Part shown: in pieces, positions 1 to 64,000 of the stretch | Layout: each line of letters opens with the position of its first letter | Position numbering within the stretch: position 1 is the first letter of the stretch | Program-made: the position numbers and the translations under genes | Notes under the pieces: generated by a model | Database searches by the model: none | Told to the model about the DNA's origin: nothing | What the model saw: the letters and a program-made list of their open reading frames with translations, nothing else | Source of the DNA: a virus | Lineage: Duplodnaviria > Caudoviricetes | Virus record (IMG/VR): IMGVR_UViG_3300023179_000027 | Coordinates: 1 to 64,000 of that record | Length of the DNA stretch: 64,000 bases | Direction: 5' to 3' (one strand)

Positions 1-1403
1 GTGCTACTGTATTCTATCCTATTTGGCATCATCAGTTTGATGATCTTATTGTACTTAAAAACAATCAAGGAACCGAAGAAACCAGGGTCCGACATATGGA
101 TTATGGGGTTGTCCTTTCGAGTTTCTTTTGGAGAAGATTCAAAAACAAAGAAAATATAACATTCTTCGATCCAAATGAAGTACCTGATCTATATGAAGTA
201 TTCTATTCAAATACAGAAAAGTTTGAGGAATTATATTTAAAATATGAAAAACAAAAAGGCTTGCGTAAGAAAACTATGTCAGCCGAAGAAGTTTTTAAGA
301 GTGGTATATTAAAGGAGCGTACTGATACAGGTAGAATTTATCTTGTATTCATTGACAACGTAATGAATCAAGGACCATTCGATCCTGATTACCACACAAT
401 CTATCAGTCAAATTTATGTTGTGAAATTTTACTTCCTACTAAGCCCTTTAAGCGTTTGGATGACAGTAATGGCCGTATCGCATTATGCACATTGGGATCA
501 ATCAACTGGGGTGCTTTCCGTAATCCCGAAGATATGCGTAGGGCTTGTCGTGTATTGCAGCGTAGCCTTTGTAATATACTTGATTACCAAGACTTTTTAT
601 CTATACAATCTAAGTTAAGTAATGATGAAATACAACCACTTGGCATAGGTGTTACAAATCTTGCGTATTGGCATGCCAAACGTGGGCTAAAGTATGGACA
701 GAAGGATTCATTACAAGAAGTAAAATCTTGGATGGAGCATCAGGCATATTATCTTACTGAAGCTACTGTAGAATTGGCCAAAGAACGTGGTAAATGTTCA
801 GATAGCGATAAGACTTTTTATGGGCGTGGTATTTTCCCATGGGAACGCAGAGCGAAGGGTGTGAATGATTTAGCTAGTTTCACTCCAGAATTAGATTGGG
901 AAATACTACGTGAAAACATGAAAAAATACGGAGTTCGTAATGCTACATTAATGGCAATAGCACCAGTAGAAAGTAGTAGCGTAGTTATTAATAGTACGAA
1001 TGGTATTGAAATGCCCATGAGTTTAATTACAGTAAAAGAAAGTAAAGCTGCTAGTTTGACACAAGTTGTTCCAGAATATCATAAACTTAAAAATAAGTAC
1101 CAGTTAATGTGGGAGCAAAATGATTGTTTAAATTATCTGAAAACAGCAGCAGTATTGCAGGCGTATGTCGATCAAAGTATTAGTACAAATACATTTTATA
1201 ATCCTGCACATTTTCCAAATCGTAAAGTACCAACTACAACTATTGCCAAGAATTTAATGTTAGCACATTATTATGGTATAAAGACCTTTTACTACTCACT
1301 TATAAATAAATCAGGGTCCAAAATAGAGGACGTAGTAAAAGAAAATAAACAATATAAACCATCGGAAGAACTTGATGAAAATTGTGATGCATGTGTATTA
1401 TGA
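1..1403 (+). CDS. nrdA: ribonucleotide reductase class Ia alpha subunit (5' truncated by window)
   Basis: Frame open from position 3; SNLCCEI catalytic motif, AIAPVESSS, KTFYY and C-terminal CDAC redox pair. Confidence 0.97.
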   Translation, partial: ATVFYPIWHHQFDDLIVLKNNQGTEETRVRHMDYGVVLSSFFWRRFKNKENITFFDPNEVPDLYEVFYSNTEKFEELYLKYEKQKGLRKKTMSAEEVFKSGILKERTDTGRIYLVFIDNVMNQGPFDPDYHTIYQSNLCCEILLPTKPFKRLDDSNGRIALCTLGSINWGAFRNPEDMRRACRVLQRSLCNILDYQDFLSIQSKLSNDEIQPLGIGVTNLAYWHAKRGLKYGQKDSLQEVKSWMEHQAYYLTEATVELAKERGKCSDSDKTFYGRGIFPWERRAKGVNDLASFTPELDWEILRENMKKYGVRNATLMAIAPVESSSVVINSTNGIEMPMSLITVKESKAASLTQVVPEYHKLKNKYQLMWEQNDCLNYLKTAAVLQAYVDQSISTNTFYNPAHFPNRKVPTTTIAKNLMLAHYYGIKTFYYSLINKSGSKIEDVVKENKQYKPSEELDENCDACVL

Positions 1404-1447
1404 TCAAAAAGCTGTAAGAAAAGTAGAATAACCAAGGAAGAAAATAA

Positions 1448-2551
1448 ATGTCTATACAACAATATAACTTACAAACTAAGACAGATTATTTACATCGTAA
1501 AATGTTTTTAGACGATGAGGGGCCTGTCACAATACAGCGATTTGAGGAAGTAAAATATCCTAAAATACAAAAACTAGAACAAACAGCACGTGGATTCTTT
1601 TGGGTTCCTGAAGAGGTTAGTTTAACAAAAGACGCACAAGATTTTAAAGATGCAAGTGATGCAGTAAAACACATTTTTACAAGCAATTTGCTAAGACAAA
1701 CTGCATTGGACAGTTTACAAGGAAGAGGGCCAAGTCAAATTTTTACTCCTGTTATTAGTTTACCTGAACTAGAGGCATTGGTATATAATTGGAGTTTTTT
1801 TGAAACTAATATACATAGCCGTAGTTACAGCCATATTATTCGTAACATCTATAACGTGCCTAAAGAAGTTTTCAATTCAATTCACGATACCAGAGAGATA
1901 GTAGATATGGCTGCAAATGTTGGGCGATACTATGATAGATTACATGAAATTAATTGTTTGAAAGAATTAGGTAAGCCTGATGTAAACGAAGAAATACATA
2001 TTCGAGCGATCTGGTTAGCACTCAATGCCAGTTATGCTTTAGAGGCCTTGCGCTTTATGGTATCGTTTGCTACAAGTCTAGCAATGGTAGAGAATAAAAT
2101 TTTTATTGGCAATGGTAATATCATCAGTTTAATTTTACAAGATGAATTGTTACACAAAGAATGGACAGCATATATTATCAACCAAGTAGTAAAAGAAGAT
2201 AGTAGATTCGTAAAAGCAAAACAAGAATGTGAGCAAGAAGTATATGCCATGTATTTAGGCGTAATCCAAGAAGAAAAACAATGGGCTGAGTATTTGTTTA
2301 AGAAAGGCCCTGTTATTGGACTTAACGCCAATATTCTTAAAGATTTTGTTGATTATACAGCAAACAATGCATTAAAAGAAATTGGCATAAAGTATAATGA
2401 ACATGCACCAAAATCAACACCTATTCCATGGTTTAATAAACACAGCGACACAAGTAAAAAACAAACAGCATTACAAGAAAATGAATCGACAAACTATGTC
2501 ATTGGTGTAATGAGTGACAATTTAGATTACGATGAGTTACCAAGTTTATAA
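1448..2551 (+). CDS. nrdB: ribonucleotide reductase class Ia beta subunit
   Basis: FFWVPEEV, ETNIHSRSY (radical Tyr), DELLH di-iron motifs; follows nrdA. Confidence 0.97.
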   Translation: MSIQQYNLQTKTDYLHRKMFLDDEGPVTIQRFEEVKYPKIQKLEQTARGFFWVPEEVSLTKDAQDFKDASDAVKHIFTSNLLRQTALDSLQGRGPSQIFTPVISLPELEALVYNWSFFETNIHSRSYSHIIRNIYNVPKEVFNSIHDTREIVDMAANVGRYYDRLHEINCLKELGKPDVNEEIHIRAIWLALNASYALEALRFMVSFATSLAMVENKIFIGNGNIISLILQDELLHKEWTAYIINQVVKEDSRFVKAKQECEQEVYAMYLGVIQEEKQWAEYLFKKGPVIGLNANILKDFVDYTANNALKEIGIKYNEHAPKSTPIPWFNKHSDTSKKQTALQENESTNYVIGVMSDNLDYDELPSL

Positions 2552-2562
2552 GGAGAAAAAAT

Positions 2563-2793
2563 ATGAAAGCACTAATGTGGAGTAAGTATCATTGCCCCTA
2601 TTGTGACCAAGCAAGACAACTACTCAAAAAGAAAGGATACGAAATAGAAGAAAAAAAGATAGGTGATGGATACAGTAAAGAAGAATTGTTGGAAGCCATT
2701 CCAACTGCAAGAACAGTACCGCAGATATATTTGGATGAGATATATATTGGTGGTTTTCAAGAATTAAAAAAACATTTAGAAAAGGCAGCATAA
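2563..2793 (+). CDS. glutaredoxin
   Basis: CPYC active site, TVPQI, YIGGF; AGGAG RBS. Confidence 0.95.
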   Translation: MKALMWSKYHCPYCDQARQLLKKKGYEIEEKKIGDGYSKEELLEAIPTARTVPQIYLDEIYIGGFQELKKHLEKAA

Positions 2794-3092
2794 TGAAATT
2801 TGAAATAGGAAAAATTTATAGTTTTAAGTTAAACACTGGAGAAGAATGTATTGCAAAAGTTTTAGCAGTCAACAATGATTGGATAGAGATAAGTGATCCT
2901 GTAAGCATAGCGCCAACTGGCCAAGGAATGAGTTTAATACCTACTATTTTTACCGCAGATACCAAGGATATTATAAAGATAAATATTAATACAGTTACTA
3001 TGTACGGAGCCACAGAAGATGCTGTCAAAAACAAATATATTGAAGCTACAACAGGTATATCAGTACCAACTAAAAAAATTGTTCTAGGGTAA
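2793..3092 (+). CDS. hypothetical protein, probable Sm-like beta fold
   Basis: KLNTGEECIAKV start typical of small T4-like Sm-fold proteins; coupled to glutaredoxin stop. Confidence 0.6.
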   Translation: MKFEIGKIYSFKLNTGEECIAKVLAVNNDWIEISDPVSIAPTGQGMSLIPTIFTADTKDIIKININTVTMYGATEDAVKNKYIEATTGISVPTKKIVLG

Positions 3093-3096
3093 AATT

Positions 3097-3378
3097 ATGC
3101 CTCAATTAAGTAGGTTAGGAGATATTAATAATGCAGGAGGTAAAATACTTAGGGGTGCAAGCACAGTATTTTGCAACGGAATTCCTGTAGGTTTACATGT
3201 AAGTAGAATTAGTCCTCACCAACCATTTGGCAAACCTCATCCTCCGCATAGTGCAGCAAATACAACAGAGGGTAGTCCAACCGTTTTTGCAGAAAACAGC
3301 CAAGTATTACGTGTAGGGTCTGGGAATACATGTGGTCATAGAATTAGCCAAGGAAGTAGCGATACTTTTTGCCCATAA
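3097..3378 (+). CDS. PAAR-repeat tail spike tip protein (T4 gp5.4-like)
   Basis: RLGD, GASTVFCNGIP, GSPTVF, CGH, GSSDTF repeats. Confidence 0.9.
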   Translation: MPQLSRLGDINNAGGKILRGASTVFCNGIPVGLHVSRISPHQPFGKPHPPHSAANTTEGSPTVFAENSQVLRVGSGNTCGHRISQGSSDTFCP

Positions 3379-6300
3379 TGGCAGATACAGGAAAACAAAC
3401 TCCATTAGGAATGAATGTTTTAGGTAGTTTCCTACGGGATATCGGACTAAACATTAACCCAATAGTTGAGGAATATATTGGTGTAAGCAAAACAAATACA
3501 GATTATTCATTTGGTAAAATAATAAGTGATACATGCTTATTAAAATTAACATGGGCAATTAACGATGCTTATTTAAGAGGATCTCTTGGAGGAGGTGCAT
3601 CAGGTGGACCAACCTATACAAATGATTTATATGATCAATTATTACTTATTGCAGGTGATATACCTGCATTAGGAAATTCTCTTTCTCCAAATTTTATTTT
3701 AACAGATCCTGCTGAATGGTGGTCTGGAAGTACAAATCCAAACGGCAGTATGAGTAAAAAAACTGAAACAAATGCACCTGCTAATACAGGATATGCATTA
3801 TCAGGGATTAGTAATGGCAATGGTCAAACTGCAAAGTGGCGACCATGGGGATCTGCCAATTCATCGAATCATAGTGTTACACAATGGGGATTTTTTAGAT
3901 TGAATGCATTGCAGGCTTGGAATCAGTTTAATTATAATGGAGGTGGAGCAGGCGACAGTGCAAAAACACCTTATCCTACAAAACCTCATCCTGAATATAA
4001 AGAATTTTTGGCAAGTTTTATGCAAGCTTGTAGTTTTTTAGAATACACAAATGCCGCTATATATGCTAATTACGAAAGTTTCAGATTTCTTAAAGGTACA
4101 TATAGCAATATGAATGATTTGATGACAGGTGATGTATTTAATGTCAACATAGCATCAAAGGCATTTGGAAATGATTTAATGGCGCTAGGCAAAAGTTTAG
4201 ATTTATTAACAATAAGTTCATTTGGTTTGCCAAGTAACCTACTTAGAACACTTTATAAAAATAATATTATAACAACTGATCTTATACTAGCCTTAAATGC
4301 AGCAGGAGTAGTACAATCTCAAATAGTTGCCATTACTACAGGAGAAGTAAAAAAATTAGAAACAAATGTTGAAAAAGCTATATATGGAGCTTTTTTGATT
4401 ATAATTGATCAAAATCTCCAACAAATATTAAATGGTCTAAATTGTTCAACTCCTAATTTAACAAGTCTTGCAGACTTACTTAATGTCAAAAAAATGTTCC
4501 CAACAAGTTTTGGTTCATTAACTGTTCCTATATATAATACTACGACAGGGCCAACTAATTCTAAAACATTTTATTTATTATTTACGAATGGCGGGGTTAA
4601 CTCGCAATTAAGTTCAACACAAGTTAAAGAAAAAGTTGGATTTTTAACACTACCTGGACAACCTGTTCCCGAAGAAATAGAAATTGTGGATAAGGAAGTG
4701 GTTATTTCAGATTTGATTCCTGGATTCGATTCATATTTAAGAAATATATTACCGACAGATTTAGCAATTACTGCTGGGGCATTTTCTTACTCAATGCAAC
4801 AAATAAAGAATATCGATAAAATGGATATTGAAAAATTTGGACAGGTTGTTTATAGCCTAGAAGGAAACAATGGTTTAGAATTAACAAATACAGGGACTGA
4901 ATTGCCTACAAATCAAATTGAAGCTTTTTTCGGAACAAATTACATGGCACTAGGGTCAGGGCCATTTGGCACTTATACAGTTAGTGATTTTTTTGGATGC
5001 ATGAGTGCTTTACCTTATCCACATAAAGATACATATGACGCTATAAAACAACTTGAAACTACAAAATTATTTAATATTTATGATCAACTTTATTTGGCAA
5101 CACAATGGGAACGAGCAGAAATTGTAGTTACTCAAACAGATATACAAGTTGTCAAACAAAATTATGTTCCTGCTGTACCTGCTACTCCAACTAAACCAGG
5201 TGTTCCAGCCAAACCCTTGATTGTGGATTGGTACTATACCTGTACATATACGGCAACCGCAGACGGGGGAGGATATGGTAGGGGAGGAGCAGCTCCTCCA
5301 CCAGTAACTTTGTCTCCTAATAATTGTAGGGCCACTATTTCTTCATACTTTTTAGGTGATTCTTTAGGATCAGCAGGAGCAGGTACATATGGTAGAGTAG
5401 GTTTTAAGATCAATAACGGAGGTCAATTTTATTATGGGACAAGCACAGATTTTAGCACTACGCCTACTAAACCAACAAGACCTGTTGAAACAGTTTTAGT
5501 TTACGGGCCTCCGATCGAGTCTTTACCAGTAACGGATCAAGGAAAAGCAACTAATGGAGTTAACATAAATAATGCAAATAATTACTGGCCCTCAACTATG
5601 GGAAGCGTATGCCAAAATTATATTGCTCAAGCAAATAGTGAAGTAGGAAATATTTACAAAAAAAACACAAAGAAAGCTGATTGGCTTAATATAAATTATT
5701 TAATATACGGTTCACAATTAGCTGTAGAACAACGTGCTAGATTTTTAGGGCTTGGTAGTGTTCCTATTGTAGACACAAATAAAAAAGATGTATTTTTAAA
5801 TTCATATCCAGGCACTATTATTAATTTTGTGGATAGTGTACCAACATATGCTAAAAATACATTACCTCATATGCATGTACAGACCCTAGAAGCTATTGCT
5901 AATATTAAAACGGTTGGCGGTCAAAGTTTAATTGCTATGATGAGAGAAGCTAGAAATCAAATTAGATTAAATATATTAGGCACTGATTTATATAATAATA
6001 TACCTGCAGTTCTAGAAGGTATTAGCCTTGCCGATTATCAAAAATTATTATTAAATGGTACAGCTCCAATTGCCCGCGCGGGCAGTGGGGTATTTGTAAA
6101 AGATTGTGCTACCACTTGGACTCTGCCATCGTGGACAAGCACAAATTCAGCTCTTACTCCAAAAGGTAGTTATGTTTATGATCCTGGTCAAGGAGGATTA
6201 ATTTTAGGTACAGGTGCAGGAATAGTTGGAACAAATCTTACCTTTTTAAATGGAGATTGTGAAACTAAAGTTATTCTTCCAATAGTACCATCTGGCCCAT

Positions 6301-6827
6301 ATCTATTGCCTGAAGATATAATTCAAAATGTTGTTACTCCTGTTATAAATACAACCACATTTATTTTTGATACAAAATACAAGGGTAATTTACAAATAGA
6401 TTTAGCTACAGGGAATACAGTTCAATTTGATTTTAGTAAAGTAAATGATGTAACTGATATTGTTACTAACAATATAACAAAAGAGTTACCTATCACTATA
6501 GATAGAACTATTGTGGATCCAAATGTTATAGATGGTAATATAACAACTTTTACCTCAGGTAATGTTAATATTATAACAGGTAATCCTAGAGATAGGACTC
6601 CTTTTAATACAGGTAATATAACAGGTAATTCTAGAAATAGGACTACTTTTAATACAGGCACACTAACATCATTCATTCCTAAAACACGAGGAAGCTTAGG
6701 AAATACTACGTTGGTTGTACCAACTTTGCTTGATTTAACCTTTACGTCAAGCACTATAACTAATTCAACAGTGGACGATGCAATAGCTCAGGTCATTGAG
6801 TGTAATTGTGACTGTTGGCTTATTTAA
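3378..6827 (+). CDS. large probable virion structural protein
   Basis: About 1150 aa, Gly/Thr/Asn-rich; ATG 3378 overlaps the PAAR stop; function inferred from context only. Confidence 0.6.
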   Translation: MADTGKQTPLGMNVLGSFLRDIGLNINPIVEEYIGVSKTNTDYSFGKIISDTCLLKLTWAINDAYLRGSLGGGASGGPTYTNDLYDQLLLIAGDIPALGNSLSPNFILTDPAEWWSGSTNPNGSMSKKTETNAPANTGYALSGISNGNGQTAKWRPWGSANSSNHSVTQWGFFRLNALQAWNQFNYNGGGAGDSAKTPYPTKPHPEYKEFLASFMQACSFLEYTNAAIYANYESFRFLKGTYSNMNDLMTGDVFNVNIASKAFGNDLMALGKSLDLLTISSFGLPSNLLRTLYKNNIITTDLILALNAAGVVQSQIVAITTGEVKKLETNVEKAIYGAFLIIIDQNLQQILNGLNCSTPNLTSLADLLNVKKMFPTSFGSLTVPIYNTTTGPTNSKTFYLLFTNGGVNSQLSSTQVKEKVGFLTLPGQPVPEEIEIVDKEVVISDLIPGFDSYLRNILPTDLAITAGAFSYSMQQIKNIDKMDIEKFGQVVYSLEGNNGLELTNTGTELPTNQIEAFFGTNYMALGSGPFGTYTVSDFFGCMSALPYPHKDTYDAIKQLETTKLFNIYDQLYLATQWERAEIVVTQTDIQVVKQNYVPAVPATPTKPGVPAKPLIVDWYYTCTYTATADGGGYGRGGAAPPPVTLSPNNCRATISSYFLGDSLGSAGAGTYGRVGFKINNGGQFYYGTSTDFSTTPTKPTRPVETVLVYGPPIESLPVTDQGKATNGVNINNANNYWPSTMGSVCQNYIAQANSEVGNIYKKNTKKADWLNINYLIYGSQLAVEQRARFLGLGSVPIVDTNKKDVFLNSYPGTIINFVDSVPTYAKNTLPHMHVQTLEAIANIKTVGGQSLIAMMREARNQIRLNILGTDLYNNIPAVLEGISLADYQKLLLNGTAPIARAGSGVFVKDCATTWTLPSWTSTNSALTPKGSYVYDPGQGGLILGTGAGIVGTNLTFLNGDCETKVILPIVPSGPYLLPEDIIQNVVTPVINTTTFIFDTKYKGNLQIDLATGNTVQFDFSKVNDVTDIVTNNITKELPITIDRTIVDPNVIDGNITTFTSGNVNIITGNPRDRTPFNTGNITGNSRNRTTFNTGTLTSFIPKTRGSLGNTTLVVPTLLDLTFTSSTITNSTVDDAIAQVIECNCDCWLI
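6573..6658 (+). repeat. imperfect in-frame tandem duplication, 45-nt period, 2 copies
   Basis: ataacaggtaatcctagagataggactccttttaatacagg vs ataacaggtaattctagaaataggactacttttaatacagg. Confidence 0.85.
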
Positions 6828-6852
6828 ATAATTCTAAAAGGAGATTGTAATT

Positions 6853-7389
6853 GTGTCAAAATATTTACAGAATATCTACCATTTATTTGGTTTTTTAATT
6901 GTATTGGTATTTACATTTAATATTACCACACACAAACTTAATGTGTATAAAGCCAATGATTCGGCTCCAATTAATCCGACAACAGCAGAAATAGAAAAAA
7001 CTTTAAACTGTTTAGCATTAAATATATATAGGGAAGGGGCTAATGAACCATTTGAAAGTAAAGTAGGAATAGCACAAGTCACTTTAAATAGAGTAAATCA
7101 TCATGCTTTTCCAAAAGATATATGTAGTGTAGTTTACCAAAAAAATATTATAATGGAAAAAGTGATTTGTCAATTTAGTTGGTATTGTGATAATAATATA
7201 AAAATTAAACCTATACACAAAGAAGCATTTGATGAAAGTATGGCTGTTGCTAAAAAAGTATTACTGGAAGGTTTTAGGCTTGATATACTTAAATATTCTT
7301 TGTACTATCATGCTGTGTATATTAATCCAAATTGGCCTTACAAACGTGTAGCTAAAATAGGTAATCACATTTTTTATAATCAAAGGTAA
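6853..7389 (+). CDS. cell wall hydrolase, SleB/Hydrolase_2 family
   Basis: N-terminal hydrophobic anchor; CLALNIYRE, VTLNRV, ICSVVYQ, CQFSW, IGNHIFY. Confidence 0.9.
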   Translation: MSKYLQNIYHLFGFLIVLVFTFNITTHKLNVYKANDSAPINPTTAEIEKTLNCLALNIYREGANEPFESKVGIAQVTLNRVNHHAFPKDICSVVYQKNIIMEKVICQFSWYCDNNIKIKPIHKEAFDESMAVAKKVLLEGFRLDILKYSLYYHAVYINPNWPYKRVAKIGNHIFYNQR

Positions 7390-7394
7390 TAAAA

Positions 7395-7715
7395 ATGCAA
7401 ATTTATAATTTTATATTAACTTTTTTAACAAACTTCGGTAAAGACTTTAAAGAAAGAATAACTCATTTATCAAGCGAAACTATACATTGGATGGCGGTAC
7501 TATGTTTTCATTCTGCCACAGCACCTAATTTAATCGGGTTGATGTTCGGAATAACTGATACAATGCCACCTATAGAATTTGTTCTCATAGTATGGACAGG
7601 TTTAGCTTTAATGTTTATGAAAGCTATTATTCAAAAAGATAGATTAAATCTAATAACCATAGGACTAGGTTTTATGGCGCAAGCAGTAGCAATGGCATTG
7701 ATATTTTTTAAATAA
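7395..7715 (+). CDS. small multi-pass membrane protein
   Basis: About three hydrophobic segments; next to the wall hydrolase. Confidence 0.6.
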   Translation: MQIYNFILTFLTNFGKDFKERITHLSSETIHWMAVLCFHSATAPNLIGLMFGITDTMPPIEFVLIVWTGLALMFMKAIIQKDRLNLITIGLGFMAQAVAMALIFFK

Positions 7716-8194
7716 TGGAAAATCCTAAAACCAATTTGGCTCAAGGAAGAAATAGTTTCGACGCAAATTTGGGTACAGGCATAACGCAATTTTTTAATCG
7801 CAATATAACTCCTTATCCAACTGAAGTAGGTGGTCCAAAGTTCGATTTGATTCCTATCGAAAAACAAAAAGACATTATGGTCAATGTAGCAAGACTACAT
7901 GCCCAACAAGAGTATGAAAGAATAATGGATTTGGTTAAGGTATTGGAAAAACAAGCTAATGACATCAAACGTAGATTGGATATTACTGATATGGTACATA
8001 ATGCCCAATATACTTTTCAAATATATCATGGTAATATATACTACTTATTATACGATAACAAGGTTAATTGTACAAGATTAAGTCTTTTAGGACCTAATGA
8101 TTGGTGTACAGGAGCACCTGTTGAATATGAATATATTACCCGTGTTAAATGGTTAGGTGACTATACTTGGATAGAGGTAAATGATGAATCGTAG
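7715..8194 (+). CDS. hypothetical protein (DUF2452-like)
   Basis: YPTEVGGPKF, coiled coil, GNIYYLL, LSLLGPNDW, DYTW pattern. Confidence 0.65.
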   Translation: MENPKTNLAQGRNSFDANLGTGITQFFNRNITPYPTEVGGPKFDLIPIEKQKDIMVNVARLHAQQEYERIMDLVKVLEKQANDIKRRLDITDMVHNAQYTFQIYHGNIYYLLYDNKVNCTRLSLLGPNDWCTGAPVEYEYITRVKWLGDYTWIEVNDES

Positions 8195-8720
8195 CCCAAA
8201 ACGAAACACTTTTCAGAAAGAAAGATATCTACAACGATGTGCCGAAAATGATCAAAGTGTGAATGAGGATTATCTTAAAATGTTTGATGATATAATAAAT
8301 CAGGAACAAAGTAAATTTGTTGATCCTGAATCAAGAGTAGATAATATGGAGTATGATTTACTTACCACTAAGTGGATTTGTGACAAAGCCAAAGTGAGTG
8401 AGGTTTACGCACAAAACTTGTATGCTGCTATATGTAATAATAACTTTATTCACAATCTTGTATGGCCAATATTAAGTGGTAAATCATGGGGCTGTAGTTG
8501 GCGATATGCTGGTGGTATAATTGCTGATATGCGTGAAGAAGGTGACTATATTGATTGGTACTGTAGTGGAATAAAAGGTAGTCCAAGTATAAATGAAGAA
8601 GGTAAAGAAAATAACGATGGCATAAATGGGTATGTGGGAGAAGGTGTAGTAACTGACGAAATTCGTGATGATTTATTAAAATTAGGATGGTTAGTTGTGA
8701 ATGATGATCATGATGTATAA
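8181..8720 (+). CDS. hypothetical phage protein
   Basis: 179 aa ORF in operon context. Confidence 0.7.
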   Translation: MMNRSPKRNTFQKERYLQRCAENDQSVNEDYLKMFDDIINQEQSKFVDPESRVDNMEYDLLTTKWICDKAKVSEVYAQNLYAAICNNNFIHNLVWPILSGKSWGCSWRYAGGIIADMREEGDYIDWYCSGIKGSPSINEEGKENNDGINGYVGEGVVTDEIRDDLLKLGWLVVNDDHDV

Positions 8721-8740
8721 ATACAGATAGGAGGTAAAAA

Positions 8741-8908
8741 ATGAATACATGTAAAAATCTTTACCTAGACCAAGAAGTTACTCCAGAAGAGGACGAAGCT
8801 TGGGAAAACTTTTTAGTTAAATTTGCAAATAATCCTCTAAGACAAGAAAATTTAGAGACAACGATTCCAATGGAGAATAAAGATGGCTTACTCAAAACAA
8901 GTAATTGA
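8741..8908 (+). CDS. small hypothetical protein (55 aa, not in ORF track)
   Basis: TATAAATA then GGAGG RBS; MNTCKNLYLDQEVTPEEDEAW... Confidence 0.55.
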   Translation: MNTCKNLYLDQEVTPEEDEAWENFLVKFANNPLRQENLETTIPMENKDGLLKTSN

Positions 8909-9263
8909 CCATTATGAAAACCCACGTAACGTGGGAAGTTTTGATAAAAATGATACTAGCGTAGGAACAGGAATGGTCGGTGCACCCGCATGTGGTGATG
9001 TAATGAAGTTACAAATTAAAGTAGATGAAAAAACAGGAGTTATAACAGATGCCAAATTTAAGACATATGGGTGCGGGTCAGCAATTGCTTCGTCAAGTCT
9101 TGTTACAGAGTGGGTCAAGGGTAAAACATTGGATGATGCAACAACAATCAGAAATACTAAAATCGCGGAAGAATTATCTCTCCCCCCAGTCAAAATCCAT
9201 TGCTCAATCCTCGCAGAAGATGCGATAAAAGCTGCAATTAATGATTATCGTAAAAAACACTAA
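8883..9263 (+). CDS. iscU: Fe-S cluster assembly scaffold IscU
   Basis: DHYENPRNVG, APACGDVM, GCGSAIAS, LPPVKIHCS. Confidence 0.97.
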   Translation: MAYSKQVIDHYENPRNVGSFDKNDTSVGTGMVGAPACGDVMKLQIKVDEKTGVITDAKFKTYGCGSAIASSSLVTEWVKGKTLDDATTIRNTKIAEELSLPPVKIHCSILAEDAIKAAINDYRKKH

Positions 9264-9526
9264 TGAGTAATGAAAGTAGTAGGATAAAAAATTCATCACG
9301 TAGATTACGTGATGAAAATGCAGTTAATCGTCAGGTAAAAATAGTCAAAGCTAAGGGTATTACAGAATCAAATAAACAAGTAGATCAGCCACATAGACTG
9401 ATTAAACATCATGCAATGAATTGTGGGAAACCAAATTGTCAACTATGCGGTAATCCGAGAAAATTGTTTAAAGAAAAAACTATACAGGAGAAAAGATTTG
9501 AACAGCACAAACTTTGGGATGATTAA
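9263..9526 (+). CDS. basic hypothetical protein with CxxxxCxxC motif
   Basis: HAMNCGKPNCQLCGNPRK. Confidence 0.65.
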   Translation: MSNESSRIKNSSRRLRDENAVNRQVKIVKAKGITESNKQVDQPHRLIKHHAMNCGKPNCQLCGNPRKLFKEKTIQEKRFEQHKLWDD

Positions 9527-9529
9527 ATT

Positions 9530-10414
9530 TTGGAATTTCCTATTCATTTAAATGAAATAGCTTATCATATAACTAATGTTTGTAATTTATCTTGTACACA
9601 TTGTATATCGTATAGTAATATAAAAGGATTTAGTGGTTATTCAAAATGGGAAGATCACTTTAGTAAAAATAAACTTTGGCCTAATTTTATTAATCCTCAT
9701 AAAGTACAAATTACAGGAGGTGAAACTTTTTTAAATCCTGATTTAATAAATTGGGTACGTGGTATACGTAATCTATGGCCCGACAAATATGTATCGGTAC
9801 TTACAAATGGTACATTATTTCATAAATCAAATGTTAAAAAAATTACAAAAGAAATTTTAAACCTTGGATTTGAAATAGAAATTAGTATTCATCATGAAAA
9901 TCATTATCTTCCTGCATATGAATCATTTTTAAATATTTTAAAAGAATCTAACATAAATCACTCTGAAGAATATACTATATTTGCGAAAAATTCTAGTAAA
10001 AAAATTGTTGAAGATTTAAGAAAATTTAGAAATAAAGATACAAATAAAGTGTTAGGTACAATTGAAAGAAAACAAATTTTTTTTCAAAATTCAATAAAAT
10101 TTTACGATAAAAATTTAATTAAAATGCATGATAATGATCCAATTAAAACACATGAAAATTGTTGCCTTAAAACATGTGGAATAATTGTAGATGGCGATTT
10201 ATTCAAATGTGTAGCAGTAGCCGTTGGCAAACAACTTAATAAACAATTTAACGTGCTAAATAAACATAATATGTTATTAAATGATTATGTTCCGTGTAGT
10301 CCAATAATTGGGAAAAATAAAGTGTATGATTTTTTAAAAAATATTAATGAACCTATAAAACAGTGTGGATTATGTGATATAGGTTTCGTTAAAGTGTATA
10401 ATCCTATTAATTAA
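9530..10414 (+). CDS. radical SAM protein
   Basis: CNLSCTHC, GGE, TNG, extra C-terminal Cys; TTG start. Confidence 0.9.
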   Translation: MEFPIHLNEIAYHITNVCNLSCTHCISYSNIKGFSGYSKWEDHFSKNKLWPNFINPHKVQITGGETFLNPDLINWVRGIRNLWPDKYVSVLTNGTLFHKSNVKKITKEILNLGFEIEISIHHENHYLPAYESFLNILKESNINHSEEYTIFAKNSSKKIVEDLRKFRNKDTNKVLGTIERKQIFFQNSIKFYDKNLIKMHDNDPIKTHENCCLKTCGIIVDGDLFKCVAVAVGKQLNKQFNVLNKHNMLLNDYVPCSPIIGKNKVYDFLKNINEPIKQCGLCDIGFVKVYNPIN

Positions 10415-10415
10415 T

Positions 10416-11273
10416 ATGTTTCCAATTAATGTACCTGAAGTACAATTTTATATAAACAATACATGTAATTTGTCTTGTAGTAATTGTTTAAGCTTCAATA
10501 ACTTTAATTTAAAAGGTTACTTTAAATATAAAGATTATAAAACTAAAAATGAATTATGGCCAAAATATATTTATCCTAATCGTGTATCAATTTTAGGAGG
10601 CGAACCTTATCTTAATCCTGATTTTGAAAATTGGATGATTAATGTTAGAAAATTATGGCCTACGCATAATAACATGACAATATCTACAAATGGAACTTTG
10701 TTTCATAAACTAAAGTATAAAAATTTAGCTAAAAAATCAATAGAAAATAATTATCTTTTAGAAGTAGCTGTACACTATGAAAAAGACTTTGATAACATTT
10801 ATAGAAATGTTAATGAAATATTGCAAGAACTAAAAATAAATTATCGTATCAAAGACGTTGATCCAAATGATTTATATGAGAATAAAATAGTATTTTATAG
10901 TGAATCTACTAATAAACATTTAATATATTTATATAGAAAATACTATTTTATAAAAAATTCAATAACTTCATATAATCAAAAAACTATTAAATTTCATAGT
11001 AATGATGCTAAAACAGTACATGAAAATTGCCCTGCAAAAACCTGTCATTATATTGTTCAAGGTAACTTATACAAATGTCCTGTAGTAGGTACTGGACATT
11101 TATTTGCAAAACAATATACTTTATTGGATGAGAACTTATTTGAAAAATATGAAAGTTGCGATCCTACTATTGATGAATCTTTAATAGAACATTTCCTTCG
11201 TGTGAAAATTAAAAACTATATTCCTCAGTGTAAATTATGTCCTAGTTCACATGCTTTAGAAAAAATTATATGA
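10416..11273 (+). CDS. radical SAM protein (paralog of 9530)
   Basis: CNLSCSNC, GGEP, TNG, C-terminal QCKLCP. Confidence 0.9.
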   Translation: MFPINVPEVQFYINNTCNLSCSNCLSFNNFNLKGYFKYKDYKTKNELWPKYIYPNRVSILGGEPYLNPDFENWMINVRKLWPTHNNMTISTNGTLFHKLKYKNLAKKSIENNYLLEVAVHYEKDFDNIYRNVNEILQELKINYRIKDVDPNDLYENKIVFYSESTNKHLIYLYRKYYFIKNSITSYNQKTIKFHSNDAKTVHENCPAKTCHYIVQGNLYKCPVVGTGHLFAKQYTLLDENLFEKYESCDPTIDESLIEHFLRVKIKNYIPQCKLCPSSHALEKII

Positions 11274-12403
11274 ACGGAAATGTAATATTTTTAGATTACT
11301 TTTATTTTTTGGATGAGGTAAAAGCACATGAAGTAATTGAAAATCAGCTTTTAGAAAATCTTCAAACTTTAGTGTGTTGCTTTATTATAGAAACAATGAA
11401 AGAAAATCAAATTGAAAACCTAAAAAAAAATATACAAATAATATATGAAAAAGCTTTAAAATTACACTATAATAATTTTTTTTTAGTTTTAAATTACCCA
11501 TATATAAGGTATGGACAACTCTCTAATAAGTTTGTTACTTATTATTTTAATACATTTGTGCATACTATATATAATAGTTATAAGTTATATCCATATAAAG
11601 TTAACACCAAATATAATATTAAAAATGAAAAATGTCTTATAATAGGTGGTATTCCTAATAGGATTAATAGAATAACTTTAATTAGTAAAATATTTCAACA
11701 AGGATTTTTGGATAAAATTATATATAGTTTGTTTGAACCTTACAGCGAAACAGTTTTAAAAGACTGTAAAATATACACAAAACATTTATCTGAGGCCGAA
11801 AATGAGAAATTTTTTAGAACTTGTTTTAAACACTTAGACACTGATAAGGTAGACTTTATTGGATTTGAATTAGCAGGTTACACAAAAAATATAGATTATA
11901 CAGTAAACAAAAAACATTATGAAAATAGCTGTATATCAGTGGTACCAGAAACTTTTTACAAAAGTAATGATCCAATAGATGACATTTCAGAAAAAACCTA
12001 TCGTGCGATTTATAATAAACACCCTTTTATTATAGTAGGTACTAAGGGCCTAAGGAAAACATTAGAAAGTTATGGCTTTAAAACGTTTATAGAATATTTA
12101 AAATATGATTATGATAATATAATTGACCCTTACCAAAGAATAGATGCTATAATTGAAAATTTACAATATTTTTTAAATAACAAAAATAAATATATTAATG
12201 AATTAAAAAATGATATTGAATATAATTTCAATATTTTTTGTAAGTTAATCGAAAAAAACAACGAAATTTTACAAGTTTTAGAAAAAAACGGAATTTCTAA
12301 AGTTGATATAGACAAAAATTTTAATTTTGCCAGCCCTGTAAATTTAGTTGAACAACAATATAATATTCACGAAAATTTAGACATTAAACAAAATAAAAAT
12401 TAA
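11270..12403 (+). CDS. hypothetical protein, putative glycosyltransferase-like
   Basis: C-terminal ISVVPET...ISEKT...HPFIIVG...GFKTF motif; GT assignment is inference. Confidence 0.5.
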   Translation: MNGNVIFLDYFYFLDEVKAHEVIENQLLENLQTLVCCFIIETMKENQIENLKKNIQIIYEKALKLHYNNFFLVLNYPYIRYGQLSNKFVTYYFNTFVHTIYNSYKLYPYKVNTKYNIKNEKCLIIGGIPNRINRITLISKIFQQGFLDKIIYSLFEPYSETVLKDCKIYTKHLSEAENEKFFRTCFKHLDTDKVDFIGFELAGYTKNIDYTVNKKHYENSCISVVPETFYKSNDPIDDISEKTYRAIYNKHPFIIVGTKGLRKTLESYGFKTFIEYLKYDYDNIIDPYQRIDAIIENLQYFLNNKNKYINELKNDIEYNFNIFCKLIEKNNEILQVLEKNGISKVDIDKNFNFASPVNLVEQQYNIHENLDIKQNKN

Positions 12404-13197
12404 ATATTTTTATGTAAATTATATTTTTTTAATTCATCAATAAAATTACCTTCGGCTTTTATAGTAATTGAACTAAATGGTATTGGGTTAAAATTACCGT
12501 GCCAATTATGATCATTAAAATATACACAATAACCTTTAAAGGGATAAGATTCTAATATTTTACCATCTTCTATGTCATACACATAAAAATCTCTATTTAG
12601 GTTAAATCTCATCCAAATAAATTCTTGAGCTTTAATTTCTCTTTCTTTCCTAGTATCTTTATCATATGGGAAATAATTAATGTCTGCGTGATAACCAATT
12701 GGCACGTAATGATCTACATAAAATAAAGTTATAGTTTGCAAATCTGTAAATGGTAATTCTTCAAAAAATTTTTTAATATTTGGAAAATTATTAATGCATG
12801 TATTCCATTTGTACGTTTGTTTATTTTCTTCATTGTTTATAACATAACGAAGTTTCATAATTGTGAATGGATCATAAGCATGAAATTTTAACTTGTAAAA
12901 TTTTGCTAATCCATTAATGTCATTTGTTTTTTCAAAATGACTTATATACTTATCTAATTGCTTGTCTGTTTTTCTTAATAATTTTGCTCGATGATGAACA
13001 TAATAAAGTGCATCCTTTTCTCTATAAAATGCATTTTTATGTTCTGGGTTATGATTTCCTGCTACCCATACACCGTCTATTGTATGTTTGTTCTCACTTG
13101 AAACCATAAAATTGAATTCATCTTCTAAATCTAATAATCCTTTAACATTAACATGTTCATCTAAGGTTATATAAGGTGTGTCTTTTCTTAAAATCAT
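12400..13197 (-). CDS. 2OG-Fe(II) oxygenase-like protein
   Basis: HAD...FNDHNWHG HxD/H triad; paralog of 16303. Confidence 0.7.
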   Translation of the reverse strand: MILRKDTPYITLDEHVNVKGLLDLEDEFNFMVSSENKHTIDGVWVAGNHNPEHKNAFYREKDALYYVHHRAKLLRKTDKQLDKYISHFEKTNDINGLAKFYKLKFHAYDPFTIMKLRYVINNEENKQTYKWNTCINNFPNIKKFFEELPFTDLQTITLFYVDHYVPIGYHADINYFPYDKDTRKEREIKAQEFIWMRFNLNRDFYVYDIEDGKILESYPFKGYCVYFNDHNWHGNFNPIPFSSITIKAEGNFIDELKKYNLHKNI

Positions 13198-13228
13198 TTC
13201 ACATAATTATCCTTTATAAATATTATTT

Positions 13229-13801
13229 ATGAGTGAATATACATATATTTTAAATTGTAATAATTTCCTTAATTGTGATCAGTTATTAGAAGAAATAAAA
13301 CATAAAGAAGGGGTACTAAGGAATGCAAAAACTCCATATGGAAATCCAAAGTTGTTTAATCATCCTATACACGGACCAAAAATAATTGAATTGGGAAATT
13401 ATTGGAAAGATGCTGGATATTTAGATAATGATTCTGTTGAGTATATTAATTATTTTCCTAAACAACATTTTGACATATTATACGTTGAAAAATTAAATGA
13501 ATTATTAAAAACTAATCCAGTAAGAGTATGGATTAGTTCAATTAAACCAGGAAAATGTGTGCCATGGCATTACGATATTGAAGAGAAGGAAGATGAATAT
13601 CTAAAATTAGGTAAAGTTGCACGTTATAGTATTTTTATAGATAAACCAACTGTTGGTAAAATTTTTATACTACAACACGATGTGTTTCATATGATTGAAC
13701 AAGGTAATATTTATAAATGGAAAAATTGGAAAGATTATCATTTAGGATTTAATTGTGGTAACTCAACTAAATATTTGTTACACTATATTGGGATAGAATG
13801 A
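13229..13801 (+). CDS. 2OG-Fe(II) oxygenase-like protein
   Basis: PGKCVPWHYD...YHLGFNCG. Confidence 0.75.
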   Translation: MSEYTYILNCNNFLNCDQLLEEIKHKEGVLRNAKTPYGNPKLFNHPIHGPKIIELGNYWKDAGYLDNDSVEYINYFPKQHFDILYVEKLNELLKTNPVRVWISSIKPGKCVPWHYDIEEKEDEYLKLGKVARYSIFIDKPTVGKIFILQHDVFHMIEQGNIYKWKNWKDYHLGFNCGNSTKYLLHYIGIE

Positions 13802-14446
13802 TTAAATAATAGTTCCATCTTTTAGTTTTAGTAAAACAGAATCATTATCTGTTTGCCAAACATATTCATACTCCAGTGGTTCTTTAAGTCTTAAACCTCT
13901 ATATATAAAAAGAGCTTTGTATGTAAATCCTGCATTCGCCCCTGCGTGTTCTGCCATATGATCATCCCATTTATATAAATTTCCTTCCTCCTGCATATAC
14001 ATAGCTACATTTTCAACCATAAAAATATGCCCTATTTCTGGTTTACCTAAATGTAATGAGTATCTTTCAAGATTTCCAAACTTCAATAACTCAGATTCTC
14101 TGTTATCAAAATCTCTATGCCTAGTTGCTGTGATACCAGGTCTTACACGATTTATCCAACATTGAGTACATACGGTACCTAATAATTTATCCAAAAAATA
14201 AACTATATCTTCTGAAAAATGTGTATTAGGATATAGTGTAAAATTATCCCAAATTGGATCTTTTAATCCAGCATCCTTTACTTTTTTAACAAATTCTAAT
14301 GTTTCTTTGGAATTATCATATAGAGGTTTACCATCCTCGTCGTACATTCTTATTATATCTCTATGACCAAGTGTTAAATCATTTACTGACTTCATTATGT
14401 CAGACAAATTAAATTTTTTACTTATATTTTCTAGGAAAACAGCCAT
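13802..14446 (-). CDS. 2OG-Fe(II) oxygenase-like protein
   Basis: PGITATRHRD...EHAGANAG. Confidence 0.75.
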   Translation of the reverse strand: MAVFLENISKKFNLSDIMKSVNDLTLGHRDIIRMYDEDGKPLYDNSKETLEFVKKVKDAGLKDPIWDNFTLYPNTHFSEDIVYFLDKLLGTVCTQCWINRVRPGITATRHRDFDNRESELLKFGNLERYSLHLGKPEIGHIFMVENVAMYMQEEGNLYKWDDHMAEHAGANAGFTYKALFIYRGLRLKEPLEYEYVWQTDNDSVLLKLKDGTII

Positions 14447-15048
14447 TCATGATCCTTCCAAAGTATTATACAACCATTTTCATTGTTTTCGGTCCACCAG
14501 TCATATTCAATTTTTCTGTTGTCATGGAATTTTATTCCTTTATAAGACAATAAATATTTTTTACATAATCCTGCGTTTATACCGGCATGCCATGCATCAG
14601 GATCATCCCAGATATATGTATTTCCATGTTTTTCCATGTAGTGGCATGTATTATCAACAAAAAATGCATGTCCAAATTTGGGTTCACCTAAATGAATATG
14701 AAATCTTTTATAAATACCTTCTGATTTAAATTTTTTTTCTCTAGGTTCAATATCTTGGTGAGGCGGGGCTACATTCCCAACATCAATTTCGCTAATATTA
14801 AAACCACAGCATATAGTTCCGAAAATCTCATCTAATTCAAAAATTAATTCTTTTGGAACATGAATATGTGCCCAATAACTTACACCAATCCAAGCAGGAT
14901 CCTCATATCCTGCTTTTATTAACTTAGAATGACTATCTCTTTCATTTGGATGATTAATAATTAAGTTTTCTATCCATCCATCTCTTAAATTGTTTAAATT
15001 GATATACTTATCTACAATAGAGGCATAGTTACCAACAAAAGTACTCAT
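14431..15048 (-). CDS. 2OG-Fe(II) oxygenase-like protein
   Basis: GNVAPPHQD...WHAGINAG. Confidence 0.75.
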   Translation of the reverse strand: MSTFVGNYASIVDKYINLNNLRDGWIENLIINHPNERDSHSKLIKAGYEDPAWIGVSYWAHIHVPKELIFELDEIFGTICCGFNISEIDVGNVAPPHQDIEPREKKFKSEGIYKRFHIHLGEPKFGHAFFVDNTCHYMEKHGNTYIWDDPDAWHAGINAGLCKKYLLSYKGIKFHDNRKIEYDWWTENNENGCIILWKDHEWLFS

Positions 15049-15665
15049 AATTCATAATCCCAATTAATACAATATTCTTTACAATCTCCTAATGTTTCGT
15101 CAATAAAATCCCACCTATAATTTATGTCTATTGGTTCAAATAATTCTACACCGTTATAAATTAAATTAAATTTTGGCTTAAAGCCAACATTTCCTGCACT
15201 ATGTAATTGATTGGGAGTCCATTTATAACAATCACCATGGTTTTGCATATAATTAACTTTATTATCAATAAAAAATACATGCCCAAAGCTTGGGTCACCA
15301 ATATGAATATTATAAGTAACAAGTTTTCCTAGTTTTTTTATTTTAACGAATCTAGGGTCATGATCTCTATGTGGCGGGAAAACTTTACCAACTGGTATTT
15401 CATTTATCCATGCAGCTATTACTTTTGTTTTAAAGACATTATCTAACTCATATATTAATTCTTTAGAAAAATGTACATTAGGGAAATAGTTTATTCCTAT
15501 CCATTTAAATCCAACGTAACCTGCTTCAAATAACATATCACTCTGTTCGTCCCCTATTATTCTTTTTGATTCATCAAGAATAAGTTCATCTCTAATGCCG
15601 TTAATTAATTTTGATATGTCAATATATTTGTCTATAATATGTGACAAATTACCAAAATATTCCAT
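15045..15665 (-). CDS. 2OG-Fe(II) oxygenase-like protein
   Basis: GKVFPPHRD...LHSAGNVG. Confidence 0.75.
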   Translation of the reverse strand: MEYFGNLSHIIDKYIDISKLINGIRDELILDESKRIIGDEQSDMLFEAGYVGFKWIGINYFPNVHFSKELIYELDNVFKTKVIAAWINEIPVGKVFPPHRDHDPRFVKIKKLGKLVTYNIHIGDPSFGHVFFIDNKVNYMQNHGDCYKWTPNQLHSAGNVGFKPKFNLIYNGVELFEPIDINYRWDFIDETLGDCKEYCINWDYEL

Positions 15666-15691
15666 TATAAAACTCCCTTATAAATATTCTT

Positions 15692-16306
15692 ATGATTTCA
15701 AAGATATTTAGTTCACTTACATATGATTTTTATAAAAGCAACCCAATTACAAAGTTAAATTTCATAAAAAATATAAACGGTTTTCTACCTGATAATATCA
15801 TAGATCAATTTGAAAATCATAACTGGAATCTTGTTCCTACGAGAAACTTTGATACTATTAAAAATTTTGTTGAAAGTAATAATAAAGATTTTGTAAATCT
15901 ATCACATTTTAATCACTTTGTTTCTACAAATATATGCCAATGGAAAATTACAAATTATTCTACTATAATAGGTAATGATGATTTCATAAATTTTTTAAAT
16001 TCAAAATTTATAAAATATAAAGTATGGGTAACTCAAATACCTCCAGGATGTTGTATACCAAATCATATTGATACTGTCGATGAATTTATTGAATCTAATA
16101 ATATAGACAAATCTAATATAATGAAAATAAAACGTTATCTTATTTTACCAGAAGATATTAAACCATGGCATCATTTATGGTATGGAAATACAATTTTATC
16201 CACTGGATTAAAGGGAGATATGTATGAATTTGATTTTTGGTTAGCACATGGCGGTGGAAATTTAGGACCAACCAACAAATATACTATTCAAATAATGGCA
16301 ATTTAA
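15692..16306 (+). CDS. 2OG-Fe(II) oxygenase-like protein
   Basis: PGCCIPNHID...AHGGGNLG. Confidence 0.75.
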   Translation: MISKIFSSLTYDFYKSNPITKLNFIKNINGFLPDNIIDQFENHNWNLVPTRNFDTIKNFVESNNKDFVNLSHFNHFVSTNICQWKITNYSTIIGNDDFINFLNSKFIKYKVWVTQIPPGCCIPNHIDTVDEFIESNNIDKSNIMKIKRYLILPEDIKPWHHLWYGNTILSTGLKGDMYEFDFWLAHGGGNLGPTNKYTIQIMAI

Positions 16307-17091
16307 TAATTTTCTAAATGGTCTATGCCTAATTTTTGTCTAAATTCTTCTGTAAAAACACCATCTATTCTAATGCCATAAGTCTGTACAGGACTTGAAC
16401 TTCCGCTATGCCAATCTAAATCGTTAAACCAACATGCTCTTGAATTTATTTTAAGTCTTTCGTTTGTGTCTGGGTCCCATAAAAATAATCCTTTATTGTT
16501 GTCAGGGGTAATGTGTATAAATTCATGTCTGTGTGGGGTGTAAGAAAATGCATCACCTTGATATAAGTCTCTATGTATGCCAGGTCTTGTGTCATGTTCT
16601 TGTTTAAAGAAAATAATTCGTCCTAAATGTTTGAAAATATTGTCTTTGACAAGATTTTCTAACCATATTTTAAGATTAGGAAAATATACTATATCTGGAG
16701 TATAATCTTTTTCTTCAAATCTACTATCCCATCCACCTGATTCAGTCTTTAAAAAAACAAACTGGTAGGCATCATATGCACCTAATACTAGTTTTAAATA
16801 TAATATAAACTGGTCACGGTTTTTGTGCAATCCACCTAATTTTTCTCCTTGAATTTTTATTGGATCATTATTTGGTAATTTGTTATATTCCTCTATCGCA
16901 TAATAAGTCCATTTACGATATCCGTAGTCAGGGCTAGTCTCAGCTCCCGCACATACATACAAATTTCCTTCTTTTTTGTGCTTTGATAATACTAATCCAG
17001 CACAAATTTCAGGATGCAATTTTAAAAAACCTTCTATATCGATTAGGTTATCTAAATCGTAATATGGTTTGCCATTTATACCTTTTATCAT
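16303..17091 (-). CDS. 2OG-Fe(II) oxygenase-like protein
   Basis: PGIHRD...WFNDLDWHSG...IRIDG. Confidence 0.7.
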   Translation of the reverse strand: MIKGINGKPYYDLDNLIDIEGFLKLHPEICAGLVLSKHKKEGNLYVCAGAETSPDYGYRKWTYYAIEEYNKLPNNDPIKIQGEKLGGLHKNRDQFILYLKLVLGAYDAYQFVFLKTESGGWDSRFEEKDYTPDIVYFPNLKIWLENLVKDNIFKHLGRIIFFKQEHDTRPGIHRDLYQGDAFSYTPHRHEFIHITPDNNKGLFLWDPDTNERLKINSRACWFNDLDWHSGSSSPVQTYGIRIDGVFTEEFRQKLGIDHLENY

Positions 17092-17771
17092 AAAATAACA
17101 TAATCCTTGTTAATTAATTTAAGTTTATCTATTATATCATTTAAAGTATGTTGTTCACATTCTATTAAAATTTCTCCATTTACAAAATCAAAAAAACCAA
17201 TTTCTTTCTGTTTAATTTTATGTGATATTATAGGAGAAATTTCATTGTCAAAATCATATCTAAATTTGTCATAAACTTTAACAAATTTTATTTTTTTAAG
17301 TTTAAAGTTAATATTTGTGTTTTTAATTAACCTTACCCTTACTACTAACTGAATTCTATCAAAGGATCCAAAATTTGCAGCAACGTGTTTATGACTTGCG
17401 TCCATATAATAAACAAAATTATCACTAATTGTTTTATATAAAGTCTGTGTGTCGAGGTCTATTAAGTAACTTTGGTCATTTCCTATTATATTAATATGTA
17501 ATCTGTCATCAACATCCGTATGTGAACGATAACAGGTTCCAGGTTGTAATTTAATAAGTCTTGCCTCACCAATAGGGTAGGTGTTTGATAACATATTTAA
17601 AAGTTCTTCAAATCCTGTATTTTTCCATAAATCCTTCATTATATATGGATCATATAGCCAATTACCTATAGGAGAATTTAATTGGCATCTATTTTTTTCA
17701 TCCCATTTTATATTATTTAACAATGGAATTAAATCATTTACGTTATAATATAAATTTGTTTTAGTTAGCAT
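17088..17771 (-). CDS. aspartyl/asparaginyl beta-hydroxylase-like oxygenase
   Basis: LQPGTCYRSHTD..RLH...HVAANFGSFDRIQLV. Confidence 0.75.
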   Translation of the reverse strand: MLTKTNLYYNVNDLIPLLNNIKWDEKNRCQLNSPIGNWLYDPYIMKDLWKNTGFEELLNMLSNTYPIGEARLIKLQPGTCYRSHTDVDDRLHINIIGNDQSYLIDLDTQTLYKTISDNFVYYMDASHKHVAANFGSFDRIQLVVRVRLIKNTNINFKLKKIKFVKVYDKFRYDFDNEISPIISHKIKQKEIGFFDFVNGEILIECEQHTLNDIIDKLKLINKDYVIL

Positions 17772-18453
17772 AAATTTTTATAGCGGAATTTATAAAATCA
17801 TTTGGATAATTAGAGCGGAATGATTCAAAACATAATATTTGTAGTTTTTTATAACATATTTTATCTTCCCATTTTATATTAAGTGCTGCCATAATATCTT
17901 TCATTTTTTCTTGTCTTTCTAAACTAATGTGACTTCTGTGCTCCTCCAAAGTAACAATAGGTTCATTAGATTCATATGTAAAAAAATAATTTATGCTCTT
18001 TAATTTATCATTAACTATAAAATAACTGCTAGGGTGCAGACTAAATTTATACCATCCTAAGTCTCTATAAAGTTGTAATATATGAAGCATTTGATCCTGC
18101 CAATCAGGAACTATTTTATTATAGTTTGTTTCCTGACAATTGGCTTTTTCCCAAAAATCGTCTCCTTGAATTTCAAAATAAATTTTCTGTTGTAAATCAT
18201 CTATTTTTATAATTTTTGGAATTAAATTTGAATTAATTTTCTCTAATTTTCTTAAAAAATATACCTCACGATCAAATTTTTTACGCATCAGAGAGGGATC
18301 TATAACTTGGTTTCGTCCTTTATGGTATTCTGTATCGTTGTGAAACCATTTTAAAAATATAGTTTTTTCTCTGTTTATTAAACTTGTATAAACCAAATTA
18401 TTTCTAACTTTTCCTAAATTTGGCACATTATTGTAATAGTATTCAAATTCCAT
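17761..18453 (-). CDS. protein kinase-like fold protein (degenerate)
   Basis: FDREVYFL, LIPKII, IYFE, SLHPSSY, SINYFF in kinase-like order. Confidence 0.45.
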   Translation of the reverse strand: MEFEYYYNNVPNLGKVRNNLVYTSLINREKTIFLKWFHNDTEYHKGRNQVIDPSLMRKKFDREVYFLRKLEKINSNLIPKIIKIDDLQQKIYFEIQGDDFWEKANCQETNYNKIVPDWQDQMLHILQLYRDLGWYKFSLHPSSYFIVNDKLKSINYFFTYESNEPIVTLEEHRSHISLERQEKMKDIMAALNIKWEDKICYKKLQILCFESFRSNYPNDFINSAIKIYAN

Positions 18454-18493
18454 AATATATTTATAATATTATTGTTTTAGTAAATAATTGTAC

Positions 18494-19780
18494 ATGAAAA
18501 AACTTCGTAATTTAGACCAAGGTAAATTTTTACATACCATTTATGAAAACTCTCAAATAAATAAGCCTCGGGTAATTACATTAGGATCTAAAATTATTTA
18601 CAGCAGTTCCGACACTATTGAATATAATTTTTTTGATTTTCATGAGGATCATTACAAAAACACAGCTTTTGAAAAAATTAATGACCCATATTTAATTATA
18701 ACCGGTTTCGGAACATTGCCAAATTTAGAAAAATTACTTTACGATGATTTACATGTGCAACATTTCAATAATGTAGGTTTGACGATTTATCTACAAGAAG
18801 TATTGGTAATAAGTTATTATGAAAAAAAACCAATTATGGTATGTAATTATGAAAATTTGTCTGATAATGAATTAAATGAATTAAGAAATATTGTATATGG
18901 GTCAAGGAGCAAAATTAATTATGAAAATATGTTTTCAGCAGAATTTGAAAGCATTAAAGTATTTGTAGATAATAACAAATTAACCAATGTCACTATAAAA
19001 ACATACGAAAAGAATGCAGATAAGTTTTTGCAAAAATTCTATCCAAATTTTAAAATTTCCAATCACAATATTTGGAGTGATTATGTTATGTCATTGGATT
19101 TTGAATATACTCCTTTCAGTTTAAATAGTCAACATATTATAAAGCATTTTTATAGTCCTACAAGGAGATATATGCCTGAGAGACATTTATTAACAGCGCA
19201 TTTACTAAAAAAGAGTGCTTACTTGTCTTTTCTTAGTTTGGGTGAGATACCAACAATTGAAAATTTGAAAAAATATTTATGGTTTGATTTGGAGGAATGT
19301 ACATCAAATTATACTCATATTTTTGAAAATTTAAAAATTATTGAAAAAATCTTTCCAATTACTTTAGATGAAGATAAGTCATTATTAAATATATCACCTT
19401 GTTCTTTTAAAAATTTATTACCTTTAGAGTATATGCAAAATTCTTTTTGCCATGTAGTAGCTCAAACAAGATTTGTAAGTCCATTTAGTATATCAGATGA
19501 AAGAGTAAGGCAAACTATGTTAGCCTGTCGACCCTTTATAATACTTGGTCCTCCTCATTCGCTTGAATTTATACGTGATCAGGGTTATAAAACATTTAAT
19601 AACTTTTTTGACGAAACCTACGATAATTTAGAAGATCATAAAGAAAGATTATTTGCTATTTTTGATTTGTTAAATAGTATTGAAACTTTTACTATTGATA
19701 AATGCAGGAAGTTGCTAGAAAAAATGCAAGTTGTGTTAGAACATAATTTTAATCATATCCCATATAATAAATTTAAATGA
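18494..19780 (+). CDS. hypothetical protein, same family as 11270 (glycosyltransferase-like)
   Basis: RPFIILG...GYKTF..FFDETYD C-terminal motif; ATG 18494 follows TAAATA. Confidence 0.5.
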   Translation: MKKLRNLDQGKFLHTIYENSQINKPRVITLGSKIIYSSSDTIEYNFFDFHEDHYKNTAFEKINDPYLIITGFGTLPNLEKLLYDDLHVQHFNNVGLTIYLQEVLVISYYEKKPIMVCNYENLSDNELNELRNIVYGSRSKINYENMFSAEFESIKVFVDNNKLTNVTIKTYEKNADKFLQKFYPNFKISNHNIWSDYVMSLDFEYTPFSLNSQHIIKHFYSPTRRYMPERHLLTAHLLKKSAYLSFLSLGEIPTIENLKKYLWFDLEECTSNYTHIFENLKIIEKIFPITLDEDKSLLNISPCSFKNLLPLEYMQNSFCHVVAQTRFVSPFSISDERVRQTMLACRPFIILGPPHSLEFIRDQGYKTFNNFFDETYDNLEDHKERLFAIFDLLNSIETFTIDKCRKLLEKMQVVLEHNFNHIPYNKFK

Positions 19781-21243
19781 ATGCCTTAATTTTTACTGGG
19801 TATGAAAACTCACATGGACTAGAGAGAGTGGGCGGAGCATATAGAATATCAACATATTTAAGACCATATGGTTGGAATGTTGAAGTAATAGATTTCTTTT
19901 ATATTTGGGACCTACTTGAATTAATGCAACTTATTGATAAGCGTAATAAACAAGAAAGAATCGAATGGATAGGATTCAGTATAACTTGGTTAAATTATGC
20001 TAGCGAAAACACTCATAAAAAATTAATAGAAATATTAAGCCATGTCAGAAAATATTTTAAACACATTAAAATAATTGCGGGTGGACAAAATCCAAATTTA
20101 GAGTTACAAATTTATAATGATGTTGATTACATCATAAAAGGTTTCGGTGAAGTAGCTATATTAGAATTACTTAAATACTTATATAGTAACGGAAAAAAAC
20201 CAAAAGGAATTCCATGGAAAAATAGTTGGATAATTGATGCTAATGCATTTTATCAAGCATGGCCAATTAAAGATTTATCAATTGAATATCAACCAAATGA
20301 TTTTATTTTTCCAAACGAAACATTAACGCTTGAATTTAGTAGAGGATGCAAATTTGCCTGTGCTTTTTGTAACTTTCCTGTGTTGGGAGTAAAAGAAGAT
20401 ACCACAGTAGATTTAACAATTTTAGAAAATGATTTGCGAAGAAATTATGATTTATACGGTGTAACTAATTATCAAGTAGCTGATGAAACACTTAATGATA
20501 GAGATGAAAAACTTATTAATATAGGTAATATTGTTAACAGATTAAGTTTTGAACCAAATTTTAGTGCATTTATAAGAGGAGATATTTTATTTTTAAGACA
20601 ACAACAATTAGAAATGTTAGTAAATGCCAGAGTATGGGGACATTATTATGGTATAGAAACCTTTAATCATGAAACAGGCAAAATAATAGGTAAAGGATTA
20701 CATCCAGATAAAATTAAGCAAGGGTTATTAACAACAAAGGAATACTTTTATAAACATTTAGGTTTATATAGAGGAACAGTAAGTTTAATATATGGATTAC
20801 CAAAAGAAACTATTCAAACAATTACAGAAGCCCAACAGTGGCTAAAAAATAATTGGGAGGATAATGCAACAATTATTTTTCCTTTCACAATCACTATCAA
20901 TGGTAAAAAATCAAAAATTGATGAGAATTTAGAAAAGTATAATTATAAAATATTAAGTATTGAAAATCGTGATTATTACAATCCAGGTAATAGTTTTTTT
21001 GCAGGGCAGTATATAATTTGGGAAAATCCTGATATGAATTTTAATGATGCAGTAAGATTAGCTAATTTAAAGCTAAATGTAAATGGGTATGATTTACCCG
21101 ATAGCTGGCTCCTATTTTCATTATTTCCATTAGTTGATAATATGCAAAATGCTCTGTTATATAATCTTGAATCAGAATTAAAAATAAATAAAAAAGGAAA
21201 AACAATTAAAAGAGATTACGTTCAAAAAAAATTGGGTATATGA
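19777..21243 (+). CDS. B12-binding-domain radical SAM protein
   Basis: GFS...IIAGG...GFGE N-domain; SRGCKFACAFC; GIET. Confidence 0.85.
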   Translation: MNALIFTGYENSHGLERVGGAYRISTYLRPYGWNVEVIDFFYIWDLLELMQLIDKRNKQERIEWIGFSITWLNYASENTHKKLIEILSHVRKYFKHIKIIAGGQNPNLELQIYNDVDYIIKGFGEVAILELLKYLYSNGKKPKGIPWKNSWIIDANAFYQAWPIKDLSIEYQPNDFIFPNETLTLEFSRGCKFACAFCNFPVLGVKEDTTVDLTILENDLRRNYDLYGVTNYQVADETLNDRDEKLINIGNIVNRLSFEPNFSAFIRGDILFLRQQQLEMLVNARVWGHYYGIETFNHETGKIIGKGLHPDKIKQGLLTTKEYFYKHLGLYRGTVSLIYGLPKETIQTITEAQQWLKNNWEDNATIIFPFTITINGKKSKIDENLEKYNYKILSIENRDYYNPGNSFFAGQYIIWENPDMNFNDAVRLANLKLNVNGYDLPDSWLLFSLFPLVDNMQNALLYNLESELKINKKGKTIKRDYVQKKLGI

Positions 21244-22505
21244 AATCTATTAGCAAAACATTTTGTATGCACCCTTTCACTGGACTAGCTACTAGAGAAG
21301 ATGGATCAGTTAAAGTATGTTGTAGATCATTGCCAATTGGGCACATTGAAAAAGAGTCTTTAGAAGAAATTTGGAATAATAATAATATAAAACTTGTACG
21401 TAAACAAGTTTTAAATAATATACGTCCCAATGTTTGTAAACCTTGTTTTGATCTTGAAGATCAGGGAGTGGAAAGTTTAAGACAGAGGCATATAAATGGA
21501 ATTATTCCTGAATCAAGAATCAAACTTTATCCAAATGCATTAAATCAATTAGCAGATGATTATTCAATGCCATTTACCTTTCCCACAATGGAAATTAAAC
21601 TTAATAATTTATGTAATTTAAAATGCAGGATGTGTCATCCATTGGATAGTACTTCTTGGAATGATTGGGATAAAATTGAAGAATTTTACAGTAAGGAAAA
21701 TAATTACCTAGTCCCTGTAATTAACGAATTAGGACTAAAAACTAGTAGATATATATGCCCATTTGAAAACACAGATAATTGGTGGAATAGTTTTGAAAAA
21801 TTATTACCGCACTTTCGTAGAGTTGAGTTTGCTGGAGGCGAACCATTAATGGATCCTCAACATTACAAAATACTTGATATGTTAAAACCCTATGGAAATC
21901 AAATAGAACTAAAATATGCAACAAATGGAACTACATTAGGAATTAGTAAAAATAGAACAATACATGATTATTGGCCATACTTTAAAAGTATTGCAGTAAA
22001 CGTAAGTATAGACGGGTTACATCAGGTATATAATTATATTCGTACCAATAGTGATTTCATACAGGTTGAAAATAATATAAAAGAAATACAAACTTTACCT
22101 AATATTAGTAGGATTGTTGGGGCGTTTACTGCACAGGCAGGTAATATGCTACAAATTGCTGATTGTATTGATTACTTTATAAACAAGATGAACATTGCAT
22201 TTTATAGTCATAGAGTAAGCTATCCGAATTTTTTATCCGCTCAGGTTTTGCCAATGGACCTAAAAGAAAATATAATAAAAGATTTACAACACATAAGCAA
22301 TAAATTAGACAATTACAGTAATATTAAAAAATTTCCTATACTAAAATCAATTACCTTACAACAAATTCAAGATAATATTAATTATCTTAGTGCAACAGAT
22401 CAATTTAATTTATTTCAAACTTTTATAAATTTTAATATCAAATTGGATAAAAGTAGAAAACAAGATATTTTCTCTATATGGCCTATACTAAAAAATTATG
22501 TTTAA
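21240..22505 (+). CDS. radical SAM protein with N-terminal Twitch/SPASM-like domain
   Basis: FCMHPF..VCC..CKPC then CNLKCRMC, GGEP. Confidence 0.9.
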   Translation: MKSISKTFCMHPFTGLATREDGSVKVCCRSLPIGHIEKESLEEIWNNNNIKLVRKQVLNNIRPNVCKPCFDLEDQGVESLRQRHINGIIPESRIKLYPNALNQLADDYSMPFTFPTMEIKLNNLCNLKCRMCHPLDSTSWNDWDKIEEFYSKENNYLVPVINELGLKTSRYICPFENTDNWWNSFEKLLPHFRRVEFAGGEPLMDPQHYKILDMLKPYGNQIELKYATNGTTLGISKNRTIHDYWPYFKSIAVNVSIDGLHQVYNYIRTNSDFIQVENNIKEIQTLPNISRIVGAFTAQAGNMLQIADCIDYFINKMNIAFYSHRVSYPNFLSAQVLPMDLKENIIKDLQHISNKLDNYSNIKKFPILKSITLQQIQDNINYLSATDQFNLFQTFINFNIKLDKSRKQDIFSIWPILKNYV

Positions 22506-23301
22506 GGTTGTCCTAGCTAATAATAACAGCAGGTATGAGTTATTTTTTAAGTTATTACCTACTGACATAGCTAATCGTTGGTATAAAGAATTATTAAATA
22601 ATTATAGGTTATATGAAACTTTAAGATTTACTGACTTTAAAAATAATAATATTGATTTGTTAATACAAAATGAAATTGATATTATTAATTCATATTTTAA
22701 AATAATTTTTAAAAAATTACCTATTAAACCTACACAAAAAGATTACAATGAACTTCATAAAATTTTCGAAGACTTACGCGGAAACATTGAAGTTGGAACA
22801 AATTTTTACAATTATGCTCCTTCTAATATAAAACAAAGTCTTGAACGATTTAATATATACATACATCAAGCAGAAGCACAATTACGAACAAAGGGAAAAC
22901 ACCCAACAATTGTAGTAACTTTTAAGGATAGGCCTAGGCATTTATTGCTAAAGGAAGATTTTAAACATTTTACAACAAAATGGACTGAAGGCATGGTTTA
23001 TATTAATTATTGCCATGTGGGTAAAACTATATTAGATGCTTATAAAGATAATGATGTTATTTGCAAAAATATAGTGCCTCAAACACATTATAGCGCAGAT
23101 TTTATGATAAAATTTGGTCCTAGCACTAATTATTGGGTTGATTTAACTAGACGTTACTTATTAAAGCGATATATACAAAAAAATAAATTTAATTTTAAAA
23201 ATTATAGTTTAGGAATGATTCCTGTTGCACAGTGCATAACAAAATATAATAAAAATATTTTGAATTTTAATAGAGTGGAATCGATAAAATGTATAGTGTA
23301 A
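22498..23301 (+). CDS. hypothetical protein
   Basis: 267 aa ORF overlapping both neighbours. Confidence 0.7.
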   Translation: MFKVVLANNNSRYELFFKLLPTDIANRWYKELLNNYRLYETLRFTDFKNNNIDLLIQNEIDIINSYFKIIFKKLPIKPTQKDYNELHKIFEDLRGNIEVGTNFYNYAPSNIKQSLERFNIYIHQAEAQLRTKGKHPTIVVTFKDRPRHLLLKEDFKHFTTKWTEGMVYINYCHVGKTILDAYKDNDVICKNIVPQTHYSADFMIKFGPSTNYWVDLTRRYLLKRYIQKNKFNFKNYSLGMIPVAQCITKYNKNILNFNRVESIKCIV

Positions 23302-24182
23302 GAAATGTGTGGGGACATGAGAAGTTTATTAAAATAGAATGGAACCTTGGTAAACGATGCAACTACGATTGTAGCTATTGTCCTTCAGTTATACATGATA
23401 ATTTTAGTAAGCATACTGATTTAGAAATTATAAAATTAGCTATAGATAAATTTAAGGAATTTTCTAAACCAGTTAGATTAAGTTTTACAGGAGGCGAACC
23501 AACAGTACATCCTTATTTTTCTGATATTATTGAATATGTAAATCAAAATAATGTTAATTTTATAAGTGTAACAACTAATGGGACTAGATTACCAGATTAT
23601 TATATTAGTTTAAATGTAACACAATATGTTTTTAGTTTACATTTTGAATATGATTATAATAAGGTTTTACAAACAATTATAAAAGTATTTAAACATAAAC
23701 CAAGTCTTTTAGTAAACATTATGGCACATCATGATTATATGGTAGAAGTTAAAAATGTAGTGAACCTCTTAGAGGAAGCAAAAATTCCTTATAATATAAG
23801 GAGAATACGATGGACTGATTTGGATCATGATGATTTTGATGATAATCGCTATCAACCAAAAGATTTAGATTATGTGCTTAAAACTAATTCCACTGTTAAA
23901 CCTAATTGTGTTATAGATAATGTTGAATATTTGCATGCCAATGATATTATTAAATTACATAAAAATAAATTTAAAAACTTTGAATGTAACGCTGGTTTAG
24001 AGAGTCTAATGATAGATCACGATGGAAGTGTTTACAGAGCAACTTGTAGAGTGGGCGGGTGTTTGGGAAATATATATAAAAACACTTTTATTATACCAAA
24101 CACTAGTGTTATTTGCACACGAGAGTTTTGTACATGTGCAGCAGATATACCTCTTACCAAAGTTTTAAAACAGATGACTTAA
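23289..24182 (+). CDS. radical SAM protein with C-terminal SPASM/Twitch domain
   Basis: CNYDCSYC, GGEP, CNAG...TC...CTREFCTC. Confidence 0.9.
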   Translation: MYSVRNVWGHEKFIKIEWNLGKRCNYDCSYCPSVIHDNFSKHTDLEIIKLAIDKFKEFSKPVRLSFTGGEPTVHPYFSDIIEYVNQNNVNFISVTTNGTRLPDYYISLNVTQYVFSLHFEYDYNKVLQTIIKVFKHKPSLLVNIMAHHDYMVEVKNVVNLLEEAKIPYNIRRIRWTDLDHDDFDDNRYQPKDLDYVLKTNSTVKPNCVIDNVEYLHANDIIKLHKNKFKNFECNAGLESLMIDHDGSVYRATCRVGGCLGNIYKNTFIIPNTSVICTREFCTCAADIPLTKVLKQMT

Positions 24183-25550
24183 TTCAGGTATATAGTTTTT
24201 AATATTAATATTGCGTATTATATCCATTTCTTTAATATATTCTTGCAATCCAGGTATTTCCATAGACATATCTTTGCTATTCATGTGTTCTAACACTGCG
24301 TTCCAACGTTTCCAACCATATGGATTTTTAAGCCAATAATCATCATCTTTACGATAATTTTCATATAACCAACTTTTTAATTCTTTAAATCTTTCACTTA
24401 CATCAATTTTGTCAATTTGTGGTAAAACTTGTATACTTAAAAAGGTAGGAATGTATAATAAATGCATATTAATTATTCCTCCGCCTGCTTCTATTCCACC
24501 TATTGTGTTCGTAAAGTTTATTTTTTTATAATTTTGTTTAATTTTCCACTTTGCTAAATCAGGCAAATGTTTTATGTTAAGTATTTGTATAGCAGTTGCA
24601 ATACTAACATGTATGTTGCTTGGTGTATTATCTAAGCGTTCTAAGTTATTTATAATTGTATTCCAATCGCTTGGATAACGTATATAGTAATTTCTATTCT
24701 CTATAGCATCTATACTAAATCCAATTTTAACTTTTTTAAACTGTTTCCATAAATTAATTATATCTTCGTCAAGTTTTAGTCCATTAGTATTATATCTAAT
24801 TAATATATTATTATGATAACCTTTTCTTATTATTTCTTCTAAAAATAATTTATGTTCCTTTATCATAAGAGGTTCCCCACCGGCAAAATATACTTGCTTT
24901 AAATTTGGTATTTGTTCATAAATTTCTTCCCAAAATTTTGGGTTTTCATGCCAAAAATTATCAAAAGTTTTTCTATCCCATGTCATTTGTTTAATTACAC
25001 TTGAGTTGGTTACTTTTTTCATTAGTTTTTTTTGATCAGATACCCATTGACTACTATCATGCGGACTGCACATAATACATTTAAGATTACATGTATGCCC
25101 CAACCTTAGGTCTAGATAAACTAATTCATTTGGTATGGTTCCATCTTTTTCTGTTTTATTTACAAGTTGGTTAATACTAATTCCACTCTCTACCCATTCT
25201 CCTGTTTCCCATAATCTTTTACTTACAACGCCTTTTGATTCCTCTTCATAACATTTACTACAACTTGCAGGAATATTTCCTTGTAACATTGTAGTTCTTA
25301 CACTACGCATGTACTCATTATTCCATGCACTCAATGGAGTTTCTGTTTTAAAATTAGCAGGTCTACCGCTTTCATTTTTTACTAAACCAATTTCATGGTC
25401 AGTGCCTGCTCCGCTGCTATTACTATTGCAACATAATCTCATATCGCCGTTTGGTCTGGTAGCGAAATGCATCCATGGCAATATACAAAAAGTTTTACTA
25501 CCCGACAACTTCCCTATTTTATTTTGCCATTCATTTATCTTATTAATCAT
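24165..25550 (-). CDS. radical SAM protein with N-terminal Twitch/SPASM-like domain
   Basis: FCILPW..LCC..CSKC then CNLKCIMC, GGEP. Confidence 0.9.
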   Translation of the reverse strand: MINKINEWQNKIGKLSGSKTFCILPWMHFATRPNGDMRLCCNSNSSGAGTDHEIGLVKNESGRPANFKTETPLSAWNNEYMRSVRTTMLQGNIPASCSKCYEEESKGVVSKRLWETGEWVESGISINQLVNKTEKDGTIPNELVYLDLRLGHTCNLKCIMCSPHDSSQWVSDQKKLMKKVTNSSVIKQMTWDRKTFDNFWHENPKFWEEIYEQIPNLKQVYFAGGEPLMIKEHKLFLEEIIRKGYHNNILIRYNTNGLKLDEDIINLWKQFKKVKIGFSIDAIENRNYYIRYPSDWNTIINNLERLDNTPSNIHVSIATAIQILNIKHLPDLAKWKIKQNYKKINFTNTIGGIEAGGGIINMHLLYIPTFLSIQVLPQIDKIDVSERFKELKSWLYENYRKDDDYWLKNPYGWKRWNAVLEHMNSKDMSMEIPGLQEYIKEMDIIRNINIKNYIPELSHLF

Positions 25551-25552
25551 TT

Positions 25553-26623
25553 TTATAATGTTTCATAGTTTATTATTTGATTTGGTGTTATACTTATTTG
25601 CCTTACTTTTGATACACCACAATTTTTTGAACATATAAGCAAATCTTTATTTTTCCATTTATTTTCATATATTGTTTGCCAAACTTTAGAGTTTATAATA
25701 TTTTTTATAGTATTTTTATCAAGGGATAAAAAATCGTACCCACCCAAGTCACTTATAAGTTGATCGCATTCTTTGTTTATACGTAATATATATGGATGTA
25801 AAATATCATTTGGTTTGGTATATAGATAAAAACTTGAAGCTATCCAACAACATGGGTACATTATTTTTTGAAAATCAATATAAATTTCTTTTGTTTTTAA
25901 GACTTGGCAACTAGGTTCAGTATTGTTAAACCATTCGTCGAAATTTTGAATGGTATCTTTGTTAACAAAACTTAAAATATTATCATTTGGTGGTTCCAAT
26001 TGATATAAAGTTTTACCATTCTTATCATATACATTAAAATTTTCATCCGTAAATCTTACACTATTTTTAGTAATAAAACTTGAAAAACCAATATCCTTAG
26101 CTAATTTTTTAGCCAATTCAATTTGGTGTGCGTTATGTTTAAAAACAATATAAACCCATTCTGCTGTTCCACCATTTTCTATAAATGATTTGGCATTGTT
26201 AATAATTTTTTCAAAGTTAGTTCCTATTCTATAAAGATGATGTGTATCAGTTAAACCATCTATTCCAAAAACAACTTTATGTTTTTTTGGTAAAGCTTTT
26301 GCTAATTCTGCCCAATAACTTGTTGAACGTATGCTACCATTTGTATGAATATTAATATGTTGATTTGTAATCAATTTTACCATAGATAAAAGATCATTAT
26401 TCATTAATGGATCACCCAAACTTCCACAAAAAGTTATAGTTTTTATTTGATTCAGTACATCATTGTTAAAAATTTTATTAAAATCTTGTAAAGTCCAATC
26501 ATTTAATTTAAGTTTGGGATTAGGCAAGTTACCCCTATAGTTTCTTGCACACATAGGGCAGCTTGCCTGACAATTACTTGTTATTTCAATTTGAATTGTG
26601 TTTAAGTCATTAAAATTAAACAT
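25553..26623 (-). CDS. radical SAM/SPASM protein
   Basis: CQASCPMC, GDP, TNG, PCCW, CSKNC. Confidence 0.9.
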   Translation of the reverse strand: MFNFNDLNTIQIEITSNCQASCPMCARNYRGNLPNPKLKLNDWTLQDFNKIFNNDVLNQIKTITFCGSLGDPLMNNDLLSMVKLITNQHINIHTNGSIRSTSYWAELAKALPKKHKVVFGIDGLTDTHHLYRIGTNFEKIINNAKSFIENGGTAEWVYIVFKHNAHQIELAKKLAKDIGFSSFITKNSVRFTDENFNVYDKNGKTLYQLEPPNDNILSFVNKDTIQNFDEWFNNTEPSCQVLKTKEIYIDFQKIMYPCCWIASSFYLYTKPNDILHPYILRINKECDQLISDLGGYDFLSLDKNTIKNIINSKVWQTIYENKWKNKDLLICSKNCGVSKVRQISITPNQIINYETL

Positions 26624-26681
26624 ATTGATATTTACATTATATTTTTTTTACAATAAATATGTTTGCGGAGATAAAACAGTT

Positions 26682-27455
26682 TTGGAAACCAATATTTTTC
26701 CTAATGTTAAAAATAAATTAAGACCATATCCTAAAAATGATCTAACCAAAAAGGTTGATGTAATTTTTAATTATGATGTGTTAGAATTAGGTTGGTTGAT
26801 CAAAAAATGGTTCCGTTATGATCAAACTCTTTTAAAAGAATGGTATAATGATTTGTTGTTAAATTACGATGATTGGAAATGGAAATACGGTGAGCACAAA
26901 TACATGTGGAAATATGATCCACTCAGTCAATTAGGTAATGATGCACATTTAGAAAATGATACCTCTTGGATAATGTTAACTTGGGGTGATAATAAAGTTG
27001 GACCGGTCCCTTGGTTACGAACTTTAGTAAAAGATGAATATAATGCTGCTATGCCAAGAAATACTAGTGAAAGTAAATTAGTAAAAGAACCAGAATCTTT
27101 AGGTGCAAGAGAATGTTTTTATGGGTATGCTAAACAAGTTATTGAAGAAATGTCATGCGGTCCACATGATATTCAAGTAGCTATACATACTCCTAATACC
27201 AAACTCCCACAACATCAAGATACTCCAGATAAATTAAGATTTCATATGCCAATTATAACAAATACTGATGCTAGATTTATTATAAATGGAAATGATATAC
27301 ATTTACCAGCAGACGGGTGGTGTTATTTGGTAAATACAAGTTACCTACATTCCACACATAATAAAGGAAATACTGATAGGGTTCATATTTATGGTGCTGT
27401 TTGGACACATAATATTTTAGACTGTGATTTAACACAATGCGAGACAGTACTATAA
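26682..27455 (+). CDS. aspartyl/asparaginyl beta-hydroxylase-like oxygenase
   Basis: LPQHQD..RFHMPIITN...LHSTHNKGNTDRVH; start uncertain (TTG 26682 after GGAG). Confidence 0.75.
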   Translation: METNIFPNVKNKLRPYPKNDLTKKVDVIFNYDVLELGWLIKKWFRYDQTLLKEWYNDLLLNYDDWKWKYGEHKYMWKYDPLSQLGNDAHLENDTSWIMLTWGDNKVGPVPWLRTLVKDEYNAAMPRNTSESKLVKEPESLGARECFYGYAKQVIEEMSCGPHDIQVAIHTPNTKLPQHQDTPDKLRFHMPIITNTDARFIINGNDIHLPADGWCYLVNTSYLHSTHNKGNTDRVHIYGAVWTHNILDCDLTQCETVL

Positions 27456-28048
27456 TGGCACCTTATTATCATAAAGTTTATATACCATTTACTATAGAAG
27501 AATACATTAATCTTGAAGTTATAGAAACCTTAAATATAAATTTGTCTATTACTGAAGATAATTATGTACGTAAAGACGTATTATCAAAAGATATACTAAA
27601 TTATGATTTTTGTGCCTATGTAGAAAATATTGCACAAATGAAAATAGGCAAAATATTATTATGGCATTGGCGAATAACTAATCCAAATGTTGCTCATGTA
27701 GACTGTGATGTTACGGGTGTAATATCGCCGCATGGAGCATTTAACTGGACTTATAGTACGGAATATAGTTCAGTCCAGTGGTATGACGTACCTTTTAAAG
27801 AACAATTATATATGGGTAATGAATTTGATAAAAAATATAATTTTAATACACCTACAAGTTATATACCAGTACCTAATATTGATATGACAACAAAGGATGA
27901 TGAATGGGATGACCAAGGACCTGCTATAATTAATACCTCAATACCTCATATGATTTATGCTCCAAATACCAGAGTTTCTGTTAGTTTGCAATTTGCAGGA
28001 CTTTATTCTTTTAACGATTTGTACGAAAGATTTAAAAATGTTTCTTGA
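27437..28048 (+). CDS. 2OG-Fe(II) oxygenase-like protein
   Basis: AHVD...INTSIPH...RVSVS. Confidence 0.6.
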   Translation: MRDSTIMAPYYHKVYIPFTIEEYINLEVIETLNINLSITEDNYVRKDVLSKDILNYDFCAYVENIAQMKIGKILLWHWRITNPNVAHVDCDVTGVISPHGAFNWTYSTEYSSVQWYDVPFKEQLYMGNEFDKKYNFNTPTSYIPVPNIDMTTKDDEWDDQGPAIINTSIPHMIYAPNTRVSVSLQFAGLYSFNDLYERFKNVS

Positions 28049-28622
28049 ACCATCAGAAAAACTAAATCATACTATTTTATTTCAACACTTTGATGATATT
28101 AAAAATGATTATTTTACTTTTAAACAAAATAATTTATTTCAAGATTACATAAGCATAGATGATTGCATTAATAATCCAAAAAATACAGGATATTATTGGC
28201 AAGTCTGTCCTATATTTTTTATGGGTAATATTTTTCCGAATAGTTCACAATTAATTCGTAAAAGTAAAATATTAGATTGTATAACACGATTTACTATTTT
28301 ACCTACAATTGCAACATTTAGTATTTTAGCCCCCAATTCAAAAATTGATACACATAAGGATCATGATGACAATAGAGCTATAGATACAAAAAATATTTTG
28401 GCTGATTTAAGAACTACTTCAATGGTAAAATATCATTTGGCAATTGAAATACCAACCGATAATGTATCAACTATTACAGTATCCGAAGAAACACGTACTT
28501 TAAAAGTTAAAGATTTAAATATTTTTGATGAAACTTCTCCGCATGGTGTAAACAATTATAGTTTAACAATGCCACGTGGGGTATTAATTTGTAGTTGGTT
28601 GAGATCGGATTTATATGAATAA
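28038..28622 (+). CDS. aspartyl/asparaginyl beta-hydroxylase-like oxygenase
   Basis: FSILAPNSKIDTHKD...YHLAIEIP...FDETSPHGVNN; ATG 28038 preferred. Confidence 0.8.
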   Translation: MFLEPSEKLNHTILFQHFDDIKNDYFTFKQNNLFQDYISIDDCINNPKNTGYYWQVCPIFFMGNIFPNSSQLIRKSKILDCITRFTILPTIATFSILAPNSKIDTHKDHDDNRAIDTKNILADLRTTSMVKYHLAIEIPTDNVSTITVSEETRTLKVKDLNIFDETSPHGVNNYSLTMPRGVLICSWLRSDLYE

Positions 28623-29214
28623 TTTTGCAATTGACTTAAATTTAGAAATAGATTATATACTTAAAAATGAAAATTTTTTTAGTACATTAAACTTTACTAA
28701 AGTTAATAAACCAAATCATGTTCAGGTAAATGTAAACGAATGTAAAGATCAATTTTTAGATTGGGTAACCGATTTAGGATTGTTTATTAAACATTTAGAA
28801 ATTTTTTACACTAATCCATATGGCAATATTTTTATACATGTAGATGACATTGATCCAATAGATAGTTGTAAAATTAATTATGTGTATGATTGTGGAAACA
28901 CAACAATGAATTGGTATAGAATAAAAAACAATGCTAGTTTAAAAGTAAAAAACAATAATATAGGTAGTACCTATTTATCCTGTGATAATGAAACTGATTA
29001 TATTTTAGCTTATAAACATGTAATTAAAAAAGGGACTCTAGTAAATGTTGCTATTCCACATGGCGTACAAAATAATAGTAAATACCCAAGATATTGTATA
29101 AGTGTAACTTTTCAATGTAAAAATAATCCTAAAAGAATTGGTTTTAATGAAATGTTACAATTAGTTAACCCATGGATAATTCCCAACGAGGGTAATTTTT
29201 TAAGTCATTTGTAA
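28615..29214 (+). CDS. 2OG-Fe(II) oxygenase-like protein
   Basis: IHVD...VNVAIPHGVQN..RYCIS. Confidence 0.65.
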   Translation: MNNFAIDLNLEIDYILKNENFFSTLNFTKVNKPNHVQVNVNECKDQFLDWVTDLGLFIKHLEIFYTNPYGNIFIHVDDIDPIDSCKINYVYDCGNTTMNWYRIKNNASLKVKNNNIGSTYLSCDNETDYILAYKHVIKKGTLVNVAIPHGVQNNSKYPRYCISVTFQCKNNPKRIGFNEMLQLVNPWIIPNEGNFLSHL

Positions 29215-29752
29215 AAGCTTCACGATCAAACATCCATATTGTTTGTAAGCTGCCTCTATACAACATGTCTTTTTCGTATTTAAGTATACCTTTTTTTTCC
29301 ATTAATGGTGCGAATAATGTGTGAACTGACTTTTGTTTTGCTGTGTTATCGTTGTTAGTAGTTATATATAGTTTACTACATAATGGGGTCCATTGTAAAC
29401 AAGCAGGTATTAAAAATTGACTTGTCACATGTTGATGACTATTAAGACCATTTAATGTACCTAATGTTCTTTGGTTAGTATACCATTTTGGTGTAGGTGC
29501 AAGATTTGAAAAAACACAAGTTCTTGCTGCTATTCTGTAAGAATTTGATCCTAATTCAGGAAAACTATGTGCGCCTATGCTACCTATCGGGGTGTTGTTA
29601 TAATATAAAATAAATATAACGTGTTCTTTTTCACTATAGATACTATCTATTAAACTTTTTTTACTATTATTATTTGTATAACCACGCTTAGATGATTCTT
29701 CATAAAAAAAACTTAAATCTAATGAATCGTTATATGGTACAATTTTATACAA
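29165..29752 (-). CDS. hypothetical protein, possible GNAT-fold acyltransferase
   Basis: Loose GNAT-like pattern (ILYYNNTPIGSIGAH, YRIAART, LYITTN). Confidence 0.4.
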   Translation of the reverse strand: MYKIVPYNDSLDLSFFYEESSKRGYTNNNSKKSLIDSIYSEKEHVIFILYYNNTPIGSIGAHSFPELGSNSYRIAARTCVFSNLAPTPKWYTNQRTLGTLNGLNSHQHVTSQFLIPACLQWTPLCSKLYITTNNDNTAKQKSVHTLFAPLMEKKGILKYEKDMLYRGSLQTIWMFDREAFTNDLKNYPRWELSMG

Positions 29753-30341
29753 CTTTTTTCCCTATTAGCATGAACCTATTATACAATGGTAGTTCAAGCA
29801 CATCTAAATTTATAATATTCAAATTGGATTGTTTTACAAATTCATCTAAGTTTTTAGCTATTCTTATATGTTCATCAATAATATAATTATTGCTTTGCAG
29901 AACGATTATACTATTTTTACTTATGTTGGATAACCATAATTCATAATCTTTTTGGTTAATATGTTCACAACTAGTGTTTATAACTATATCAGACAAATCT
30001 GTATAATCCACCATATTTTTAGTAACAGCATTAAATTTTCCCTGATTATACTCTTCTTGATTCATAATTTTTGCTATTGGTTCAACTAAAGGATCAATAT
30101 CAACATTTATTATATGCTTAATATTTTTAAAACTTTCAAACATCATACTTGCTAATACCCCTACCCAGCCACCATATATTGTTATACAGCAATTATTAAC
30201 TATATAAGGACTAATATTGTCTATTAACCATTCTTTACTACGAATTTGTCCTTGCCAAAATGCGTCTAATGTACGTTGTGGATCAGGACTTTTACGTATT
30301 GCTTGAAACCAATAGTGTAACCTGTCAGTAGAAATTTTCAA
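29745..30341 (-). CDS. class I SAM-dependent methyltransferase
   Basis: IYGGWVG motif I, VDID, DIVINTSCEH. Confidence 0.75.
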   Translation of the reverse strand: MKISTDRLHYWFQAIRKSPDPQRTLDAFWQGQIRSKEWLIDNISPYIVNNCCITIYGGWVGVLASMMFESFKNIKHIINVDIDPLVEPIAKIMNQEEYNQGKFNAVTKNMVDYTDLSDIVINTSCEHINQKDYELWLSNISKNSIIVLQSNNYIIDEHIRIAKNLDEFVKQSNLNIINLDVLELPLYNRFMLIGKKVV

Positions 30342-30845
30342 TTATGTATGCCCTGTTAGTTGTAAAGTATATCTATCTAATTCTCCTAAGTTGGCAGCTA
30401 GATGTGGAGTATCTCCTGTCCACGATACAAAATCTCCTGCTTTCCAATTTGGTAAACTAAAATTTTTAAATTGAAAAATATGTCCTGGACTCCAATCTTC
30501 TAAAAAAATAATTACTCTAGTTATTTTACGAATATCATTTACATTATAATATAAAGAATATTTAGAATATAAGTCACTATGAAAGGGTAACACCAAGCCA
30601 GGTCTTATTTTATGAATAGCATATGACTTATCATGTAGCCATAAAAATTCTTGTTCTAAACTAAATGTTTTTTCTATAAAATTATCTTCGGCCCTAAAAT
30701 ATCCTATTTCTAATTTATATATGTTATAATCTTCGTTGTAGTTTAAATTTATTGATTTGTTTTGGTGATATGGGTAATTGTGAAAATTTAAATTTAAATA
30801 GTCTGATTTTTGCCAATTGCACTGTATTGATCCCTGCATTATCAT
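30342..30845 (-). CDS. 2OG-Fe(II) oxygenase-like protein
   Basis: PGLVLPFHSD...PHLAANLG..RYTLQ; ATGA overlap with upstream gene gives start 30845. Confidence 0.75.
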   Translation of the reverse strand: MIMQGSIQCNWQKSDYLNLNFHNYPYHQNKSINLNYNEDYNIYKLEIGYFRAEDNFIEKTFSLEQEFLWLHDKSYAIHKIRPGLVLPFHSDLYSKYSLYYNVNDIRKITRVIIFLEDWSPGHIFQFKNFSLPNWKAGDFVSWTGDTPHLAANLGELDRYTLQLTGHT

Positions 30846-31885
30846 TTTAGTTCCCCGCAATTTTTTACACAAATACTTGCTTTGTTAGGTTCTTCCCATT
30901 TTGTATTTAAGTCATTAAAAATTCCCATATATATTAACTTTAAAATATTTGAATTGTTAAGGTTATAAACATTATTAAAATGTTTTTTTGTATCGGCAAC
31001 TAAGTTATTACGTAGTTTTTGTATAGTAAAAGTTTCTGTAATAGGTTCCTCTACAATGTCACTGCCTATCCAACAGCATGGAGTAACTATTCCTCTTGCA
31101 TCAACGTAAATAGAACTTTCATTTACACATTTAGGATTTATATTAGAGTTTTTTACTATATTATGCCAAATTTCAATATTATTATTAATTTCATTTAGTT
31201 TAATAATGCTAATTTTTTTATATGGAGTTATATTTGCAGGTTCTAGGTAATATTCATGTTGTAAATTCTTATCTAAAACAGGAAATTTTTCCATATCATA
31301 AAATCTTTTAGTTGATTTAAAGTTTACTTTTTTAAAACCATAATCTAACATAGTTCTTTTAAATTCATCTAATTCATGTTGATTGTGTTTAAAGACTAAA
31401 CAATCAATAGTGGCGATACCGCCTGCTGAAATAAAACTTATAGCATTTTGAATGATTTTGTACCAATTCGTTCCACGCCTATATAAATTATGACTCTCAC
31501 TAAATCCATCTATACCAAATACAACCTCCTGATTGGCTCCTAATATATTAGCTAATTTTTGCCACCAATCGACTGATCTAGCACTGCCGTTGGTATGTAT
31601 AGAAAGTTTTGTGGTTGGATTTACACTACGAACATATTCAAAAATTTCTAAACAATCCTTAGCTATAATTGGATCACCGTAATTACCACAGGCATAAAAA
31701 TTATTTAAATTTTTTAACCAATCTATTGGAAACCAATTTATAAAATCATCCAAATATATTTCATGATTTCCGACAAAAGGTCTTGGCGGACCTCCCTGTA
31801 TATTCCTAGCACACATTGGGCAACTTGCTTGGCATTTATCTGTTAATTCTATATGTAAGCTTGTTATATTTTTTGGGTACGCCAT
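30842..31885 (-). CDS. radical SAM/SPASM protein (paralog of 25553)
   Basis: CQASCPMC, GDP, TNG, PCCW, CVKNC. Confidence 0.9.
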   Translation of the reverse strand: MAYPKNITSLHIELTDKCQASCPMCARNIQGGPPRPFVGNHEIYLDDFINWFPIDWLKNLNNFYACGNYGDPIIAKDCLEIFEYVRSVNPTTKLSIHTNGSARSVDWWQKLANILGANQEVVFGIDGFSESHNLYRRGTNWYKIIQNAISFISAGGIATIDCLVFKHNQHELDEFKRTMLDYGFKKVNFKSTKRFYDMEKFPVLDKNLQHEYYLEPANITPYKKISIIKLNEINNNIEIWHNIVKNSNINPKCVNESSIYVDARGIVTPCCWIGSDIVEEPITETFTIQKLRNNLVADTKKHFNNVYNLNNSNILKLIYMGIFNDLNTKWEEPNKASICVKNCGELK

Positions 31886-32772
31886 AATGTAATTGTCCTA
31901 TCTATTCCTTCACTATAACTAATTTTTGGTGTCCAACCTGTCATTGTGGTAAGTTTATTATGATTACTATTTAACCAATATATTTCGCCTGGCCTAGGAG
32001 GTTTAGTATAGTATTTTACAGTACCACTAAAATTAAGTTTATTTGCAATTAAGTCTACACAGTCACTTATTTTTCTTGGATCATTTGGCCCAATTGTAAA
32101 TATTTCATTATTAAATATAGCATATTTTTCAATTATGGTTAAGTATAAAGTAATTAAATCATCAATATAGATAAAATTTCTATAAGGTTCAGGATATCCT
32201 AGATTAACTATTTTTTTAGTAAGCATTTGCGTAATTATTTGTTCAGTGACAAAGTAATCGTTATCATTTCTACCGTAACTATTAGTTTGACGTAAAGCAA
32301 CATAAGGCAAACCATATGACCGATTAGCATACTCTAAATATTTTTCACAACCATATTTGGCAACTGCATATGGTGCGTTTGGATTAGGAACTGTAGTTTC
32401 ATCAAACGTAATAGGTACAAAATCTAAATTATTTTTTATTTGATCACTTATAGGTTGCCATCCATATACTTCCATTGTACTAGCAAACAAAAAAAAGGGT
32501 AACTTTTTACAAAGTCTACAGCTTTCAATTAAATTTACTGTTCCTACATAATTTATTTCACTAAAGGTAACTTGTTCTACAAAACTTTCTTGTACCTCTG
32601 TACGAGCAGCCAAATGTACTACAATGTCTGGTTGTAAAGATAAAACTTCTAATTTTACTTTTTCATAATCTCTAAGGTCATTTTTTAAACTTACAGTTTG
32701 TCCATATTTATTTAAATATGGAATAAGATTTTTACCTATAAAACCACTTGAGCCTGTAATTAATATTTTCAT
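31864..32772 (-). CDS. NAD-dependent nucleotide-sugar epimerase/dehydratase
   Basis: ITGSSGFIG, HLAA, YAVAK (YxxxK). Confidence 0.92.
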   Translation of the reverse strand: MKILITGSSGFIGKNLIPYLNKYGQTVSLKNDLRDYEKVKLEVLSLQPDIVVHLAARTEVQESFVEQVTFSEINYVGTVNLIESCRLCKKLPFFLFASTMEVYGWQPISDQIKNNLDFVPITFDETTVPNPNAPYAVAKYGCEKYLEYANRSYGLPYVALRQTNSYGRNDNDYFVTEQIITQMLTKKIVNLGYPEPYRNFIYIDDLITLYLTIIEKYAIFNNEIFTIGPNDPRKISDCVDLIANKLNFSGTVKYYTKPPRPGEIYWLNSNHNKLTTMTGWTPKISYSEGIDRTITLWRTQKI

Positions 32773-32795
32773 TATGCTGTTTTATTAAATAGTAG

Positions 32796-33392
32796 ATGTT
32801 TGAATATATAACAAATTTTGAAAAAATTATTGCTGATTTTTATAATGCACCTTACGCAGTAGCCACAGATTGTTGTACTCACGCTATTGAATTATGTTTA
32901 CGGTTGCAAAAAATAAAACAAACCTCTGTTCCTAAGCATACATATTTATCGATACCTATGACTTTAGATAAATTAAACATATATTATGAATGGAGAGATG
33001 ATTATTGGCAAAATTTTTATTATTTTTCTAATACCAATATTATTGATGCAGCAGTATATTGGAAAAAAAATGGATATATTAAAGACACATTTATGTGCTT
33101 AAGTTTTCAACATAAGAAGCATTTAAGTTTGGGTCGAGGAGGTTGCATACTCTTAAGCAATGAACAAGATTATTTAGAATTAATTAAAATGTCATATGAC
33201 GGAAGAAGTCGTGATAAGCCTTGGGCAGAACAAAATGTTACAACAATTGGATACCATTATTACATGACACCTGAAACAGCCTTACTTGGTATTGATAAAT
33301 TTTACCAAATAACAGACATAGTACCAAAATTTTGGTCGTATAATGACTATCCTGATTTATCAAAATTAAAGGTATTTTCACATGTTAAGTAA
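32796..33392 (+). CDS. DegT/DnrJ/EryC1/StrS-family PLP aminotransferase (short form)
   Basis: YAVATDCCTHAI, IDAA, SFQHKKHL..GRGG, GYHYYM. Confidence 0.8.
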   Translation: MFEYITNFEKIIADFYNAPYAVATDCCTHAIELCLRLQKIKQTSVPKHTYLSIPMTLDKLNIYYEWRDDYWQNFYYFSNTNIIDAAVYWKKNGYIKDTFMCLSFQHKKHLSLGRGGCILLSNEQDYLELIKMSYDGRSRDKPWAEQNVTTIGYHYYMTPETALLGIDKFYQITDIVPKFWSYNDYPDLSKLKVFSHVK

Positions 33393-34365
33393 AAATGAAT
33401 GGGATCCACTTAAAAAGGTTATTGTTGGTATAGCAGACAATGCTCAAATACCTAAGGATGATATAAGTTTACGTCTAGTAAATTATGCTGATAAAGATGA
33501 TAGCTATATTGTTAAAACAGGATATTATCCTCAACAAGTGATTGATGAAGCAAATGAAGATTTAGAAAAACTAGTGGACGCTCTTAAAAAAGAAAATGTT
33601 GAGGTGTGTAGACCTAATTCTACAGTTGCAAACAATTATTATAATTATTGTCCTAGAGATAGTGTATTAGTTTATGATGATTTAATACTTGCGACTCCAC
33701 AGCCATTACGTGCTAGACAAAATGAGTATATATCAATGGATAGCATATTTACTAGTTATAACAATGTTCGTTATGTTAAAAAAAATGCAAAGAAGTTAGA
33801 TAGTTTATATAATAAAAATTGTATCGGTAATAAAGACATACTCGCACTTAATGAAACCGAACCATGCTTTGATGCTGCAAATATAATTAGAGATAATGAT
33901 AATTTATATTATTTAGTGAGCAACAGTGGGAATGAAGCAGGTGCTGATTACCTACAAGAGTTAGTAGGTAGTAACAAAAAGGTTTACAAGATAAAAGGAA
34001 TATATGCATATATGCATATTGACAGTACCATTACATTATTACGTGAAGGGTTAATGTTATTAAATCCAAGTAGAGTAAAAAGTTTAGAACAATTACCTAA
34101 ACCGTTACAATCATGGGATGTAATTTGGTGTCCTACCCCACAGTTTGAATATCATTATCCACAATACTGTCATGCTAGTGTATGGATAAATGTTAATTTA
34201 TTAAGTATTAATCCCAATTTGGTTGTCATACATGAAAATGAAACAAATTTACGGAAAGAGTTAAATAAGCACAATATTGATTGTGTAATGTTACCAGGTA
34301 GGCATCAAAGAACTTTGGGTGGTGGATTTCATTGTGTTACATTAGATTTAGAGAGAAAACATTAA
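33382..34365 (+). CDS. amidinotransferase (StrB1/glycine amidinotransferase family)
   Basis: NEWDPLKKVIVG, CPRD, FDAAN, HIDS, GGGFHCVTLD; Asp-His-Cys triad intact. Confidence 0.92.
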   Translation: MLSKNEWDPLKKVIVGIADNAQIPKDDISLRLVNYADKDDSYIVKTGYYPQQVIDEANEDLEKLVDALKKENVEVCRPNSTVANNYYNYCPRDSVLVYDDLILATPQPLRARQNEYISMDSIFTSYNNVRYVKKNAKKLDSLYNKNCIGNKDILALNETEPCFDAANIIRDNDNLYYLVSNSGNEAGADYLQELVGSNKKVYKIKGIYAYMHIDSTITLLREGLMLLNPSRVKSLEQLPKPLQSWDVIWCPTPQFEYHYPQYCHASVWINVNLLSINPNLVVIHENETNLRKELNKHNIDCVMLPGRHQRTLGGGFHCVTLDLERKH

Positions 34366-36189
34366 TTAAATCACTGTAATTTTGTTTTTTAACAATCCTA
34401 GTCTTCTAAATCTGTAATAATTCCAAGTTAATGATTTTGTTTTATGTAACTCTCTTGGAGCTACTTTAATATCAATATTTTTATCATATACTTCTGTCAA
34501 TGTGAAATCTGTATTAATAATTACAGGAAAGTCTAGTTTAGGATCATAAATGTAATATTTTTGCAATTCATATATATGGTCAGGGGTTTTAAAAAATTCA
34601 TTAGCAACATCTTTAGCCAAATCAAATATTAATTCTTTATTATCATATAAAAATTCATATGTTGAAGTATGTAAGGCATGTCCTCCACCTTGTATCTGTT
34701 TTCCATCTTTTTTAATTATACTGCCTGAACTCAAATACAATGCAGTTGCTTCTTTGAGTAAGTTAAATTGGTCCTTTATAAAGCTATTTTCTAATTTTGT
34801 AAATAATTTGTCATAAAATTGTCTATACGATACGTTGTGTTTTTCTCTCATATAACGTGCAAATACCTGTGTATAACCTGTAATATGAAATTGTATTATC
34901 ATCCATCCATACATGTATGCTTCAATAAAATCATCTGTTGTCATTGTACTAGTTTGATTTATCAAATTTATTTTTTCTTCTACCTCAGGATCCTCAGGAC
35001 ATTTATCTACATACATTGGCATATAATTTTTAAAATTTGTAGTAACACTTTTAATTCCATATTTAAGTTTTGAATTTAATGAATTTAACTCACTATTTTC
35101 TAGTAATTGTCCAAACCATTGTTCAATATTTTGGTGTTGACCCATTTCTAATATATCATTATATCCCTGTTTCCATGAATCCAGTGTTTCAAGTGGCATA
35201 CCCAATATTAATTCAGTATAGGTTATAACATCATATTTTTCACTTAATTTCATTAAAGTTTTAATGTTATTAATTTCCATGTTGGTTCTTTTGATTGCTT
35301 CTAATGTAGATTCATTCATACTTTGCATACTAATAGTAAGTCCCCTACTATAGGGACCTATTATTTTTGCTATTTCAAAATTTAATTCAGTAGAATTTTT
35401 TGCTGACTGCAAGTTTATACTGTCAACTGTTTTGCTTCTATCCGCTACATCCCTTAAAATTAGTGCAATTTGCCTATCACGTTCTTTAAAAATTCCGAAA
35501 TTTGCATCAGCACATATTATGTATCCAATTGGCTTATTTACAATCCATTCTAATTCATTTTTAATTTTTTCAATATCAAATTTTTTTACTTTACTATAAG
35601 TTACGCCTCCCCAATCACAAAACGTACAAGCATAAGGACATCCTCTATTAGTCTCAAATGTAAAGCTCCATAATGCTTTAGGATTTTCATCTATTATTTT
35701 GTCAAACACCCCTGTTGTATATGGACTGGGGATATCTAAATTATCTAATCTTTTCTTGTCATAAAATGTTTTTAATTTTTTATCTGATATGGTATCACGT
35801 AATATTTCTAAAAAGTTTTCTTCACCTTCTGCCATTACTATGCTGTCAATAAATTCATAGTTTAATAGTTTTCCACTAGCTTGCGGTCCACCAAAAATGA
35901 TTCTACAATTAGGAAATTTTTCCTTAATCATTTTTGCCATTTTTAAATTATATCTTTCATTCCAAATATAAGTGCTAAAACCACAAAGTGTAGGATTTTC
36001 TACTTTATTTAAAACTTCTATTGGATTATCTCTTGCATAAAATAAGTCTTTTAGGATAAAATTATCTTTAATGTCATCAAACTGATTAGCGTAAGACCAT
36101 ATGCATCCAGAACTATATGGTAACCAATAAGTATCTTCATTGTCGATTGTTACATTATGTTGTGGCTGAAAAAGATATAAATTTTTCAT
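34366..36189 (-). CDS. B12-binding-domain radical SAM protein
   Basis: GFSTYIWN, IIFGGP, EGE, ETNRGCPYACTFCDW. Confidence 0.9.
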   Translation of the reverse strand: MKNLYLFQPQHNVTIDNEDTYWLPYSSGCIWSYANQFDDIKDNFILKDLFYARDNPIEVLNKVENPTLCGFSTYIWNERYNLKMAKMIKEKFPNCRIIFGGPQASGKLLNYEFIDSIVMAEGEENFLEILRDTISDKKLKTFYDKKRLDNLDIPSPYTTGVFDKIIDENPKALWSFTFETNRGCPYACTFCDWGGVTYSKVKKFDIEKIKNELEWIVNKPIGYIICADANFGIFKERDRQIALILRDVADRSKTVDSINLQSAKNSTELNFEIAKIIGPYSRGLTISMQSMNESTLEAIKRTNMEINNIKTLMKLSEKYDVITYTELILGMPLETLDSWKQGYNDILEMGQHQNIEQWFGQLLENSELNSLNSKLKYGIKSVTTNFKNYMPMYVDKCPEDPEVEEKINLINQTSTMTTDDFIEAYMYGWMIIQFHITGYTQVFARYMREKHNVSYRQFYDKLFTKLENSFIKDQFNLLKEATALYLSSGSIIKKDGKQIQGGGHALHTSTYEFLYDNKELIFDLAKDVANEFFKTPDHIYELQKYYIYDPKLDFPVIINTDFTLTEVYDKNIDIKVAPRELHKTKSLTWNYYRFRRLGLLKNKITVI

Positions 36190-36194
36190 AAAAG

Positions 36195-37154
36195 TTATTT
36201 ATATTTGGGGATTTTACTATCCGCTGAACTAACGCATCTTTGAGTAATGCATTTTGTTGGGTGTTGAAATAAAATAAAATCTTTTAAAGTTCCCATTGGG
36301 ATGTCCTTACAACTATAACTACGTCTTACCTCATTCAATCTTATTACCAAACTTTGATACCCACTATTACAATTCCAATCTTTAAATTGATTAAAATTAA
36401 ATGCATTAAATCGTTCAGCCTGATCTATATAATAAACGTTATGTTGTTCATCATATAATTTTACTTGTAAAAGTTCTTTATCATTAATTTTTTGAGGTAA
36501 GCCTGATTTCATAATATTTATCATATCCTCTGTATACTCTGTAATTACATTACTAGCTGTTAAATCACTCTGTGGCTTAAGAGTAACGTTTATTCCTTGT
36601 TCACTAAATCTTAAACATCTTTCATAAAGTTCATAAAACAATTTTGGTACCATTACCTGATTTACAGTAACAAATACATTATTATTCATTAACCATAATA
36701 TTTTTTCTATAAATTCTGACTCAATTGCAAATTCATGATGAAAGCTTGCTGTCAAACTACGTCTAATAGAATTTTTAGTTAATTCAACATATTTGTTCCA
36801 ATACTGTAATCCTGGACTTAAGTTTGTTGTCATATGTATACTATCTCCATCTATTTCTTTTAACAAATAAAACAAATGTTTATAGGCTGTAGGTTCACCA
36901 CCGCTGAATGACCAATGGAATTTTGTAAATTTATTTTCTTTTGCCAAATGTTTAATTTTAGCTATAGTGTTTATGTATAAGTCTAATTCTTGATAATCGG
37001 GAATATCGGCATGTGCATATGGCCAACAGTAGGAACAATTATAATTACAAAATCGTCCTAATATCCAACTTATTGTAAATAAATCTGTATCAAGTAAAGT
37101 TTCTTGCCCAAATTTTATAATTTTATTAAATGGGATTTTCGTAAAATCTGTCAT
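36195..37154 (-). CDS. radical SAM protein with C-terminal Cys cluster
   Basis: CNYNCSYC, GGEP, CNSG..SC..C..C; related to 23289. Confidence 0.9.
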   Translation of the reverse strand: MTDFTKIPFNKIIKFGQETLLDTDLFTISWILGRFCNYNCSYCWPYAHADIPDYQELDLYINTIAKIKHLAKENKFTKFHWSFSGGEPTAYKHLFYLLKEIDGDSIHMTTNLSPGLQYWNKYVELTKNSIRRSLTASFHHEFAIESEFIEKILWLMNNNVFVTVNQVMVPKLFYELYERCLRFSEQGINVTLKPQSDLTASNVITEYTEDMINIMKSGLPQKINDKELLQVKLYDEQHNVYYIDQAERFNAFNFNQFKDWNCNSGYQSLVIRLNEVRRSYSCKDIPMGTLKDFILFQHPTKCITQRCVSSADSKIPKYK

Positions 37155-38688
37155 ATTGTTCTTTTAACCAATCATAGTCATTAATTAACATCAATTTTTC
37201 TTTATTATTTTTATTGGCTAAACCGTAAGACCTACCGTATAAAGCACCATCAATACAATATTTGCCAAATGGTTTATCAAGTCCTTTTGTACACCAAACG
37301 TGTAAACGTTCTGCTGTGTCTAAGGTATTTTGGTTATTTATTTGCTCACTTGCCAATTTACTACATTCTCTAAAAGCACTTCTCCATGTATTAAAGGAAT
37401 TAGTATTAAATTTAGTTATATTACTTAATTCATTTACTCGCTCATAAATTATTCCTAAACTTGTGGACATGTCAGGATCAGTTTTTTTTAACCTTGCTGT
37501 AATAGTCCTAGGTAAAAGTTTAACTGCACCATATCCATATTCTAGATCATTAATGCAATTTTTAGCTCTCCACACTCTTATTTTAGGTTGGTCATAAAAC
37601 GGCACTTTATAATCAAAATTAAATGAATCTAGTATTTCTGCATCTCCATCCACTACATAAAAATAATCTGTTTTACATAACATAGCAGCTTTTATATGAG
37701 CATTGTGTATGCCTTTTACTTTTTGAATACGCAGTGCTCTAGGAAATCTTTTTGTAAGATGTTTATAATTTTCATCAGCAAAGGTTTCATCGTAGTCTAT
37801 GAAAACAATGTCGTAAGGTATGTCATCAGGACAACGTAATATAGGTTTTACTTGGTGTTTATAATTAAAACTTTCATTTACAGAATAAACATCATCTACT
37901 ATATCTTTATCCAATAGTATGTTTATTTTATTACCTAATTCATTACATAATTCTAATAGATTAGTAGAATAATTTTTCATGTGAAATAATGAATTTAAAT
38001 AATCAAAATCGTGTAAATTTTTTAAATCAAAATTTATTAGGCTTTTATAAACTCCCAATCGAGCTCCATAAATTGCAAATAATCCATTTTCTACATCCGC
38101 TCCAATATGCATCCAGTTATATAATCTATCAAAATTTCTCCAGTCTAGGCTATTCAGGTCTGAAATAAGTTTTCCATTCTCAAGCAACAACTTGACTCCC
38201 TCACGAAAACCTGCACGCCATGCTTGTAAAGGACTTGAATTAATAATAATATCACTGGCAATATGGTTTAACTGTATATAATTACTTAAATCAAAATCTA
38301 CTAATGTACTTAAATCATTACTATTTTCATGTGTTTTCATCGTCCTAATAATTTTAAGAGGCCAACATTTTATACCACCGTTACCATACTGTTGTCCATT
38401 AATGATATTGTGTGCAGTAAAACTTACAACTTTATCATTATAATTGTTTACAAGATATTTTTGTTTATAAAAATCATCTCTAACAAAATTATCTCCATCT
38501 ACTATAATGACGTGGCTATCGCTAGGAAATAAGGCAGCAACTTTTTTATGTGCGGCGTCACTGCCTTTTATACCATGTACTCTTTTGGCCTTTGGACATA
38601 CTAATAATAAATTTTCAAAGTTTTTTTCACAGTTAGGTTCATCATAACTTAAAAATACAGTCTGATAATTATTGGGATCTAAAAACAT
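37126..38688 (-). CDS. protein with two tandem glycosyltransferase-A-like domains
   Basis: Internal duplication: FLSYDE..GIKG..VDGD..WRAGFRE and FIDYDE..KVKG..VDGD..WRSAFRE; DxD motif in each half. Confidence 0.65.
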   Translation of the reverse strand: MFLDPNNYQTVFLSYDEPNCEKNFENLLLVCPKAKRVHGIKGSDAAHKKVAALFPSDSHVIIVDGDNFVRDDFYKQKYLVNNYNDKVVSFTAHNIINGQQYGNGGIKCWPLKIIRTMKTHENSNDLSTLVDFDLSNYIQLNHIASDIIINSSPLQAWRAGFREGVKLLLENGKLISDLNSLDWRNFDRLYNWMHIGADVENGLFAIYGARLGVYKSLINFDLKNLHDFDYLNSLFHMKNYSTNLLELCNELGNKINILLDKDIVDDVYSVNESFNYKHQVKPILRCPDDIPYDIVFIDYDETFADENYKHLTKRFPRALRIQKVKGIHNAHIKAAMLCKTDYFYVVDGDAEILDSFNFDYKVPFYDQPKIRVWRAKNCINDLEYGYGAVKLLPRTITARLKKTDPDMSTSLGIIYERVNELSNITKFNTNSFNTWRSAFRECSKLASEQINNQNTLDTAERLHVWCTKGLDKPFGKYCIDGALYGRSYGLANKNNKEKLMLINDYDWLKEQYDRFYENPI

Positions 38689-38778
38689 TTATTATTTATA
38701 TTCATATTTTGGGAAAAAATAAACTTGTTTTTTATTTAAAAATACTATATTATTATGAATAGGAATAAATAAAATACT

Positions 38779-38904
38779 ATGATGAATACCTACTTGAAAA
38801 TAAATTTATGTCATTGGTTTAATGCCAATGAATCCTTTGCGCCAGTAAACTCATCAAGTATCCAGCGCACACAGTTAAATAGAGGATACCTGGGGATTAG
38901 GTAA
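38779..38904 (+). CDS. putative 41-aa leader (attenuator) peptide, not in ORF track
   Basis: MMNTYLKINLCHWFNANESFAPVNSSSIQRTQLNRGYLGIR*; follows TAAATA; stop lies 19 nt before a terminator. Confidence 0.6.
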   Translation: MMNTYLKINLCHWFNANESFAPVNSSSIQRTQLNRGYLGIR

Positions 38905-38923
38905 AACTAGAAAAGTTAAATCT

Positions 38924-38957
38924 AAACCCTGGGAAACTTAAAAACCCAGGGTTTTTT
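38924..38957 (+). terminator. intrinsic terminator (candidate attenuator)
   Basis: aaaccctggg / 11-nt loop / cccagggttt perfect 10-bp stem followed by a T-tract. Confidence 0.85.
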
Positions 38958-38976
38958 GTTTTATAATAGGAGAAAT

Positions 38977-39144
38977 ATGAAGGTTGACAGTAATTATGAA
39001 ATTGATGTAGAGTACGGTTTCTTTGATGAATTTGATTTTACAGAGCCATTAACAGAGGAACAGTACAGTATGCTTATTGAACGAAAGTTGAATATAGCGA
39101 AATTCTATCATACATTGGATCAGAATAGATTTAAAATATTATGA
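38977..39144 (+). CDS. small acidic hypothetical protein
   Basis: AGGAG RBS before ATG 38977. Confidence 0.65.
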   Translation: MKVDSNYEIDVEYGFFDEFDFTEPLTEEQYSMLIERKLNIAKFYHTLDQNRFKIL

Positions 39145-39145
39145 T

Positions 39146-39330
39146 AGTAGTGTATAAGGTAACGAGGGCCAAGAAACAGCACTATAAAATTGTTTCAAAC
39201 GGGCGGACAGTATACATGAAATTTGCGGAGGTAACGCACAAAGTAAGACTGCTGATTGGGGCATGACCCCAATATGCCGTGTTTAAACACGGCATTCTAA
39301 AATGTATCAAGATATATTTTGGAATGCCTG
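39146..39330 (+). ncRNA. unidentified structured RNA candidate
   Basis: Non-coding, GC-richer than flanks, five or more consecutive hairpins. Confidence 0.5.
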
Positions 39331-39353
39331 TTTATCTAGTAAATATAATCAGT

Positions 39354-39428
39354 TGGAGGTTCGCCAAGTGGTAAGGCCCCGGATTTTGATTCCGGTATGC
39401 ATAGGTTCGAATCCTATACCTCCTGCCA
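39354..39428 (+). tRNA. trnQ: tRNA-Gln(TTG)
   Basis: Cloverleaf, ccgga-ttTTGat-tccgg, GTTCGAA, CCA. Confidence 0.95.
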
Positions 39429-39431
39429 AAT

Positions 39432-39506
39432 GCTGATGTAGATCAGTGGTAGATCGCTTTCTTGGTAAGAAAGAAGTCGTGAGTTCAAATCTCGCCATCA
39501 GCACCA
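39432..39506 (+). tRNA. trnT: tRNA-Thr(GGT)
   Basis: ctttc-ttGGTaa-gaaag, CCA. Confidence 0.95.
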
Positions 39507-39518
39507 AACAAATTAACC

Positions 39519-40742
39519 ATGTATAATAGATTTGACATTATAGACTTTCAAGTGATTTATGATAAATGGATGGCTAATACCAACCCATTTAATGTTTACA
39601 TACACAGCCCCTTTTGTCAGTCAATTTGTAAGTTTTGTATCTATAAAGGGTTGAAGTACAACAATACTTTATTTGAACAATACTACGATCATTACCTACC
39701 TAAGGTAGTTGATATGTACAGTAACATTTTAGATACTAAAACTAATTTAATTACTAGTTGGTTTTTTGGTGGTGGTACACCGTCATTAATGACAGCTAGT
39801 ATGGCAGATATGTTATTTGATTCTTTACCAAACTTTGCTAATCATCCTAGTGAAAAGGTTTTTGAAATACACCCTGGTGCATACACTGTTGAACTTTTAG
39901 ATGTGCTTAAAAAATACAATTTTACAACTGTAATCATTTGCCAACAAACATTTGATATAGGCACATTAAAACGTCAAAATAGAACTGTATCAGGTATTGA
40001 TACATGTAAAAAGTTGTTTAAGGAGTGCAGAAAACGTGGATTTAAAATAGGATTAGACTTAATAGCTTTTTTAAATCAGCAACCGACTGACATACAAATC
40101 CTACAAAATGATTTAGATATTGTCAGTCAACTTAAACCTGATGAAATTAGTGTACAAACTTTGTATCAGCGTAAAGATTTGACAAGAATGGTTTTGGATT
40201 CTATCTTTAATCATAAACTCATCAAACACTATACTCCTGAATGGGCTGATAAATTGTCAAAAGATGATTTACTTGTTATCAATCAACAATTAAAATGTTT
40301 TAGGTTATTTAATAATAAGACACCTAAAAACAATGAATTTTATAGTTTTACTGGTAATATGGATCCGAATTGGCAAATTTTAAACAATCAATTACAAACA
40401 CTAGCTATTGGTTCTTATAAGAACCAATTGACACAAACACATTCAAACATTAGTGGTTTTAATTACTTTGAGACAAATATTAATAATATTGATCCAGTAT
40501 TTAAGTTTGTCACAAATGACCTAGAGCAAGAAAAGTTATATGTACAAAATGTTCTTAAAGAAGCAAACATTGTTAAATCTGTAGACGATATTGTTTATAG
40601 TCATAGTTTTATCTATGCAAGAGAGATACCTATTATGTTAGATTTTAGTGTACGTAATCTAAATGAACAAGAAGTAGATAATATTATAAAAAAGATACAT
40701 AATAAAAAAAGAATGATGTTAAAAAAATTTAAGGAGAATTAA
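39519..40742 (+). CDS. HemN/HemW-like radical SAM protein
   Basis: YIHSPFCQSICKFC, FGGGTPS. Confidence 0.85.
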   Translation: MYNRFDIIDFQVIYDKWMANTNPFNVYIHSPFCQSICKFCIYKGLKYNNTLFEQYYDHYLPKVVDMYSNILDTKTNLITSWFFGGGTPSLMTASMADMLFDSLPNFANHPSEKVFEIHPGAYTVELLDVLKKYNFTTVIICQQTFDIGTLKRQNRTVSGIDTCKKLFKECRKRGFKIGLDLIAFLNQQPTDIQILQNDLDIVSQLKPDEISVQTLYQRKDLTRMVLDSIFNHKLIKHYTPEWADKLSKDDLLVINQQLKCFRLFNNKTPKNNEFYSFTGNMDPNWQILNNQLQTLAIGSYKNQLTQTHSNISGFNYFETNINNIDPVFKFVTNDLEQEKLYVQNVLKEANIVKSVDDIVYSHSFIYAREIPIMLDFSVRNLNEQEVDNIIKKIHNKKRMMLKKFKEN

Positions 40743-40892
40743 ATGTACAAATATAAATTATGGGTAAAAATAAATGATTTTCAAACTGCCGAAACGATTG
40801 TTTATGCAAATAATGACTTTGAAGCAAAAATGTTAGGTGAAGCACAATATGGTCAAGGTAATGTATTAAATTACACAAGACTATCAGATTAA
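40743..40892 (+). CDS. small hypothetical protein (49 aa, not in ORF track)
   Basis: AAGGAG RBS; MYKYKLWVKINDFQTAETIVYANNDFEAKMLGEAQYG... Confidence 0.7.
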   Translation: MYKYKLWVKINDFQTAETIVYANNDFEAKMLGEAQYGQGNVLNYTRLSD

Positions 40893-40900
40893 AATACAAC

Positions 40901-40975
40901 TCCAGATTAGCTCAGTGGTAGAGCACTGTTTTGATAAAGCAGGGGTCGGTGGATCATTCCCACCATCTGGAACCA
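40901..40975 (+). tRNA. trnI: tRNA-Ile(GAT), atypical T-loop
   Basis: ctgtt-ttGATaa-agcag; T-loop ATCATTC; CCA. Confidence 0.9.
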
Positions 40976-40979
40976 ATAT

Positions 40980-41055
40980 GCCTCTTAAGCTAATCTAGTG
41001 AAAGCGCTGGTCTGAAGAACCAGATAGTCAGGAGCGTAACCTGGAGGAGGCCCCA
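40980..41055 (+). tRNA. trnF: tRNA-Phe(GAA), atypical D- and T-loops
   Basis: ctggt-ctGAAga-accag; T-loop AGCGTAA; CCA. Confidence 0.85.
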
Positions 41056-41056
41056 T

Positions 41057-41329
41057 TTAATTTTCATCTTTGACTTTACCCCAACCTGATTTGGCACGTA
41101 TAGCAAATGCAAGTTCACGCATACGACCGTATTCAGGACTACCTTTTTTATGAGGGCCACTTGATTTTAGTTGGTTATAGCTTTTTAGTAATTCTTGTTT
41201 AGATTTACCCTTGTACTTACCTTTTTCTTCAGGACTTACTACAGTAGGCTTGCCCCATTTCTCATTGATTTGTGTAACAGCTTCATTTATTATGTTTAAA
41301 TATCTACGTAGTAGATCTGGGTTATGCAT
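41057..41329 (-). CDS. small basic protein, possible capsid-internal protein
   Basis: AGGAG RBS and TAAATA upstream; N-terminal IINE/QINE resemble T4-type prohead protease sites (inference). Confidence 0.6.
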   Translation of the reverse strand: MHNPDLLRRYLNIINEAVTQINEKWGKPTVVSPEEKGKYKGKSKQELLKSYNQLKSSGPHKKGSPEYGRMRELAFAIRAKSGWGKVKDEN

Positions 41330-41385
41330 AATTACTCCTTTGTAAATATGTATATGTATTTAATAATAAAAAGGTGTACTTAAGT

Positions 41386-41817
41386 ATGAAACTTGACAAA
41401 ACATTGCTGAAAAATGTTTGTGTTATCGCTAATTTTGATAAACCAAAAAAGAATTTACAATTGGTACAAGAATTGTTTAGGTTGATGAATAAAGAACAAG
41501 GTATAGGATTAGCAGCGAACCAAGCAGGAGTTAATTTGCGTGTTTTTGTTATGTTAGTAAATGATAAACCTTACCATTGTTTTAATCCTAAAATATTAGA
41601 ATATGGTAACGAAAAAGTATCATTCAATGAAGGATGTTTAAGTTTCCCAAATGAACGTTGTGAAATTATTAGACCAGATAGAATACAAGTTAAATATCAT
41701 AGTGCATATGGTGTTGAAACTATTGAGTGGTTAGATGGGCTAGCCAGTCGTTGTTTTCAGCATGAGTTAGACCATTTAAATGGATTAACGATGCATGACA
41801 GAATTACGCCCCGGTGA
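41386..41817 (+). CDS. def: peptide deformylase
   Basis: GIGLAANQAG, EGCLS, QHELDHLNG; short C-terminus. Confidence 0.95.
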   Translation: MKLDKTLLKNVCVIANFDKPKKNLQLVQELFRLMNKEQGIGLAANQAGVNLRVFVMLVNDKPYHCFNPKILEYGNEKVSFNEGCLSFPNERCEIIRPDRIQVKYHSAYGVETIEWLDGLASRCFQHELDHLNGLTMHDRITPR

Positions 41818-41884
41818 CGGAATTGGCATACGTGCATGACTTAGGATCATGATTTTAGGAGTTCGACTCTCCTCTGGGGCACCA
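41808..41884 (+). tRNA. trnL: tRNA-Leu(TAG), short variable arm
   Basis: catga-ctTAGga-tcatg; 77 nt; CCA; overlaps def stop. Confidence 0.9.
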
Positions 41885-41900
41885 AATAACAGGATTTTGA

Positions 41901-42533
41901 ATGGCAAATGGAATTTATAAAATAACTGAAGAATTTGAGAAAGCTATTTCAGATTATACTGGTGCACCTTATGCTATTACAGTTGATAATCAAAGTAACG
42001 CATTATTTTTGGCATTAATGTACATTGGTGTAAAAGATCAAACAATTACTATTCCAAGCAGAACTTATCCTAGTGTTCCTTGCGAAATCATTCATGCAGG
42101 GGCTAAAGTAAAATTTAGTCCTGTAGAAGGAAAAACTATTAAAGGTGCATATCGTTTAGAACCTACACCAGTTTGGGACAGTGCTTTACGCTTTACTTGT
42201 GACATGTATATACCTAAACAGTATATGTGTTTAAGTTTTACTGGCCCATACAAACACTTTAAGTTAAGTAAAGGTGGTTGTATACTAACTGATAATTATG
42301 AGGCAATGTTATGGTTTAAACGTGCTAGATTTAGTGGTCGTCGTGAGTGTAGTTATCATGAGGATCATTTTGACATGTTAGGTTGGAATTTTTACATGAT
42401 GCCTGAATTAGCAGCACGTGGGTTATTATTGATGAATCAGTTTTATAATTCTAGTGATGGCAGCAAAAAACATAATGAAGATATAGAACATGCTTATCCT
42501 GATTTAAGCAAGTTTGAGGTTTACAAAAAATGA
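41901..42533 (+). CDS. DegT/DnrJ/EryC1/StrS-family PLP aminotransferase (short form)
   Basis: YAITVDNQSNAL, WDSA, SFTGPYKHF..KGG, GWNFYM. Confidence 0.8.
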   Translation: MANGIYKITEEFEKAISDYTGAPYAITVDNQSNALFLALMYIGVKDQTITIPSRTYPSVPCEIIHAGAKVKFSPVEGKTIKGAYRLEPTPVWDSALRFTCDMYIPKQYMCLSFTGPYKHFKLSKGGCILTDNYEAMLWFKRARFSGRRECSYHEDHFDMLGWNFYMMPELAARGLLLMNQFYNSSDGSKKHNEDIEHAYPDLSKFEVYKK

Positions 42534-43129
42534 AGTATATTGTTTTTGGTTCGGGTGGATTTGCAAAAGAGGTTATAGGTTACATAGAAAGTGATAATCA
42601 TGAAATCGTTGCAGTTGTGAGTACACAGCCTTTTAATTGTGAAAGTTATAACAAATATAAAGTTTATGAAAAATTAGACAAAGGTATGTTTCCTGATGCA
42701 AAATTTATAATGGCTGTAGGTGATATTAATATTAAAAAAATATTTGTAGAACAAAATGAAAACCGTTGGGGAAATTTTATTCATAGTTCATGTCATGTTT
42801 CTAATCATGCGAAATTAGGTAACGGAATCGTAATGTGTCCTTTTAGTTCTATATTAGGAGATGCCATAGTAGGAGATTTTGTAACATTTAATGTATATTC
42901 ATGCGTTGCACACGATAATAAAATAGGTGATTACGTTACTTTTAGTCCACATTGTGGTACAATGGGTAATTGTGAAATAGGCAATGAATGTTTTTTTGGT
43001 ACTGCTGCCTATTGCATACCAAAAGTAAAATTAGCAGATAAAATTAAAGTTAGTGCTGGATCAATGGTAAGACATTCATATTCAAGCGAATGTACACTTT
43101 TAGGTAATCCCGCTAAACCTCGTACTTAA
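42530..43129 (+). CDS. sugar O/N-acetyltransferase, NeuD/PglD family
   Basis: FGSGGFAKEV, hexapeptide repeats, VAHD, GNPAKP. Confidence 0.9.
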   Translation: MKYIVFGSGGFAKEVIGYIESDNHEIVAVVSTQPFNCESYNKYKVYEKLDKGMFPDAKFIMAVGDINIKKIFVEQNENRWGNFIHSSCHVSNHAKLGNGIVMCPFSSILGDAIVGDFVTFNVYSCVAHDNKIGDYVTFSPHCGTMGNCEIGNECFFGTAAYCIPKVKLADKIKVSAGSMVRHSYSSECTLLGNPAKPRT

Positions 43130-43130
43130 T

Positions 43131-44480
43131 ATGATTATTCCTAGTTTAGAATCACTTAATATTGTTGAAAATATTGCTATTACGATGAAAGAAAAAACTT
43201 TTCATCATCATTATCATTTACTATTGGATATAGCAAATACTTATCCAAAAGATTATAGACTTACTTATTTAGAAATAGGAGCATATGCGGGAGGATCTGC
43301 TTGTTTAATGATGCATAGACCACATACTGATGTTATTAGTATAGATTTAGGTTGGCCTATAGATCCTGAAATTGTATTAAAAAATGTTTGGCAATTTAAT
43401 AAACATCAAAATTCCTATAGCTATATAAAAGGTGACTCAAAATCTGATGATGTAAAAAATAGAGTTAAAAATGTAAAGGCAGATATTTTGTTTATTGACG
43501 GTGATCATAGTTATATGGGTGTTTGGAACGATTTTTTAAATTACAGGCATCTTGTTAATAATGGTGGCTATATAGTTTTTGATGATTACAATGATCATAT
43601 GCATAGTCCAATGGTAAAATCAGCAGTTGATCATATTTGTAACTTAATTACAGATGATTTTGAAATCATTGGAACATTTAGTAATATATTTAATGCAAAA
43701 GGCGACACAAATGAAGCTAAAGACGGTAATTGTTTTGTAATAAGAAAAAAAGATAAATTACCTGGATTTGATATTCCTATTGCAATCTGTATAGCAACTT
43801 ATTATAAAGAAGATGGATCAACAATAAAATTATTAGAAAAAACGTTAGATAGTGTTTTTAATCAAACTTATAAAAATTTTAAAGTATTTTTGTATGGAGA
43901 TCATTATACTAAAGAAGACCAAGTGGTAGAACTTATTAAAAAATATCCTAGTGATAAAATAATTTTTAAGAATATACCTTATGCTAGAGAACGTCAGCTT
44001 CATAAAGATAAAAAAACTCTTTGGAAGTATGGTGGAGTTAATACGGTTAATAAAGCTATAGATTATGCTATAGACTGTGGGTATTCATATGTTGCACGTT
44101 TAGATCATGACGATTTATGGGAGAACAATCATTTACAAGAAATCGTTAATTGTGTTGAAATTACCGGAGCAGATTTTATTTGTACAAGGGCAAAGCATGT
44201 AACAGGATTTACATTGCCTATTATTTTTGAAACTCTAGAAAAATATGTTAAATTTTATCCAATTTATAACCAAATCGTTCATTCTAGTGTATGTATGAAT
44301 TTTGCAAAGATCCCGTTACGTTATAGAGATTTGTGGCTTGATAATGGTTCCATAGATAGCAAAACATTGCCTGGTGATGGTGATATGTGGGAACGTTGTC
44401 GCAAATACATGATAAGTAATAGTTTACGCAGTGTATGTATTAATAAAGTTACATGCATTCATGACACGGAGACAACTTGA
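43131..44480 (+). CDS. methyltransferase - family 2 glycosyltransferase fusion
   Basis: LEIGAYAGGS, LFIDGDHSY, VFDDY; then IATY..SVFNQTY..LDHDD. Confidence 0.88.
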   Translation: MIIPSLESLNIVENIAITMKEKTFHHHYHLLLDIANTYPKDYRLTYLEIGAYAGGSACLMMHRPHTDVISIDLGWPIDPEIVLKNVWQFNKHQNSYSYIKGDSKSDDVKNRVKNVKADILFIDGDHSYMGVWNDFLNYRHLVNNGGYIVFDDYNDHMHSPMVKSAVDHICNLITDDFEIIGTFSNIFNAKGDTNEAKDGNCFVIRKKDKLPGFDIPIAICIATYYKEDGSTIKLLEKTLDSVFNQTYKNFKVFLYGDHYTKEDQVVELIKKYPSDKIIFKNIPYARERQLHKDKKTLWKYGGVNTVNKAIDYAIDCGYSYVARLDHDDLWENNHLQEIVNCVEITGADFICTRAKHVTGFTLPIIFETLEKYVKFYPIYNQIVHSSVCMNFAKIPLRYRDLWLDNGSIDSKTLPGDGDMWERCRKYMISNSLRSVCINKVTCIHDTETT

Positions 44481-45259
44481 ATAAAATACCTGTGATCGGT
44501 ACAGCTATTGTTAATACTGTAAGTTGGTTAGAAAAACTTATTGCCAGTGTAAATTATCCAACTGAAAATTTTGTTATTATTAATAATAATGGGCGTGGAC
44601 AATTAACCGATGATATTAATTCATTGTGTAATAAACCACATCCTTATATACAAAACTTTCATCCTGTACATTTGCCACGTAATATTGGATGTTCTGGAGC
44701 TTGGAATTTAATTATTAAGTTGTTTATGAATAGTCCATATTGGATTATAACAAATCACGATGTTGAATTTACTGAAGGTTTTTTAGATAAAATGGTAAGT
44801 TTAGCGAGTGACCCAATCTATGGTATGGTGCATGGACATGGTGGGCCTACAAGTTTTATGGGTGGCTATAGTTTATTTTTAATACGTGATTGGGTTGTGC
44901 GAGATTTTGGTTTATTTGATGAGAACTTTTATCCTGGTTATGCAGAAGATACTGATTATGAAATGCGTTTTTTGATAAAGCCTATTAAACGTCATTTATC
45001 AGTAGGAATACCATATAAGCATGGTGGCACTTTTGAGTATGGGATAAGCGGGTCACAAACATGGCGCCAAGATATGACATTAAAAGACAAAATTGATCAT
45101 GGTCGTTATATAAATGAGTTAGAGTATATGACTAAAAAATGGGGACCAAATTGGAGAAATTGTCAACCATGGGAGTTCCCATTTAATATACAAGGCAATC
45201 CTATTAGTGCTACCAGTTATGATTTAAGTTTTGTTCGACGAAAAAATTTAGGATTCTAA
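44477..45259 (+). CDS. family 2 glycosyltransferase-like protein
   Basis: NIGCSGAWN, NHDV, GLFDENFYPGYAEDTDY. Confidence 0.82.
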   Translation: MNKIPVIGTAIVNTVSWLEKLIASVNYPTENFVIINNNGRGQLTDDINSLCNKPHPYIQNFHPVHLPRNIGCSGAWNLIIKLFMNSPYWIITNHDVEFTEGFLDKMVSLASDPIYGMVHGHGGPTSFMGGYSLFLIRDWVVRDFGLFDENFYPGYAEDTDYEMRFLIKPIKRHLSVGIPYKHGGTFEYGISGSQTWRQDMTLKDKIDHGRYINELEYMTKKWGPNWRNCQPWEFPFNIQGNPISATSYDLSFVRRKNLGF

Positions 45260-45263
45260 ATAC

Positions 45264-45289
45264 AAAGGTTAGTTTACTAACCTTTTTTT
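45264..45289 (+). terminator. intrinsic terminator
   Basis: aaaggttag-ttta-ctaaccttt plus T-tract. Confidence 0.75.
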
Positions 45290-45317
45290 ATTGCTGGAAA
45301 ATCAAAAAGGAGATATT

Positions 45318-45485
45318 ATGAAGCAATTAGTATTTGAAAACATTATTAATGGTGAAAAGTATGTATGTCCAGCAAAATCTGAGACAAGAACCATTGATGG
45401 GATAGATTACATTAGAGTTTTTAAAATGGGCACTAATCGAGAAGTCCTTATAAGAAAGGACACATTACGTAAGGTAAAACAATAG
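45318..45485 (+). CDS. small hypothetical protein
   Basis: AAGGAG RBS before ATG 45318. Confidence 0.7.
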   Translation: MKQLVFENIINGEKYVCPAKSETRTIDGIDYIRVFKMGTNREVLIRKDTLRKVKQ

Positions 45486-45494
45486 GAGGTTAAA

Positions 45495-46055
45495 ATGTCA
45501 GTACTAGCCCTTGACGTTACAGGAATTCCAAGACAGTGGATCAGCTATGATAATGCTATAACATATCATGCTAAAAAAGCAGTTTCTTGGACAATGGGTG
45601 ACATTGTGGCTAGATACCGCGGTGGTCATCAGAAAACTGGTGAACTTAGTTACATTGAAACTACTAGCATTATAGCTATAAAAGGCCATGGATTCGATCC
45701 ATATAAACATGGTAGAGTATCATTAAGCAATCGTACCTTGTTTGGACGAGATCGAAACACTTGTGCTTATTGTGGAAAGCATTTCGCTAATCATAATCAA
45801 TTAAGCCGTGATCACATTGTCCCAAAAAGTAAAGGTGGCAAAAACGAATGGATGAATGTAGTTACTGCATGTAAAAAATGTAATAGCGAAAAAGGTAATC
45901 ATACTTTGAAAGAAGCTAGAATGGAAATATTGTATGTGCCATATGTTCCAAATCATTTTGAAAACATGATATTGCAAAATCGCAATATCCTAACAGACCA
46001 AATGAATTATTTATTAGCTGGAATACCTAAACATAGTAGGTTAATTTTGTCTTAA
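45495..46055 (+). CDS. HNH endonuclease (McrA-like)
   Basis: RDRNTCAYCG, DHIVPKSKGG, WMNVVTACKKCN..KG. Confidence 0.92.
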   Translation: MSVLALDVTGIPRQWISYDNAITYHAKKAVSWTMGDIVARYRGGHQKTGELSYIETTSIIAIKGHGFDPYKHGRVSLSNRTLFGRDRNTCAYCGKHFANHNQLSRDHIVPKSKGGKNEWMNVVTACKKCNSEKGNHTLKEARMEILYVPYVPNHFENMILQNRNILTDQMNYLLAGIPKHSRLILS

Positions 46056-46083
46056 AAATATATACAAACTTCTGACAAAAAAC

Positions 46084-46112
46084 TTGACAAAAAACCTGTC
46101 TTAGTGTATTAT
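46084..46112 (+). promoter_or_regulatory. sigma70-type promoter for tRNA block
   Basis: TTGACA-17-TATTAT with TG extension. Confidence 0.8.
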
Positions 46113-46128
46113 CTGTAAATAGATTAAC

Positions 46129-46204
46129 GCTGCATTAGCTCATTCGGTAGAGCAACTGCCTTGTAAGCAGTAGGTGCCCAGTTCGAATCCGGGATGCAGC
46201 ACCA
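46129..46204 (+). tRNA. trnT: tRNA-Thr(TGT)
   Basis: actgc-ctTGTaa-gcagt, CCA. Confidence 0.95.
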
Positions 46205-46210
46205 AGCTAT

Positions 46211-46286
46211 TCACCGATAGCTCAGTTGGTAGAGCGCCGGACTGTTAATCCGTCGGTCCCTGGTTCGAGCCCAGGTCGGTGAGCCA
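46211..46286 (+). tRNA. trnN: tRNA-Asn(GTT)
   Basis: cgga-ctGTTaa-tccg, CCA. Confidence 0.95.
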
Positions 46287-46297
46287 AGGTTCGTATT

Positions 46298-46374
46298 CTG
46301 ACCGTAGCTCAGTAGGATAGAGCAATGGATTTCTAATCCATTGGTCGGGGGTTCGAATCCCTCCGGTCAGGCCA
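46298..46374 (+). tRNA. trnR: tRNA-Arg(TCT)
   Basis: atgga-ttTCTaa-tccat, CCA. Confidence 0.95.
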
Positions 46375-46388
46375 TTATTATATACTAT

Positions 46389-47036
46389 ATGTTTACAATT
46401 TACAATTTATTTTATACCCCAGTCATAAAAGTTAAAGTTAATCCAACTTCTTTTGATAAAAAGACTATTCTTAATACAGTAATTAAAAATTACAGGAAAC
46501 AACCATTTCGTAATAAGCATGATACTCAAAGTAAATTACACCATTATTATAATGATTGGGATAATGAAAAATTTGATAAGGTAGATTTAAGTAGTTTGGT
46601 TAATGTTTATGATGAGATTTTTAAAAATTTAGTTTCAAACATTCCTAACAAAGCACCTATCTCTTATCAATTTGAAATTGAAAACATTACAGTTATGAAG
46701 AATAAGAGCAATGATTTTAAAAAACATAATCATTTAAATGGAAATATATATTTTGCTTGTGTACACTATATTAGTGTTGGAAAAAATAGTGCGCCATTAA
46801 GACTCCATAATCCTTTACCTTTATATGATTATCTTCCTAAGGAGTTAAATACATTAAGGGATAGCAAATTCGATATTAAAAACCCATTTCATAGCTTAGT
46901 TTGTAGTCATTATGATATAATTGTAGAAGAAGATGATATGATAATTATACCTAGTTTTCTTTTACATAGTGTTTCACAAGAAGAAAACGATACCAAACAT
47001 AGAGTTGCTATTGCTACAAATTTAAGTTTAATGTAA
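46389..47036 (+). CDS. putative 2OG-Fe(II) oxygenase
   Basis: HNH..FACVHY...EDDMIIIPSFLLHSV..RVAIATN; ATG 46389 (track start lies inside a tRNA). Confidence 0.75.
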   Translation: MFTIYNLFYTPVIKVKVNPTSFDKKTILNTVIKNYRKQPFRNKHDTQSKLHHYYNDWDNEKFDKVDLSSLVNVYDEIFKNLVSNIPNKAPISYQFEIENITVMKNKSNDFKKHNHLNGNIYFACVHYISVGKNSAPLRLHNPLPLYDYLPKELNTLRDSKFDIKNPFHSLVCSHYDIIVEEDDMIIIPSFLLHSVSQEENDTKHRVAIATNLSLM

Positions 47037-47045
47037 TTAATATTT

Positions 47046-47123
47046 CTCGGATTAGTTCAGTTTGGTTAGAATGCCTGCTTTGGGAGCAGGAGGTCGTGAG
47101 TTCGAATCCCACATCCGAGACCA
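47046..47123 (+). tRNA. trnP: tRNA-Pro(TGG)
   Basis: cctgc-ttTGGga-gcagg, CCA. Confidence 0.95.
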
Positions 47124-47130
47124 AATATTT

Positions 47131-47206
47131 GGACGTTTAGCTCAGTTGGTAGAGCGGTGCCCTTACAAGGCATAGGTCGGCAGTTCGAACCTGTCATCGT
47201 CCACCA
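47131..47206 (+). tRNA. trnV: tRNA-Val(TAC)
   Basis: gtgcc-ctTACaa-ggcat, CCA. Confidence 0.95.
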
Positions 47207-47211
47207 AATTT

Positions 47212-47784
47212 ATGCAGAAAATATCAGACCTTATAACAGTTGTTGACAATTTTGTAGACAAGAGTTTTTGTAAAAAAACCTACAATTTTTTATTAGGTAA
47301 GACAAATTGTCCTTATTATAATGATAACAATATGCCATGGTTCATTGGAAACAATGTTTTTTATTATAATATTGATAACAAAGCTCTTAATAAAAAAGTA
47401 ATTGAAATAAACTACAGTGTAGCAGAGTTGTTAACAACTATCCACAAGGTACAAGTTTATCCACATTTTTGTGATTTAGTACTATGGCGTGAAGGGCAAA
47501 GCATGGAGAGACATGTAGATGATGGCTCCAACTCTAATAATAGAGAAGATTTAAATATGCGTAAATATTCTGCAATTTTATATCTTAATGATGATTATAT
47601 TGGGGGTAAAACTTTTATCAAAGTTACAAATGAAACTGATTACTTTTCTGTTCCAAAGACAGGAACATTGGTTATGTTTACAGGAGACTCTAGGTCTGCT
47701 CATGGAGTAACTAAAATAGAAAAGGGTAACAGGGGAACTATTGCAATGTGGTTTTGCACTGATAAGCAGTTTTGCCAAATGTAG
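47212..47784 (+). CDS. prolyl 4-hydroxylase-like 2OG-Fe(II) oxygenase
   Basis: HVD, SAILYLNDDYIGG, HGVTKIEKGNR. Confidence 0.9.
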   Translation: MQKISDLITVVDNFVDKSFCKKTYNFLLGKTNCPYYNDNNMPWFIGNNVFYYNIDNKALNKKVIEINYSVAELLTTIHKVQVYPHFCDLVLWREGQSMERHVDDGSNSNNREDLNMRKYSAILYLNDDYIGGKTFIKVTNETDYFSVPKTGTLVMFTGDSRSAHGVTKIEKGNRGTIAMWFCTDKQFCQM

Positions 47785-47794
47785 CAATTAAAAT

Positions 47795-47823
47795 TTGACA
47801 ATAAATTGTAGTTCGTATATAAT
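47795..47823 (+). promoter_or_regulatory. sigma70-type promoter
   Basis: TTGACA-17-TATAAT perfect consensus. Confidence 0.9.
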
Positions 47824-47872
47824 GCTTGTATTCTGTAGTAAACGATCTTTAAAAGTTGAAGTACAAAGTTTT

Positions 47873-47958
47873 GCCCGTATGGTGAAATCGGTAGACACAA
47901 GGGACTTAAAATCCCTCGCTTAACAGGCGTGCTGGTTCGAGTCCGGCTACGGGCACCA
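47873..47958 (+). tRNA. trnL: tRNA-Leu(TAA)
   Basis: aggga-ctTAAaa-tccct, long variable arm, CCA. Confidence 0.95.
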
Positions 47959-47964
47959 TTTTTG

Positions 47965-48232
47965 AAGTATCCCCGGCCCTACGCCGGTCAGTAAGTAGGC
48001 GGTTGGACTTACGTTAGTAGTCTAGGTTAGCTCAACGACCTCCCTTCGGGCCTTTCATCCGGTGTGGTAAATGTTGAGATGTGATTGGCCTTCAGACGAA
48101 CAGGCACGGACAGGGTAACAACTCAAGTTGGGGCTTGTGGGAACAAGTAGCCGACACTATATTCAAGCACATTAAGCAGATGTAAGTCGTCCGTTTAGGC
48201 GCAGTTGTAAGTCTTAGTGTGTTTCAATATGA
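47965..48232 (+). ncRNA. unidentified structured RNA(s)
   Basis: About 270 nt, GC-rich, no ORF; pseudoknot-capable hairpin and an 18-position stem. Confidence 0.55.
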
Positions 48233-48253
48233 TGAAAGTATAAGTTAAATATT

Positions 48254-48715
48254 ATGAAAAAATTGAATATTCCTGTAACAATGTTAGGTCCTGCGAGGCA
48301 GTGTGGTACTTGTACTGCATGTTGTGAAGGTTGGTTAGAAGGTGAAGCATACGGGTATAACTTTTTTTCAGGAAAAATGTGTCACTATAAAGGCGAAAAC
48401 AATTGTACTATTTATAAAAATCGCCCTGAAGAACCTTGTAAAACTTATAAGTGCGAATGGTTAGTAAACCATAGTATACCAGAATGGATGAAGCCTAGCT
48501 TATCAAAGGTTATCATAACTAAACGTCTAAAAAAAGGTATAACTTATCTTGAAGTTATAGAAGCAGGGCAAAAAATAGATAGCACTGTATTAAATTGGCT
48601 TTTCGTAGAGCATTTAAAGGGTACTATTCCTAATCTTGCATACAAAGTAAACAATGGTCAAAATTATTTAGGAAGTCAAGATTTCATAGAGATGGTACAG
48701 CAGGTTGACAATTAA
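48254..48715 (+). CDS. Cys-rich YkgJ-like (CxxCxxCC) metal-binding protein
   Basis: CGTCTACC, CTIYKNRPEEPCKTYKCEW. Confidence 0.75.
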   Translation: MKKLNIPVTMLGPARQCGTCTACCEGWLEGEAYGYNFFSGKMCHYKGENNCTIYKNRPEEPCKTYKCEWLVNHSIPEWMKPSLSKVIITKRLKKGITYLEVIEAGQKIDSTVLNWLFVEHLKGTIPNLAYKVNNGQNYLGSQDFIEMVQQVDN

Positions 48716-48733
48716 TCAGTCATCACATATAAT
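48705..48733 (+). promoter_or_regulatory. sigma70-type promoter for main tRNA block
   Basis: TTGACA-17-TATAAT. Confidence 0.9.
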
Positions 48734-48801
48734 GCTTGTATTGAATGACTTGTACGCAAGTTAACACTTAAATGTTCATTAACAATTGATGTACACATTT
48801 T

Positions 48802-48876
48802 GCACCGTTCGACTATCGGTTAGGTCGTTACCCTTTCAAGGTAAAAAGATGGGTTCGACTCCCATACGGTGTACCA
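48802..48876 (+). tRNA. trnE: tRNA-Glu(TTC)
   Basis: ttacc-ctTTCaa-ggtaa, CCA. Confidence 0.95.
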
Positions 48877-48933
48877 TTTTTATTTATTTTAATGAGTAAA
48901 GTTGCCAGTAAAACATATAAAATAATTATAAAT

Positions 48934-49008
48934 GCGGGTATAGCTCAGAGGAAGAGCAAATGGCTTTTAACCATTAGGTCGTAGGTTCGATCCCTGCTAC
49001 CCGTACCA
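48934..49008 (+). tRNA. trnK: tRNA-Lys(TTT)
   Basis: aatgg-ctTTTaa-ccatt, CCA. Confidence 0.95.
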
Positions 49009-49014
49009 AACAAA

Positions 49015-49102
49015 GGGTGTTGCCCCCGTCGGCGGACTGTAAATCCGTTACTCTAAGAGATGGGAAGTTGAGTTCGTGGAGCGTTACCATCAACACCCAC
49101 CA
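49015..49102 (+). tRNA. trnY: aberrant tRNA-Tyr(GTA)-like RNA lacking a D-arm
   Basis: gggtgttg/caacaccc acceptor, gcgga-ctGTAaa-tccgt, ACCA end. Confidence 0.75.
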
Positions 49103-49108
49103 AACAAT

Positions 49109-49182
49109 CGCGGGTTGTAGAAATGGCATCTAACCAGTCTCATAAGCTGGAGTTGGGGGTTCGACTCCCTCACCCGCAACCA
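49109..49182 (+). tRNA. trnM: tRNA-Met(CAT), initiator-like acceptor
   Basis: C1:A72 mismatch, ccagt-ctCATaa-gctgg, CCA. Confidence 0.9.
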
Positions 49183-49272
49183 AGATGCACAGTCTCGCTT
49201 TACGCTGTGGCAGGATGGCCTCTCAGACTGCGACTAGAGTCCTACTTGCAAGGTTGGACATAGCACAAATTT

Positions 49273-49347
49273 GGTTCCATAGTATAGTGGTAAGTATAGG
49301 GCACTGTCACTGCCCAGGCAGGAGTTCAATTCTCCTTGGGACCGCCA
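49273..49347 (+). tRNA. trnD: tRNA-Asp(GTC)
   Basis: gggca-ctGTCac-tgccc, GCCA. Confidence 0.95.
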
Positions 49348-49439
49348 AACACAGTCGCCAGGATAGGGCGACAACATAGGGAGGGCAGCGGAGTACGCTA
49401 GGCTCTTAAACGACAGCAACTATGCGTCCCGTAGCATTT

Positions 49440-49531
49440 GGAGAGTTGCCCGAGAGGCCGAAGGGAGCGGTTTGCTAAACCGTCGAACGTAGAAATATGT
49501 TCCGTGGGTTCGAATCCCACACTCTCTACCA
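49440..49531 (+). tRNA. trnS: tRNA-Ser(GCT)
   Basis: gcggt-ttGCTaa-accgt, long variable arm, CCA. Confidence 0.95.
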
Positions 49532-49536
49532 GTAAT

Positions 49537-49610
49537 GTCTCAGTGGTGTAATGGTAGCATGACAGTCTCCAAAACTGTTCGTGGGGGTTCGAATCCCTCC
49601 TGAGACGCCA
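49537..49610 (+). tRNA. trnW: tRNA-Trp(CCA)
   Basis: acagt-ctCCAaa-actgt, CCA. Confidence 0.95.
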
Positions 49611-49628
49611 CTTTTAGGTAATATAACT

Positions 49629-49719
49629 GGAAGCGCAAACCGACTGGCGACGGTACCTGTCTTGAAAACAGTTGAGCGTTAATAACGCCTTGGGGGTTCA
49701 ACTCCGCCCGCTTCCGCCA
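49629..49719 (+). tRNA. trnS: tRNA-Ser(TGA)
   Basis: ctgt-ctTGAaa-acag, long variable arm, CCA. Confidence 0.92.
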
Positions 49720-49725
49720 ATCAAT

Positions 49726-49801
49726 GGTGATCTTAGTGTAGTGGTCTGCACATTTCGTTGTGACCGAAAAAGTATGAGTTCAATCCTCATAGATCACCCC
49801 A
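49726..49801 (+). tRNA. trnH: tRNA-His(GTG)
   Basis: G-1:C73, tttcg-ttGTGac-cgaaa, CCA. Confidence 0.93.
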
Positions 49802-49808
49802 GTTTAAT

Positions 49809-49885
49809 CCGTCATTAGTTCAGCAGAATAGAACGCTTGGCTACGGACCAAGAGGTCGGGGGTTTGAATCCTTCATGACGGGCCA
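49809..49885 (+). tRNA. trnR: tRNA-Arg(ACG)
   Basis: cttgg-ctACGga-ccaag, CCA. Confidence 0.93.
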
Positions 49886-49891
49886 AATTAT

Positions 49892-49969
49892 GCATCGGTA
49901 CCAGAGAAGACTAATGGCGCGGTCTGCAAAACCGTTGATTCGTAGGTGCAAATCCTATCCGATGCTCCA
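49892..49969 (+). tRNA. trnC: tRNA-Cys(GCA)
   Basis: gcggt-ctGCAaa-accgt, U73, CCA. Confidence 0.92.
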
Positions 49970-50006
49970 AAATATTATTTACTATATCACAGATTGTAAA
50001 TACAAT

Positions 50007-50332
50007 ATGCAGGATATATATCAGTATATTAAACTTCCTAAAGATGTTCGCACTGTACACTTAAACCTAGACACAGCCTGTATAGAAAGAGGTGGAGGAA
50101 GTACTTATTGTAAAGGTCTACTAGCCCATTTACTAGAGACAACAATACCTAAAGGACATATCATACATGTCTGTCATGCATGTAATAATAGCAAATGTAG
50201 TAACCCTGAGCATTTGTATTGGGGTACTGCAAGCGAAAACAGGCGTGATAGAGTAAAATATGAAAATCGTTGTTTAATAGAAATATATGCAGATGACTTT
50301 AGAAAAAAGTTAACAGAACGTAGTAAAAAATT

Positions 50333-50342
<10 letters not shown>
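50007..50342 (+). CDS. HNH/His-Me finger endonuclease-like protein
   Basis: VCHACNNSKCSNPEHLYWGTASEN; ATG 50007 after TAAATA. Confidence 0.8.
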
Positions 50343-50411
<69 letters not shown>

Positions 50412-50417
50412 AAATAT

Positions 50418-50512
50418 GGTAGATAGCACTGGTGTGCGGCGGAGATTTATAAACTCTGGAGACTGGTCAGATGGGCTGGAACGGTAGGGTTCGAATCCCT
50501 AGTCTACTACCA
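50418..50512 (+). tRNA. aberrant tRNA with TAT (Ile AUA) anticodon and long variable arm
   Basis: ggtagat/gtctact acceptor, ttTATaa loop, taggg-TTCGAAT-cccta, ACCA. Confidence 0.78.
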
Positions 50513-50529
50513 AAAATTGTAGATATAAT

Positions 50530-50700
50530 ATGGATAAAAATGAATTTAGTGAAGATTACGCAAAAACAAGATTTGATATTTGCAAGTCCTGTGAACATTT
50601 TTTTATAAATTTGTGTAAGATATGTAAATGTTTTATGCCAATCAAAACTAGCATTAAATACGCTAGTTGTCCATTAAACAAATGGAAAGAATTGGAGTAG
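50530..50700 (+). CDS. small Cys-rich protein (56 aa, not in ORF track)
   Basis: RFDICKSCE..CKICKCFM..K..ASCPLNKW. Confidence 0.75.
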   Translation: MDKNEFSEDYAKTRFDICKSCEHFFINLCKICKCFMPIKTSIKYASCPLNKWKELE

Positions 50701-50704
50701 ATAC

Positions 50705-51526
50705 ATGTTTAAAAAAATAAAAAGTAGTCAAACCTTTTTACCATCAGGATTCGAAATTTATGATGGTACTTGGGCACAGGTTGGAAAAAATAAGTGGTTC
50801 GGCGGAGATCATGAAAAGTTATTTAAGGAACACTGTAAAAAATTTCCTAGTGACTGGTATTACAGAACTCACGAAGTAAATTATACAGTTAATAGTTTAG
50901 GTTATAGAGCGCCAGAATTTTCTTCAATAAAATGGGAAGAATCAATTGTAATATTTGGTTGTTCTACCGTATTTGGTATTGGAGTGGATGATTCTGAAAC
51001 AATTAGTTCTTATTTGCAAGATATCACTAATATACCAGTTATTAATTTAGGTAGTGGTGGTAAGAGTATTAATTTTATACATCATAATTCCATTATATTA
51101 AGTGAATTTTACAAATTGCCTTTAGCAGTTGTAATTATTTGGCCTAATTTTTCAAGATTTACGATGTATAAACCAGAAGTTGTTGTAAGCCTAAGTTCAG
51201 CGAGTGAATTTGCAAACTTTTGGTCAGAATATTGGTTAGGTACTGAACATAATGCAGAAACATATGCATACTTTGCAAGATTAGCTAGTAAAAATATTTT
51301 CGGATCGAAGTGTATTTATTATGATTTAAGTTGGGATGAAGACACAGCAGATATTTTAGGATGTGAAAATTATCCTAAAAGCAGAATGTCATATAATTTA
51401 TTGCCAGTGCATAAAGCACGAGATGGTGTTCATCAGCCTTCTATACAGTTAAAAGATACTGCCAAATTAATTGCAAAAAATTTATTTAAACAAGGTTTAA
51501 ATTTCTCTTTTGATAATCTAAAATAA
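50705..51526 (+). CDS. SGNH-hydrolase-like protein
   Basis: FGCSTVFG, INLGSGG, RDGVH blocks. Confidence 0.65.
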   Translation: MFKKIKSSQTFLPSGFEIYDGTWAQVGKNKWFGGDHEKLFKEHCKKFPSDWYYRTHEVNYTVNSLGYRAPEFSSIKWEESIVIFGCSTVFGIGVDDSETISSYLQDITNIPVINLGSGGKSINFIHHNSIILSEFYKLPLAVVIIWPNFSRFTMYKPEVVVSLSSASEFANFWSEYWLGTEHNAETYAYFARLASKNIFGSKCIYYDLSWDEDTADILGCENYPKSRMSYNLLPVHKARDGVHQPSIQLKDTAKLIAKNLFKQGLNFSFDNLK

Positions 51527-51556
51527 GTATTACAGTGCGGACTCAAGTAATAAAAT

Positions 51557-52027
51557 ATGGCATCAATCGTTCCAATTAAAATAGAGCGTTCATGTAATGG
51601 GTGCACTAAATGTTGTGATGGTTGGTTAACAGGTACCGCACATGGACATGACTTTTATCCTGGAAAAAAGTGTTATTGGTCAGGAAAAAATGGGTGTAAC
51701 ATTTATGAGTTTAGACCACATGATCCATGTGTTACGTTTAAGTGTTTTTGGAAAACTAGTCGGCTTGTTCCAAATCATTTTAAACCAAGTACGATTGGTG
51801 TTATCTTTGTTGAAAGATATTTAGATACTTATGCTTTTTTAGATGTTAATTATGGTGGTGCAGTTTTATCTAATGAAGTTATTGATTGGTTGTACAAGGT
51901 TTTTAATGAAAACAAAATACCTCATATTAGATATAGAAAAGACGGAAAATATCGTATATTAAGTAATGATATTGAGTTTGTTAAGCTTATGGAAAATAAA
52001 TTAGGAAAAGAAAATTTAGATAGATGA
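51557..52027 (+). CDS. Cys-rich YkgJ-like protein (paralog of 48254)
   Basis: CNGCTKCC, CNIYEFRPHDPCVTFKCFW. Confidence 0.75.
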   Translation: MASIVPIKIERSCNGCTKCCDGWLTGTAHGHDFYPGKKCYWSGKNGCNIYEFRPHDPCVTFKCFWKTSRLVPNHFKPSTIGVIFVERYLDTYAFLDVNYGGAVLSNEVIDWLYKVFNENKIPHIRYRKDGKYRILSNDIEFVKLMENKLGKENLDR

Positions 52028-52581
52028 AAAAATTTTTATTTGAAACATTTTATATTATTGATTCTTTACCAAATCATACGGCTATAAAGCCATTATTATT
52101 AAATGAAATTTCTAAAATTAGCACAAACAATAGCCTTGTAGATGATAATAATTTTATTAGTAAATTAGATTGGCAAAGTAGCGACACTAATCAAAAATGG
52201 AAAGATATATTTTTGCCATATTTAAATTCTAAATTATTAGAAATTGCAAATGATAATGGATATAAAAATATACGTATAGATGAGTTGTGGTTTCAGCAAT
52301 ATAAAAAGAATGGTAGACATGGTTGGCACACGCATGGATCCAACTTTACAGGTATATATTATTTAGAATTGCCAAAATACGCTCCTAAAACTGAACTTAT
52401 TCTACCTTGTTTATGTAAACCATTTACGCCTGATATTGCTGAAGGAGATATATTAATATTTCCAAGTTATGTAGTACATAGAGCACCCATTATAACTAGG
52501 AAATTAAGAAAAACTATTATATCATTTAATTTCACTATGATGATGTTAACAGATATTTTCTTACAAAGTATAGGCGAATAA
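52024..52581 (+). CDS. putative 2OG-Fe(II) oxygenase
   Basis: WFQQY..HGWHTH..TGIYYL..EGDILIFPSYVVHRA..RKTIISFN. Confidence 0.82.
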   Translation: MKKFLFETFYIIDSLPNHTAIKPLLLNEISKISTNNSLVDDNNFISKLDWQSSDTNQKWKDIFLPYLNSKLLEIANDNGYKNIRIDELWFQQYKKNGRHGWHTHGSNFTGIYYLELPKYAPKTELILPCLCKPFTPDIAEGDILIFPSYVVHRAPIITRKLRKTIISFNFTMMMLTDIFLQSIGE

Positions 52582-52591
52582 ATAATATTGT

Positions 52592-52664
52592 GCGGGTGTT
52601 CTCCTGGGAGAGGACTTAGCCTTCCAAGCTAATGAAGAGGGTTCGAATCCCTTCGCCCGCTCCA
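52592..52664 (+). tRNA. trnG: tRNA-Gly(TCC), atypical D-arm
   Basis: ttagc-ctTCCaa-gctaa, U73, CCA. Confidence 0.9.
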
Positions 52665-52680
52665 ATAATAGGACTTTATT

Positions 52681-53397
52681 ATGCATAATAATTTTATAAA
52701 AAATGATGGGGTTTCAGTAGTAGATGTTAATACTAAGGGAAACAGAGATTTGGAAGAAATTACCCCTATAACTTACAAACTTAATTCTGGAATCACATTG
52801 AGCTTTACTAATCATTTAGATTGTGGAGGCACATCAGGTTATGAGGAATTTGGTAACTTGGTAAGTAAATATAAAACAAAAAATAAATATAATAGGTGTT
52901 TTGAATGGTGTGCTGGACTAGGAGCTTTTGGTTTTCACATGTATGGATTAGATTTATGTGAGACAATTGTTTTTAATGATTATTATGAATTTGCAACATC
53001 TATGTGTAAAAAAACTGCTTTAGATAACAATATTGCTGATAAGGTAACTGTTTACACTACCGCAAATATATCTAATATACCTACTACTGAAAAATATGAT
53101 TTGGTTATAGGTAATCCTCCACATGTTTGGGAACCTATACTTTTTGAAAATGATAATTCACCTGATGAAAAAGATAAAATGAATTTAACGAGGTGCCTGG
53201 TTGATTATAACATGGAAACACATAATAAATTTTTTACCCATATACGTGATTATATAACAGATGATGCAGATTTATTTATTGTAGAAAATGACCATAGATA
53301 TGTAGAAGATTGGGCAAAGTTAGCAAAACTTGTTGTTGTTAATAAAATAAAAATGTATTCCGAGCTTTGGCATTTAATACATTATAAACCTAAATAA
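52681..53397 (+). CDS. SAM-dependent methyltransferase (NPPx amino-methylase type)
   Basis: EWCAGLGAFG, DLVIGNPPH. Confidence 0.8.
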   Translation: MHNNFIKNDGVSVVDVNTKGNRDLEEITPITYKLNSGITLSFTNHLDCGGTSGYEEFGNLVSKYKTKNKYNRCFEWCAGLGAFGFHMYGLDLCETIVFNDYYEFATSMCKKTALDNNIADKVTVYTTANISNIPTTEKYDLVIGNPPHVWEPILFENDNSPDEKDKMNLTRCLVDYNMETHNKFFTHIRDYITDDADLFIVENDHRYVEDWAKLAKLVVVNKIKMYSELWHLIHYKPK

Positions 53398-53419
53398 TCA
53401 ACCAATAGATACAAAACTT

Positions 53420-53495
53420 GCGGGTATGGTGCTAACGGTTAACACACGACCTTGCCAAGGTTGAGTTGAGGGTTCGATTCCCTCTACCCGCTCCA
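53420..53495 (+). tRNA. trnG: tRNA-Gly(GCC)
   Basis: cgacc-ttGCCaa-ggttg, CCA. Confidence 0.95.
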
Positions 53496-53515
53496 AATTA
53501 ATAAAGGAGATTAAT

Positions 53516-54085
53516 ATGCCTGCTGTATGGCTTATAAGTGACACACATTTTGGTCACGAAAAAACCTGTACTGTTTTTAAACGTATGGATGGAAGTCCAC
53601 TTCGTCCATTTAGGAGTGCTGAGGAAATGGATGAAGAAATGGTTAAACGATGGAACGACCGTGTACGTCCTAAGGATAAAGTATATCATCTTGGAGACGT
53701 TGTTATTTCACGTAAGTCACTGCAAATATTAAGTAGACTTAACGGAGATAAGGTTCTTATTCGTGGTAATCATGATATTTTTAAACTTAGTGATTACACC
53801 GAACACTTTAGGGACATTCGAGGATATCATGTTATGAATGGACTTATTCTTAGTCACGTACCTATACATGAAGAAAGTCTTGCAAGATTTGGATGCAACA
53901 TACATGGACATCTTCACGCTAACAGAGTAATGAAAGATAACAAAATTGATAAACGTTACTTTAATGTTAGTGTAGAATGCATAGACTTTGCCCCAATTCT
54001 TTTTGAGGACGCTCAAAAACGTATTGTGGAAGAAGGTGGACATGTTGGTTTCAAAAACGGTAATGGGCCTATTGAAGTAATGTAA
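53516..54085 (+). CDS. calcineurin-like metallophosphoesterase
   Basis: SDTHFGH, LGD, GNHD, HGHLH. Confidence 0.92.
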   Translation: MPAVWLISDTHFGHEKTCTVFKRMDGSPLRPFRSAEEMDEEMVKRWNDRVRPKDKVYHLGDVVISRKSLQILSRLNGDKVLIRGNHDIFKLSDYTEHFRDIRGYHVMNGLILSHVPIHEESLARFGCNIHGHLHANRVMKDNKIDKRYFNVSVECIDFAPILFEDAQKRIVEEGGHVGFKNGNGPIEVM

Positions 54086-54095
54086 TAAATAGTTC

Positions 54096-54596
54096 ATGCT
54101 ATACATTTCTTACAGAGGCTTAATTAACGGAGAAGATCCAAGTGTTGAAAATACCCCTAGCCAAATTGCGAAAGCATTTGGTTATGGGTTTAATTGCATG
54201 GTAGATGCTTGGCGTGTTGATAACATCATATATTTAGGCAGTAATTTACCGCTTACTGAAGTTAGTCCAACTTTTCTCAAAGGTAATAGGTTTTGGATTA
54301 ATGCTAGAAATAATGATATGTATACTTGGTTACAATCTCAGCAATTAACAAATTATCCTAACTATTTTACAGTGCAGTTACCATTGCAAAATTATTATAC
54401 CACAAGTAGTAATTACTTATGGACTTTTCAAGACAAGCCTATTAGTAATTTAAGTATTATGGCTATACCTGAATCATATGATAGCGGATTGTTTAGTACA
54501 GTAAATTTACGTTGTCATGGTGTATGTAGTAGTTTATGCCCTACAATTAAACGTATGCGTAATGAGGGGTTAAGTATATATGGGCAGTTTTATTAA
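54096..54596 (+). CDS. glycerophosphodiester phosphodiesterase-like protein (degenerate)
   Basis: ISYRG..ENT..VD.W..GVCS pattern; catalytic His replaced by Tyr. Confidence 0.5.
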   Translation: MLYISYRGLINGEDPSVENTPSQIAKAFGYGFNCMVDAWRVDNIIYLGSNLPLTEVSPTFLKGNRFWINARNNDMYTWLQSQQLTNYPNYFTVQLPLQNYYTTSSNYLWTFQDKPISNLSIMAIPESYDSGLFSTVNLRCHGVCSSLCPTIKRMRNEGLSIYGQFY

Positions 54597-54598
54597 TT

Positions 54599-54620
54599 AG
54601 GGCCATATGGCCCTTTTTTT
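54599..54620 (+). terminator. intrinsic terminator
   Basis: agggcc-atat-ggccct plus T-tract. Confidence 0.8.
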
Positions 54621-54636
54621 GTGGCTAAATAACCTT

Positions 54637-55077
54637 ATGACAAGTGAAAACAAATTTTTGTATATTGATGGACGTTTTGATTCTAATAAAGAAATTGTTT
54701 TAAATAAGGTTGTAAATGTCGCTAAACAACATTTTAAATTACCTGATAAAATTATATTTGAAATGCGTAAACTAGGATTTTCAACTTATGGAGAAACAAT
54801 TGTAGATCCTAGGTACAAAAATAGAATTAAATTAAATATAGATTTGGGAATAAATGAAACAGTATATGTATTGACCCACGAAATAATTCATCTAAGTCAA
54901 ATTACCACAGGGCAACTTGCTATGGGCAGAAATGGATCATATGTATGGGATTTCGGATACGAGATCCCAAAACATAAAGTATACAACTTGTCTTATGCAG
55001 AATACTTGCAACTTCCATGGGAAGCAGATGTTGTTAAAAAACAACAGTTTTTCTTGGAAAAGTTGCTTAAAAAATAA
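54637..55077 (+). CDS. HExxH metallopeptidase-like protein
   Basis: LTHEIIHLSQ...YLQLPWE. Confidence 0.65.
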   Translation: MTSENKFLYIDGRFDSNKEIVLNKVVNVAKQHFKLPDKIIFEMRKLGFSTYGETIVDPRYKNRIKLNIDLGINETVYVLTHEIIHLSQITTGQLAMGRNGSYVWDFGYEIPKHKVYNLSYAEYLQLPWEADVVKKQQFFLEKLLKK

Positions 55078-55089
55078 GCAGATTAGTAT

Positions 55090-55118
55090 TTGACAATAAA
55101 TGTGTATGGGTGTATAAT
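55090..55118 (+). promoter_or_regulatory. early sigma70-type promoter
   Basis: TTGACAataaat..-17-TATAAT. Confidence 0.88.
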
Positions 55119-55125
55119 GTCTTTT

Positions 55126-55452
55126 ATGCTAAAGAATCGTAAAAAACGCAGTGACAGGAACCATGTAATTTACCTGATTGAAAACAAGTTCACAGGTGAA
55201 AAGTACATTGGGTTGACAGCCCTTATTTACAATGGCAACGTATATAAAACGTTACGTAGGCGTATGCAAAAGCATTTGCAAAGGGCTTTAACTGAGAATA
55301 AAAGTTGGGGTTTGTGTGTTGCACTTAGAACACAAGGACCAGAATCGTTTGTGTTTAGTAAGTTGGAGGTAGTACGTGGTAAAAAAGAAGCACACCAACG
55401 TGAGACTATTTTAATTGCAGAGTTAAAGCCTGCCCTAAATACTTTTAAATAA
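55126..55452 (+). CDS. GIY-YIG nuclease-like protein
   Basis: VIYLIENKFTGEKYIGLT, RR..KH, E, LNT. Confidence 0.82.
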   Translation: MLKNRKKRSDRNHVIYLIENKFTGEKYIGLTALIYNGNVYKTLRRRMQKHLQRALTENKSWGLCVALRTQGPESFVFSKLEVVRGKKEAHQRETILIAELKPALNTFK

Positions 55453-55499
55453 ATTGGCTTTTTGCTATGATAGACTTTTAAATATTATGTGAGGATGTT

Positions 55500-56006
55500 A
55501 TGAACCTAAAAGACCTTTTTGAAGTTTTTAATTATAAAATTACTGATGGTAGTGAATATCAATGGCATTGTTATGGCTCAAATGCTAGGTTCTTAGATTT
55601 TGAAAATGATCATGCAACCGCTAGTGTCATTTTTGATAGTGAAACACAGGTTGTTTATCAATGTGAAGTGTGGCCTAAAAACGAAGGTGAACGCCCTTAT
55701 CGGTATGTAAATCCTGATTATTCTGATAGTTTAAAAAATGAGGCAGAAGAAAAAAAAATAGATAATAGTATTGCATTTGACAATACTAAATTTATTGATT
55801 TGGAAGTGTATGAAGATTTTTTAGAAAAAGGTTTGGCAATATGGAATAATTTGCCTTTTGATAAGCGTATTCAAATTCCTATTGAGGAAGATTTGTTTTA
55901 TGATTTAGCTAAACGTGCACATTATCGTGATATTACCATAAATAGTTTAGTTGAAGAAATTTTACTAAATGTTATAAAGGAACATAATCGTGAAAACAAT
56001 ACATAA
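55500..56006 (+). CDS. hypothetical phage protein
   Basis: GAGG RBS; 168 aa. Confidence 0.7.
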   Translation: MNLKDLFEVFNYKITDGSEYQWHCYGSNARFLDFENDHATASVIFDSETQVVYQCEVWPKNEGERPYRYVNPDYSDSLKNEAEEKKIDNSIAFDNTKFIDLEVYEDFLEKGLAIWNNLPFDKRIQIPIEEDLFYDLAKRAHYRDITINSLVEEILLNVIKEHNRENNT

Positions 56007-56346
56007 AGCAATTTTAGGTTTGGCGTTAATAGCTACCCCACTTATTGCACAGGCTGATTTGTCGGTACGTGAAAGAAATATTGCAATAGGTGGATTGGTA
56101 GTTGGTGCTTTAATTGGCAACTCTATGCAACCAAATTCAATGCCACAAATTAACACCATGCCAATGTATAACATGCAATCACCTGCATACTATGCACAAC
56201 CTGCGATGAATCAATGTGAAGTAAGATATTATAGGCAGGGTTACATTCAAAATTGTTATCCAACTGGACATTATAGAATTACACCCCCTATCATACCACA
56301 CCCTACTCCATATCCACAAAATATTAATTTTTACTATGTAAGATAA
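55990..56346 (+). CDS. putative exported protein with glycine-zipper segment
   Basis: Signal peptide (..PLIAQA), IGGLVVGALIG, Pro/Tyr-rich tail. Confidence 0.65.
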   Translation: MKTIHKAILGLALIATPLIAQADLSVRERNIAIGGLVVGALIGNSMQPNSMPQINTMPMYNMQSPAYYAQPAMNQCEVRYYRQGYIQNCYPTGHYRITPPIIPHPTPYPQNINFYYVR

Positions 56347-56348
56347 AA

Positions 56349-56678
56349 ATGGAATCTACTGAGCAACTAAATAACAAATATCAACCTACACAAGATTGGA
56401 AAGACAATGATTGGGAATTATTTGAATCATGGTTAAGAGGTGTTTTGCATAGTAACATTGTTGATATTACTTTTATAAAGAAAGACGGTACAGAACGGAT
56501 TATGAAATGTACACTTGATCCAAGTTTACTTCCTGAGATTACTAAGCTTACCGAAACAAAGACCAAGAAACAATCAACTACAAGTATTCCTGTCTATGAT
56601 TTAGAAGCCAGTGGTTGGAGAAGTTTCGTTACAAAATCTGTGAAAAGAGTGCAATTTACCTTGTCTCAGGAAAAATAA
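56349..56678 (+). CDS. WYL_2/SH3-like beta-barrel protein
   Basis: TFIKKDGTERIMKCTL...VYDLEASGWRSF. Confidence 0.75.
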   Translation: MESTEQLNNKYQPTQDWKDNDWELFESWLRGVLHSNIVDITFIKKDGTERIMKCTLDPSLLPEITKLTETKTKKQSTTSIPVYDLEASGWRSFVTKSVKRVQFTLSQEK

Positions 56679-56679
56679 A

Positions 56680-57132
56680 ATGTCTTATGACTATGAAAAA
56701 CAAAAGCTTATTAACGAAGAAAGTCTACATAATCCAAGAATCGGTGATTATTGGCAAGAGAGGTTTTGTCCTTACTTCCTTGTAGTTGATGTTAAAGATA
56801 AAGATGTAACTGTATTAAGTTGTCTAGGTGGACCTAACAGTTTTAATCGCAAGCATGAATTATATGCTAGAATTGAACTTGACAAAGATCACTGGACTTG
56901 GGACTTGTCCAAATCGATGGTTGTTGACCGTAACTGGATATTTAAGGCTGTTAAGTATGATAGCGGTGAAGGTTTTGTTGCTGATGTAATTAATAGTGAA
57001 AAGACAGTCAAAATGGCCATGGAGTGGCGTGATTGGAAACAAAAAGATATTCGCAAACAAATCATTAATCTCGAAAAGCAATTTAAAGATTTTACAGGTT
57101 GGTCAGTGTTGAAGGAAGGAGTTACCTCATGA
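56680..57132 (+). CDS. hypothetical protein
   Basis: 150 aa ORF in operon. Confidence 0.65.
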   Translation: MSYDYEKQKLINEESLHNPRIGDYWQERFCPYFLVVDVKDKDVTVLSCLGGPNSFNRKHELYARIELDKDHWTWDLSKSMVVDRNWIFKAVKYDSGEGFVADVINSEKTVKMAMEWRDWKQKDIRKQIINLEKQFKDFTGWSVLKEGVTS

Positions 57133-57320
57133 ATGATAATATTAAAGCAATTTTGAACAAAGCTTCATCAAGTTATCAACAGGCAGATACCAGTTGGGAA
57201 ACAAAAACTAACTTTTTAAATAGGTTTGCTGAACTTATTGTCTTAGAATGTGCCAAGATTGCAGAAAATGCAGAACCTTATCAATCTAGTGATTTGATTA
57301 AACAAAAGTTTGGATTGTGA
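57129..57320 (+). CDS. small hypothetical protein (FAELIV family)
   Basis: GGAG RBS; MN...FAELIVLEC...IKQKFGL. Confidence 0.7.
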   Translation: MNDNIKAILNKASSSYQQADTSWETKTNFLNRFAELIVLECAKIAENAEPYQSSDLIKQKFGL

Positions 57321-57532
57321 ATCCATTAATTCGTGCTATTTTTTATAAGTCAGTAACAACAACCTATGAAGTAAGACCCAATGAAGATGAAACACATATT
57401 GTAACCAAATTTGATTACGATAATTTTGCTTTATATCTTATACAAGAATCCGTTAGACACCTAAAAGAAAACAACCAATCTGAAGCGGCAAAACTTTTGG
57501 AATCATATTGGACAGAGAATCCTTATATTTGA
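57317..57532 (+). CDS. small hypothetical protein
   Basis: GTGA overlap with upstream gene. Confidence 0.6.
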   Translation: MNPLIRAIFYKSVTTTYEVRPNEDETHIVTKFDYDNFALYLIQESVRHLKENNQSEAAKLLESYWTENPYI

Positions 57533-57586
57533 CAATAATTCCATAGTAGCTTAAATTGTACAGCTTAATCAATTAAAGGAATTCTT

Positions 57587-57796
57587 ATGCGAGTTGAACG
57601 TGTTGGTGGTATCGAATCTAGTCCTGCCCGTGCTTTGTTTTACGAACTGTGGCGTGAAAAGATGAGTGCAAGTGCCAGATTAACAAAATTGGTGCGTGAG
57701 GGTAGTCCTGCTGAAAAAGAATGGGAAATCCGTCGACGGAAAGTAGAACCTGCGGTACGTGTAGAGATTAGCCAAGCCGCTAAAAAGGTATCCTAA
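57587..57796 (+). CDS. small hypothetical protein
   Basis: AAGGA RBS. Confidence 0.6.
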   Translation: MRVERVGGIESSPARALFYELWREKMSASARLTKLVREGSPAEKEWEIRRRKVEPAVRVEISQAAKKVS

Positions 57797-57798
57797 AT

Positions 57799-57855
57799 TT
57801 GACAATAAATGGTCATGGGTGTACAATAGCATTATTGACAGTTAAACAACGGAGT
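57799..57855 (+). repeat. early promoter/RBS cassette type B, copy 1
   Basis: TTGACA-17-TACAAT then agcattattgacagtta..aacggag; near-identical to 59439. Confidence 0.85.
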
Positions 57856-57860
57856 AGCAA

Positions 57861-58136
57861 ATGGTAACTTATGCACAAATGTCTGAAAAGCAAAAGCGTG
57901 AAGTCCGTATGTATGGATGCACTGAAGACCAAATGCGTGAGTCTGTGGAGCAAAGCCTGACGTTTCGTTTCTCAGGACCTGCTATGATGGCTGCTAGTTT
58001 GATGAGTGATTGTCAGGAAATGTTGTCTAGTGACAACGGTGGGCAGTTTGATTTGATGATTGCCGAGGATGTACGTCAAGCCCTTAATCGTGCTAAATGG
58101 ATTCTGTTTAACTATGTAATGGAAAAACGGGCTTGA
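57861..58136 (+). CDS. hypothetical early protein
   Basis: Own promoter and GGAG RBS. Confidence 0.75.
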   Translation: MVTYAQMSEKQKREVRMYGCTEDQMRESVEQSLTFRFSGPAMMAASLMSDCQEMLSSDNGGQFDLMIAEDVRQALNRAKWILFNYVMEKRA

Positions 58137-58185
58137 CAATAAATGGGCTTGGTAGTATACTATGGGTATAGTGAATAACAAGGAG
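58133..58185 (+). repeat. early promoter/RBS cassette type A, copy 1
   Basis: ttgacaataaatgggcttggtagtatactatgggtatagtgaataacaaggag. Confidence 0.9.
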
Positions 58186-58191
58186 CTACAT

Positions 58192-58449
58192 ATGGTCTGC
58201 GAAAAAGAAGTATTAACTAAAGTTGCTAAGATTATTGATGCCGACATGGCAAGTTTTTGTTTTGGATCACTTAGTGTGATTTGTACAAGGGCAGAAGCCA
58301 AAAAAATTCTTCGAATCCTTAGTAAAGATTACAAGGTTCAAATTAGCAAAGATGGTTCCTATGGTTTTATGTTTGACTTCGTTTGTGATGAAACTCAACC
58401 CAAACGAGATATCTTTTTAGATATCAATGGAACCGGCGGTAAGTGGTAA
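58192..58449 (+). CDS. hypothetical early protein
   Basis: ATG after AAGGAG of the cassette. Confidence 0.7.
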   Translation: MVCEKEVLTKVAKIIDADMASFCFGSLSVICTRAEAKKILRILSKDYKVQISKDGSYGFMFDFVCDETQPKRDIFLDINGTGGKW

Positions 58450-58459
58450 TATTCACTGG

Positions 58460-58512
58460 TTGACAATAAATAAGTTTGGTAGTATACTATGGGTATAGTG
58501 AATAACAAGGAG
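58460..58512 (+). repeat. early promoter/RBS cassette type A, copy 2
   Basis: ttgacaataaataagtttggtagtatactatgggtatagtgaataacaaggag. Confidence 0.9.
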
Positions 58513-58518
58513 TTAGAG

Positions 58519-58689
58519 ATGGAATATCTAAAACGAGCCCAACAATACGCAGAAGCCCGCGGGGATGATAATTATTTCCGTGAAGCCTATACTGTATTGC
58601 GGGAAACTAATTCCGTAGAGGACAGTGTTTGGCGTGCGTTGGAATACCTTTATGATGGATTTATAGCAGATTTACTACGATTTAAGTAA
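58519..58689 (+). CDS. hypothetical early protein
   Basis: ATG after AAGGAG of the cassette. Confidence 0.7.
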   Translation: MEYLKRAQQYAEARGDDNYFREAYTVLRETNSVEDSVWRALEYLYDGFIADLLRFK

Positions 58690-58698
58690 CCCTACAGG

Positions 58699-58751
58699 TT
58701 GACAATAAATGGGTTTGGTAGTATACTATGGGTATAGTGAATAACAAGGAG
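58699..58751 (+). repeat. early promoter/RBS cassette type A, copy 3
   Basis: ttgacaataaatgggtttggtagtatactatgggtatagtgaataacaaggag. Confidence 0.9.
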
Positions 58752-58757
58752 TTGACA

Positions 58758-58985
58758 ATGGTTAGAGATACAGAAATCATCATACAAGGTCGTAAAGCTT
58801 TGGTTGCAAAAGAACATGTTAAGACCTTCCTTACAAAGCAAAAATTGGTTGCTGAGGCTAGCCGCCTTAATACTATGGTTGCTGAATGTCCTGAGGTACT
58901 TAAAGATTTACATAAGACTGTAAATAAAATCATGCGTATCAACCAAAAAATGCGCCGCGAGAACATTTTCGCTAAATTTGTCTAG
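58758..58985 (+). CDS. hypothetical early protein
   Basis: ATG after AAGGAG of the cassette. Confidence 0.7.
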   Translation: MVRDTEIIIQGRKALVAKEHVKTFLTKQKLVAEASRLNTMVAECPEVLKDLHKTVNKIMRINQKMRRENIFAKFV

Positions 58986-58995
58986 GATTCCTAGA

Positions 58996-59202
58996 ATGAA
59001 CGAACGAATAATTGACCTATATGAACAAGCCTCTGATTTAGAAAGAGATGTAGAAACTAGTAAAAAAAGTTATAGCGACCGCGTAACACTTAGATTTGCT
59101 GAATTGTTAGTAGCAGAAACATTAAAATTGGCAACTGAAAATATGGGCTATTCAGAATACATTCATGTTAAAAACCGTATTAAAGAACATTTCGGGGTTT
59201 AA
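58996..59202 (+). CDS. small hypothetical protein (FAELIV family)
   Basis: MNERI...FAELLVAE...IKEHFGV. Confidence 0.7.
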   Translation: MNERIIDLYEQASDLERDVETSKKSYSDRVTLRFAELLVAETLKLATENMGYSEYIHVKNRIKEHFGV

Positions 59203-59204
59203 GA

Positions 59205-59429
59205 TTGAACGAACGAGTTCAAGAACTTTGGCGGGCTTGTGTGCTAAAACATACCAAGGATCCTATGAACTGGCAGACGGTGGCTGATGAATTTGCCCTG
59301 TTGATTGTTCAGGAATGTCTTTTGTCATTGGAGCCTAATCTATACAGTAAAGAAATTGACTATGAGTTTGAACAACGATTTTTTAAACGGTGCCGAGATA
59401 AAATAGTAAAACATTTCGGAGTTGAATAA
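59205..59429 (+). CDS. small hypothetical protein (FAELIV family)
   Basis: MNERV...FALLIVQEC...IVKHFGVE. Confidence 0.7.
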   Translation: MNERVQELWRACVLKHTKDPMNWQTVADEFALLIVQECLLSLEPNLYSKEIDYEFEQRFFKRCRDKIVKHFGVE

Positions 59430-59438
59430 CCCTTGAGG

Positions 59439-59494
59439 TTGACAATAAATGGACTTGGTAGTATAATAGCATTATTGACAGTTAGATAACGGAG
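59439..59494 (+). repeat. early promoter/RBS cassette type B, copy 2
   Basis: TTGACA-17-TATAAT then agcattattgacagttagataacggag. Confidence 0.85.
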
Positions 59495-59500
59495 CAAAAA

Positions 59501-60223
59501 ATGTACTTTCGTAAAAGCTACAATAATCTCAGTAAAGGCAAAATCGTGCGTAATCAACGTCCAGTAATCAGCCATGTCGCTGACGATGTTTGGGCAAGTG
59601 CTTGTGCCGCCCAACGCATCAACGGTAGCTATGTCAAGTTGGTAACATCCTGGGCTACCAACGAGGAAATCCTTCCTAATTCACTACAACAGGCAGACAA
59701 AAAAACCAACCGTCAATTGATGTATGGTTTGCTCGATGACACCTCACAAATCACCGAACAAGACCGTGAACAAGGTTTGGCTGTTCGCCAATATTACAAA
59801 GCTTTTACTTTCAAAATTCTACAAGGTAAAAAATTGTCGGAGTTTGACAGTACTGCTATGAGCATTGCAAACCGTGATGAAATCACTAGCGATTATGATA
59901 TTGCTGTAATTGCCTCACTTCCAAGTTGTTACCTACGCAATGTGGAACGTGATAACCTTGATCGTAAAATGTCAAGTGCTAATGGTGGGTTGATTGGTAA
60001 AGTTGGAGACAAAGTAAAAGCTACGCTTGAAATTGTCAAAGTCACATTTAGTCAACAATACAATTGCTACTTTATTTCAGGTCTTACGGATAAGAACCAA
60101 GCAGTATTTTTTGCGTACAATCGTGAGGGTGTTAAGGTAGGTGACACTATCAATGTACAAGGTACAGTAAAAGCACACCGTGATGGTACTACAACCCAAC
60201 TTAATCGTGTAAAGGTAATCTAA
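59501..60223 (+). CDS. hypothetical protein with probable C-terminal OB fold
   Basis: GKVGDKV...VQGTVKAH..TQLNRVK. Confidence 0.7.
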   Translation: MYFRKSYNNLSKGKIVRNQRPVISHVADDVWASACAAQRINGSYVKLVTSWATNEEILPNSLQQADKKTNRQLMYGLLDDTSQITEQDREQGLAVRQYYKAFTFKILQGKKLSEFDSTAMSIANRDEITSDYDIAVIASLPSCYLRNVERDNLDRKMSSANGGLIGKVGDKVKATLEIVKVTFSQQYNCYFISGLTDKNQAVFFAYNREGVKVGDTINVQGTVKAHRDGTTTQLNRVKVI

Positions 60224-60423
60224 TGGAACTTCAACTTCAAAACGCTGACCAGCATAGAATCGCAGACCTATTGTGGAATGCTAAAGATCAAAAAGAGGTC
60301 AAGGTGATCTTACGATTGTTTGGACATGACGCACAAGTGGTTTACAACATGATGATGGCGGCATATTTTGACCAAATCGATGATACTGATTTAGCAGAAT
60401 CACTATTAAATAGTATTAAATGA
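60223..60423 (+). CDS. small hypothetical protein
   Basis: TAATG coupling. Confidence 0.65.
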   Translation: MELQLQNADQHRIADLLWNAKDQKEVKVILRLFGHDAQVVYNMMMAAYFDQIDDTDLAESLLNSIK

Positions 60424-60635
60424 AAATTCAACCTAAATATACACTGATACCAAATGAATATGCTGTATTCCCCATTGATGCTTGGAGTAGGAAACACATA
60501 CGCAACTTATGTGATAATCTTTGCGTTAAGTATGTAGAAATATCTACCACAATGAACGCTCCTGCTTTTCAATTTACTCAACAAGACTATAAAAATGTTA
60601 CAGCATTTCTAAAGGATTATACAGTTAATGAGTAA
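60420..60635 (+). CDS. small hypothetical protein
   Basis: ATGA coupling. Confidence 0.6.
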   Translation: MKIQPKYTLIPNEYAVFPIDAWSRKHIRNLCDNLCVKYVEISTTMNAPAFQFTQQDYKNVTAFLKDYTVNE

Positions 60636-60834
60636 CTTGGATAAAATTCTCAGTGATTCAATCAAAGGTATAGATAGTGCTTATAAAGACATGGCAGTAT
60701 GTCGTAGTATTGCCAAACACATAATAAAAGATTTGGATAACGAGTTAAGCAAACCCAAATGGGTTGGTGATGATGAGGGTTGGAATAAGGCTATTGAAGC
60801 AGTTAAAAAAGAAATCAAACAAAGGTATGTATAG
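60628..60834 (+). CDS. small hypothetical protein
   Basis: Overlapping operon ORF. Confidence 0.6.
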   Translation: MSNLDKILSDSIKGIDSAYKDMAVCRSIAKHIIKDLDNELSKPKWVGDDEGWNKAIEAVKKEIKQRYV

Positions 60835-61048
60835 GCAAGTGTCCAATTTAAGCAATACAGTAATAATAAAGGATGTAAAACCGACAGATGCATTGGACTA
60901 CAAATATGAACTTACCTCAAACGGATATGAATTGAATAAAGATTTTTCTTGGTATTGGAGAGCACCTAGTATACATGGAATAGGATCAGTTGAATTTTAT
61001 TTTTCTGATCCAAAGCTTGCAACTTTTTTTAGAATAAAATGGTCATGA
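60827..61048 (+). CDS. small hypothetical protein
   Basis: ATG 60827; C-terminal FYFSDPKLATFFRIKWS. Confidence 0.65.
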   Translation: MYRQVSNLSNTVIIKDVKPTDALDYKYELTSNGYELNKDFSWYWRAPSIHGIGSVEFYFSDPKLATFFRIKWS

Positions 61049-61057
61049 GAGGAATAT

Positions 61058-61189
61058 ATGTATAATTTCATTGCTGGTACATTTTTTGGTATTGTTATAG
61101 CAACGATTGGTTTTAGTGGTGTTGCCAAATTGCTTGACAATAGCGTAGATGTAGTTAAAAGTACTGTACAAGAACAAGCAAATAAGTGA
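61058..61189 (+). CDS. small membrane peptide (43 aa, not in ORF track)
   Basis: GAGG RBS; MYNFIAGTFFGIVIATIGFSGVAKLLD... Confidence 0.65.
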   Translation: MYNFIAGTFFGIVIATIGFSGVAKLLDNSVDVVKSTVQEQANK

Positions 61190-61227
61190 CAGGTTTTTAT
61201 AGTAAACGAAAGTCTAAGGAGTTAGAT

Positions 61228-61593
61228 ATGGGTCTTGATCAATACGCTTATATCGCAAACAAAGCCAACACTGAATGGAATGACGATTGCCGTCAGGATG
61301 TGGCATACTGGCGCAAGCATCCTAATCTACAAGGTTGGATGGAGAAACTTGCAGAACAAAAGGGTCTACATTATGACGTATTTAACGGCGTAGAACTTGA
61401 GCTTACTTGGGAAGATGTAGACAATCTAGAATCGGACATAAGATCAGGTGTATTGTCTATAATGGATACTAAAGGTTTCTTTTTTGGCAATCCTAGTGAC
61501 GATTACTACCTTGAACAAGACCTACAATTTTGTGTAAATGCAAAAGCAGAATTGTTTTTAGGTAGAAAAGTATTTTATAATTCAAGTTGGTGA
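61228..61593 (+). CDS. hypothetical phage protein
   Basis: AAGGAG RBS; MGLDQY..YWRKHPNLQGWM..FYNSSW. Confidence 0.8.
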   Translation: MGLDQYAYIANKANTEWNDDCRQDVAYWRKHPNLQGWMEKLAEQKGLHYDVFNGVELELTWEDVDNLESDIRSGVLSIMDTKGFFFGNPSDDYYLEQDLQFCVNAKAELFLGRKVFYNSSW

Positions 61594-61595
61594 AT

Positions 61596-62021
61596 ATGTT
61601 TAACAAATTAAAAGAAATATTACAAAGTGAGGGCTGGTATGTAGGTTGGGCATTACCTTGTTGTCAAACATGTGCTTGGGAAGAACTACCTCTTTTTCAT
61701 GAAGATGGACCGTTTGAAGGTAAGGAAATTGAAATACATAAAGTATTGTTTAGTCATGAACAGGATTGCCAATTGGATGTATACTTTGATGAAATCAAAG
61801 AGGAGTATATTTTACCTGACGGCTACACAAAGGATGACTATAGTACCTTCCCACATTATCGCCCACATGAAACAAATGGATCATTGTTTTGTTTTGCAGG
61901 AGATGATGAAGGTGTAAAAAACCTTATTGAAGTACTACCATTGATTGAAAAATCAGGATGTAAAATAGTTTGGAATCAAACAGGAAATATGAGACCATAT
62001 ATAAGTTGGGGAAAAGAATGA
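61596..62021 (+). CDS. hypothetical protein with CCxxC motif
   Basis: PCCQTCAW. Confidence 0.65.
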   Translation: MFNKLKEILQSEGWYVGWALPCCQTCAWEELPLFHEDGPFEGKEIEIHKVLFSHEQDCQLDVYFDEIKEEYILPDGYTKDDYSTFPHYRPHETNGSLFCFAGDDEGVKNLIEVLPLIEKSGCKIVWNQTGNMRPYISWGKE

Positions 62022-62365
62022 GCGGTTATGCATTGATTCGTAGGATAAGAATTTTAGAGGAAAAATGTGATGAGCTTGGATTTCGTATGTGCCAATCACG
62101 AGACTTTCATAATGAGTTTGGCGATACTTTAGCTATCAAACCAAAAGACGAGTGTTTACCAGTCTATAGCCGTGATGCTGAGTTATTCGTAGGGACAATA
62201 GGTGACTTAGAAAGGTTTATTCAAGGCATTGAATGGGCTAGAAAATACGATACAATGGTATTTGGTAGGTCACAGGACGACAAACGGGCACGTAAGGAAC
62301 AAGACTTTAAAAATAAACAATTGGTCAATATCCTTAAGGGTGAAAAGGTTGACAGTAAATCCTAA
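62018..62365 (+). CDS. hypothetical protein
   Basis: ATGA coupling at 62018. Confidence 0.65.
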   Translation: MSGYALIRRIRILEEKCDELGFRMCQSRDFHNEFGDTLAIKPKDECLPVYSRDAELFVGTIGDLERFIQGIEWARKYDTMVFGRSQDDKRARKEQDFKNKQLVNILKGEKVDSKS

Positions 62366-62377
62366 TTAAGCTATAAT
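62349..62377 (+). promoter_or_regulatory. sigma70-type promoter for ligase
   Basis: TTGACA-17-TATAAT. Confidence 0.85.
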
Positions 62378-62402
62378 CTAGTTTTACGCTAAGGAATTAA
62401 CT

Positions 62403-63737
62403 ATGTCTGCTAGTTGGATCGCTAAACTTAACGAAAGTGATAGTCGTTTACACAAGGAAGATGTACTTAAACAAGCCAAGGAAGCTATGACATTAGGTAG
62501 TGTCAATGCTATCAACTTTTTACAATTGCTAAAGATTTGCTATAACCCCTACGTTACCTTCGGTGTAAAACAAGTACCTGATACAGTTGGAATTGTAGAT
62601 GCAGAAAATCCTTGGAGTGATTTTCTTGAATTACTAGGTTACCTTGCAGTGAGAGAGTTAACTGGTAATACAGCCCGTGATGCAATTCAGGATATGAGTG
62701 AACGGTTTGATAGTGTTGAATGGAATAACTTTTGTGCTCCAGTCATTCGCCGTGATATGAGAGCAGGTATTAGTGATAAAACAATCAATAAAATCTTTAA
62801 GGATACTGAGTACGAAATCCCTGTGTTTGGTTGTCAACTAGCAACCAATAGTGAGGGTCGTCCTGAAATGAAGGGCACTAAGCGACTAGAGCCAAAACTA
62901 GATGGAGTGCGAGTATTGCTTAAAGTTGTAAATATGGGTGATACTATTGTAACTGATTGCTATAGCCGTAATGGTAAGGTGTTTGATAACTTTAAGCACA
63001 TTGAAAAACAAATTAAGGACAATTTTAACAAAATTATAAGACAAGCTGGTACTAGTAACCTAAGCATGGGTTTTATGTTAGATGGTGAAGTTATTGGTAA
63101 TAGTTTTCAGGAGTTGATGCGTCAAGCACGCCGTAAGGAAAATGTTGATAACGATGACAGTGTATTTCATATTTTTGATATTATTCCTATTGAGGATTTT
63201 CGTCGTGGGCATTGGAATACACAATTGAGCAAACGTATTAAAATCCTTGAAAGCATCCGAAGTGTTGTAGAGACTATGCCTAATGTTGAATTACTACCGC
63301 ATATTATGGTAGACTTAGACACGGCCGCTGGGCGTGATCAACTTGAACGTTATGCTAAAGATCAGGTCAATGCAGGCTTTGAGGGCATTATGATTAAGGA
63401 TGTTAATGCACCATACGAATGTAAGCGTAATACATTTTGGATGAAATGGAAACCTACCATTACAGTAGATTTGGAGGTGGTCGGTGTTGAAGAAGGTACG
63501 GGAAGAAATATTGGACGCCTGGGAGCATTGGTTTGCTTTGGAATTGACGACGGAAAAGAAATTTCAGTCAATGTGGGTAGTGGTTTTAGTGACGTTGATA
63601 GAGATGAGCTATACGCTAATCGCAATTTGGTCATTGGTCGTACTGTTGAAATCTTATGTGATGTAATTACACAAAACCAAGATGGTAGTTACAGTTTGCG
63701 TTTCCCTAGATTTGTGAGGTTCCGTGATGATAAGTAA
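62403..63737 (+). CDS. ATP-dependent DNA ligase (T4 gp30-like)
   Basis: EPKLDGVR adenylation motif, LDGE, EGIMIK, KWKP, SLRFPRF. Confidence 0.96.
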   Translation: MSASWIAKLNESDSRLHKEDVLKQAKEAMTLGSVNAINFLQLLKICYNPYVTFGVKQVPDTVGIVDAENPWSDFLELLGYLAVRELTGNTARDAIQDMSERFDSVEWNNFCAPVIRRDMRAGISDKTINKIFKDTEYEIPVFGCQLATNSEGRPEMKGTKRLEPKLDGVRVLLKVVNMGDTIVTDCYSRNGKVFDNFKHIEKQIKDNFNKIIRQAGTSNLSMGFMLDGEVIGNSFQELMRQARRKENVDNDDSVFHIFDIIPIEDFRRGHWNTQLSKRIKILESIRSVVETMPNVELLPHIMVDLDTAAGRDQLERYAKDQVNAGFEGIMIKDVNAPYECKRNTFWMKWKPTITVDLEVVGVEEGTGRNIGRLGALVCFGIDDGKEISVNVGSGFSDVDRDELYANRNLVIGRTVEILCDVITQNQDGSYSLRFPRFVRFRDDK

Positions 63738-63747
63738 GTATAGACCA

Positions 63748-64000
63748 ATGGATGTTCAAAAAGTTTTTAGATTAAAGCATTATGTGCGATATGGATTCTT
63801 ACCAAAGAGTTATAACTGGAAACCATATCAACAATACGTTTTAGATAAGCAAATAAATCCAAACAGTGCAATAATAAAAGCATTTATAGTATTGCATTAT
63901 CTTGCTATGCATTCGCCCGAAAAGGTTCAAGTCAGGTATAAAAGAGCATATAATCGTTTTTACAAAATACACTTTGGCTCAGATAAAGCTAATATGAAAT
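63748..64000 (+). CDS. hypothetical protein (3' truncated by window)
   Basis: ATG 63748, frame open to the window end. Confidence 0.5.
   Translation, partial: MDVQKVFRLKHYVRYGFLPKSYNWKPYQQYVLDKQINPNSAIIKAFIVLHYLAMHSPEKVQVRYKRAYNRFYKIHFGSDKANMK

What the first reader, a model, noticed from the sequence alone, without database searches (positions are those of the whole stretch)
38766..38960. Candidate pan-tRNA-sensing attenuator at the entrance to the phage tRNA region
Seen: (i) An unannotated 41-codon ORF, 38779-38904 (MMNTYLKINLCHWFNANESFAPVNSSSIQRTQLNRGYLGIR), uses 19 of 20 amino acids (only Asp missing) and 31 distinct codons. It samples separate isoacceptors: Thr ACC/ACA, Leu TTG/TTA/CTG, Ile ATA/ATC/ATT, Ala GCC/GCG, Ser TCC/TCA/AGT, Arg CGC/AGA/AGG, Gly GGA/GGG, plus a second internal Met. 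This is unlike the A/T-ending bias of neighbouring genes. (ii) A strong terminator at 38924-38957. (iii) The last codons, GGGGATTAGGT (38892-38902), can pair with ATCTAAACCCT (38920-38930; 10 of 11 pairs including 2 G-U), sequestering the terminator's 5' arm. (iv) An extra hairpin GTATCC/GGATAC at 38858-63/38884-89. Known: this is the geometry of trp/his-type attenuators, and hosts cleave tRNAs as anti-phage defence (PrrC, PARIS). Inference: a ribosome reaching the stop masks the antiterminator and transcription ends. Stalling at almost any depleted tRNA would allow read-through into the tRNA, def and ncRNA genes, giving a general translation-stress sensor rather than a single-amino-acid one. 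Caveat: internal promoters (46084, 47795, 48705) and a terminator at 45264 may limit its reach.
Basis: partly seen in the sequence, partly recalled or inferred. Interest (0 to 1): 0.9.

Follow-up and report, generated by a model that had tools for sequence, protein, structure and literature searches.

The report
All-amino-acid leader attenuator before phage tRNAs
A tiny gene that spells out nearly every amino acid sits in front of a switchable transcription stop at the head of a giant phage's tRNA genes, and about 130 related phage sequences keep the same design, so it probably raises tRNA output when ribosomes decode slowly.

Summary
The 41-codon ORF (38779-38904), the terminator (38924-38957) and the competing helix (38889-38902 with 38920-33) are all present.

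Relatives make the case. Of 40 distinct homologous leaders (38-59 codons) found in front of the same ncRNA and tRNA arrays, 33 encode all 20 amino acids, 6 encode 19 and 1 encodes 18; about 2 of 40 were expected. Of 93 further database homologues, 90 encode all 20. Cys and Trp occur exactly once in 38 of 40 leaders and change position between lineages. Both codon boxes of Leu, Arg and Ile are covered more often than expected.

The terminator stem covaries (7 of 10 pairs). In 38 of 40 leaders the 3' end of the ORF is complementary to the terminator's 5' arm, with matching flank changes.

Best reading (about 0.6): a ribosome-dependent transcription attenuator that gauges general decoding capacity. 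Nothing has been shown experimentally.

Caveats:
- No RNA evidence.
- No Shine-Dalgarno sequence.
- Equilibrium folding favours the terminator in 31 of 40.
- This window's leader lacks Asp.
- Later promoters and a terminator-like site near 45264 limit its reach.

This scan noted the same kind of element earlier on other phage DNA. I found no published description.

The parts
38765..38771 (+). Promoter-like ATAAATA motif, 7 nt before the AUG; no Shine-Dalgarno sequence between them, implying a leaderless or near-leaderless mRNA
   Evidence: TAAATA followed 3-8 nt later by the AUG in 30 of 40 relatives. Others have TTGACN-17-TACAAT ending 6-10 nt before the AUG. That it acts as a promoter is inferred.
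38779..38904 (+). Leader ORF: 41 codons, 19 of 20 amino acids, 31 distinct codons, stop TAA at 38902-38904
   Evidence: Open in all relatives while the other forward frames carry 2-9 stops. Codon-position differences 0.389/0.319/0.457, median dN/dS about 0.5. All 20 amino acids in 33 of 40 and in 90 of 93 relatives.
38858..38889 (+).
   Evidence: Present in the sequence. Seen only in one masked fold. Conservation not established.
38889..38902 (+). Antiterminator 5' strand, formed by the last codons of the leader
   Evidence: Pairs with 38920-38933, hairpin dG -18.1. The equivalent partner lies -40 to 0 nt from the stop in 39 of 40 relatives, with covarying flanks.
38920..38933 (+). Antiterminator 3' strand, which contains the terminator 5' arm (38924-38933)
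38924..38957 (+). Intrinsic terminator: 10-bp stem, 11-nt loop, T6
   Evidence: dG -15.4 to -15.9. Across 40 relatives 97.8% of cells are paired and 7 of 10 pairs show changes on both sides; 0 of 500 shuffles reach this.
38977..39144 (+). ORF55, a small conserved protein of no known family; an optional insert between terminator and ncRNA
   Evidence: Conserved in L002 and others. Absent in 6 of 40 loci. No Pfam or PHROG match.
38984..39013 (+). Sigma70-like TTGACA-18-TAGAGT site inside the 5' end of ORF55; a possible second entry that bypasses the attenuator
   Evidence: A TTGACA-17/18-TAnnnT site is present in 22 of 34 loci that have the ORF55 gap.
39142..39330 (+). Conserved structured ncRNA of no Rfam family; the first RNA gene downstream
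   Evidence: nhmmer hit in 58 of 64 16-mer loci. RNAalifold gives 32 pairs, 23 with changes on both sides. No Rfam match at E<=1 except a weak RsmY hit.
39354..39506 (+). First tRNA genes (Gln-UUG, Thr-GGU) of the region that runs to 53495

Best explanation
This is a ribosome-dependent (leader-peptide) transcription attenuator at the head of the phage's tRNA region. A promoter directly upstream makes an mRNA that starts at or within a few bases of the AUG.

A ribosome translates a 41-codon leader that holds one or a few codons for nearly every amino acid, including separate codon boxes for Leu, Ser, Arg and Ile. The last codons of the leader (38889-38902) are complementary to the 5' arm of the terminator that follows.

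If the ribosome runs through to the stop codon, it covers that segment. The terminator (38924-38957) then folds and transcription ends. If the ribosome is held up anywhere earlier, because any aminoacyl-tRNA is scarce, the segment stays free and pairs with the terminator's 5' arm as it emerges. RNA polymerase then reads on into ORF55, the ncRNA and the first tRNA genes.

The element would therefore gauge overall decoding capacity, not one amino acid, and feed back on the phage's own tRNA supply.

Shown here by sequence comparison: the ORF, its all-amino-acid make-up, the terminator, the alternative helix and the position before tRNA arrays. Inferred: translation, the start point of the mRNA, the kinetics, and the physiological trigger.
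For: - **ORF conservation.** An ORF of 38-59 codons is open in every relative, while the other forward frames hold 2-9 stops. Third codon positions vary most (0.389/0.319/0.457).
- **All 20 amino acids.** 33 of 40 distinct leaders hold all 20, 6 hold 19 and 1 holds 18. From 767 background ORFs, 1.96 of 40 were expected. Random draws from the leaders' own pooled composition give only 2% at 45 residues.
- **Cluster-level test.** Of 11 clusters at 50% identity, 7 are entirely all-20, against 0.51 expected; 0 of 2,000,000 simulations reach 7.
- **Rare residues.** Cys and Trp occur exactly once in 38 of 40 leaders and are never absent. Cys occupies at least 10 alignment columns.
- **Second set.** 93 database homologues were found with the profile; 90 hold all 20.
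- **Selection-bias control.** The best small ORF in a random 810-nt segment is all-20 in 3.5% of segments, true leaders included.
- **Isoacceptor level.** Both Leu boxes are present in 38 of 40 (expected 30.0), both Arg boxes in 34 (23.1), ATA plus ATY in 36 (24.5) and both Ser boxes in 39 (35.9). Distinct codons average 35.55 against 32.71 +/- 0.31. The window's leader uses 21 of 23 phage anticodon species.
- **Terminator.** Present in 40 of 40; 7 of 10 pairs are compensatory.
- **Antiterminator.** The best partner of the 5' arm lies -40 to 0 nt from the stop in 39 of 40. Mean z is -2.66 and 29 of 40 have p<=0.05. Flanks covary, for example GAAGCCCC with GGGGCTTC, AGAACCC with GGGTTCT and GAGACCC with GGGTCTC. 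The last 60 nt of the ORF bind the arm at -14.9 kcal/mol. Controls give -10.7 for the reversed arm and -5.5 for the first 63 nt of the ORF.
- **Nascent RNA.** In the transcript lacking the 3' arm, the 5' arm is paired upstream in 40 of 40, both when free and with a mid-ORF stall. With a ribosome at the stop this falls below 0.5 in 21 of 40. The window behaves this way.
- **No room for a promoter.** In 6 of 40 loci the hairpin abuts the ncRNA (-13 to +21 nt), so downstream RNA can only come by read-through.
- **Position.** 43 of 43 segments with at least 600 nt downstream carry same-strand tRNA arrays.
- **Spacing.** In the window the hairpin starts 19 nt after the stop. In the relatives the predicted hairpin starts 6-30 nt after the stop and its C-rich core 21-32 nt after. 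This fits the 10-15 nt of free RNA that a terminator needs (PMC4824070, section 10).
Against: - No expression data. The RNA-labelled runs covered only tRNA-like stretches, so translation and read-through are unobserved.
- No Shine-Dalgarno sequence. Initiation rests on an inferred leaderless start.
- At equilibrium the full transcript prefers the terminator in 31 of 40 free RNAs. Only 9 of 40 look switch-like, so the model needs kinetic, co-transcriptional control.
- In the longer subfamily the partner lies -40 to -21 nt from the stop, outside a ribosome parked on the stop codon. In 19 of 40 loci the arm stays paired in that mask.
- The window's own leader lacks Asp, and 7 of 40 leaders lack one or two residues.
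- A sigma70-like site follows the terminator in 22 of 34 loci, including this window. Strong promoters at 46084, 47795 and 48705 and a terminator-like site at 45264 mean the element is not the only gate and reaches only the first block here.
- The relatives share ancestry, so the per-sequence statistics are inflated.
- Conserved K-H, W and S-I-R positions and a dN/dS near 0.5 could also reflect a peptide function.
Confidence: 0.6

Rival explanations
1. The element senses translation, but its output is not read-through into the tRNA genes. It might control only ORF55 or the ncRNA, set the stability or processing of the downstream RNA, or release a terminated leader RNA or peptide that acts in trans.
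For: The ncRNA, not a tRNA, is the invariable first neighbour. A sigma70-like site after the terminator could drive the tRNAs on its own in 22 of 34 loci. Conserved peptide positions exist. Leader RNAs and peptides that act in trans are in print for trpL of Sinorhizobium (abstracts of PMC7968998 and PMC7298713 in the listing).
Against: In 6 of 40 loci the ncRNA and the tRNA array directly follow the hairpin with no room for a promoter. The tRNA arrays start immediately after the ncRNA on the same strand in 43 of 43 segments. Coverage of separate codon boxes makes most sense if tRNA supply is what is read.
Confidence: 0.17
2. It is an ordinary small protein gene with its own promoter and terminator. 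Its product works in trans, and its place before the tRNA region is only synteny.
For: The ORF is conserved, has its own promoter-like motif and terminator, and shows some purifying selection with a few conserved residues.
Against: This reading explains neither why 33 of 40 and 90 of 93 relatives keep all 20 amino acids with relocating single Cys and Trp, nor why the ORF's 3' end copies the terminator's 3' arm with covarying flanks. There is no Pfam or PHROG family. AlphaFold2 with 40 sequences gives mean pLDDT 59, pTM 0.13 and no secondary structure.
Confidence: 0.12
3. It is an untranslated structured small RNA, and the open frame is incidental.
For: GC content is higher than the surroundings. 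The fold z-score is -2.2. There is no Shine-Dalgarno sequence. The G-run is conserved at the nucleotide level in different codon phases.
Against: The frame is open in all relatives despite indels, which come in multiples of three in the closest pair. The other frames are closed. The codon-position pattern and the all-20 coverage have no meaning for a non-coding RNA. There is no Rfam match.
Confidence: 0.03

Closest known systems
Leader-peptide transcription attenuators of amino-acid operons (trp, his, leu, thr, phe, ilv leaders of enterobacteria; named from established knowledge, not from a call)
   Same: A short translated leader, an intrinsic terminator, an antiterminator that shares the terminator's 5' arm and overlaps the end of the leader, and ribosome position deciding which helix forms.
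   Different: The leader has no run of codons for one or a few amino acids. It holds about one of each of all 20 and covers separate codon boxes. The genes behind it are RNA genes (an ncRNA and tRNAs) of a phage, not biosynthetic enzymes. No upstream 1:2 pause hairpin was established, so untranslated RNA would read through rather than terminate. The mRNA appears to be leaderless.
Inducible tRNA gene array (trn operon) of Anabaena sp. PCC 7120 and its repressor TrcR (PMC8421152 and PMC10272220; abstracts read)
   Same: A horizontally spread array of supernumerary tRNA genes that is switched on when translation is impaired.
   Different: Control there is by a ribbon-helix-helix repressor protein acting at the promoter. 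It is a cellular array, not a phage one.
T-box leader RNAs (established knowledge)
   Same: A cis-acting terminator/antiterminator switch that reads tRNA status.
   Different: A T-box binds one uncharged tRNA directly and needs no ribosome. No T-box or other Rfam family matches here.
Earlier unpublished notes of this scan on other phage DNA (e1-5388380, e1-5810993)
   Same: An all-20-amino-acid leader ORF with a switchable terminator before freshwater jumbo-phage tRNA arrays.
   Different: Different genomes. Those are AI notes without experiments, and I re-derived the evidence here independently of them.

Membership tests
Ribosome-dependent leader-peptide attenuator | Short leader ORF upstream of, and on the same strand as, the controlled genes, kept open in relatives | tested here: met
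   Open in 40 of 40 distinct relatives, 38-59 codons, with a coding-type substitution pattern. Translation itself is not shown.
Ribosome-dependent leader-peptide attenuator | Intrinsic terminator between the leader and the controlled genes | tested here: met
   Hairpin plus T-run in the window. Hairpin in 40 of 40 relatives; 7 of 10 pairs compensatory. The T-run is weak (TTT only) in 2 of the 40.
Ribosome-dependent leader-peptide attenuator | Mutually exclusive antiterminator that uses the terminator's 5' arm and overlaps the leader's 3' end | tested here: met
   Window helix 38889-38902 with 38920-38933, dG -18.1. Partner inside the last 40 nt of the ORF in 39 of 40, with covarying flanks.
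Ribosome-dependent leader-peptide attenuator | Regulatory codons: a cluster of codons for the amino acid(s) whose pathway is controlled | tested here: not met
   There is no run of any codon. Instead every amino acid is present about once: Cys and Trp exactly once in 38 of 40. This is the feature that makes it a variant.
Ribosome-dependent leader-peptide attenuator | Upstream pause or anti-antiterminator hairpin (1:2) that synchronises ribosome and polymerase | tested here: inconclusive
Neither competes with the antiterminator, and conservation was not tested.
Ribosome-dependent leader-peptide attenuator | Read-through rises when the ribosome stalls in the leader | not testable with these tools
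   No cultured phage carries it, and no RNA run covers it.
T-box riboswitch or other curated RNA family | Match to an Rfam covariance model | tested here: not met
   No match at E<=1 over 38700-39000.
Known protein family for the 41-aa product | Pfam or PHROG profile match, or a confident fold | tested here: not met
   0 families. AlphaFold2 pLDDT 59, pTM 0.13.

The most novel reading that the evidence does not exclude
Freshwater jumbo phages carry a universal decoding gauge. It is a minimal leaderless test message that samples every amino acid and most isoacceptor classes, wired to a terminator/antiterminator switch. Any shortfall in charged tRNA then raises transcription of the phage's own ncRNA and tRNA genes. 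Such a shortfall could come from host shut-off, codon mismatch or anticodon-nuclease defence. This would be the first attenuator that reads all tRNAs at once, and the first known autoregulation of viral tRNA supply.
Probability: 0.45. Interest if true: 0.9.

Novelty: new variant of a known kind. Interest (0 to 1): 0.85.

Why it matters
How phages regulate their tRNA genes is essentially unknown. Attenuators are known only as sensors of one or a few amino acids for biosynthetic operons.

A leader selected to contain every amino acid would be a general sensor of translation capacity. Its logic is simple enough to test in a cell-free coupled system and to reuse as a synthetic translation-stress reporter.

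It would also link phage tRNA arrays to host tRNA depletion and tRNA-cleaving defences in a mechanistic way. The strictly linked ncRNA of unknown family becomes a candidate player in the same response.

Tried and rejected
- **Rfam.** A search at E<=1 over 36000-56000 gave nothing for the element.
- **Cultured phages.** blastn of 38600-39350 against 50,697 phage records found no match. A protein search with the 520-aa neighbour found only Ralstonia phage RsoM2USA at 39.6% identity. No cultured carrier is known.
- **Neighbour-anchored loci.** The 407-aa radical SAM neighbour gave no related loci. The 80 loci found with the 520-aa neighbour gave only one syntenic relative, L002.
- **RNA evidence.** One search for runs and one laying of X19, X18, X20 and X2 were made. 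The RNA-labelled runs covered only tRNA-like stretches at 39348-39517, and X18 and X20 are probably DNA. This says nothing on expression of the leader. One relative's contig in X18 and X20 skips 38960-39190, which is the form without ORF55.
- **Column-wise count of the antiterminator.** MAFFT put the partner one column out of register between subgroups in alignments A2 and A4. I used duplex energies with controls instead.
- **Cross-locus swap.** The test was only moderate: 0.30-0.34 of foreign pairs bind as well as the native pair, because the C-run core is shared.
- **Equilibrium folding.** The full transcript does not give a general thermodynamic switch; only 9 of 40 look switch-like.
- **Ideas considered and set aside.** A two-piece tmRNA: ARAGORN and Rfam find none. 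A RiPP precursor of the neighbouring radical SAM genes: those genes lie on the other strand and were not seen beside the leader in most relatives; I did not test this systematically. A ribosome-arrest peptide: a resemblance recalled from memory only, untested.
- **Chance matches.** Six of the 64 16-mer loci (L094, L095, L097, L104, L108, L130) had no ncRNA by nhmmer and were treated as chance matches.
- **Rows dropped.** L114 (cut by the contig end) and L115 (leader fused into the ncRNA by a deletion) were dropped before the peptide counts. L143 and L085 had under 100 nt upstream. L109 was trimmed to the family's start Met. L115 and L091 were dropped from the dN/dS set.
- **Papers.** No supplements were requested.

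Full report
**What is in the window**

The window belongs to a 130,630-base IMG/VR virus record rated 37% complete, that is, a fragment of a jumbo phage. ARAGORN finds 23 tRNA genes on the + strand between 39354 and 53495. Rfam adds two weaker tRNA hits.

Just upstream, and divergent from a 520-aa gene, lies the ORF 38779-38904. A GC-rich hairpin and T-run follow at 38924-38957. The region has 38-39% GC against 16-30% around it. No Rfam family matches it at E<=1.

The ORF has 41 codons, 19 amino acids and 31 distinct codons. Each of these values is in the upper tail of 1979 background windows: 4.9% for amino acids, 0.9% for codons and 0.6% for GC3. The free RNA folds into the proposed antiterminator, 38889-38933, at -18.1 kcal/mol. 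The terminator alone gives -15.9.

**Relatives**

No cultured phage matches the DNA. The neighbouring 520-aa protein gave 80 IMG/VR loci, of which only L002 is syntenic.

A 16-base word from the strongly conserved block downstream (39142-39330) pulled in 64 further loci. Of these, 58 hold that block by nhmmer, and 36 loci in all (L002 included) hold a recognisable copy of the ORF-hairpin region. In the remaining loci a small ORF and hairpin stand at the same place but have diverged beyond DNA recognition. After removing duplicates, one truncated locus and one deleted locus, 40 distinct leaders remain, this window's among them.

**The ORF is real**

- It is open in every relative at 38-59 codons, whereas the other two forward frames hold 2-9 stops over the same span.
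- In the closest pair the start, the stop column and all indels (6, 3 and 3 nt) keep the frame, and the conserved block differs at third positions.
- Pairwise differences are 0.389, 0.319 and 0.457 at codon positions 1, 2 and 3. Median dN/dS is about 0.5.
- The peptide has no Pfam or PHROG family and no confident fold: pLDDT 59, pTM 0.13.

**The selected property is coverage, not sequence**

- Of the 40 leaders, 33 contain all 20 amino acids, 6 contain 19 and 1 contains 18.
- In 767 long ORFs from the same phages, the chance of all 20 is 0.8% at 38 residues, 3.1% at 45 and 9.7% at 55. That gives 1.96 expected among 40.
- Even random draws from the leaders' own composition reach all 20 in only 2% at length 45. 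The signal therefore lies in each sequence holding each rare residue.
- Cys and Trp occur exactly once in 38 of 40 leaders and are never absent, and His is never absent. A Poisson model with the same means would leave 12-14 leaders without each.
- Cys is found in at least 10 alignment columns. Where the usual Cys or Trp is lost, a new one appears elsewhere in the same peptide, for example in L103, L120, L107 and L137.
- At 50% identity there are 11 clusters, of which 7 are entirely all-20 against 0.51 expected. None of 2,000,000 simulations reaches 7.
- A profile search of 5.8 billion proteins returned 93 small "hypothetical" proteins, and 90 of them have all 20.
- As a control for my picking the best ORF, the best small ORF in a random 810-nt segment is all-20 in 3.5% of 2922 segments, with the true leaders included in that count.

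Coverage extends to codon boxes:

| Codon classes present | Observed (of 40) | Expected |
|---|---|---|
| Both Leu boxes | 38 | 30.0 |
| Both Arg boxes | 34 | 23.1 |
| Ile ATA and ATY | 36 | 24.5 |
| Both Ser boxes | 39 | 35.9 |

An internal Met is present in 39 of 40. Distinct codons average 35.55 against 32.71 +/- 0.31. The window's leader draws on 21 of 23 phage anticodon species, which 1.5% of background windows reach.

These sequences are related, so the per-sequence p-values overstate the case. The cluster test and the relocations are the sounder evidence.

**Terminator and antiterminator**

Every locus has a strong hairpin. Its C-rich core starts 21-32 nt after the stop. The longest predicted hairpin, which often adds flanking A:T pairs, starts 6-30 nt after it. 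On a 40-sequence alignment, 97.8% of cells pair and 7 of 10 pairs change on both sides. None of 500 shuffles and no slid register comes close.

The best partner of the hairpin's 5' arm anywhere in the ORF lies -40 to 0 nt from the stop in 39 of 40 loci. Mean z against shuffles is -2.66, and 29 of 40 have p<=0.05. The bases flanking the C-run covary with those after the G-run in at least six variants.

The ORF's last 60 nt bind the arm at -14.9 kcal/mol on average. Controls give -10.7 for the reversed arm, -9.6 for the 3' arm and -5.5 for the ORF's first 63 nt.

In the nascent transcript that lacks the 3' arm, the 5' arm is predicted to be paired upstream in 40 of 40 loci, both when free and with a ribosome stalled mid-ORF. 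With a ribosome on the stop codon this drops below 0.5 in 21 of 40. In the window the values are 0.88 free, 0.86 stalled and 0.46 at the stop. Masked folds give the antiterminator for stalls at codons 20 and 30, and the terminator for a ribosome at codon 35 or at the stop.

Two results count against a simple picture. At equilibrium the complete free transcript prefers the terminator in 31 of 40 loci, and only 9 look switch-like. In the longer subfamily the partner lies outside the footprint of a ribosome on the stop codon. The model therefore needs co-transcriptional timing, as classical attenuators do.

**Context**

A TAAATA motif stands 3-8 nt before the AUG in 30 of 40 loci. Seven others have TTGACN-17-TACAAT ending 6-10 nt before the AUG. 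No Shine-Dalgarno sequence intervenes, so the message is probably leaderless (inference).

Downstream, 34 of 40 loci have a small conserved ORF, which is ORF55 here. In 22 of these a TTGACA-17/18-TAnnnT site overlaps its start. In the other 6, the hairpin abuts the ncRNA with no room for a promoter, so the ncRNA and tRNAs there can only be reached by read-through.

All 43 segments with at least 600 nt downstream carry same-strand tRNA arrays right after the ncRNA. Only one segment has a tRNA upstream.

In this window, near-consensus promoters at 46084, 47795 and 48705 and a terminator-like site at 45264 confine the element's reach to the first block. It is the only ORF-plus-terminator element of this kind in the 64 kb.

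**Literature and earlier notes**

Four full-text searches found no description of an all-amino-acid leader or of attenuation of phage tRNA genes.

- The nearest concept in print is the Anabaena trn array, which is induced by translational stress (PMC8421152, abstract). It is controlled by the repressor TrcR (PMC10272220, abstract).
- Li et al. report that a ribosome on the stop codon represses a terminator a few bases away, but not one 28 bp away (PMC4824070, abstract and section 10). That fits the 19 nt between stop and hairpin in this window.
- This scan had already noted the same design on other phage DNA (e1-5388380 and e1-5810993) and on this same stretch in an overlapping window (e1-6231342). 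Those are unchecked AI notes. I saw them only after reaching my own reading, and I re-derived the evidence here.

**Verdict**

I put about 0.6 on that mechanism.

The main alternatives are a different output of the same sensor (0.17), a plain small protein gene (0.12) and an untranslated RNA (0.03). The mechanism class is known. The pan-amino-acid leader and its target genes are new to print as far as I could search. Translation and regulated read-through remain to be shown.

Noticed in passing
window 39142-39330: Strongly conserved structured ncRNA of no Rfam family between the attenuator and the first tRNA. It was found by nhmmer in 58 of the 64 loci that share its 16-base word. RNAalifold on 41 sequences gives 32 pairs, 23 of them with changes on both sides. 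Its 3' end is a long stem (39291-39328 here) that encloses a variable insert in relatives.
   Followed up: partly
window 38977-39144: ORF55, a 55-aa protein with a conserved L-T-x-E-Q...L-I-E-x-K-L core, has no Pfam or PHROG match. It is an optional insert: 6 of 40 loci, and one contig in runs X18 and X20, join the terminator directly to the ncRNA.
   Followed up: partly
window 38984-39013 and the equivalent place in 22 of 34 loci: TTGACA-17/18-TAnnnT is kept at the nucleotide level although it lies in different reading-frame contexts: inside ORF55 here, and before its start codon in most relatives. A promoter there would make transcripts lacking the ORF55 start in this window.
   Followed up: partly
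window 46084-46112, 47795-47823, 48705-48733, 45264-45285: Two perfect (12 of 12) and one 11 of 12 sigma70 consensus promoters stand before later tRNA blocks. A 9-bp hairpin with a T-run lies at 45264. The tRNA region is therefore cut into several transcription units.
   Followed up: no
window 40980-41052 and 50417-50509: Rfam reports tRNA-like hits (38.2 bits, and 25.5 bits on the tRNA-Sec model) that ARAGORN did not call. The closest relative, L140, has tRNA-Phe(GAA) at the place of the first.
   Followed up: no
L115 (about 5405-5620): In this locus a deletion joins the leader ORF, just after its G-run, straight to the core of the ncRNA. The terminator and the 5' part of the ncRNA are removed, and the ORF then runs on for 70 codons.
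   Followed up: no
L088, L123, L093/L127, L126/L138: In these loci the hairpin keeps its sequence, but only three T follow it before the ncRNA begins, so it is unlikely to terminate efficiently. The hairpin loop sequence is also unusually conserved across the main family.
   Followed up: no
window 37126-38688 (- strand): The 520-aa divergent neighbour has no Pfam family. Its only cultured relative is a hypothetical protein of Ralstonia jumbo phage RsoM2USA, at 39.6% identity in two places. About 80 IMG/VR contigs encode relatives.
   Followed up: no

What the first reader, a model, noticed from the sequence alone, without database searches (positions are those of the whole stretch)
49015..49102. 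D-armless tRNA-Tyr-like RNA with an 8/4 acceptor/T-stem
Seen: an 8-bp acceptor (gggtgttg/caacaccc) with only about 8 nt (cccccgtc) in place of the D-arm. It has a perfect Tyr anticodon arm, a variable region of about 26 nt containing GGGAA that might pair with the C-run, a 4-bp T-stem with loop AGCGTTA, and A73-CCA. It is the only Tyr tRNA in the window. Known: D-armless tRNAs are typical of mitochondria, and 8/4 folds are described for allo-tRNAs. Inference: a novel tRNA architecture or a decoy for anti-phage nucleases.
Basis: partly seen in the sequence, partly recalled or inferred. Interest (0 to 1): 0.7.

Follow-up and report, generated by a model that had tools for sequence, protein, structure and literature searches.

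The report
Rewired tyrosine tRNA lacking a D-arm
A tyrosine tRNA gene carried by giant phages and by extra tRNA gene arrays in some bacteria has no D-arm hairpin and instead pairs that strand with an enlarged variable loop, a fold I could not find described for any bacterial or phage tRNA.

Summary
Window 49015-49102 is an 88-nt gene with an 8-bp acceptor, a 4-bp T stem with loop AGCGUUA, a Tyr (GUA) anticodon arm, A73 and CCA, but no D hairpin. ARAGORN and Rfam miss it.

It is neither a deletion remnant nor an assembly error. I found 82 distinct versions at about 133 places: 105 viral loci and 28 places in bacterial MAG contigs.

Covariation supports two extra helices. P3 pairs nt 36-39 with nt 56-59 and crosses P2 as a pseudoknot. 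On a sequence-only alignment of 69 sequences, 97.2% of cells pair against 73.3% in shuffles, and 22 of 27 pairs change on both sides.

AAGU after P2 matches the AAG D-loop motif of cloverleaf tRNAs that share this T-loop.

The gene fills the Tyr slot. Of 1136 ARAGORN-called tRNAs in 73 class-B loci, one is a canonical Tyr. Two complete ~360-kb phages carry one copy each and no TyrRS. Bacterial copies sit in supernumerary tRNA arrays beside a normal tRNA-Tyr.

Best reading: a working tRNA-Tyr with a rewired core. Expression and charging are untested, and evasion of defence nucleases is speculative.

The parts
49015..49022 (+). Acceptor stem, 5' strand (nt 1-8); pairs with 49091-49098
   Evidence: 8 bp. 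99.1% of cells paired and 7 of 8 pairs changed on both sides in 69 sequences. The 8th pair is G:C in 66 and U:A in 3.
49023..49024 (+). Two-nt linker C9 C10
   Evidence: CC in 52, AU in 20 and UU in 6 of 81 distinct sequences.
49025..49030 (+). P2, 5' strand (nt 11-16, CCCGTC); takes the place of the D-arm
   Evidence: Pairs with 49059-49064. 98.1% of cells paired, 5 of 6 pairs changed on both sides. 257 of 258 cells paired in 43 viral sequences, with 0 of 5000 permutations as good. Predicted independently by RNAalifold.
49031..49031 (+). G17, wobble partner of U35 (49049); analogue of the 26:44 layer
   Evidence: 17:35 is G.U in 57, A.C in 16 and other in 8 of 81. Reading it as a pair is inference.
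49032..49048 (+). Anticodon arm: 5-bp stem GCGGA/TCCGT, loop CTGTAAA, anticodon GTA at 49039-49041
   Evidence: 99.4% of cells paired, 4 of 5 pairs changed on both sides. 66 of 67 class-B-type hits found with an anticodon-independent pattern have the loop CTGTAAA.
49050..49053 (+). P3, 5' strand (nt 36-39, ACTC); the stem of the variable arm
   Evidence: Pairs with 49070-49073. Columns 37:64 and 38:63 are paired in 69 of 69 sequences with 3-4 pair types. ACUC/GAGU changes to ACCU/AGGU within the window's own subfamily.
49054..49058 (+). A-rich loop L1 (TAAGA) between P3 5' strand and P2 3' strand
   Evidence: 2-10 nt long and 56% A over 81 sequences.
49059..49064 (+). P2, 3' strand (nt 45-50, GATGGG), lying inside the enlarged variable loop
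   Evidence: See P2 5' strand. C13>U goes with G48>A, and U15>C with A46>G, among the closest relatives.
49065..49068 (+). AAGT (nt 51-54): proposed stand-in for the D-loop nucleotides that dock on the T-loop
   Evidence: AAGT in 79 of 81; AAGG and AAGA in one each, both with altered T-loops. Cloverleaf tRNAs with T-loop AGCGTWA have AAG in the D-loop in 14 of 15, against 169 of 1070 for TTCRA tRNAs. The docking itself is inference.
49070..49073 (+). P3, 3' strand (nt 56-59, GAGT); crosses P2, giving a pseudoknot
49076..49090 (+). T arm: 4-bp stem GTGG/CCAT and 7-nt loop AGCGTTA
   Evidence: 98.6% of cells paired, 2 of 4 pairs changed on both sides. GUAG/CUAU variants occur. In the sample unbiased for the 3' half, the loop is AGCGTTA in 41 of 42 distinct sequences.
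49091..49098 (+). Acceptor stem, 3' strand (nt 77-84)
49099..49102 (+). Discriminator A (A73 equivalent) and encoded CCA
   Evidence: The discriminator A is invariant in 69 of 69. The tail is ACCA in 77 of 81.

Best explanation
The element is a real gene for a tyrosine-type tRNA (anticodon GUA) with a rewired core, here called 'class B'.

Shown by sequence and covariation:
- The acceptor and T branch is 8 + 4 bp.
- The anticodon arm is standard.
- There is no D hairpin.
- The six nucleotides after the acceptor (nt 11-16) pair with six nucleotides inside a greatly enlarged variable loop (P2).
- The variable stem itself (P3, nt 36-39 with 56-59) crosses P2, so the core is a pseudoknot.

Inferred:
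- P2 stacks on the anticodon stem through a 17:35 wobble and replaces the D stem.
- The AAGU that leaves the top of P2 docks on the variant T-loop AGCGUUA, as D-loop G18/G19 dock on a normal T-loop. The RNA would then still be L-shaped with a 12-bp acceptor branch.
- The RNA is cut out of the tRNA array transcript, charged by the host TyrRS (A73, G1:C72 and GUA are kept) and reads UAY codons.

The gene belongs to mobile, near-complete tRNA sets of about 360-kb phages and of long tRNA arrays in bacterial (mostly Verrucomicrobiota-labelled) contigs, where it is the Tyr member.

The confidence given is for 'real gene with this fold that works as a tRNA-Tyr'. I put the fold alone at about 0.95 and the nuclease-evasion reason at about 0.3.
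For: Gene boundaries: homologues in contigs with unrelated flanks begin and end exactly at GGG...ACCA.

Structure:
- On MAFFT alignment A2 (69 distinct sequences, not fitted to any structure), 97.2% of 1844 cells pair against 73.3% in shuffles. 22 of 27 pairs change on both sides. The covariation score is 0.612 against 0.161. No shuffle out of 500 reaches any of the five measures. Slid controls score 0.048-0.085.
- RNAalifold alone returns the acceptor, P2 and the anticodon stem.
- P2 pairs in 257 of 258 cells, and P3 forms 3-4 bp in 43 of 43 sequences. Permutation tests give 0 of 5000 for each.
- In the final tally of 82 distinct sequences, P2 is 6/6 in 74, 5/6 in 7 and 4/6 in 1.

Tyr role:
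- 66 of 67 hits found without using the anticodon have the loop CUGUAAA.
- The discriminator A is invariant and G1:C72 occurs in 66 of 69. A73 and G1-C72 are bacterial Tyr identity elements (PMC9976931, passages read).
- In 73 class-B loci, 1136 ARAGORN tRNAs cover the other 19 amino acids (31-100 each), with one canonical Tyr.
- Two CheckV-100% phage records (357,559 and 364,554 bp) have 27 Rfam tRNAs each, one class-B gene each, no canonical-Tyr pattern match that looks like a tRNA, and no TyrRS.

Elbow: the AAG D-loop goes with the AGCGUWA T-loop in cloverleaf tRNAs of the same contigs (14 of 15 against 169 of 1070).

Feasibility: E. coli EF-Tu, ribosome and a synthetase accept a D-armless tRNA (PMC11551756, abstract and passages read).

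Nuclease rationale: Septu and retron-Eco7 cut tRNA-Tyr in the variable arm, and T5 tRNA-Tyr escapes through a different variable loop (PMC13096335, passages read).
Against: - There is no evidence of expression, processing or charging. The two RNA runs laid gave nothing on the element.
- For the single window sequence, the nested part of the model scores -25.4 kcal/mol against an MFE of -30.2 for another fold. Pseudoknot energy is not counted.
- The T-loop lacks the T54-Psi55 consensus and the stem has only 4 bp, which could impair EF-Tu, ribosome or modification-enzyme contacts.
- Most sequences were found with patterns that required the anticodon loop, AAGT or the T-loop. Invariance of those motifs is therefore partly by ascertainment. 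The 5'-half-only scan relieves this for the 3' half only.
- The gene is dispensable in at least some carriers. All 5 bacterial genomes tested also have a normal tRNA-Tyr. One viral locus (L151) has both. One copy (L267) lacks its 3' acceptor strand.
- Nothing here tests the nuclease-evasion idea.
Confidence: 0.75

Rival explanations
1. It is a tRNA-like decoy or sponge. It would be transcribed and folded as described but not used in translation, and it would bind or absorb a tRNA-Tyr-directed nuclease, or another tRNA-binding defence protein, so that real tRNA-Tyr survives.
For: tRNA-Tyr is a known target of Septu and retron-Eco7, and extra phage tRNA-Tyr relieves the defence (PMC13096335, passages; PMC11555353, abstract listing). 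The non-canonical T-loop and missing D hairpin could make it a poor translation substrate. Bacterial carriers keep a normal tRNA-Tyr.
Against: A decoy should resemble the target's cut site, yet the variable arm is the most remodelled part. The features needed only for charging and decoding are kept: A73, G1:C72, CCA, a 12-bp acceptor branch and the full anticodon loop. In phages with near-complete tRNA sets it is the only Tyr candidate.
Confidence: 0.12
2. It is a decaying pseudogene: a tRNA-Tyr that lost half of its D-arm and is drifting.
For: tRNA finders reject it. One broken copy exists (L267).
Against: There are 82 distinct sequences that keep every helix through compensatory changes. The ends are exact and CCA is retained. 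The design is present in two complete jumbo phages and in distant bacterial arrays.
Confidence: 0.02
3. It is an assembly or sequencing artefact in this contig.
For: None beyond its oddity.
Against: Contigs of two independent DNA runs match the window without a difference: X2 over 48700-49126, and X3 over 48969-49044 and 49015-49126. The same design occurs in 104 other viral loci.
Confidence: 0.005
4. It is a working tRNA with GUA anticodon that is charged with an amino acid other than Tyr (for example by SerRS or LeuRS through its long extra region), so that it recodes UAY.
For: Class II tRNAs (Leu, Ser, Tyr) have close identity sets (PMC9976931, passages), and the remodelled variable region changes what a synthetase sees.
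Against: A73 plus G1:C72 plus G34-U35 is the bacterial Tyr set. There is no other Tyr tRNA in the complete phage sets, so recoding would remove Tyr from phage proteins.
Confidence: 0.03

Closest known systems
Canonical bacterial class II tRNA-Tyr (e.g. the stand-alone genes of the same Verrucomicrobiota-labelled genomes, L243/L245/L246)
   Same: GUA anticodon in the loop CUGUAAA, A73, G1:C72, encoded CCA, long extra region, similar length (85-86 nt against 86-93 nt).
   Different: The canonical form has a 7/5 branch, a D hairpin with GG and the T-loop UUCGAAU. Class B has an 8/4 branch, no D hairpin, 22 instead of 31-33 nt before the anticodon loop, a variable loop that supplies the second strand of the 'D' helix, and the T-loop AGCGUUA.
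'Class A' phage tRNA-Tyr with the same T-loop
   Same: Anticodon arm, T-loop AGCGUUA, an AAG-type motif opposite it, a variable stem such as GUC/GAC, and a place in phage tRNA arrays.
   Different: Class A keeps a 3-5-bp D hairpin (loops such as UAAAGAC and AUAAGUGA) and a short variable loop. Class B has moved the 3' strand of that helix and the AAG motif into the variable loop.
(8/4) tRNA-Ser, tRNA-His and allo-tRNAs of bacteria and phages (Mukai et al. 2017, PMC5389517; passages read)
   Same: A 12-bp acceptor branch split 8/4; long variable arm; found in phage tRNA gene clusters.
   Different: Those tRNAs keep a D-arm, described as a long stem with a tetraloop. None is described for Tyr in the passages I read. 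That paper's supplementary figures could not be opened.
Mitochondrial D-armless tRNAs (bovine tRNA-Ser(AGY), nematode tRNAs)
   Same: No D hairpin. A connector strand replaces it (PMC7609411 and PMC11551756, passages). Older models extend the anticodon helix with the connector; this is recalled, not checked here.
   Different: Those are organellar, shortened and flexible, with a short variable region and lost D/T-loop contact. Class B is full length, adds a 6-bp helix and a crossing 3-4-bp helix, and keeps a candidate elbow contact.
Phage tRNA-Tyr used against Septu / retron-Eco7 (T5, T6)
   Same: A phage-borne tRNA-Tyr. In T5, resistance is ascribed to a distinct variable loop (PMC13096335, passages).
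   Different: Those are ordinary cloverleaves. No test links class B to any defence system.
Long horizontally transferred tRNA arrays ('L-arrays', Santamaria-Gomez et al. 2021, PMC8421152; passages read)
   Same: The bacterial copies sit in dense same-strand arrays (21 tRNAs in 8 kb in L232), additional to the housekeeping genes and sporadic within the phylum.
   Different: The passages I read mention no non-cloverleaf member.

Membership tests
Cloverleaf elongator tRNA (Rfam RF00005, ARAGORN model) | Acceptor stem closed by the 5' and 3' ends, discriminator, CCA | tested here: met
   8 bp instead of 7; 99.1% of cells paired; ACCA tail in 77 of 81.
Cloverleaf elongator tRNA (Rfam RF00005, ARAGORN model) | D-arm hairpin with G18 G19 in its loop | tested here: not met
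   Only 9 nt lie between the acceptor and the anticodon stem. 22 nt precede the anticodon loop, against 31-33 in class A.
Cloverleaf elongator tRNA (Rfam RF00005, ARAGORN model) | 5-bp anticodon stem, 7-nt loop with U33 and purine 37 | tested here: met
   GCGGA/UCCGU with loop C-U-GUA-A-A; 99.4% of cells paired.
Cloverleaf elongator tRNA (Rfam RF00005, ARAGORN model) | 5-bp T stem with a T-Psi-C-R-A loop | tested here: not met
   The stem is 4 bp and the loop is AGCGUUA.
Cloverleaf elongator tRNA (Rfam RF00005, ARAGORN model) | Recognised by the family's models | tested here: not met
   There is no RF00005 match on 49015-49102 even at E<=10, while the four neighbours score 52-70 bits. ARAGORN does not call it.
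Cloverleaf elongator tRNA (Rfam RF00005, ARAGORN model) | Aminoacylated and used on the ribosome | not testable with these tools
   No RNA or biochemical data. The RNA runs laid showed nothing on the element.
Bacterial tyrosine identity set | A73, G1:C72, G34 U35 (PMC9976931, passages) | tested here: met
   Discriminator A in 69 of 69; G1:C72 in 66 of 69; loop CUGUAAA in all.
Bacterial tyrosine identity set | Long variable arm presented as in class II tRNAs | tested here: inconclusive
   A 3-4-bp variable stem (P3) exists, but its loop is tied into P2. Its orientation is unknown.
(8/4) allo-tRNA-like tRNAs (Mukai 2017) | 12-bp acceptor branch split 8/4 | tested here: met
   The 8th acceptor pair covaries (G:C in 66, U:A in 3). 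nt 61 cannot pair with nt 77, since both are C in the window.
(8/4) allo-tRNA-like tRNAs (Mukai 2017) | tRNA-Sec-like D-arm (long stem, tetraloop) | tested here: not met
   There is no D hairpin. The feature is as described in PMC5389517.
Mitochondrial-type D-armless tRNA | D hairpin replaced by a short connector | tested here: met
   nt 9-16.
Mitochondrial-type D-armless tRNA | Organellar, shortened molecule with reduced variable region | tested here: not met
   86-93 nt, with a 26-nt extra region, in phage and bacterial contigs.
Member of a mobile tRNA gene array (phage array or bacterial L-array) | Lies in a dense same-strand run of tRNA genes that duplicates housekeeping functions | tested here: met
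   The window has 23-24 tRNAs on the + strand between 39.3 and 53.5 kb. L232 has 21 tRNAs in 8 kb. Hosts have a separate tRNA-Tyr.
RNA pseudoknot | Two helices whose strands interleave, each supported by covariation | tested here: met
   The order is P2a < P3a < P2b < P3b. P2 has 5 of 6 and P3 has 4 of 4 pairs with changes on both sides.

The most novel reading that the evidence does not exclude
Class B is a fully active tyrosine tRNA whose core was rebuilt under pressure from tRNA-Tyr-specific defence nucleases: the D hairpin was deleted, and the variable loop was recruited as the second strand of a D-like helix in a pseudoknot. On this reading the cut site and recognition surface of Septu/PtuAB-like enzymes no longer exist, while TyrRS, EF-Tu and the ribosome still accept it. 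It would be the first natural non-cloverleaf tRNA of the bacterial world. Together with the AAG/AGCGUUA elbow, it would be a ready-made scaffold for orthogonal translation.
Probability: 0.3. Interest if true: 0.9.

Novelty: new variant of a known kind. Interest (0 to 1): 0.85.

Why it matters
[quoted passage not shown] The 2020 review of non-canonical tRNAs lists D-arm loss only in mitochondria (PMC7609411, passages).

- **A counter-example.** If class B is active, it is a natural one: an old, diversified, widespread tRNA of phages and bacterial arrays that builds the L-shaped core from different strands.
- **Missed annotations.** Standard tRNA finders miss it, so phage and array tRNA sets reported as 'lacking Tyr' may be complete.
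- **A testable link to defence.** It gives a concrete test of the idea that tRNA-targeting immunity shapes phage tRNA structure.
- **A scaffold for engineering.** It offers a compact, naturally evolved alternative fold for engineering orthogonal tRNA and synthetase pairs.

Tried and rejected
- **Single-sequence folding.** The MFE fold keeps only the acceptor and is not significant. It was no use for deciding the structure.
- **A 5-bp T stem GAUGG/CCAUC (nt 45-49 with 73-77) and a 23-nt loop.** Rejected: G48>A in L002, L003 and L005 would break it, while C13>U restores P2.
- **A local variable hairpin CUC-UAA-GAG (nt 37-45).** Rejected: the best local stem is only 1-3 bp across 43 sequences, and it fails in the ACCU/AGGU relatives.
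- **An intron, a permuted gene or a recent deletion.** No rearrangement restores a D hairpin, and the design is shared by all 82 versions.
- **Searches that found no copy.** Megablast of the array against GenBank phages matched only tRNA-Met fragments. blastn of the element against 50,697 phage records found nothing. A Verrucomicrobiota-type copy against 72,556 plasmids found nothing.
- **A phage TyrRS (PF00579).** None in G000 or in five other class-B records. Fragments cannot show absence; the two records rated complete can.
- **RNA evidence.** Run X17 gave short contigs on neighbouring tRNAs with 3-4 differences and none on the element. Run X20 gave nothing. This is no evidence either way.
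- **Phylum scan with model R1.** Of 151 genomes, only the query genome matched (2 copies), plus one weak hit that is not a Tyr gene. Only 29 candidates per genome were scored, so the result is 'not found in those searched'.
- **The 90-nt spacer 49183-49272.** Tested as a possible second odd tRNA. It has no structure signal (z 0.14) and no Rfam match.
- **Host of the window's phage.** Not determined. The best protein matches are 49-54% identical RNR subunits of Xanthomonas, Ralstonia and Stenotrophomonas phages, which says little.

Full report
**What is at the coordinates.** Window 49015-49102 (+ strand) lies between tRNA-Lys (48934-49008) and tRNA-Met (49109-49182), inside a same-strand array of 23 ARAGORN tRNAs at 39.3-53.5 kb.
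- The window is the first 64 kb of a 130,630-bp viral record that CheckV rates 37% complete.
- Neither ARAGORN nor the Rfam tRNA model reports anything on the 88 nt, even at E<=10, while the four neighbours score 52-70 bits.
- The array otherwise covers 18 amino acids. This counts a Phe gene at 40980-41052 that only Rfam finds. Tyr and Ala are missing.

**It is a conserved gene, not an accident.**
- An exact search for the anticodon arm in viral contigs gave seven loci in which the same 88 nt begin and end at the same bases while the flanks differ.
- Three wider pattern scans of viral contigs and one of species-representative genomes raised this to 82 distinct sequences at about 133 places. 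These are 105 viral loci including the window, and 28 places in bacterial MAG contigs. One of the 134 loci counted there, L253, repeats L223.
- Contigs of two independent DNA runs are identical to the window over the element.
- GenBank phages and PLSDB plasmids hold no copy.

- 70 loci have a short spacing between anticodon loop and T-loop. I call these class A.
- 42 loci have the long spacing of the window. I call these class B.
- 6 loci are chance matches in other DNA.
- Class A (44 distinct sequences in 69 loci that passed an acceptor check) always has a D hairpin of 3-5 bp, with loops such as UAAAGAC or AUAAGUGA, and 31-33 nt before the anticodon loop. Class B has 22 nt. So relatives with a normal D-arm exist, but as a separate lineage. 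The window's design is shared by all class-B members.

**The structure.** Parsing by fixed anchors showed that nt 11-16 always pair with the six nucleotides just before an AAGU motif (P2). In the same parse, nt 36-39 pair with nucleotides just after it (P3).
- In 43 distinct viral sequences P2 is paired in 257 of 258 cells, with 3-5 standard pair types at four positions.
- P3 has three positions paired in 43 of 43, with 2-3 types each.
- Re-pairing strands between sequences never did as well (0 of 5000 for each, with the P3 register refitted in the control).
- On a plain MAFFT alignment of 69 distinct viral and bacterial sequences (A2), the pair counter gave 97.2% of 1844 cells paired, against 73.3 +/- 0.7% in shuffles. 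22 of 27 pairs changed on both sides, and the covariation score was 0.612 against 0.161. No shuffle of 500 reached the observed value on any measure.
- Sliding the partners by 1-3 columns dropped pairing to 31-53% and the score to 0.048-0.085.
- Per helix, the share of cells paired was:

| Helix | Cells paired |
|---|---|
| Acceptor | 99.1% |
| P2 | 98.1% |
| Anticodon stem | 99.4% |
| P3 | 87.5% |
| T stem | 98.6% |

- About eleven rows are shifted by one column in P3, which lowers its figure.
- RNAalifold, given no hint, returned the acceptor, P2, the anticodon stem and part of the T stem.
- The strands run P2a, anticodon arm, P3a, loop, P2b, AAGU, P3b, so P2 and P3 cross and the core is a pseudoknot.
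- The loop between P3a and P2b is 2-10 nt long and 56% A.
- nt 17 and 35 switch between G.U (57) and A.C (16), as a wobble layer would.

**The elbow.** The T-loop AGCGUUA is not private to this gene. In the same contigs it occurs in otherwise ordinary cloverleaf tRNAs (Ile, Cys, Trp, Gln, Phe, Ala and class-A Tyr), and as AGCGUAA in the window's own tRNA-Phe.
- Among distinct ARAGORN-called tRNAs, 14 of 15 with this loop have AAG in the D-loop region. Of 1070 with a TTCRA loop, 1067 have GG there and 169 have AAG.
- In class B the AAGU therefore looks like the D-loop part of this alternative elbow, moved to the 3' side of P2. That it docks on the T-loop is inference.
- The motifs are not absolutely fixed. 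A scan that constrained only the 5' half found T-loop AGCGUUA in 41 of 42 distinct sequences with perfect acceptors and UGCGUUA in 1. A small subfamily outside those 42 has AAGG with UGCAAUU.
- A second copy in one bacterial genome has AAGA with AGCAUUA.
- Most other sequences were found with patterns that demanded these motifs, so their invariance is partly by ascertainment.

**How it probably works (inference from here on).**
- P2 (6 bp) plus the 17:35 layer plus the anticodon stem (5 bp) would form one continuous arm.
- The two-nucleotide linkers at each side (nt 9-10 and 60-61) would tie both ends of this arm to the acceptor/T junction.
- P3 would lie beside P2, with AAGU bridging their tops next to the T-loop.
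- The 8 + 4 branch keeps the 12 bp that EF-Tu reads (stated in PMC5389517).
- A73, G1:C72 and G34-U35 are the bacterial tyrosine determinants (PMC9976931), and they are kept.
- Bacterial translation can use a D-armless tRNA without adaptation of EF-Tu, ribosome or synthetase (PMC11551756).

**It fills the Tyr slot.**
- With a pattern that ignores the anticodon, 66 of 67 hits with a perfect 8-bp acceptor have the loop CUGUAAA. The remaining hit has another loop and I did not inspect it further.
- In 73 class-B loci ARAGORN called 1136 tRNAs for the other 19 amino acids (31-100 each) and one canonical Tyr, in L151.
- Two class-B-bearing viral records rated 100% complete (357,559 and 364,554 bp) each have 27 Rfam tRNAs, exactly one class-B gene in the array, no tRNA-like match to a canonical-Tyr pattern, and no TyrRS.
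- The window's record, at 37% of an expected genome, fits this size class.

**Not only phages.**
- Of the 27 loci from species-representative genomes, 20 are in MAGs labelled Verrucomicrobiota or one of its orders, some on contigs of 1.3-5.9 Mb.
- There the gene again sits in dense tRNA arrays (21 tRNAs in 8 kb in L232, 17 in L239) next to ordinary metabolic genes.
- All five genomes tested also carry a normal stand-alone tRNA-Tyr.
- One genome has two arrays with one copy each.
- A covariance model found no further carrier among 150 other sampled genomes of that phylum, with limited sensitivity.
- This matches the horizontally transferred, supernumerary 'L-arrays' described for several phyla including Verrucomicrobia (PMC8421152).
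- Seven other loci are in MAGs of unrelated labels. One of them is identical to a viral sequence, so some may be phage contigs binned with bacteria.

**Why such a fold.** This is the weakest step.
- tRNA-Tyr is a target of Septu and retron-Eco7 nucleases, which cut in the variable arm.
- T5's own tRNA-Tyr is reported to escape through a different variable loop (PMC13096335).
- In class B the variable loop is locked into P2 and the D-arm surface is gone. Escape from such enzymes is therefore an attractive reason, but nothing here tests it.
- A decoy role is the main rival. Pseudogene and artefact readings are contradicted by the covariation and by independent assemblies.

**Novelty.**
- Seven full-text searches and passages of the most relevant papers were read: PMC5389517, PMC7609411, PMC11551756, PMC8421152, PMC13096335, PMC9976931 and PMC11555353.
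- None describes a bacterial or phage tRNA without a D hairpin, this pseudoknotted core, or the AAG/AGCGUUA elbow.
- Subscription journals and the closed supplements of PMC5389517 (phage tRNA clusters) are not covered.
- I rate it a new structural variant of a known kind of molecule, of high interest. The caveat is that expression, charging and decoding remain to be shown.

Noticed in passing
window 40980-41052 (+): A tRNA-Phe (GAA) that ARAGORN misses and Rfam scores at only 38 bits. Its T-loop is AGCGUAA and its D-loop (AAUCUAGUGAA) has no GG. It has the same alternative elbow as the Tyr gene, but in a normal cloverleaf.
   Followed up: partly
loci L093, L004, L101, L134, L142, L038, L048, L072 (ARAGORN tRNAs listed): An alternative tRNA elbow: the T-loop AGCGUUA goes with an AAG (not GG) D-loop in Ile, Cys, Trp, Gln, Phe and Ala tRNAs of uncultivated phages (14 of 15 against 169 of 1070). 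I found no description of this motif pair.
   Followed up: partly
70 viral loci (e.g. L009, L019, L076): 'Class A' phage tRNA-Tyr: a cloverleaf with D-loop UAAAGA or AAGU and T-loop AGCGUUA. ARAGORN called it in only six of these loci (L019, L050, L053, L056, L058, L081), so phage Tyr tRNAs of this type are probably under-annotated too.
   Followed up: partly
L255 (second copy in genome G001), L258/L261/L266, L257: Rare class-B variants change the AAGN motif and the T-loop together: AAGA with AGCAUUA, and AAGG with UGCAAUU. UGCGUUA occurs with AAGU. This may be a tertiary covariation, but there are too few cases to tell.
   Followed up: no
L151 and L267: L151 carries both a class-B gene and a canonical tRNA-Tyr. 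L267 carries a class-B 5' part whose 3' acceptor strand is missing (a broken copy or a recombination joint).
   Followed up: no
window 39519-45259 and 47212-47784: Protein genes are interspersed in the tRNA array: radical SAM, a DegT-type aminotransferase fragment, a methyltransferase-glycosyltransferase fusion, a second glycosyltransferase and a 2OG-Fe(II) oxygenase. Two further radical-SAM genes lie at 21240-25550. They may be nucleic-acid or sugar modification genes.
   Followed up: no
window 49183-49272: A 90-nt gap in the array between tRNA-Met and tRNA-Asp, with no Rfam match and no structure signal (z 0.14). The window has no tRNA-Ala.
   Followed up: yes
L241 5666-5734 and L234 6482-6553 (bacterial arrays): ARAGORN calls a tRNA with anticodon UUA ('Stop') in L241 and a tRNA-His with anticodon AUG in L234, within the Verrucomicrobiota-labelled arrays that hold class B. 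They could be suppressor-like or miscalled genes.
   Followed up: no
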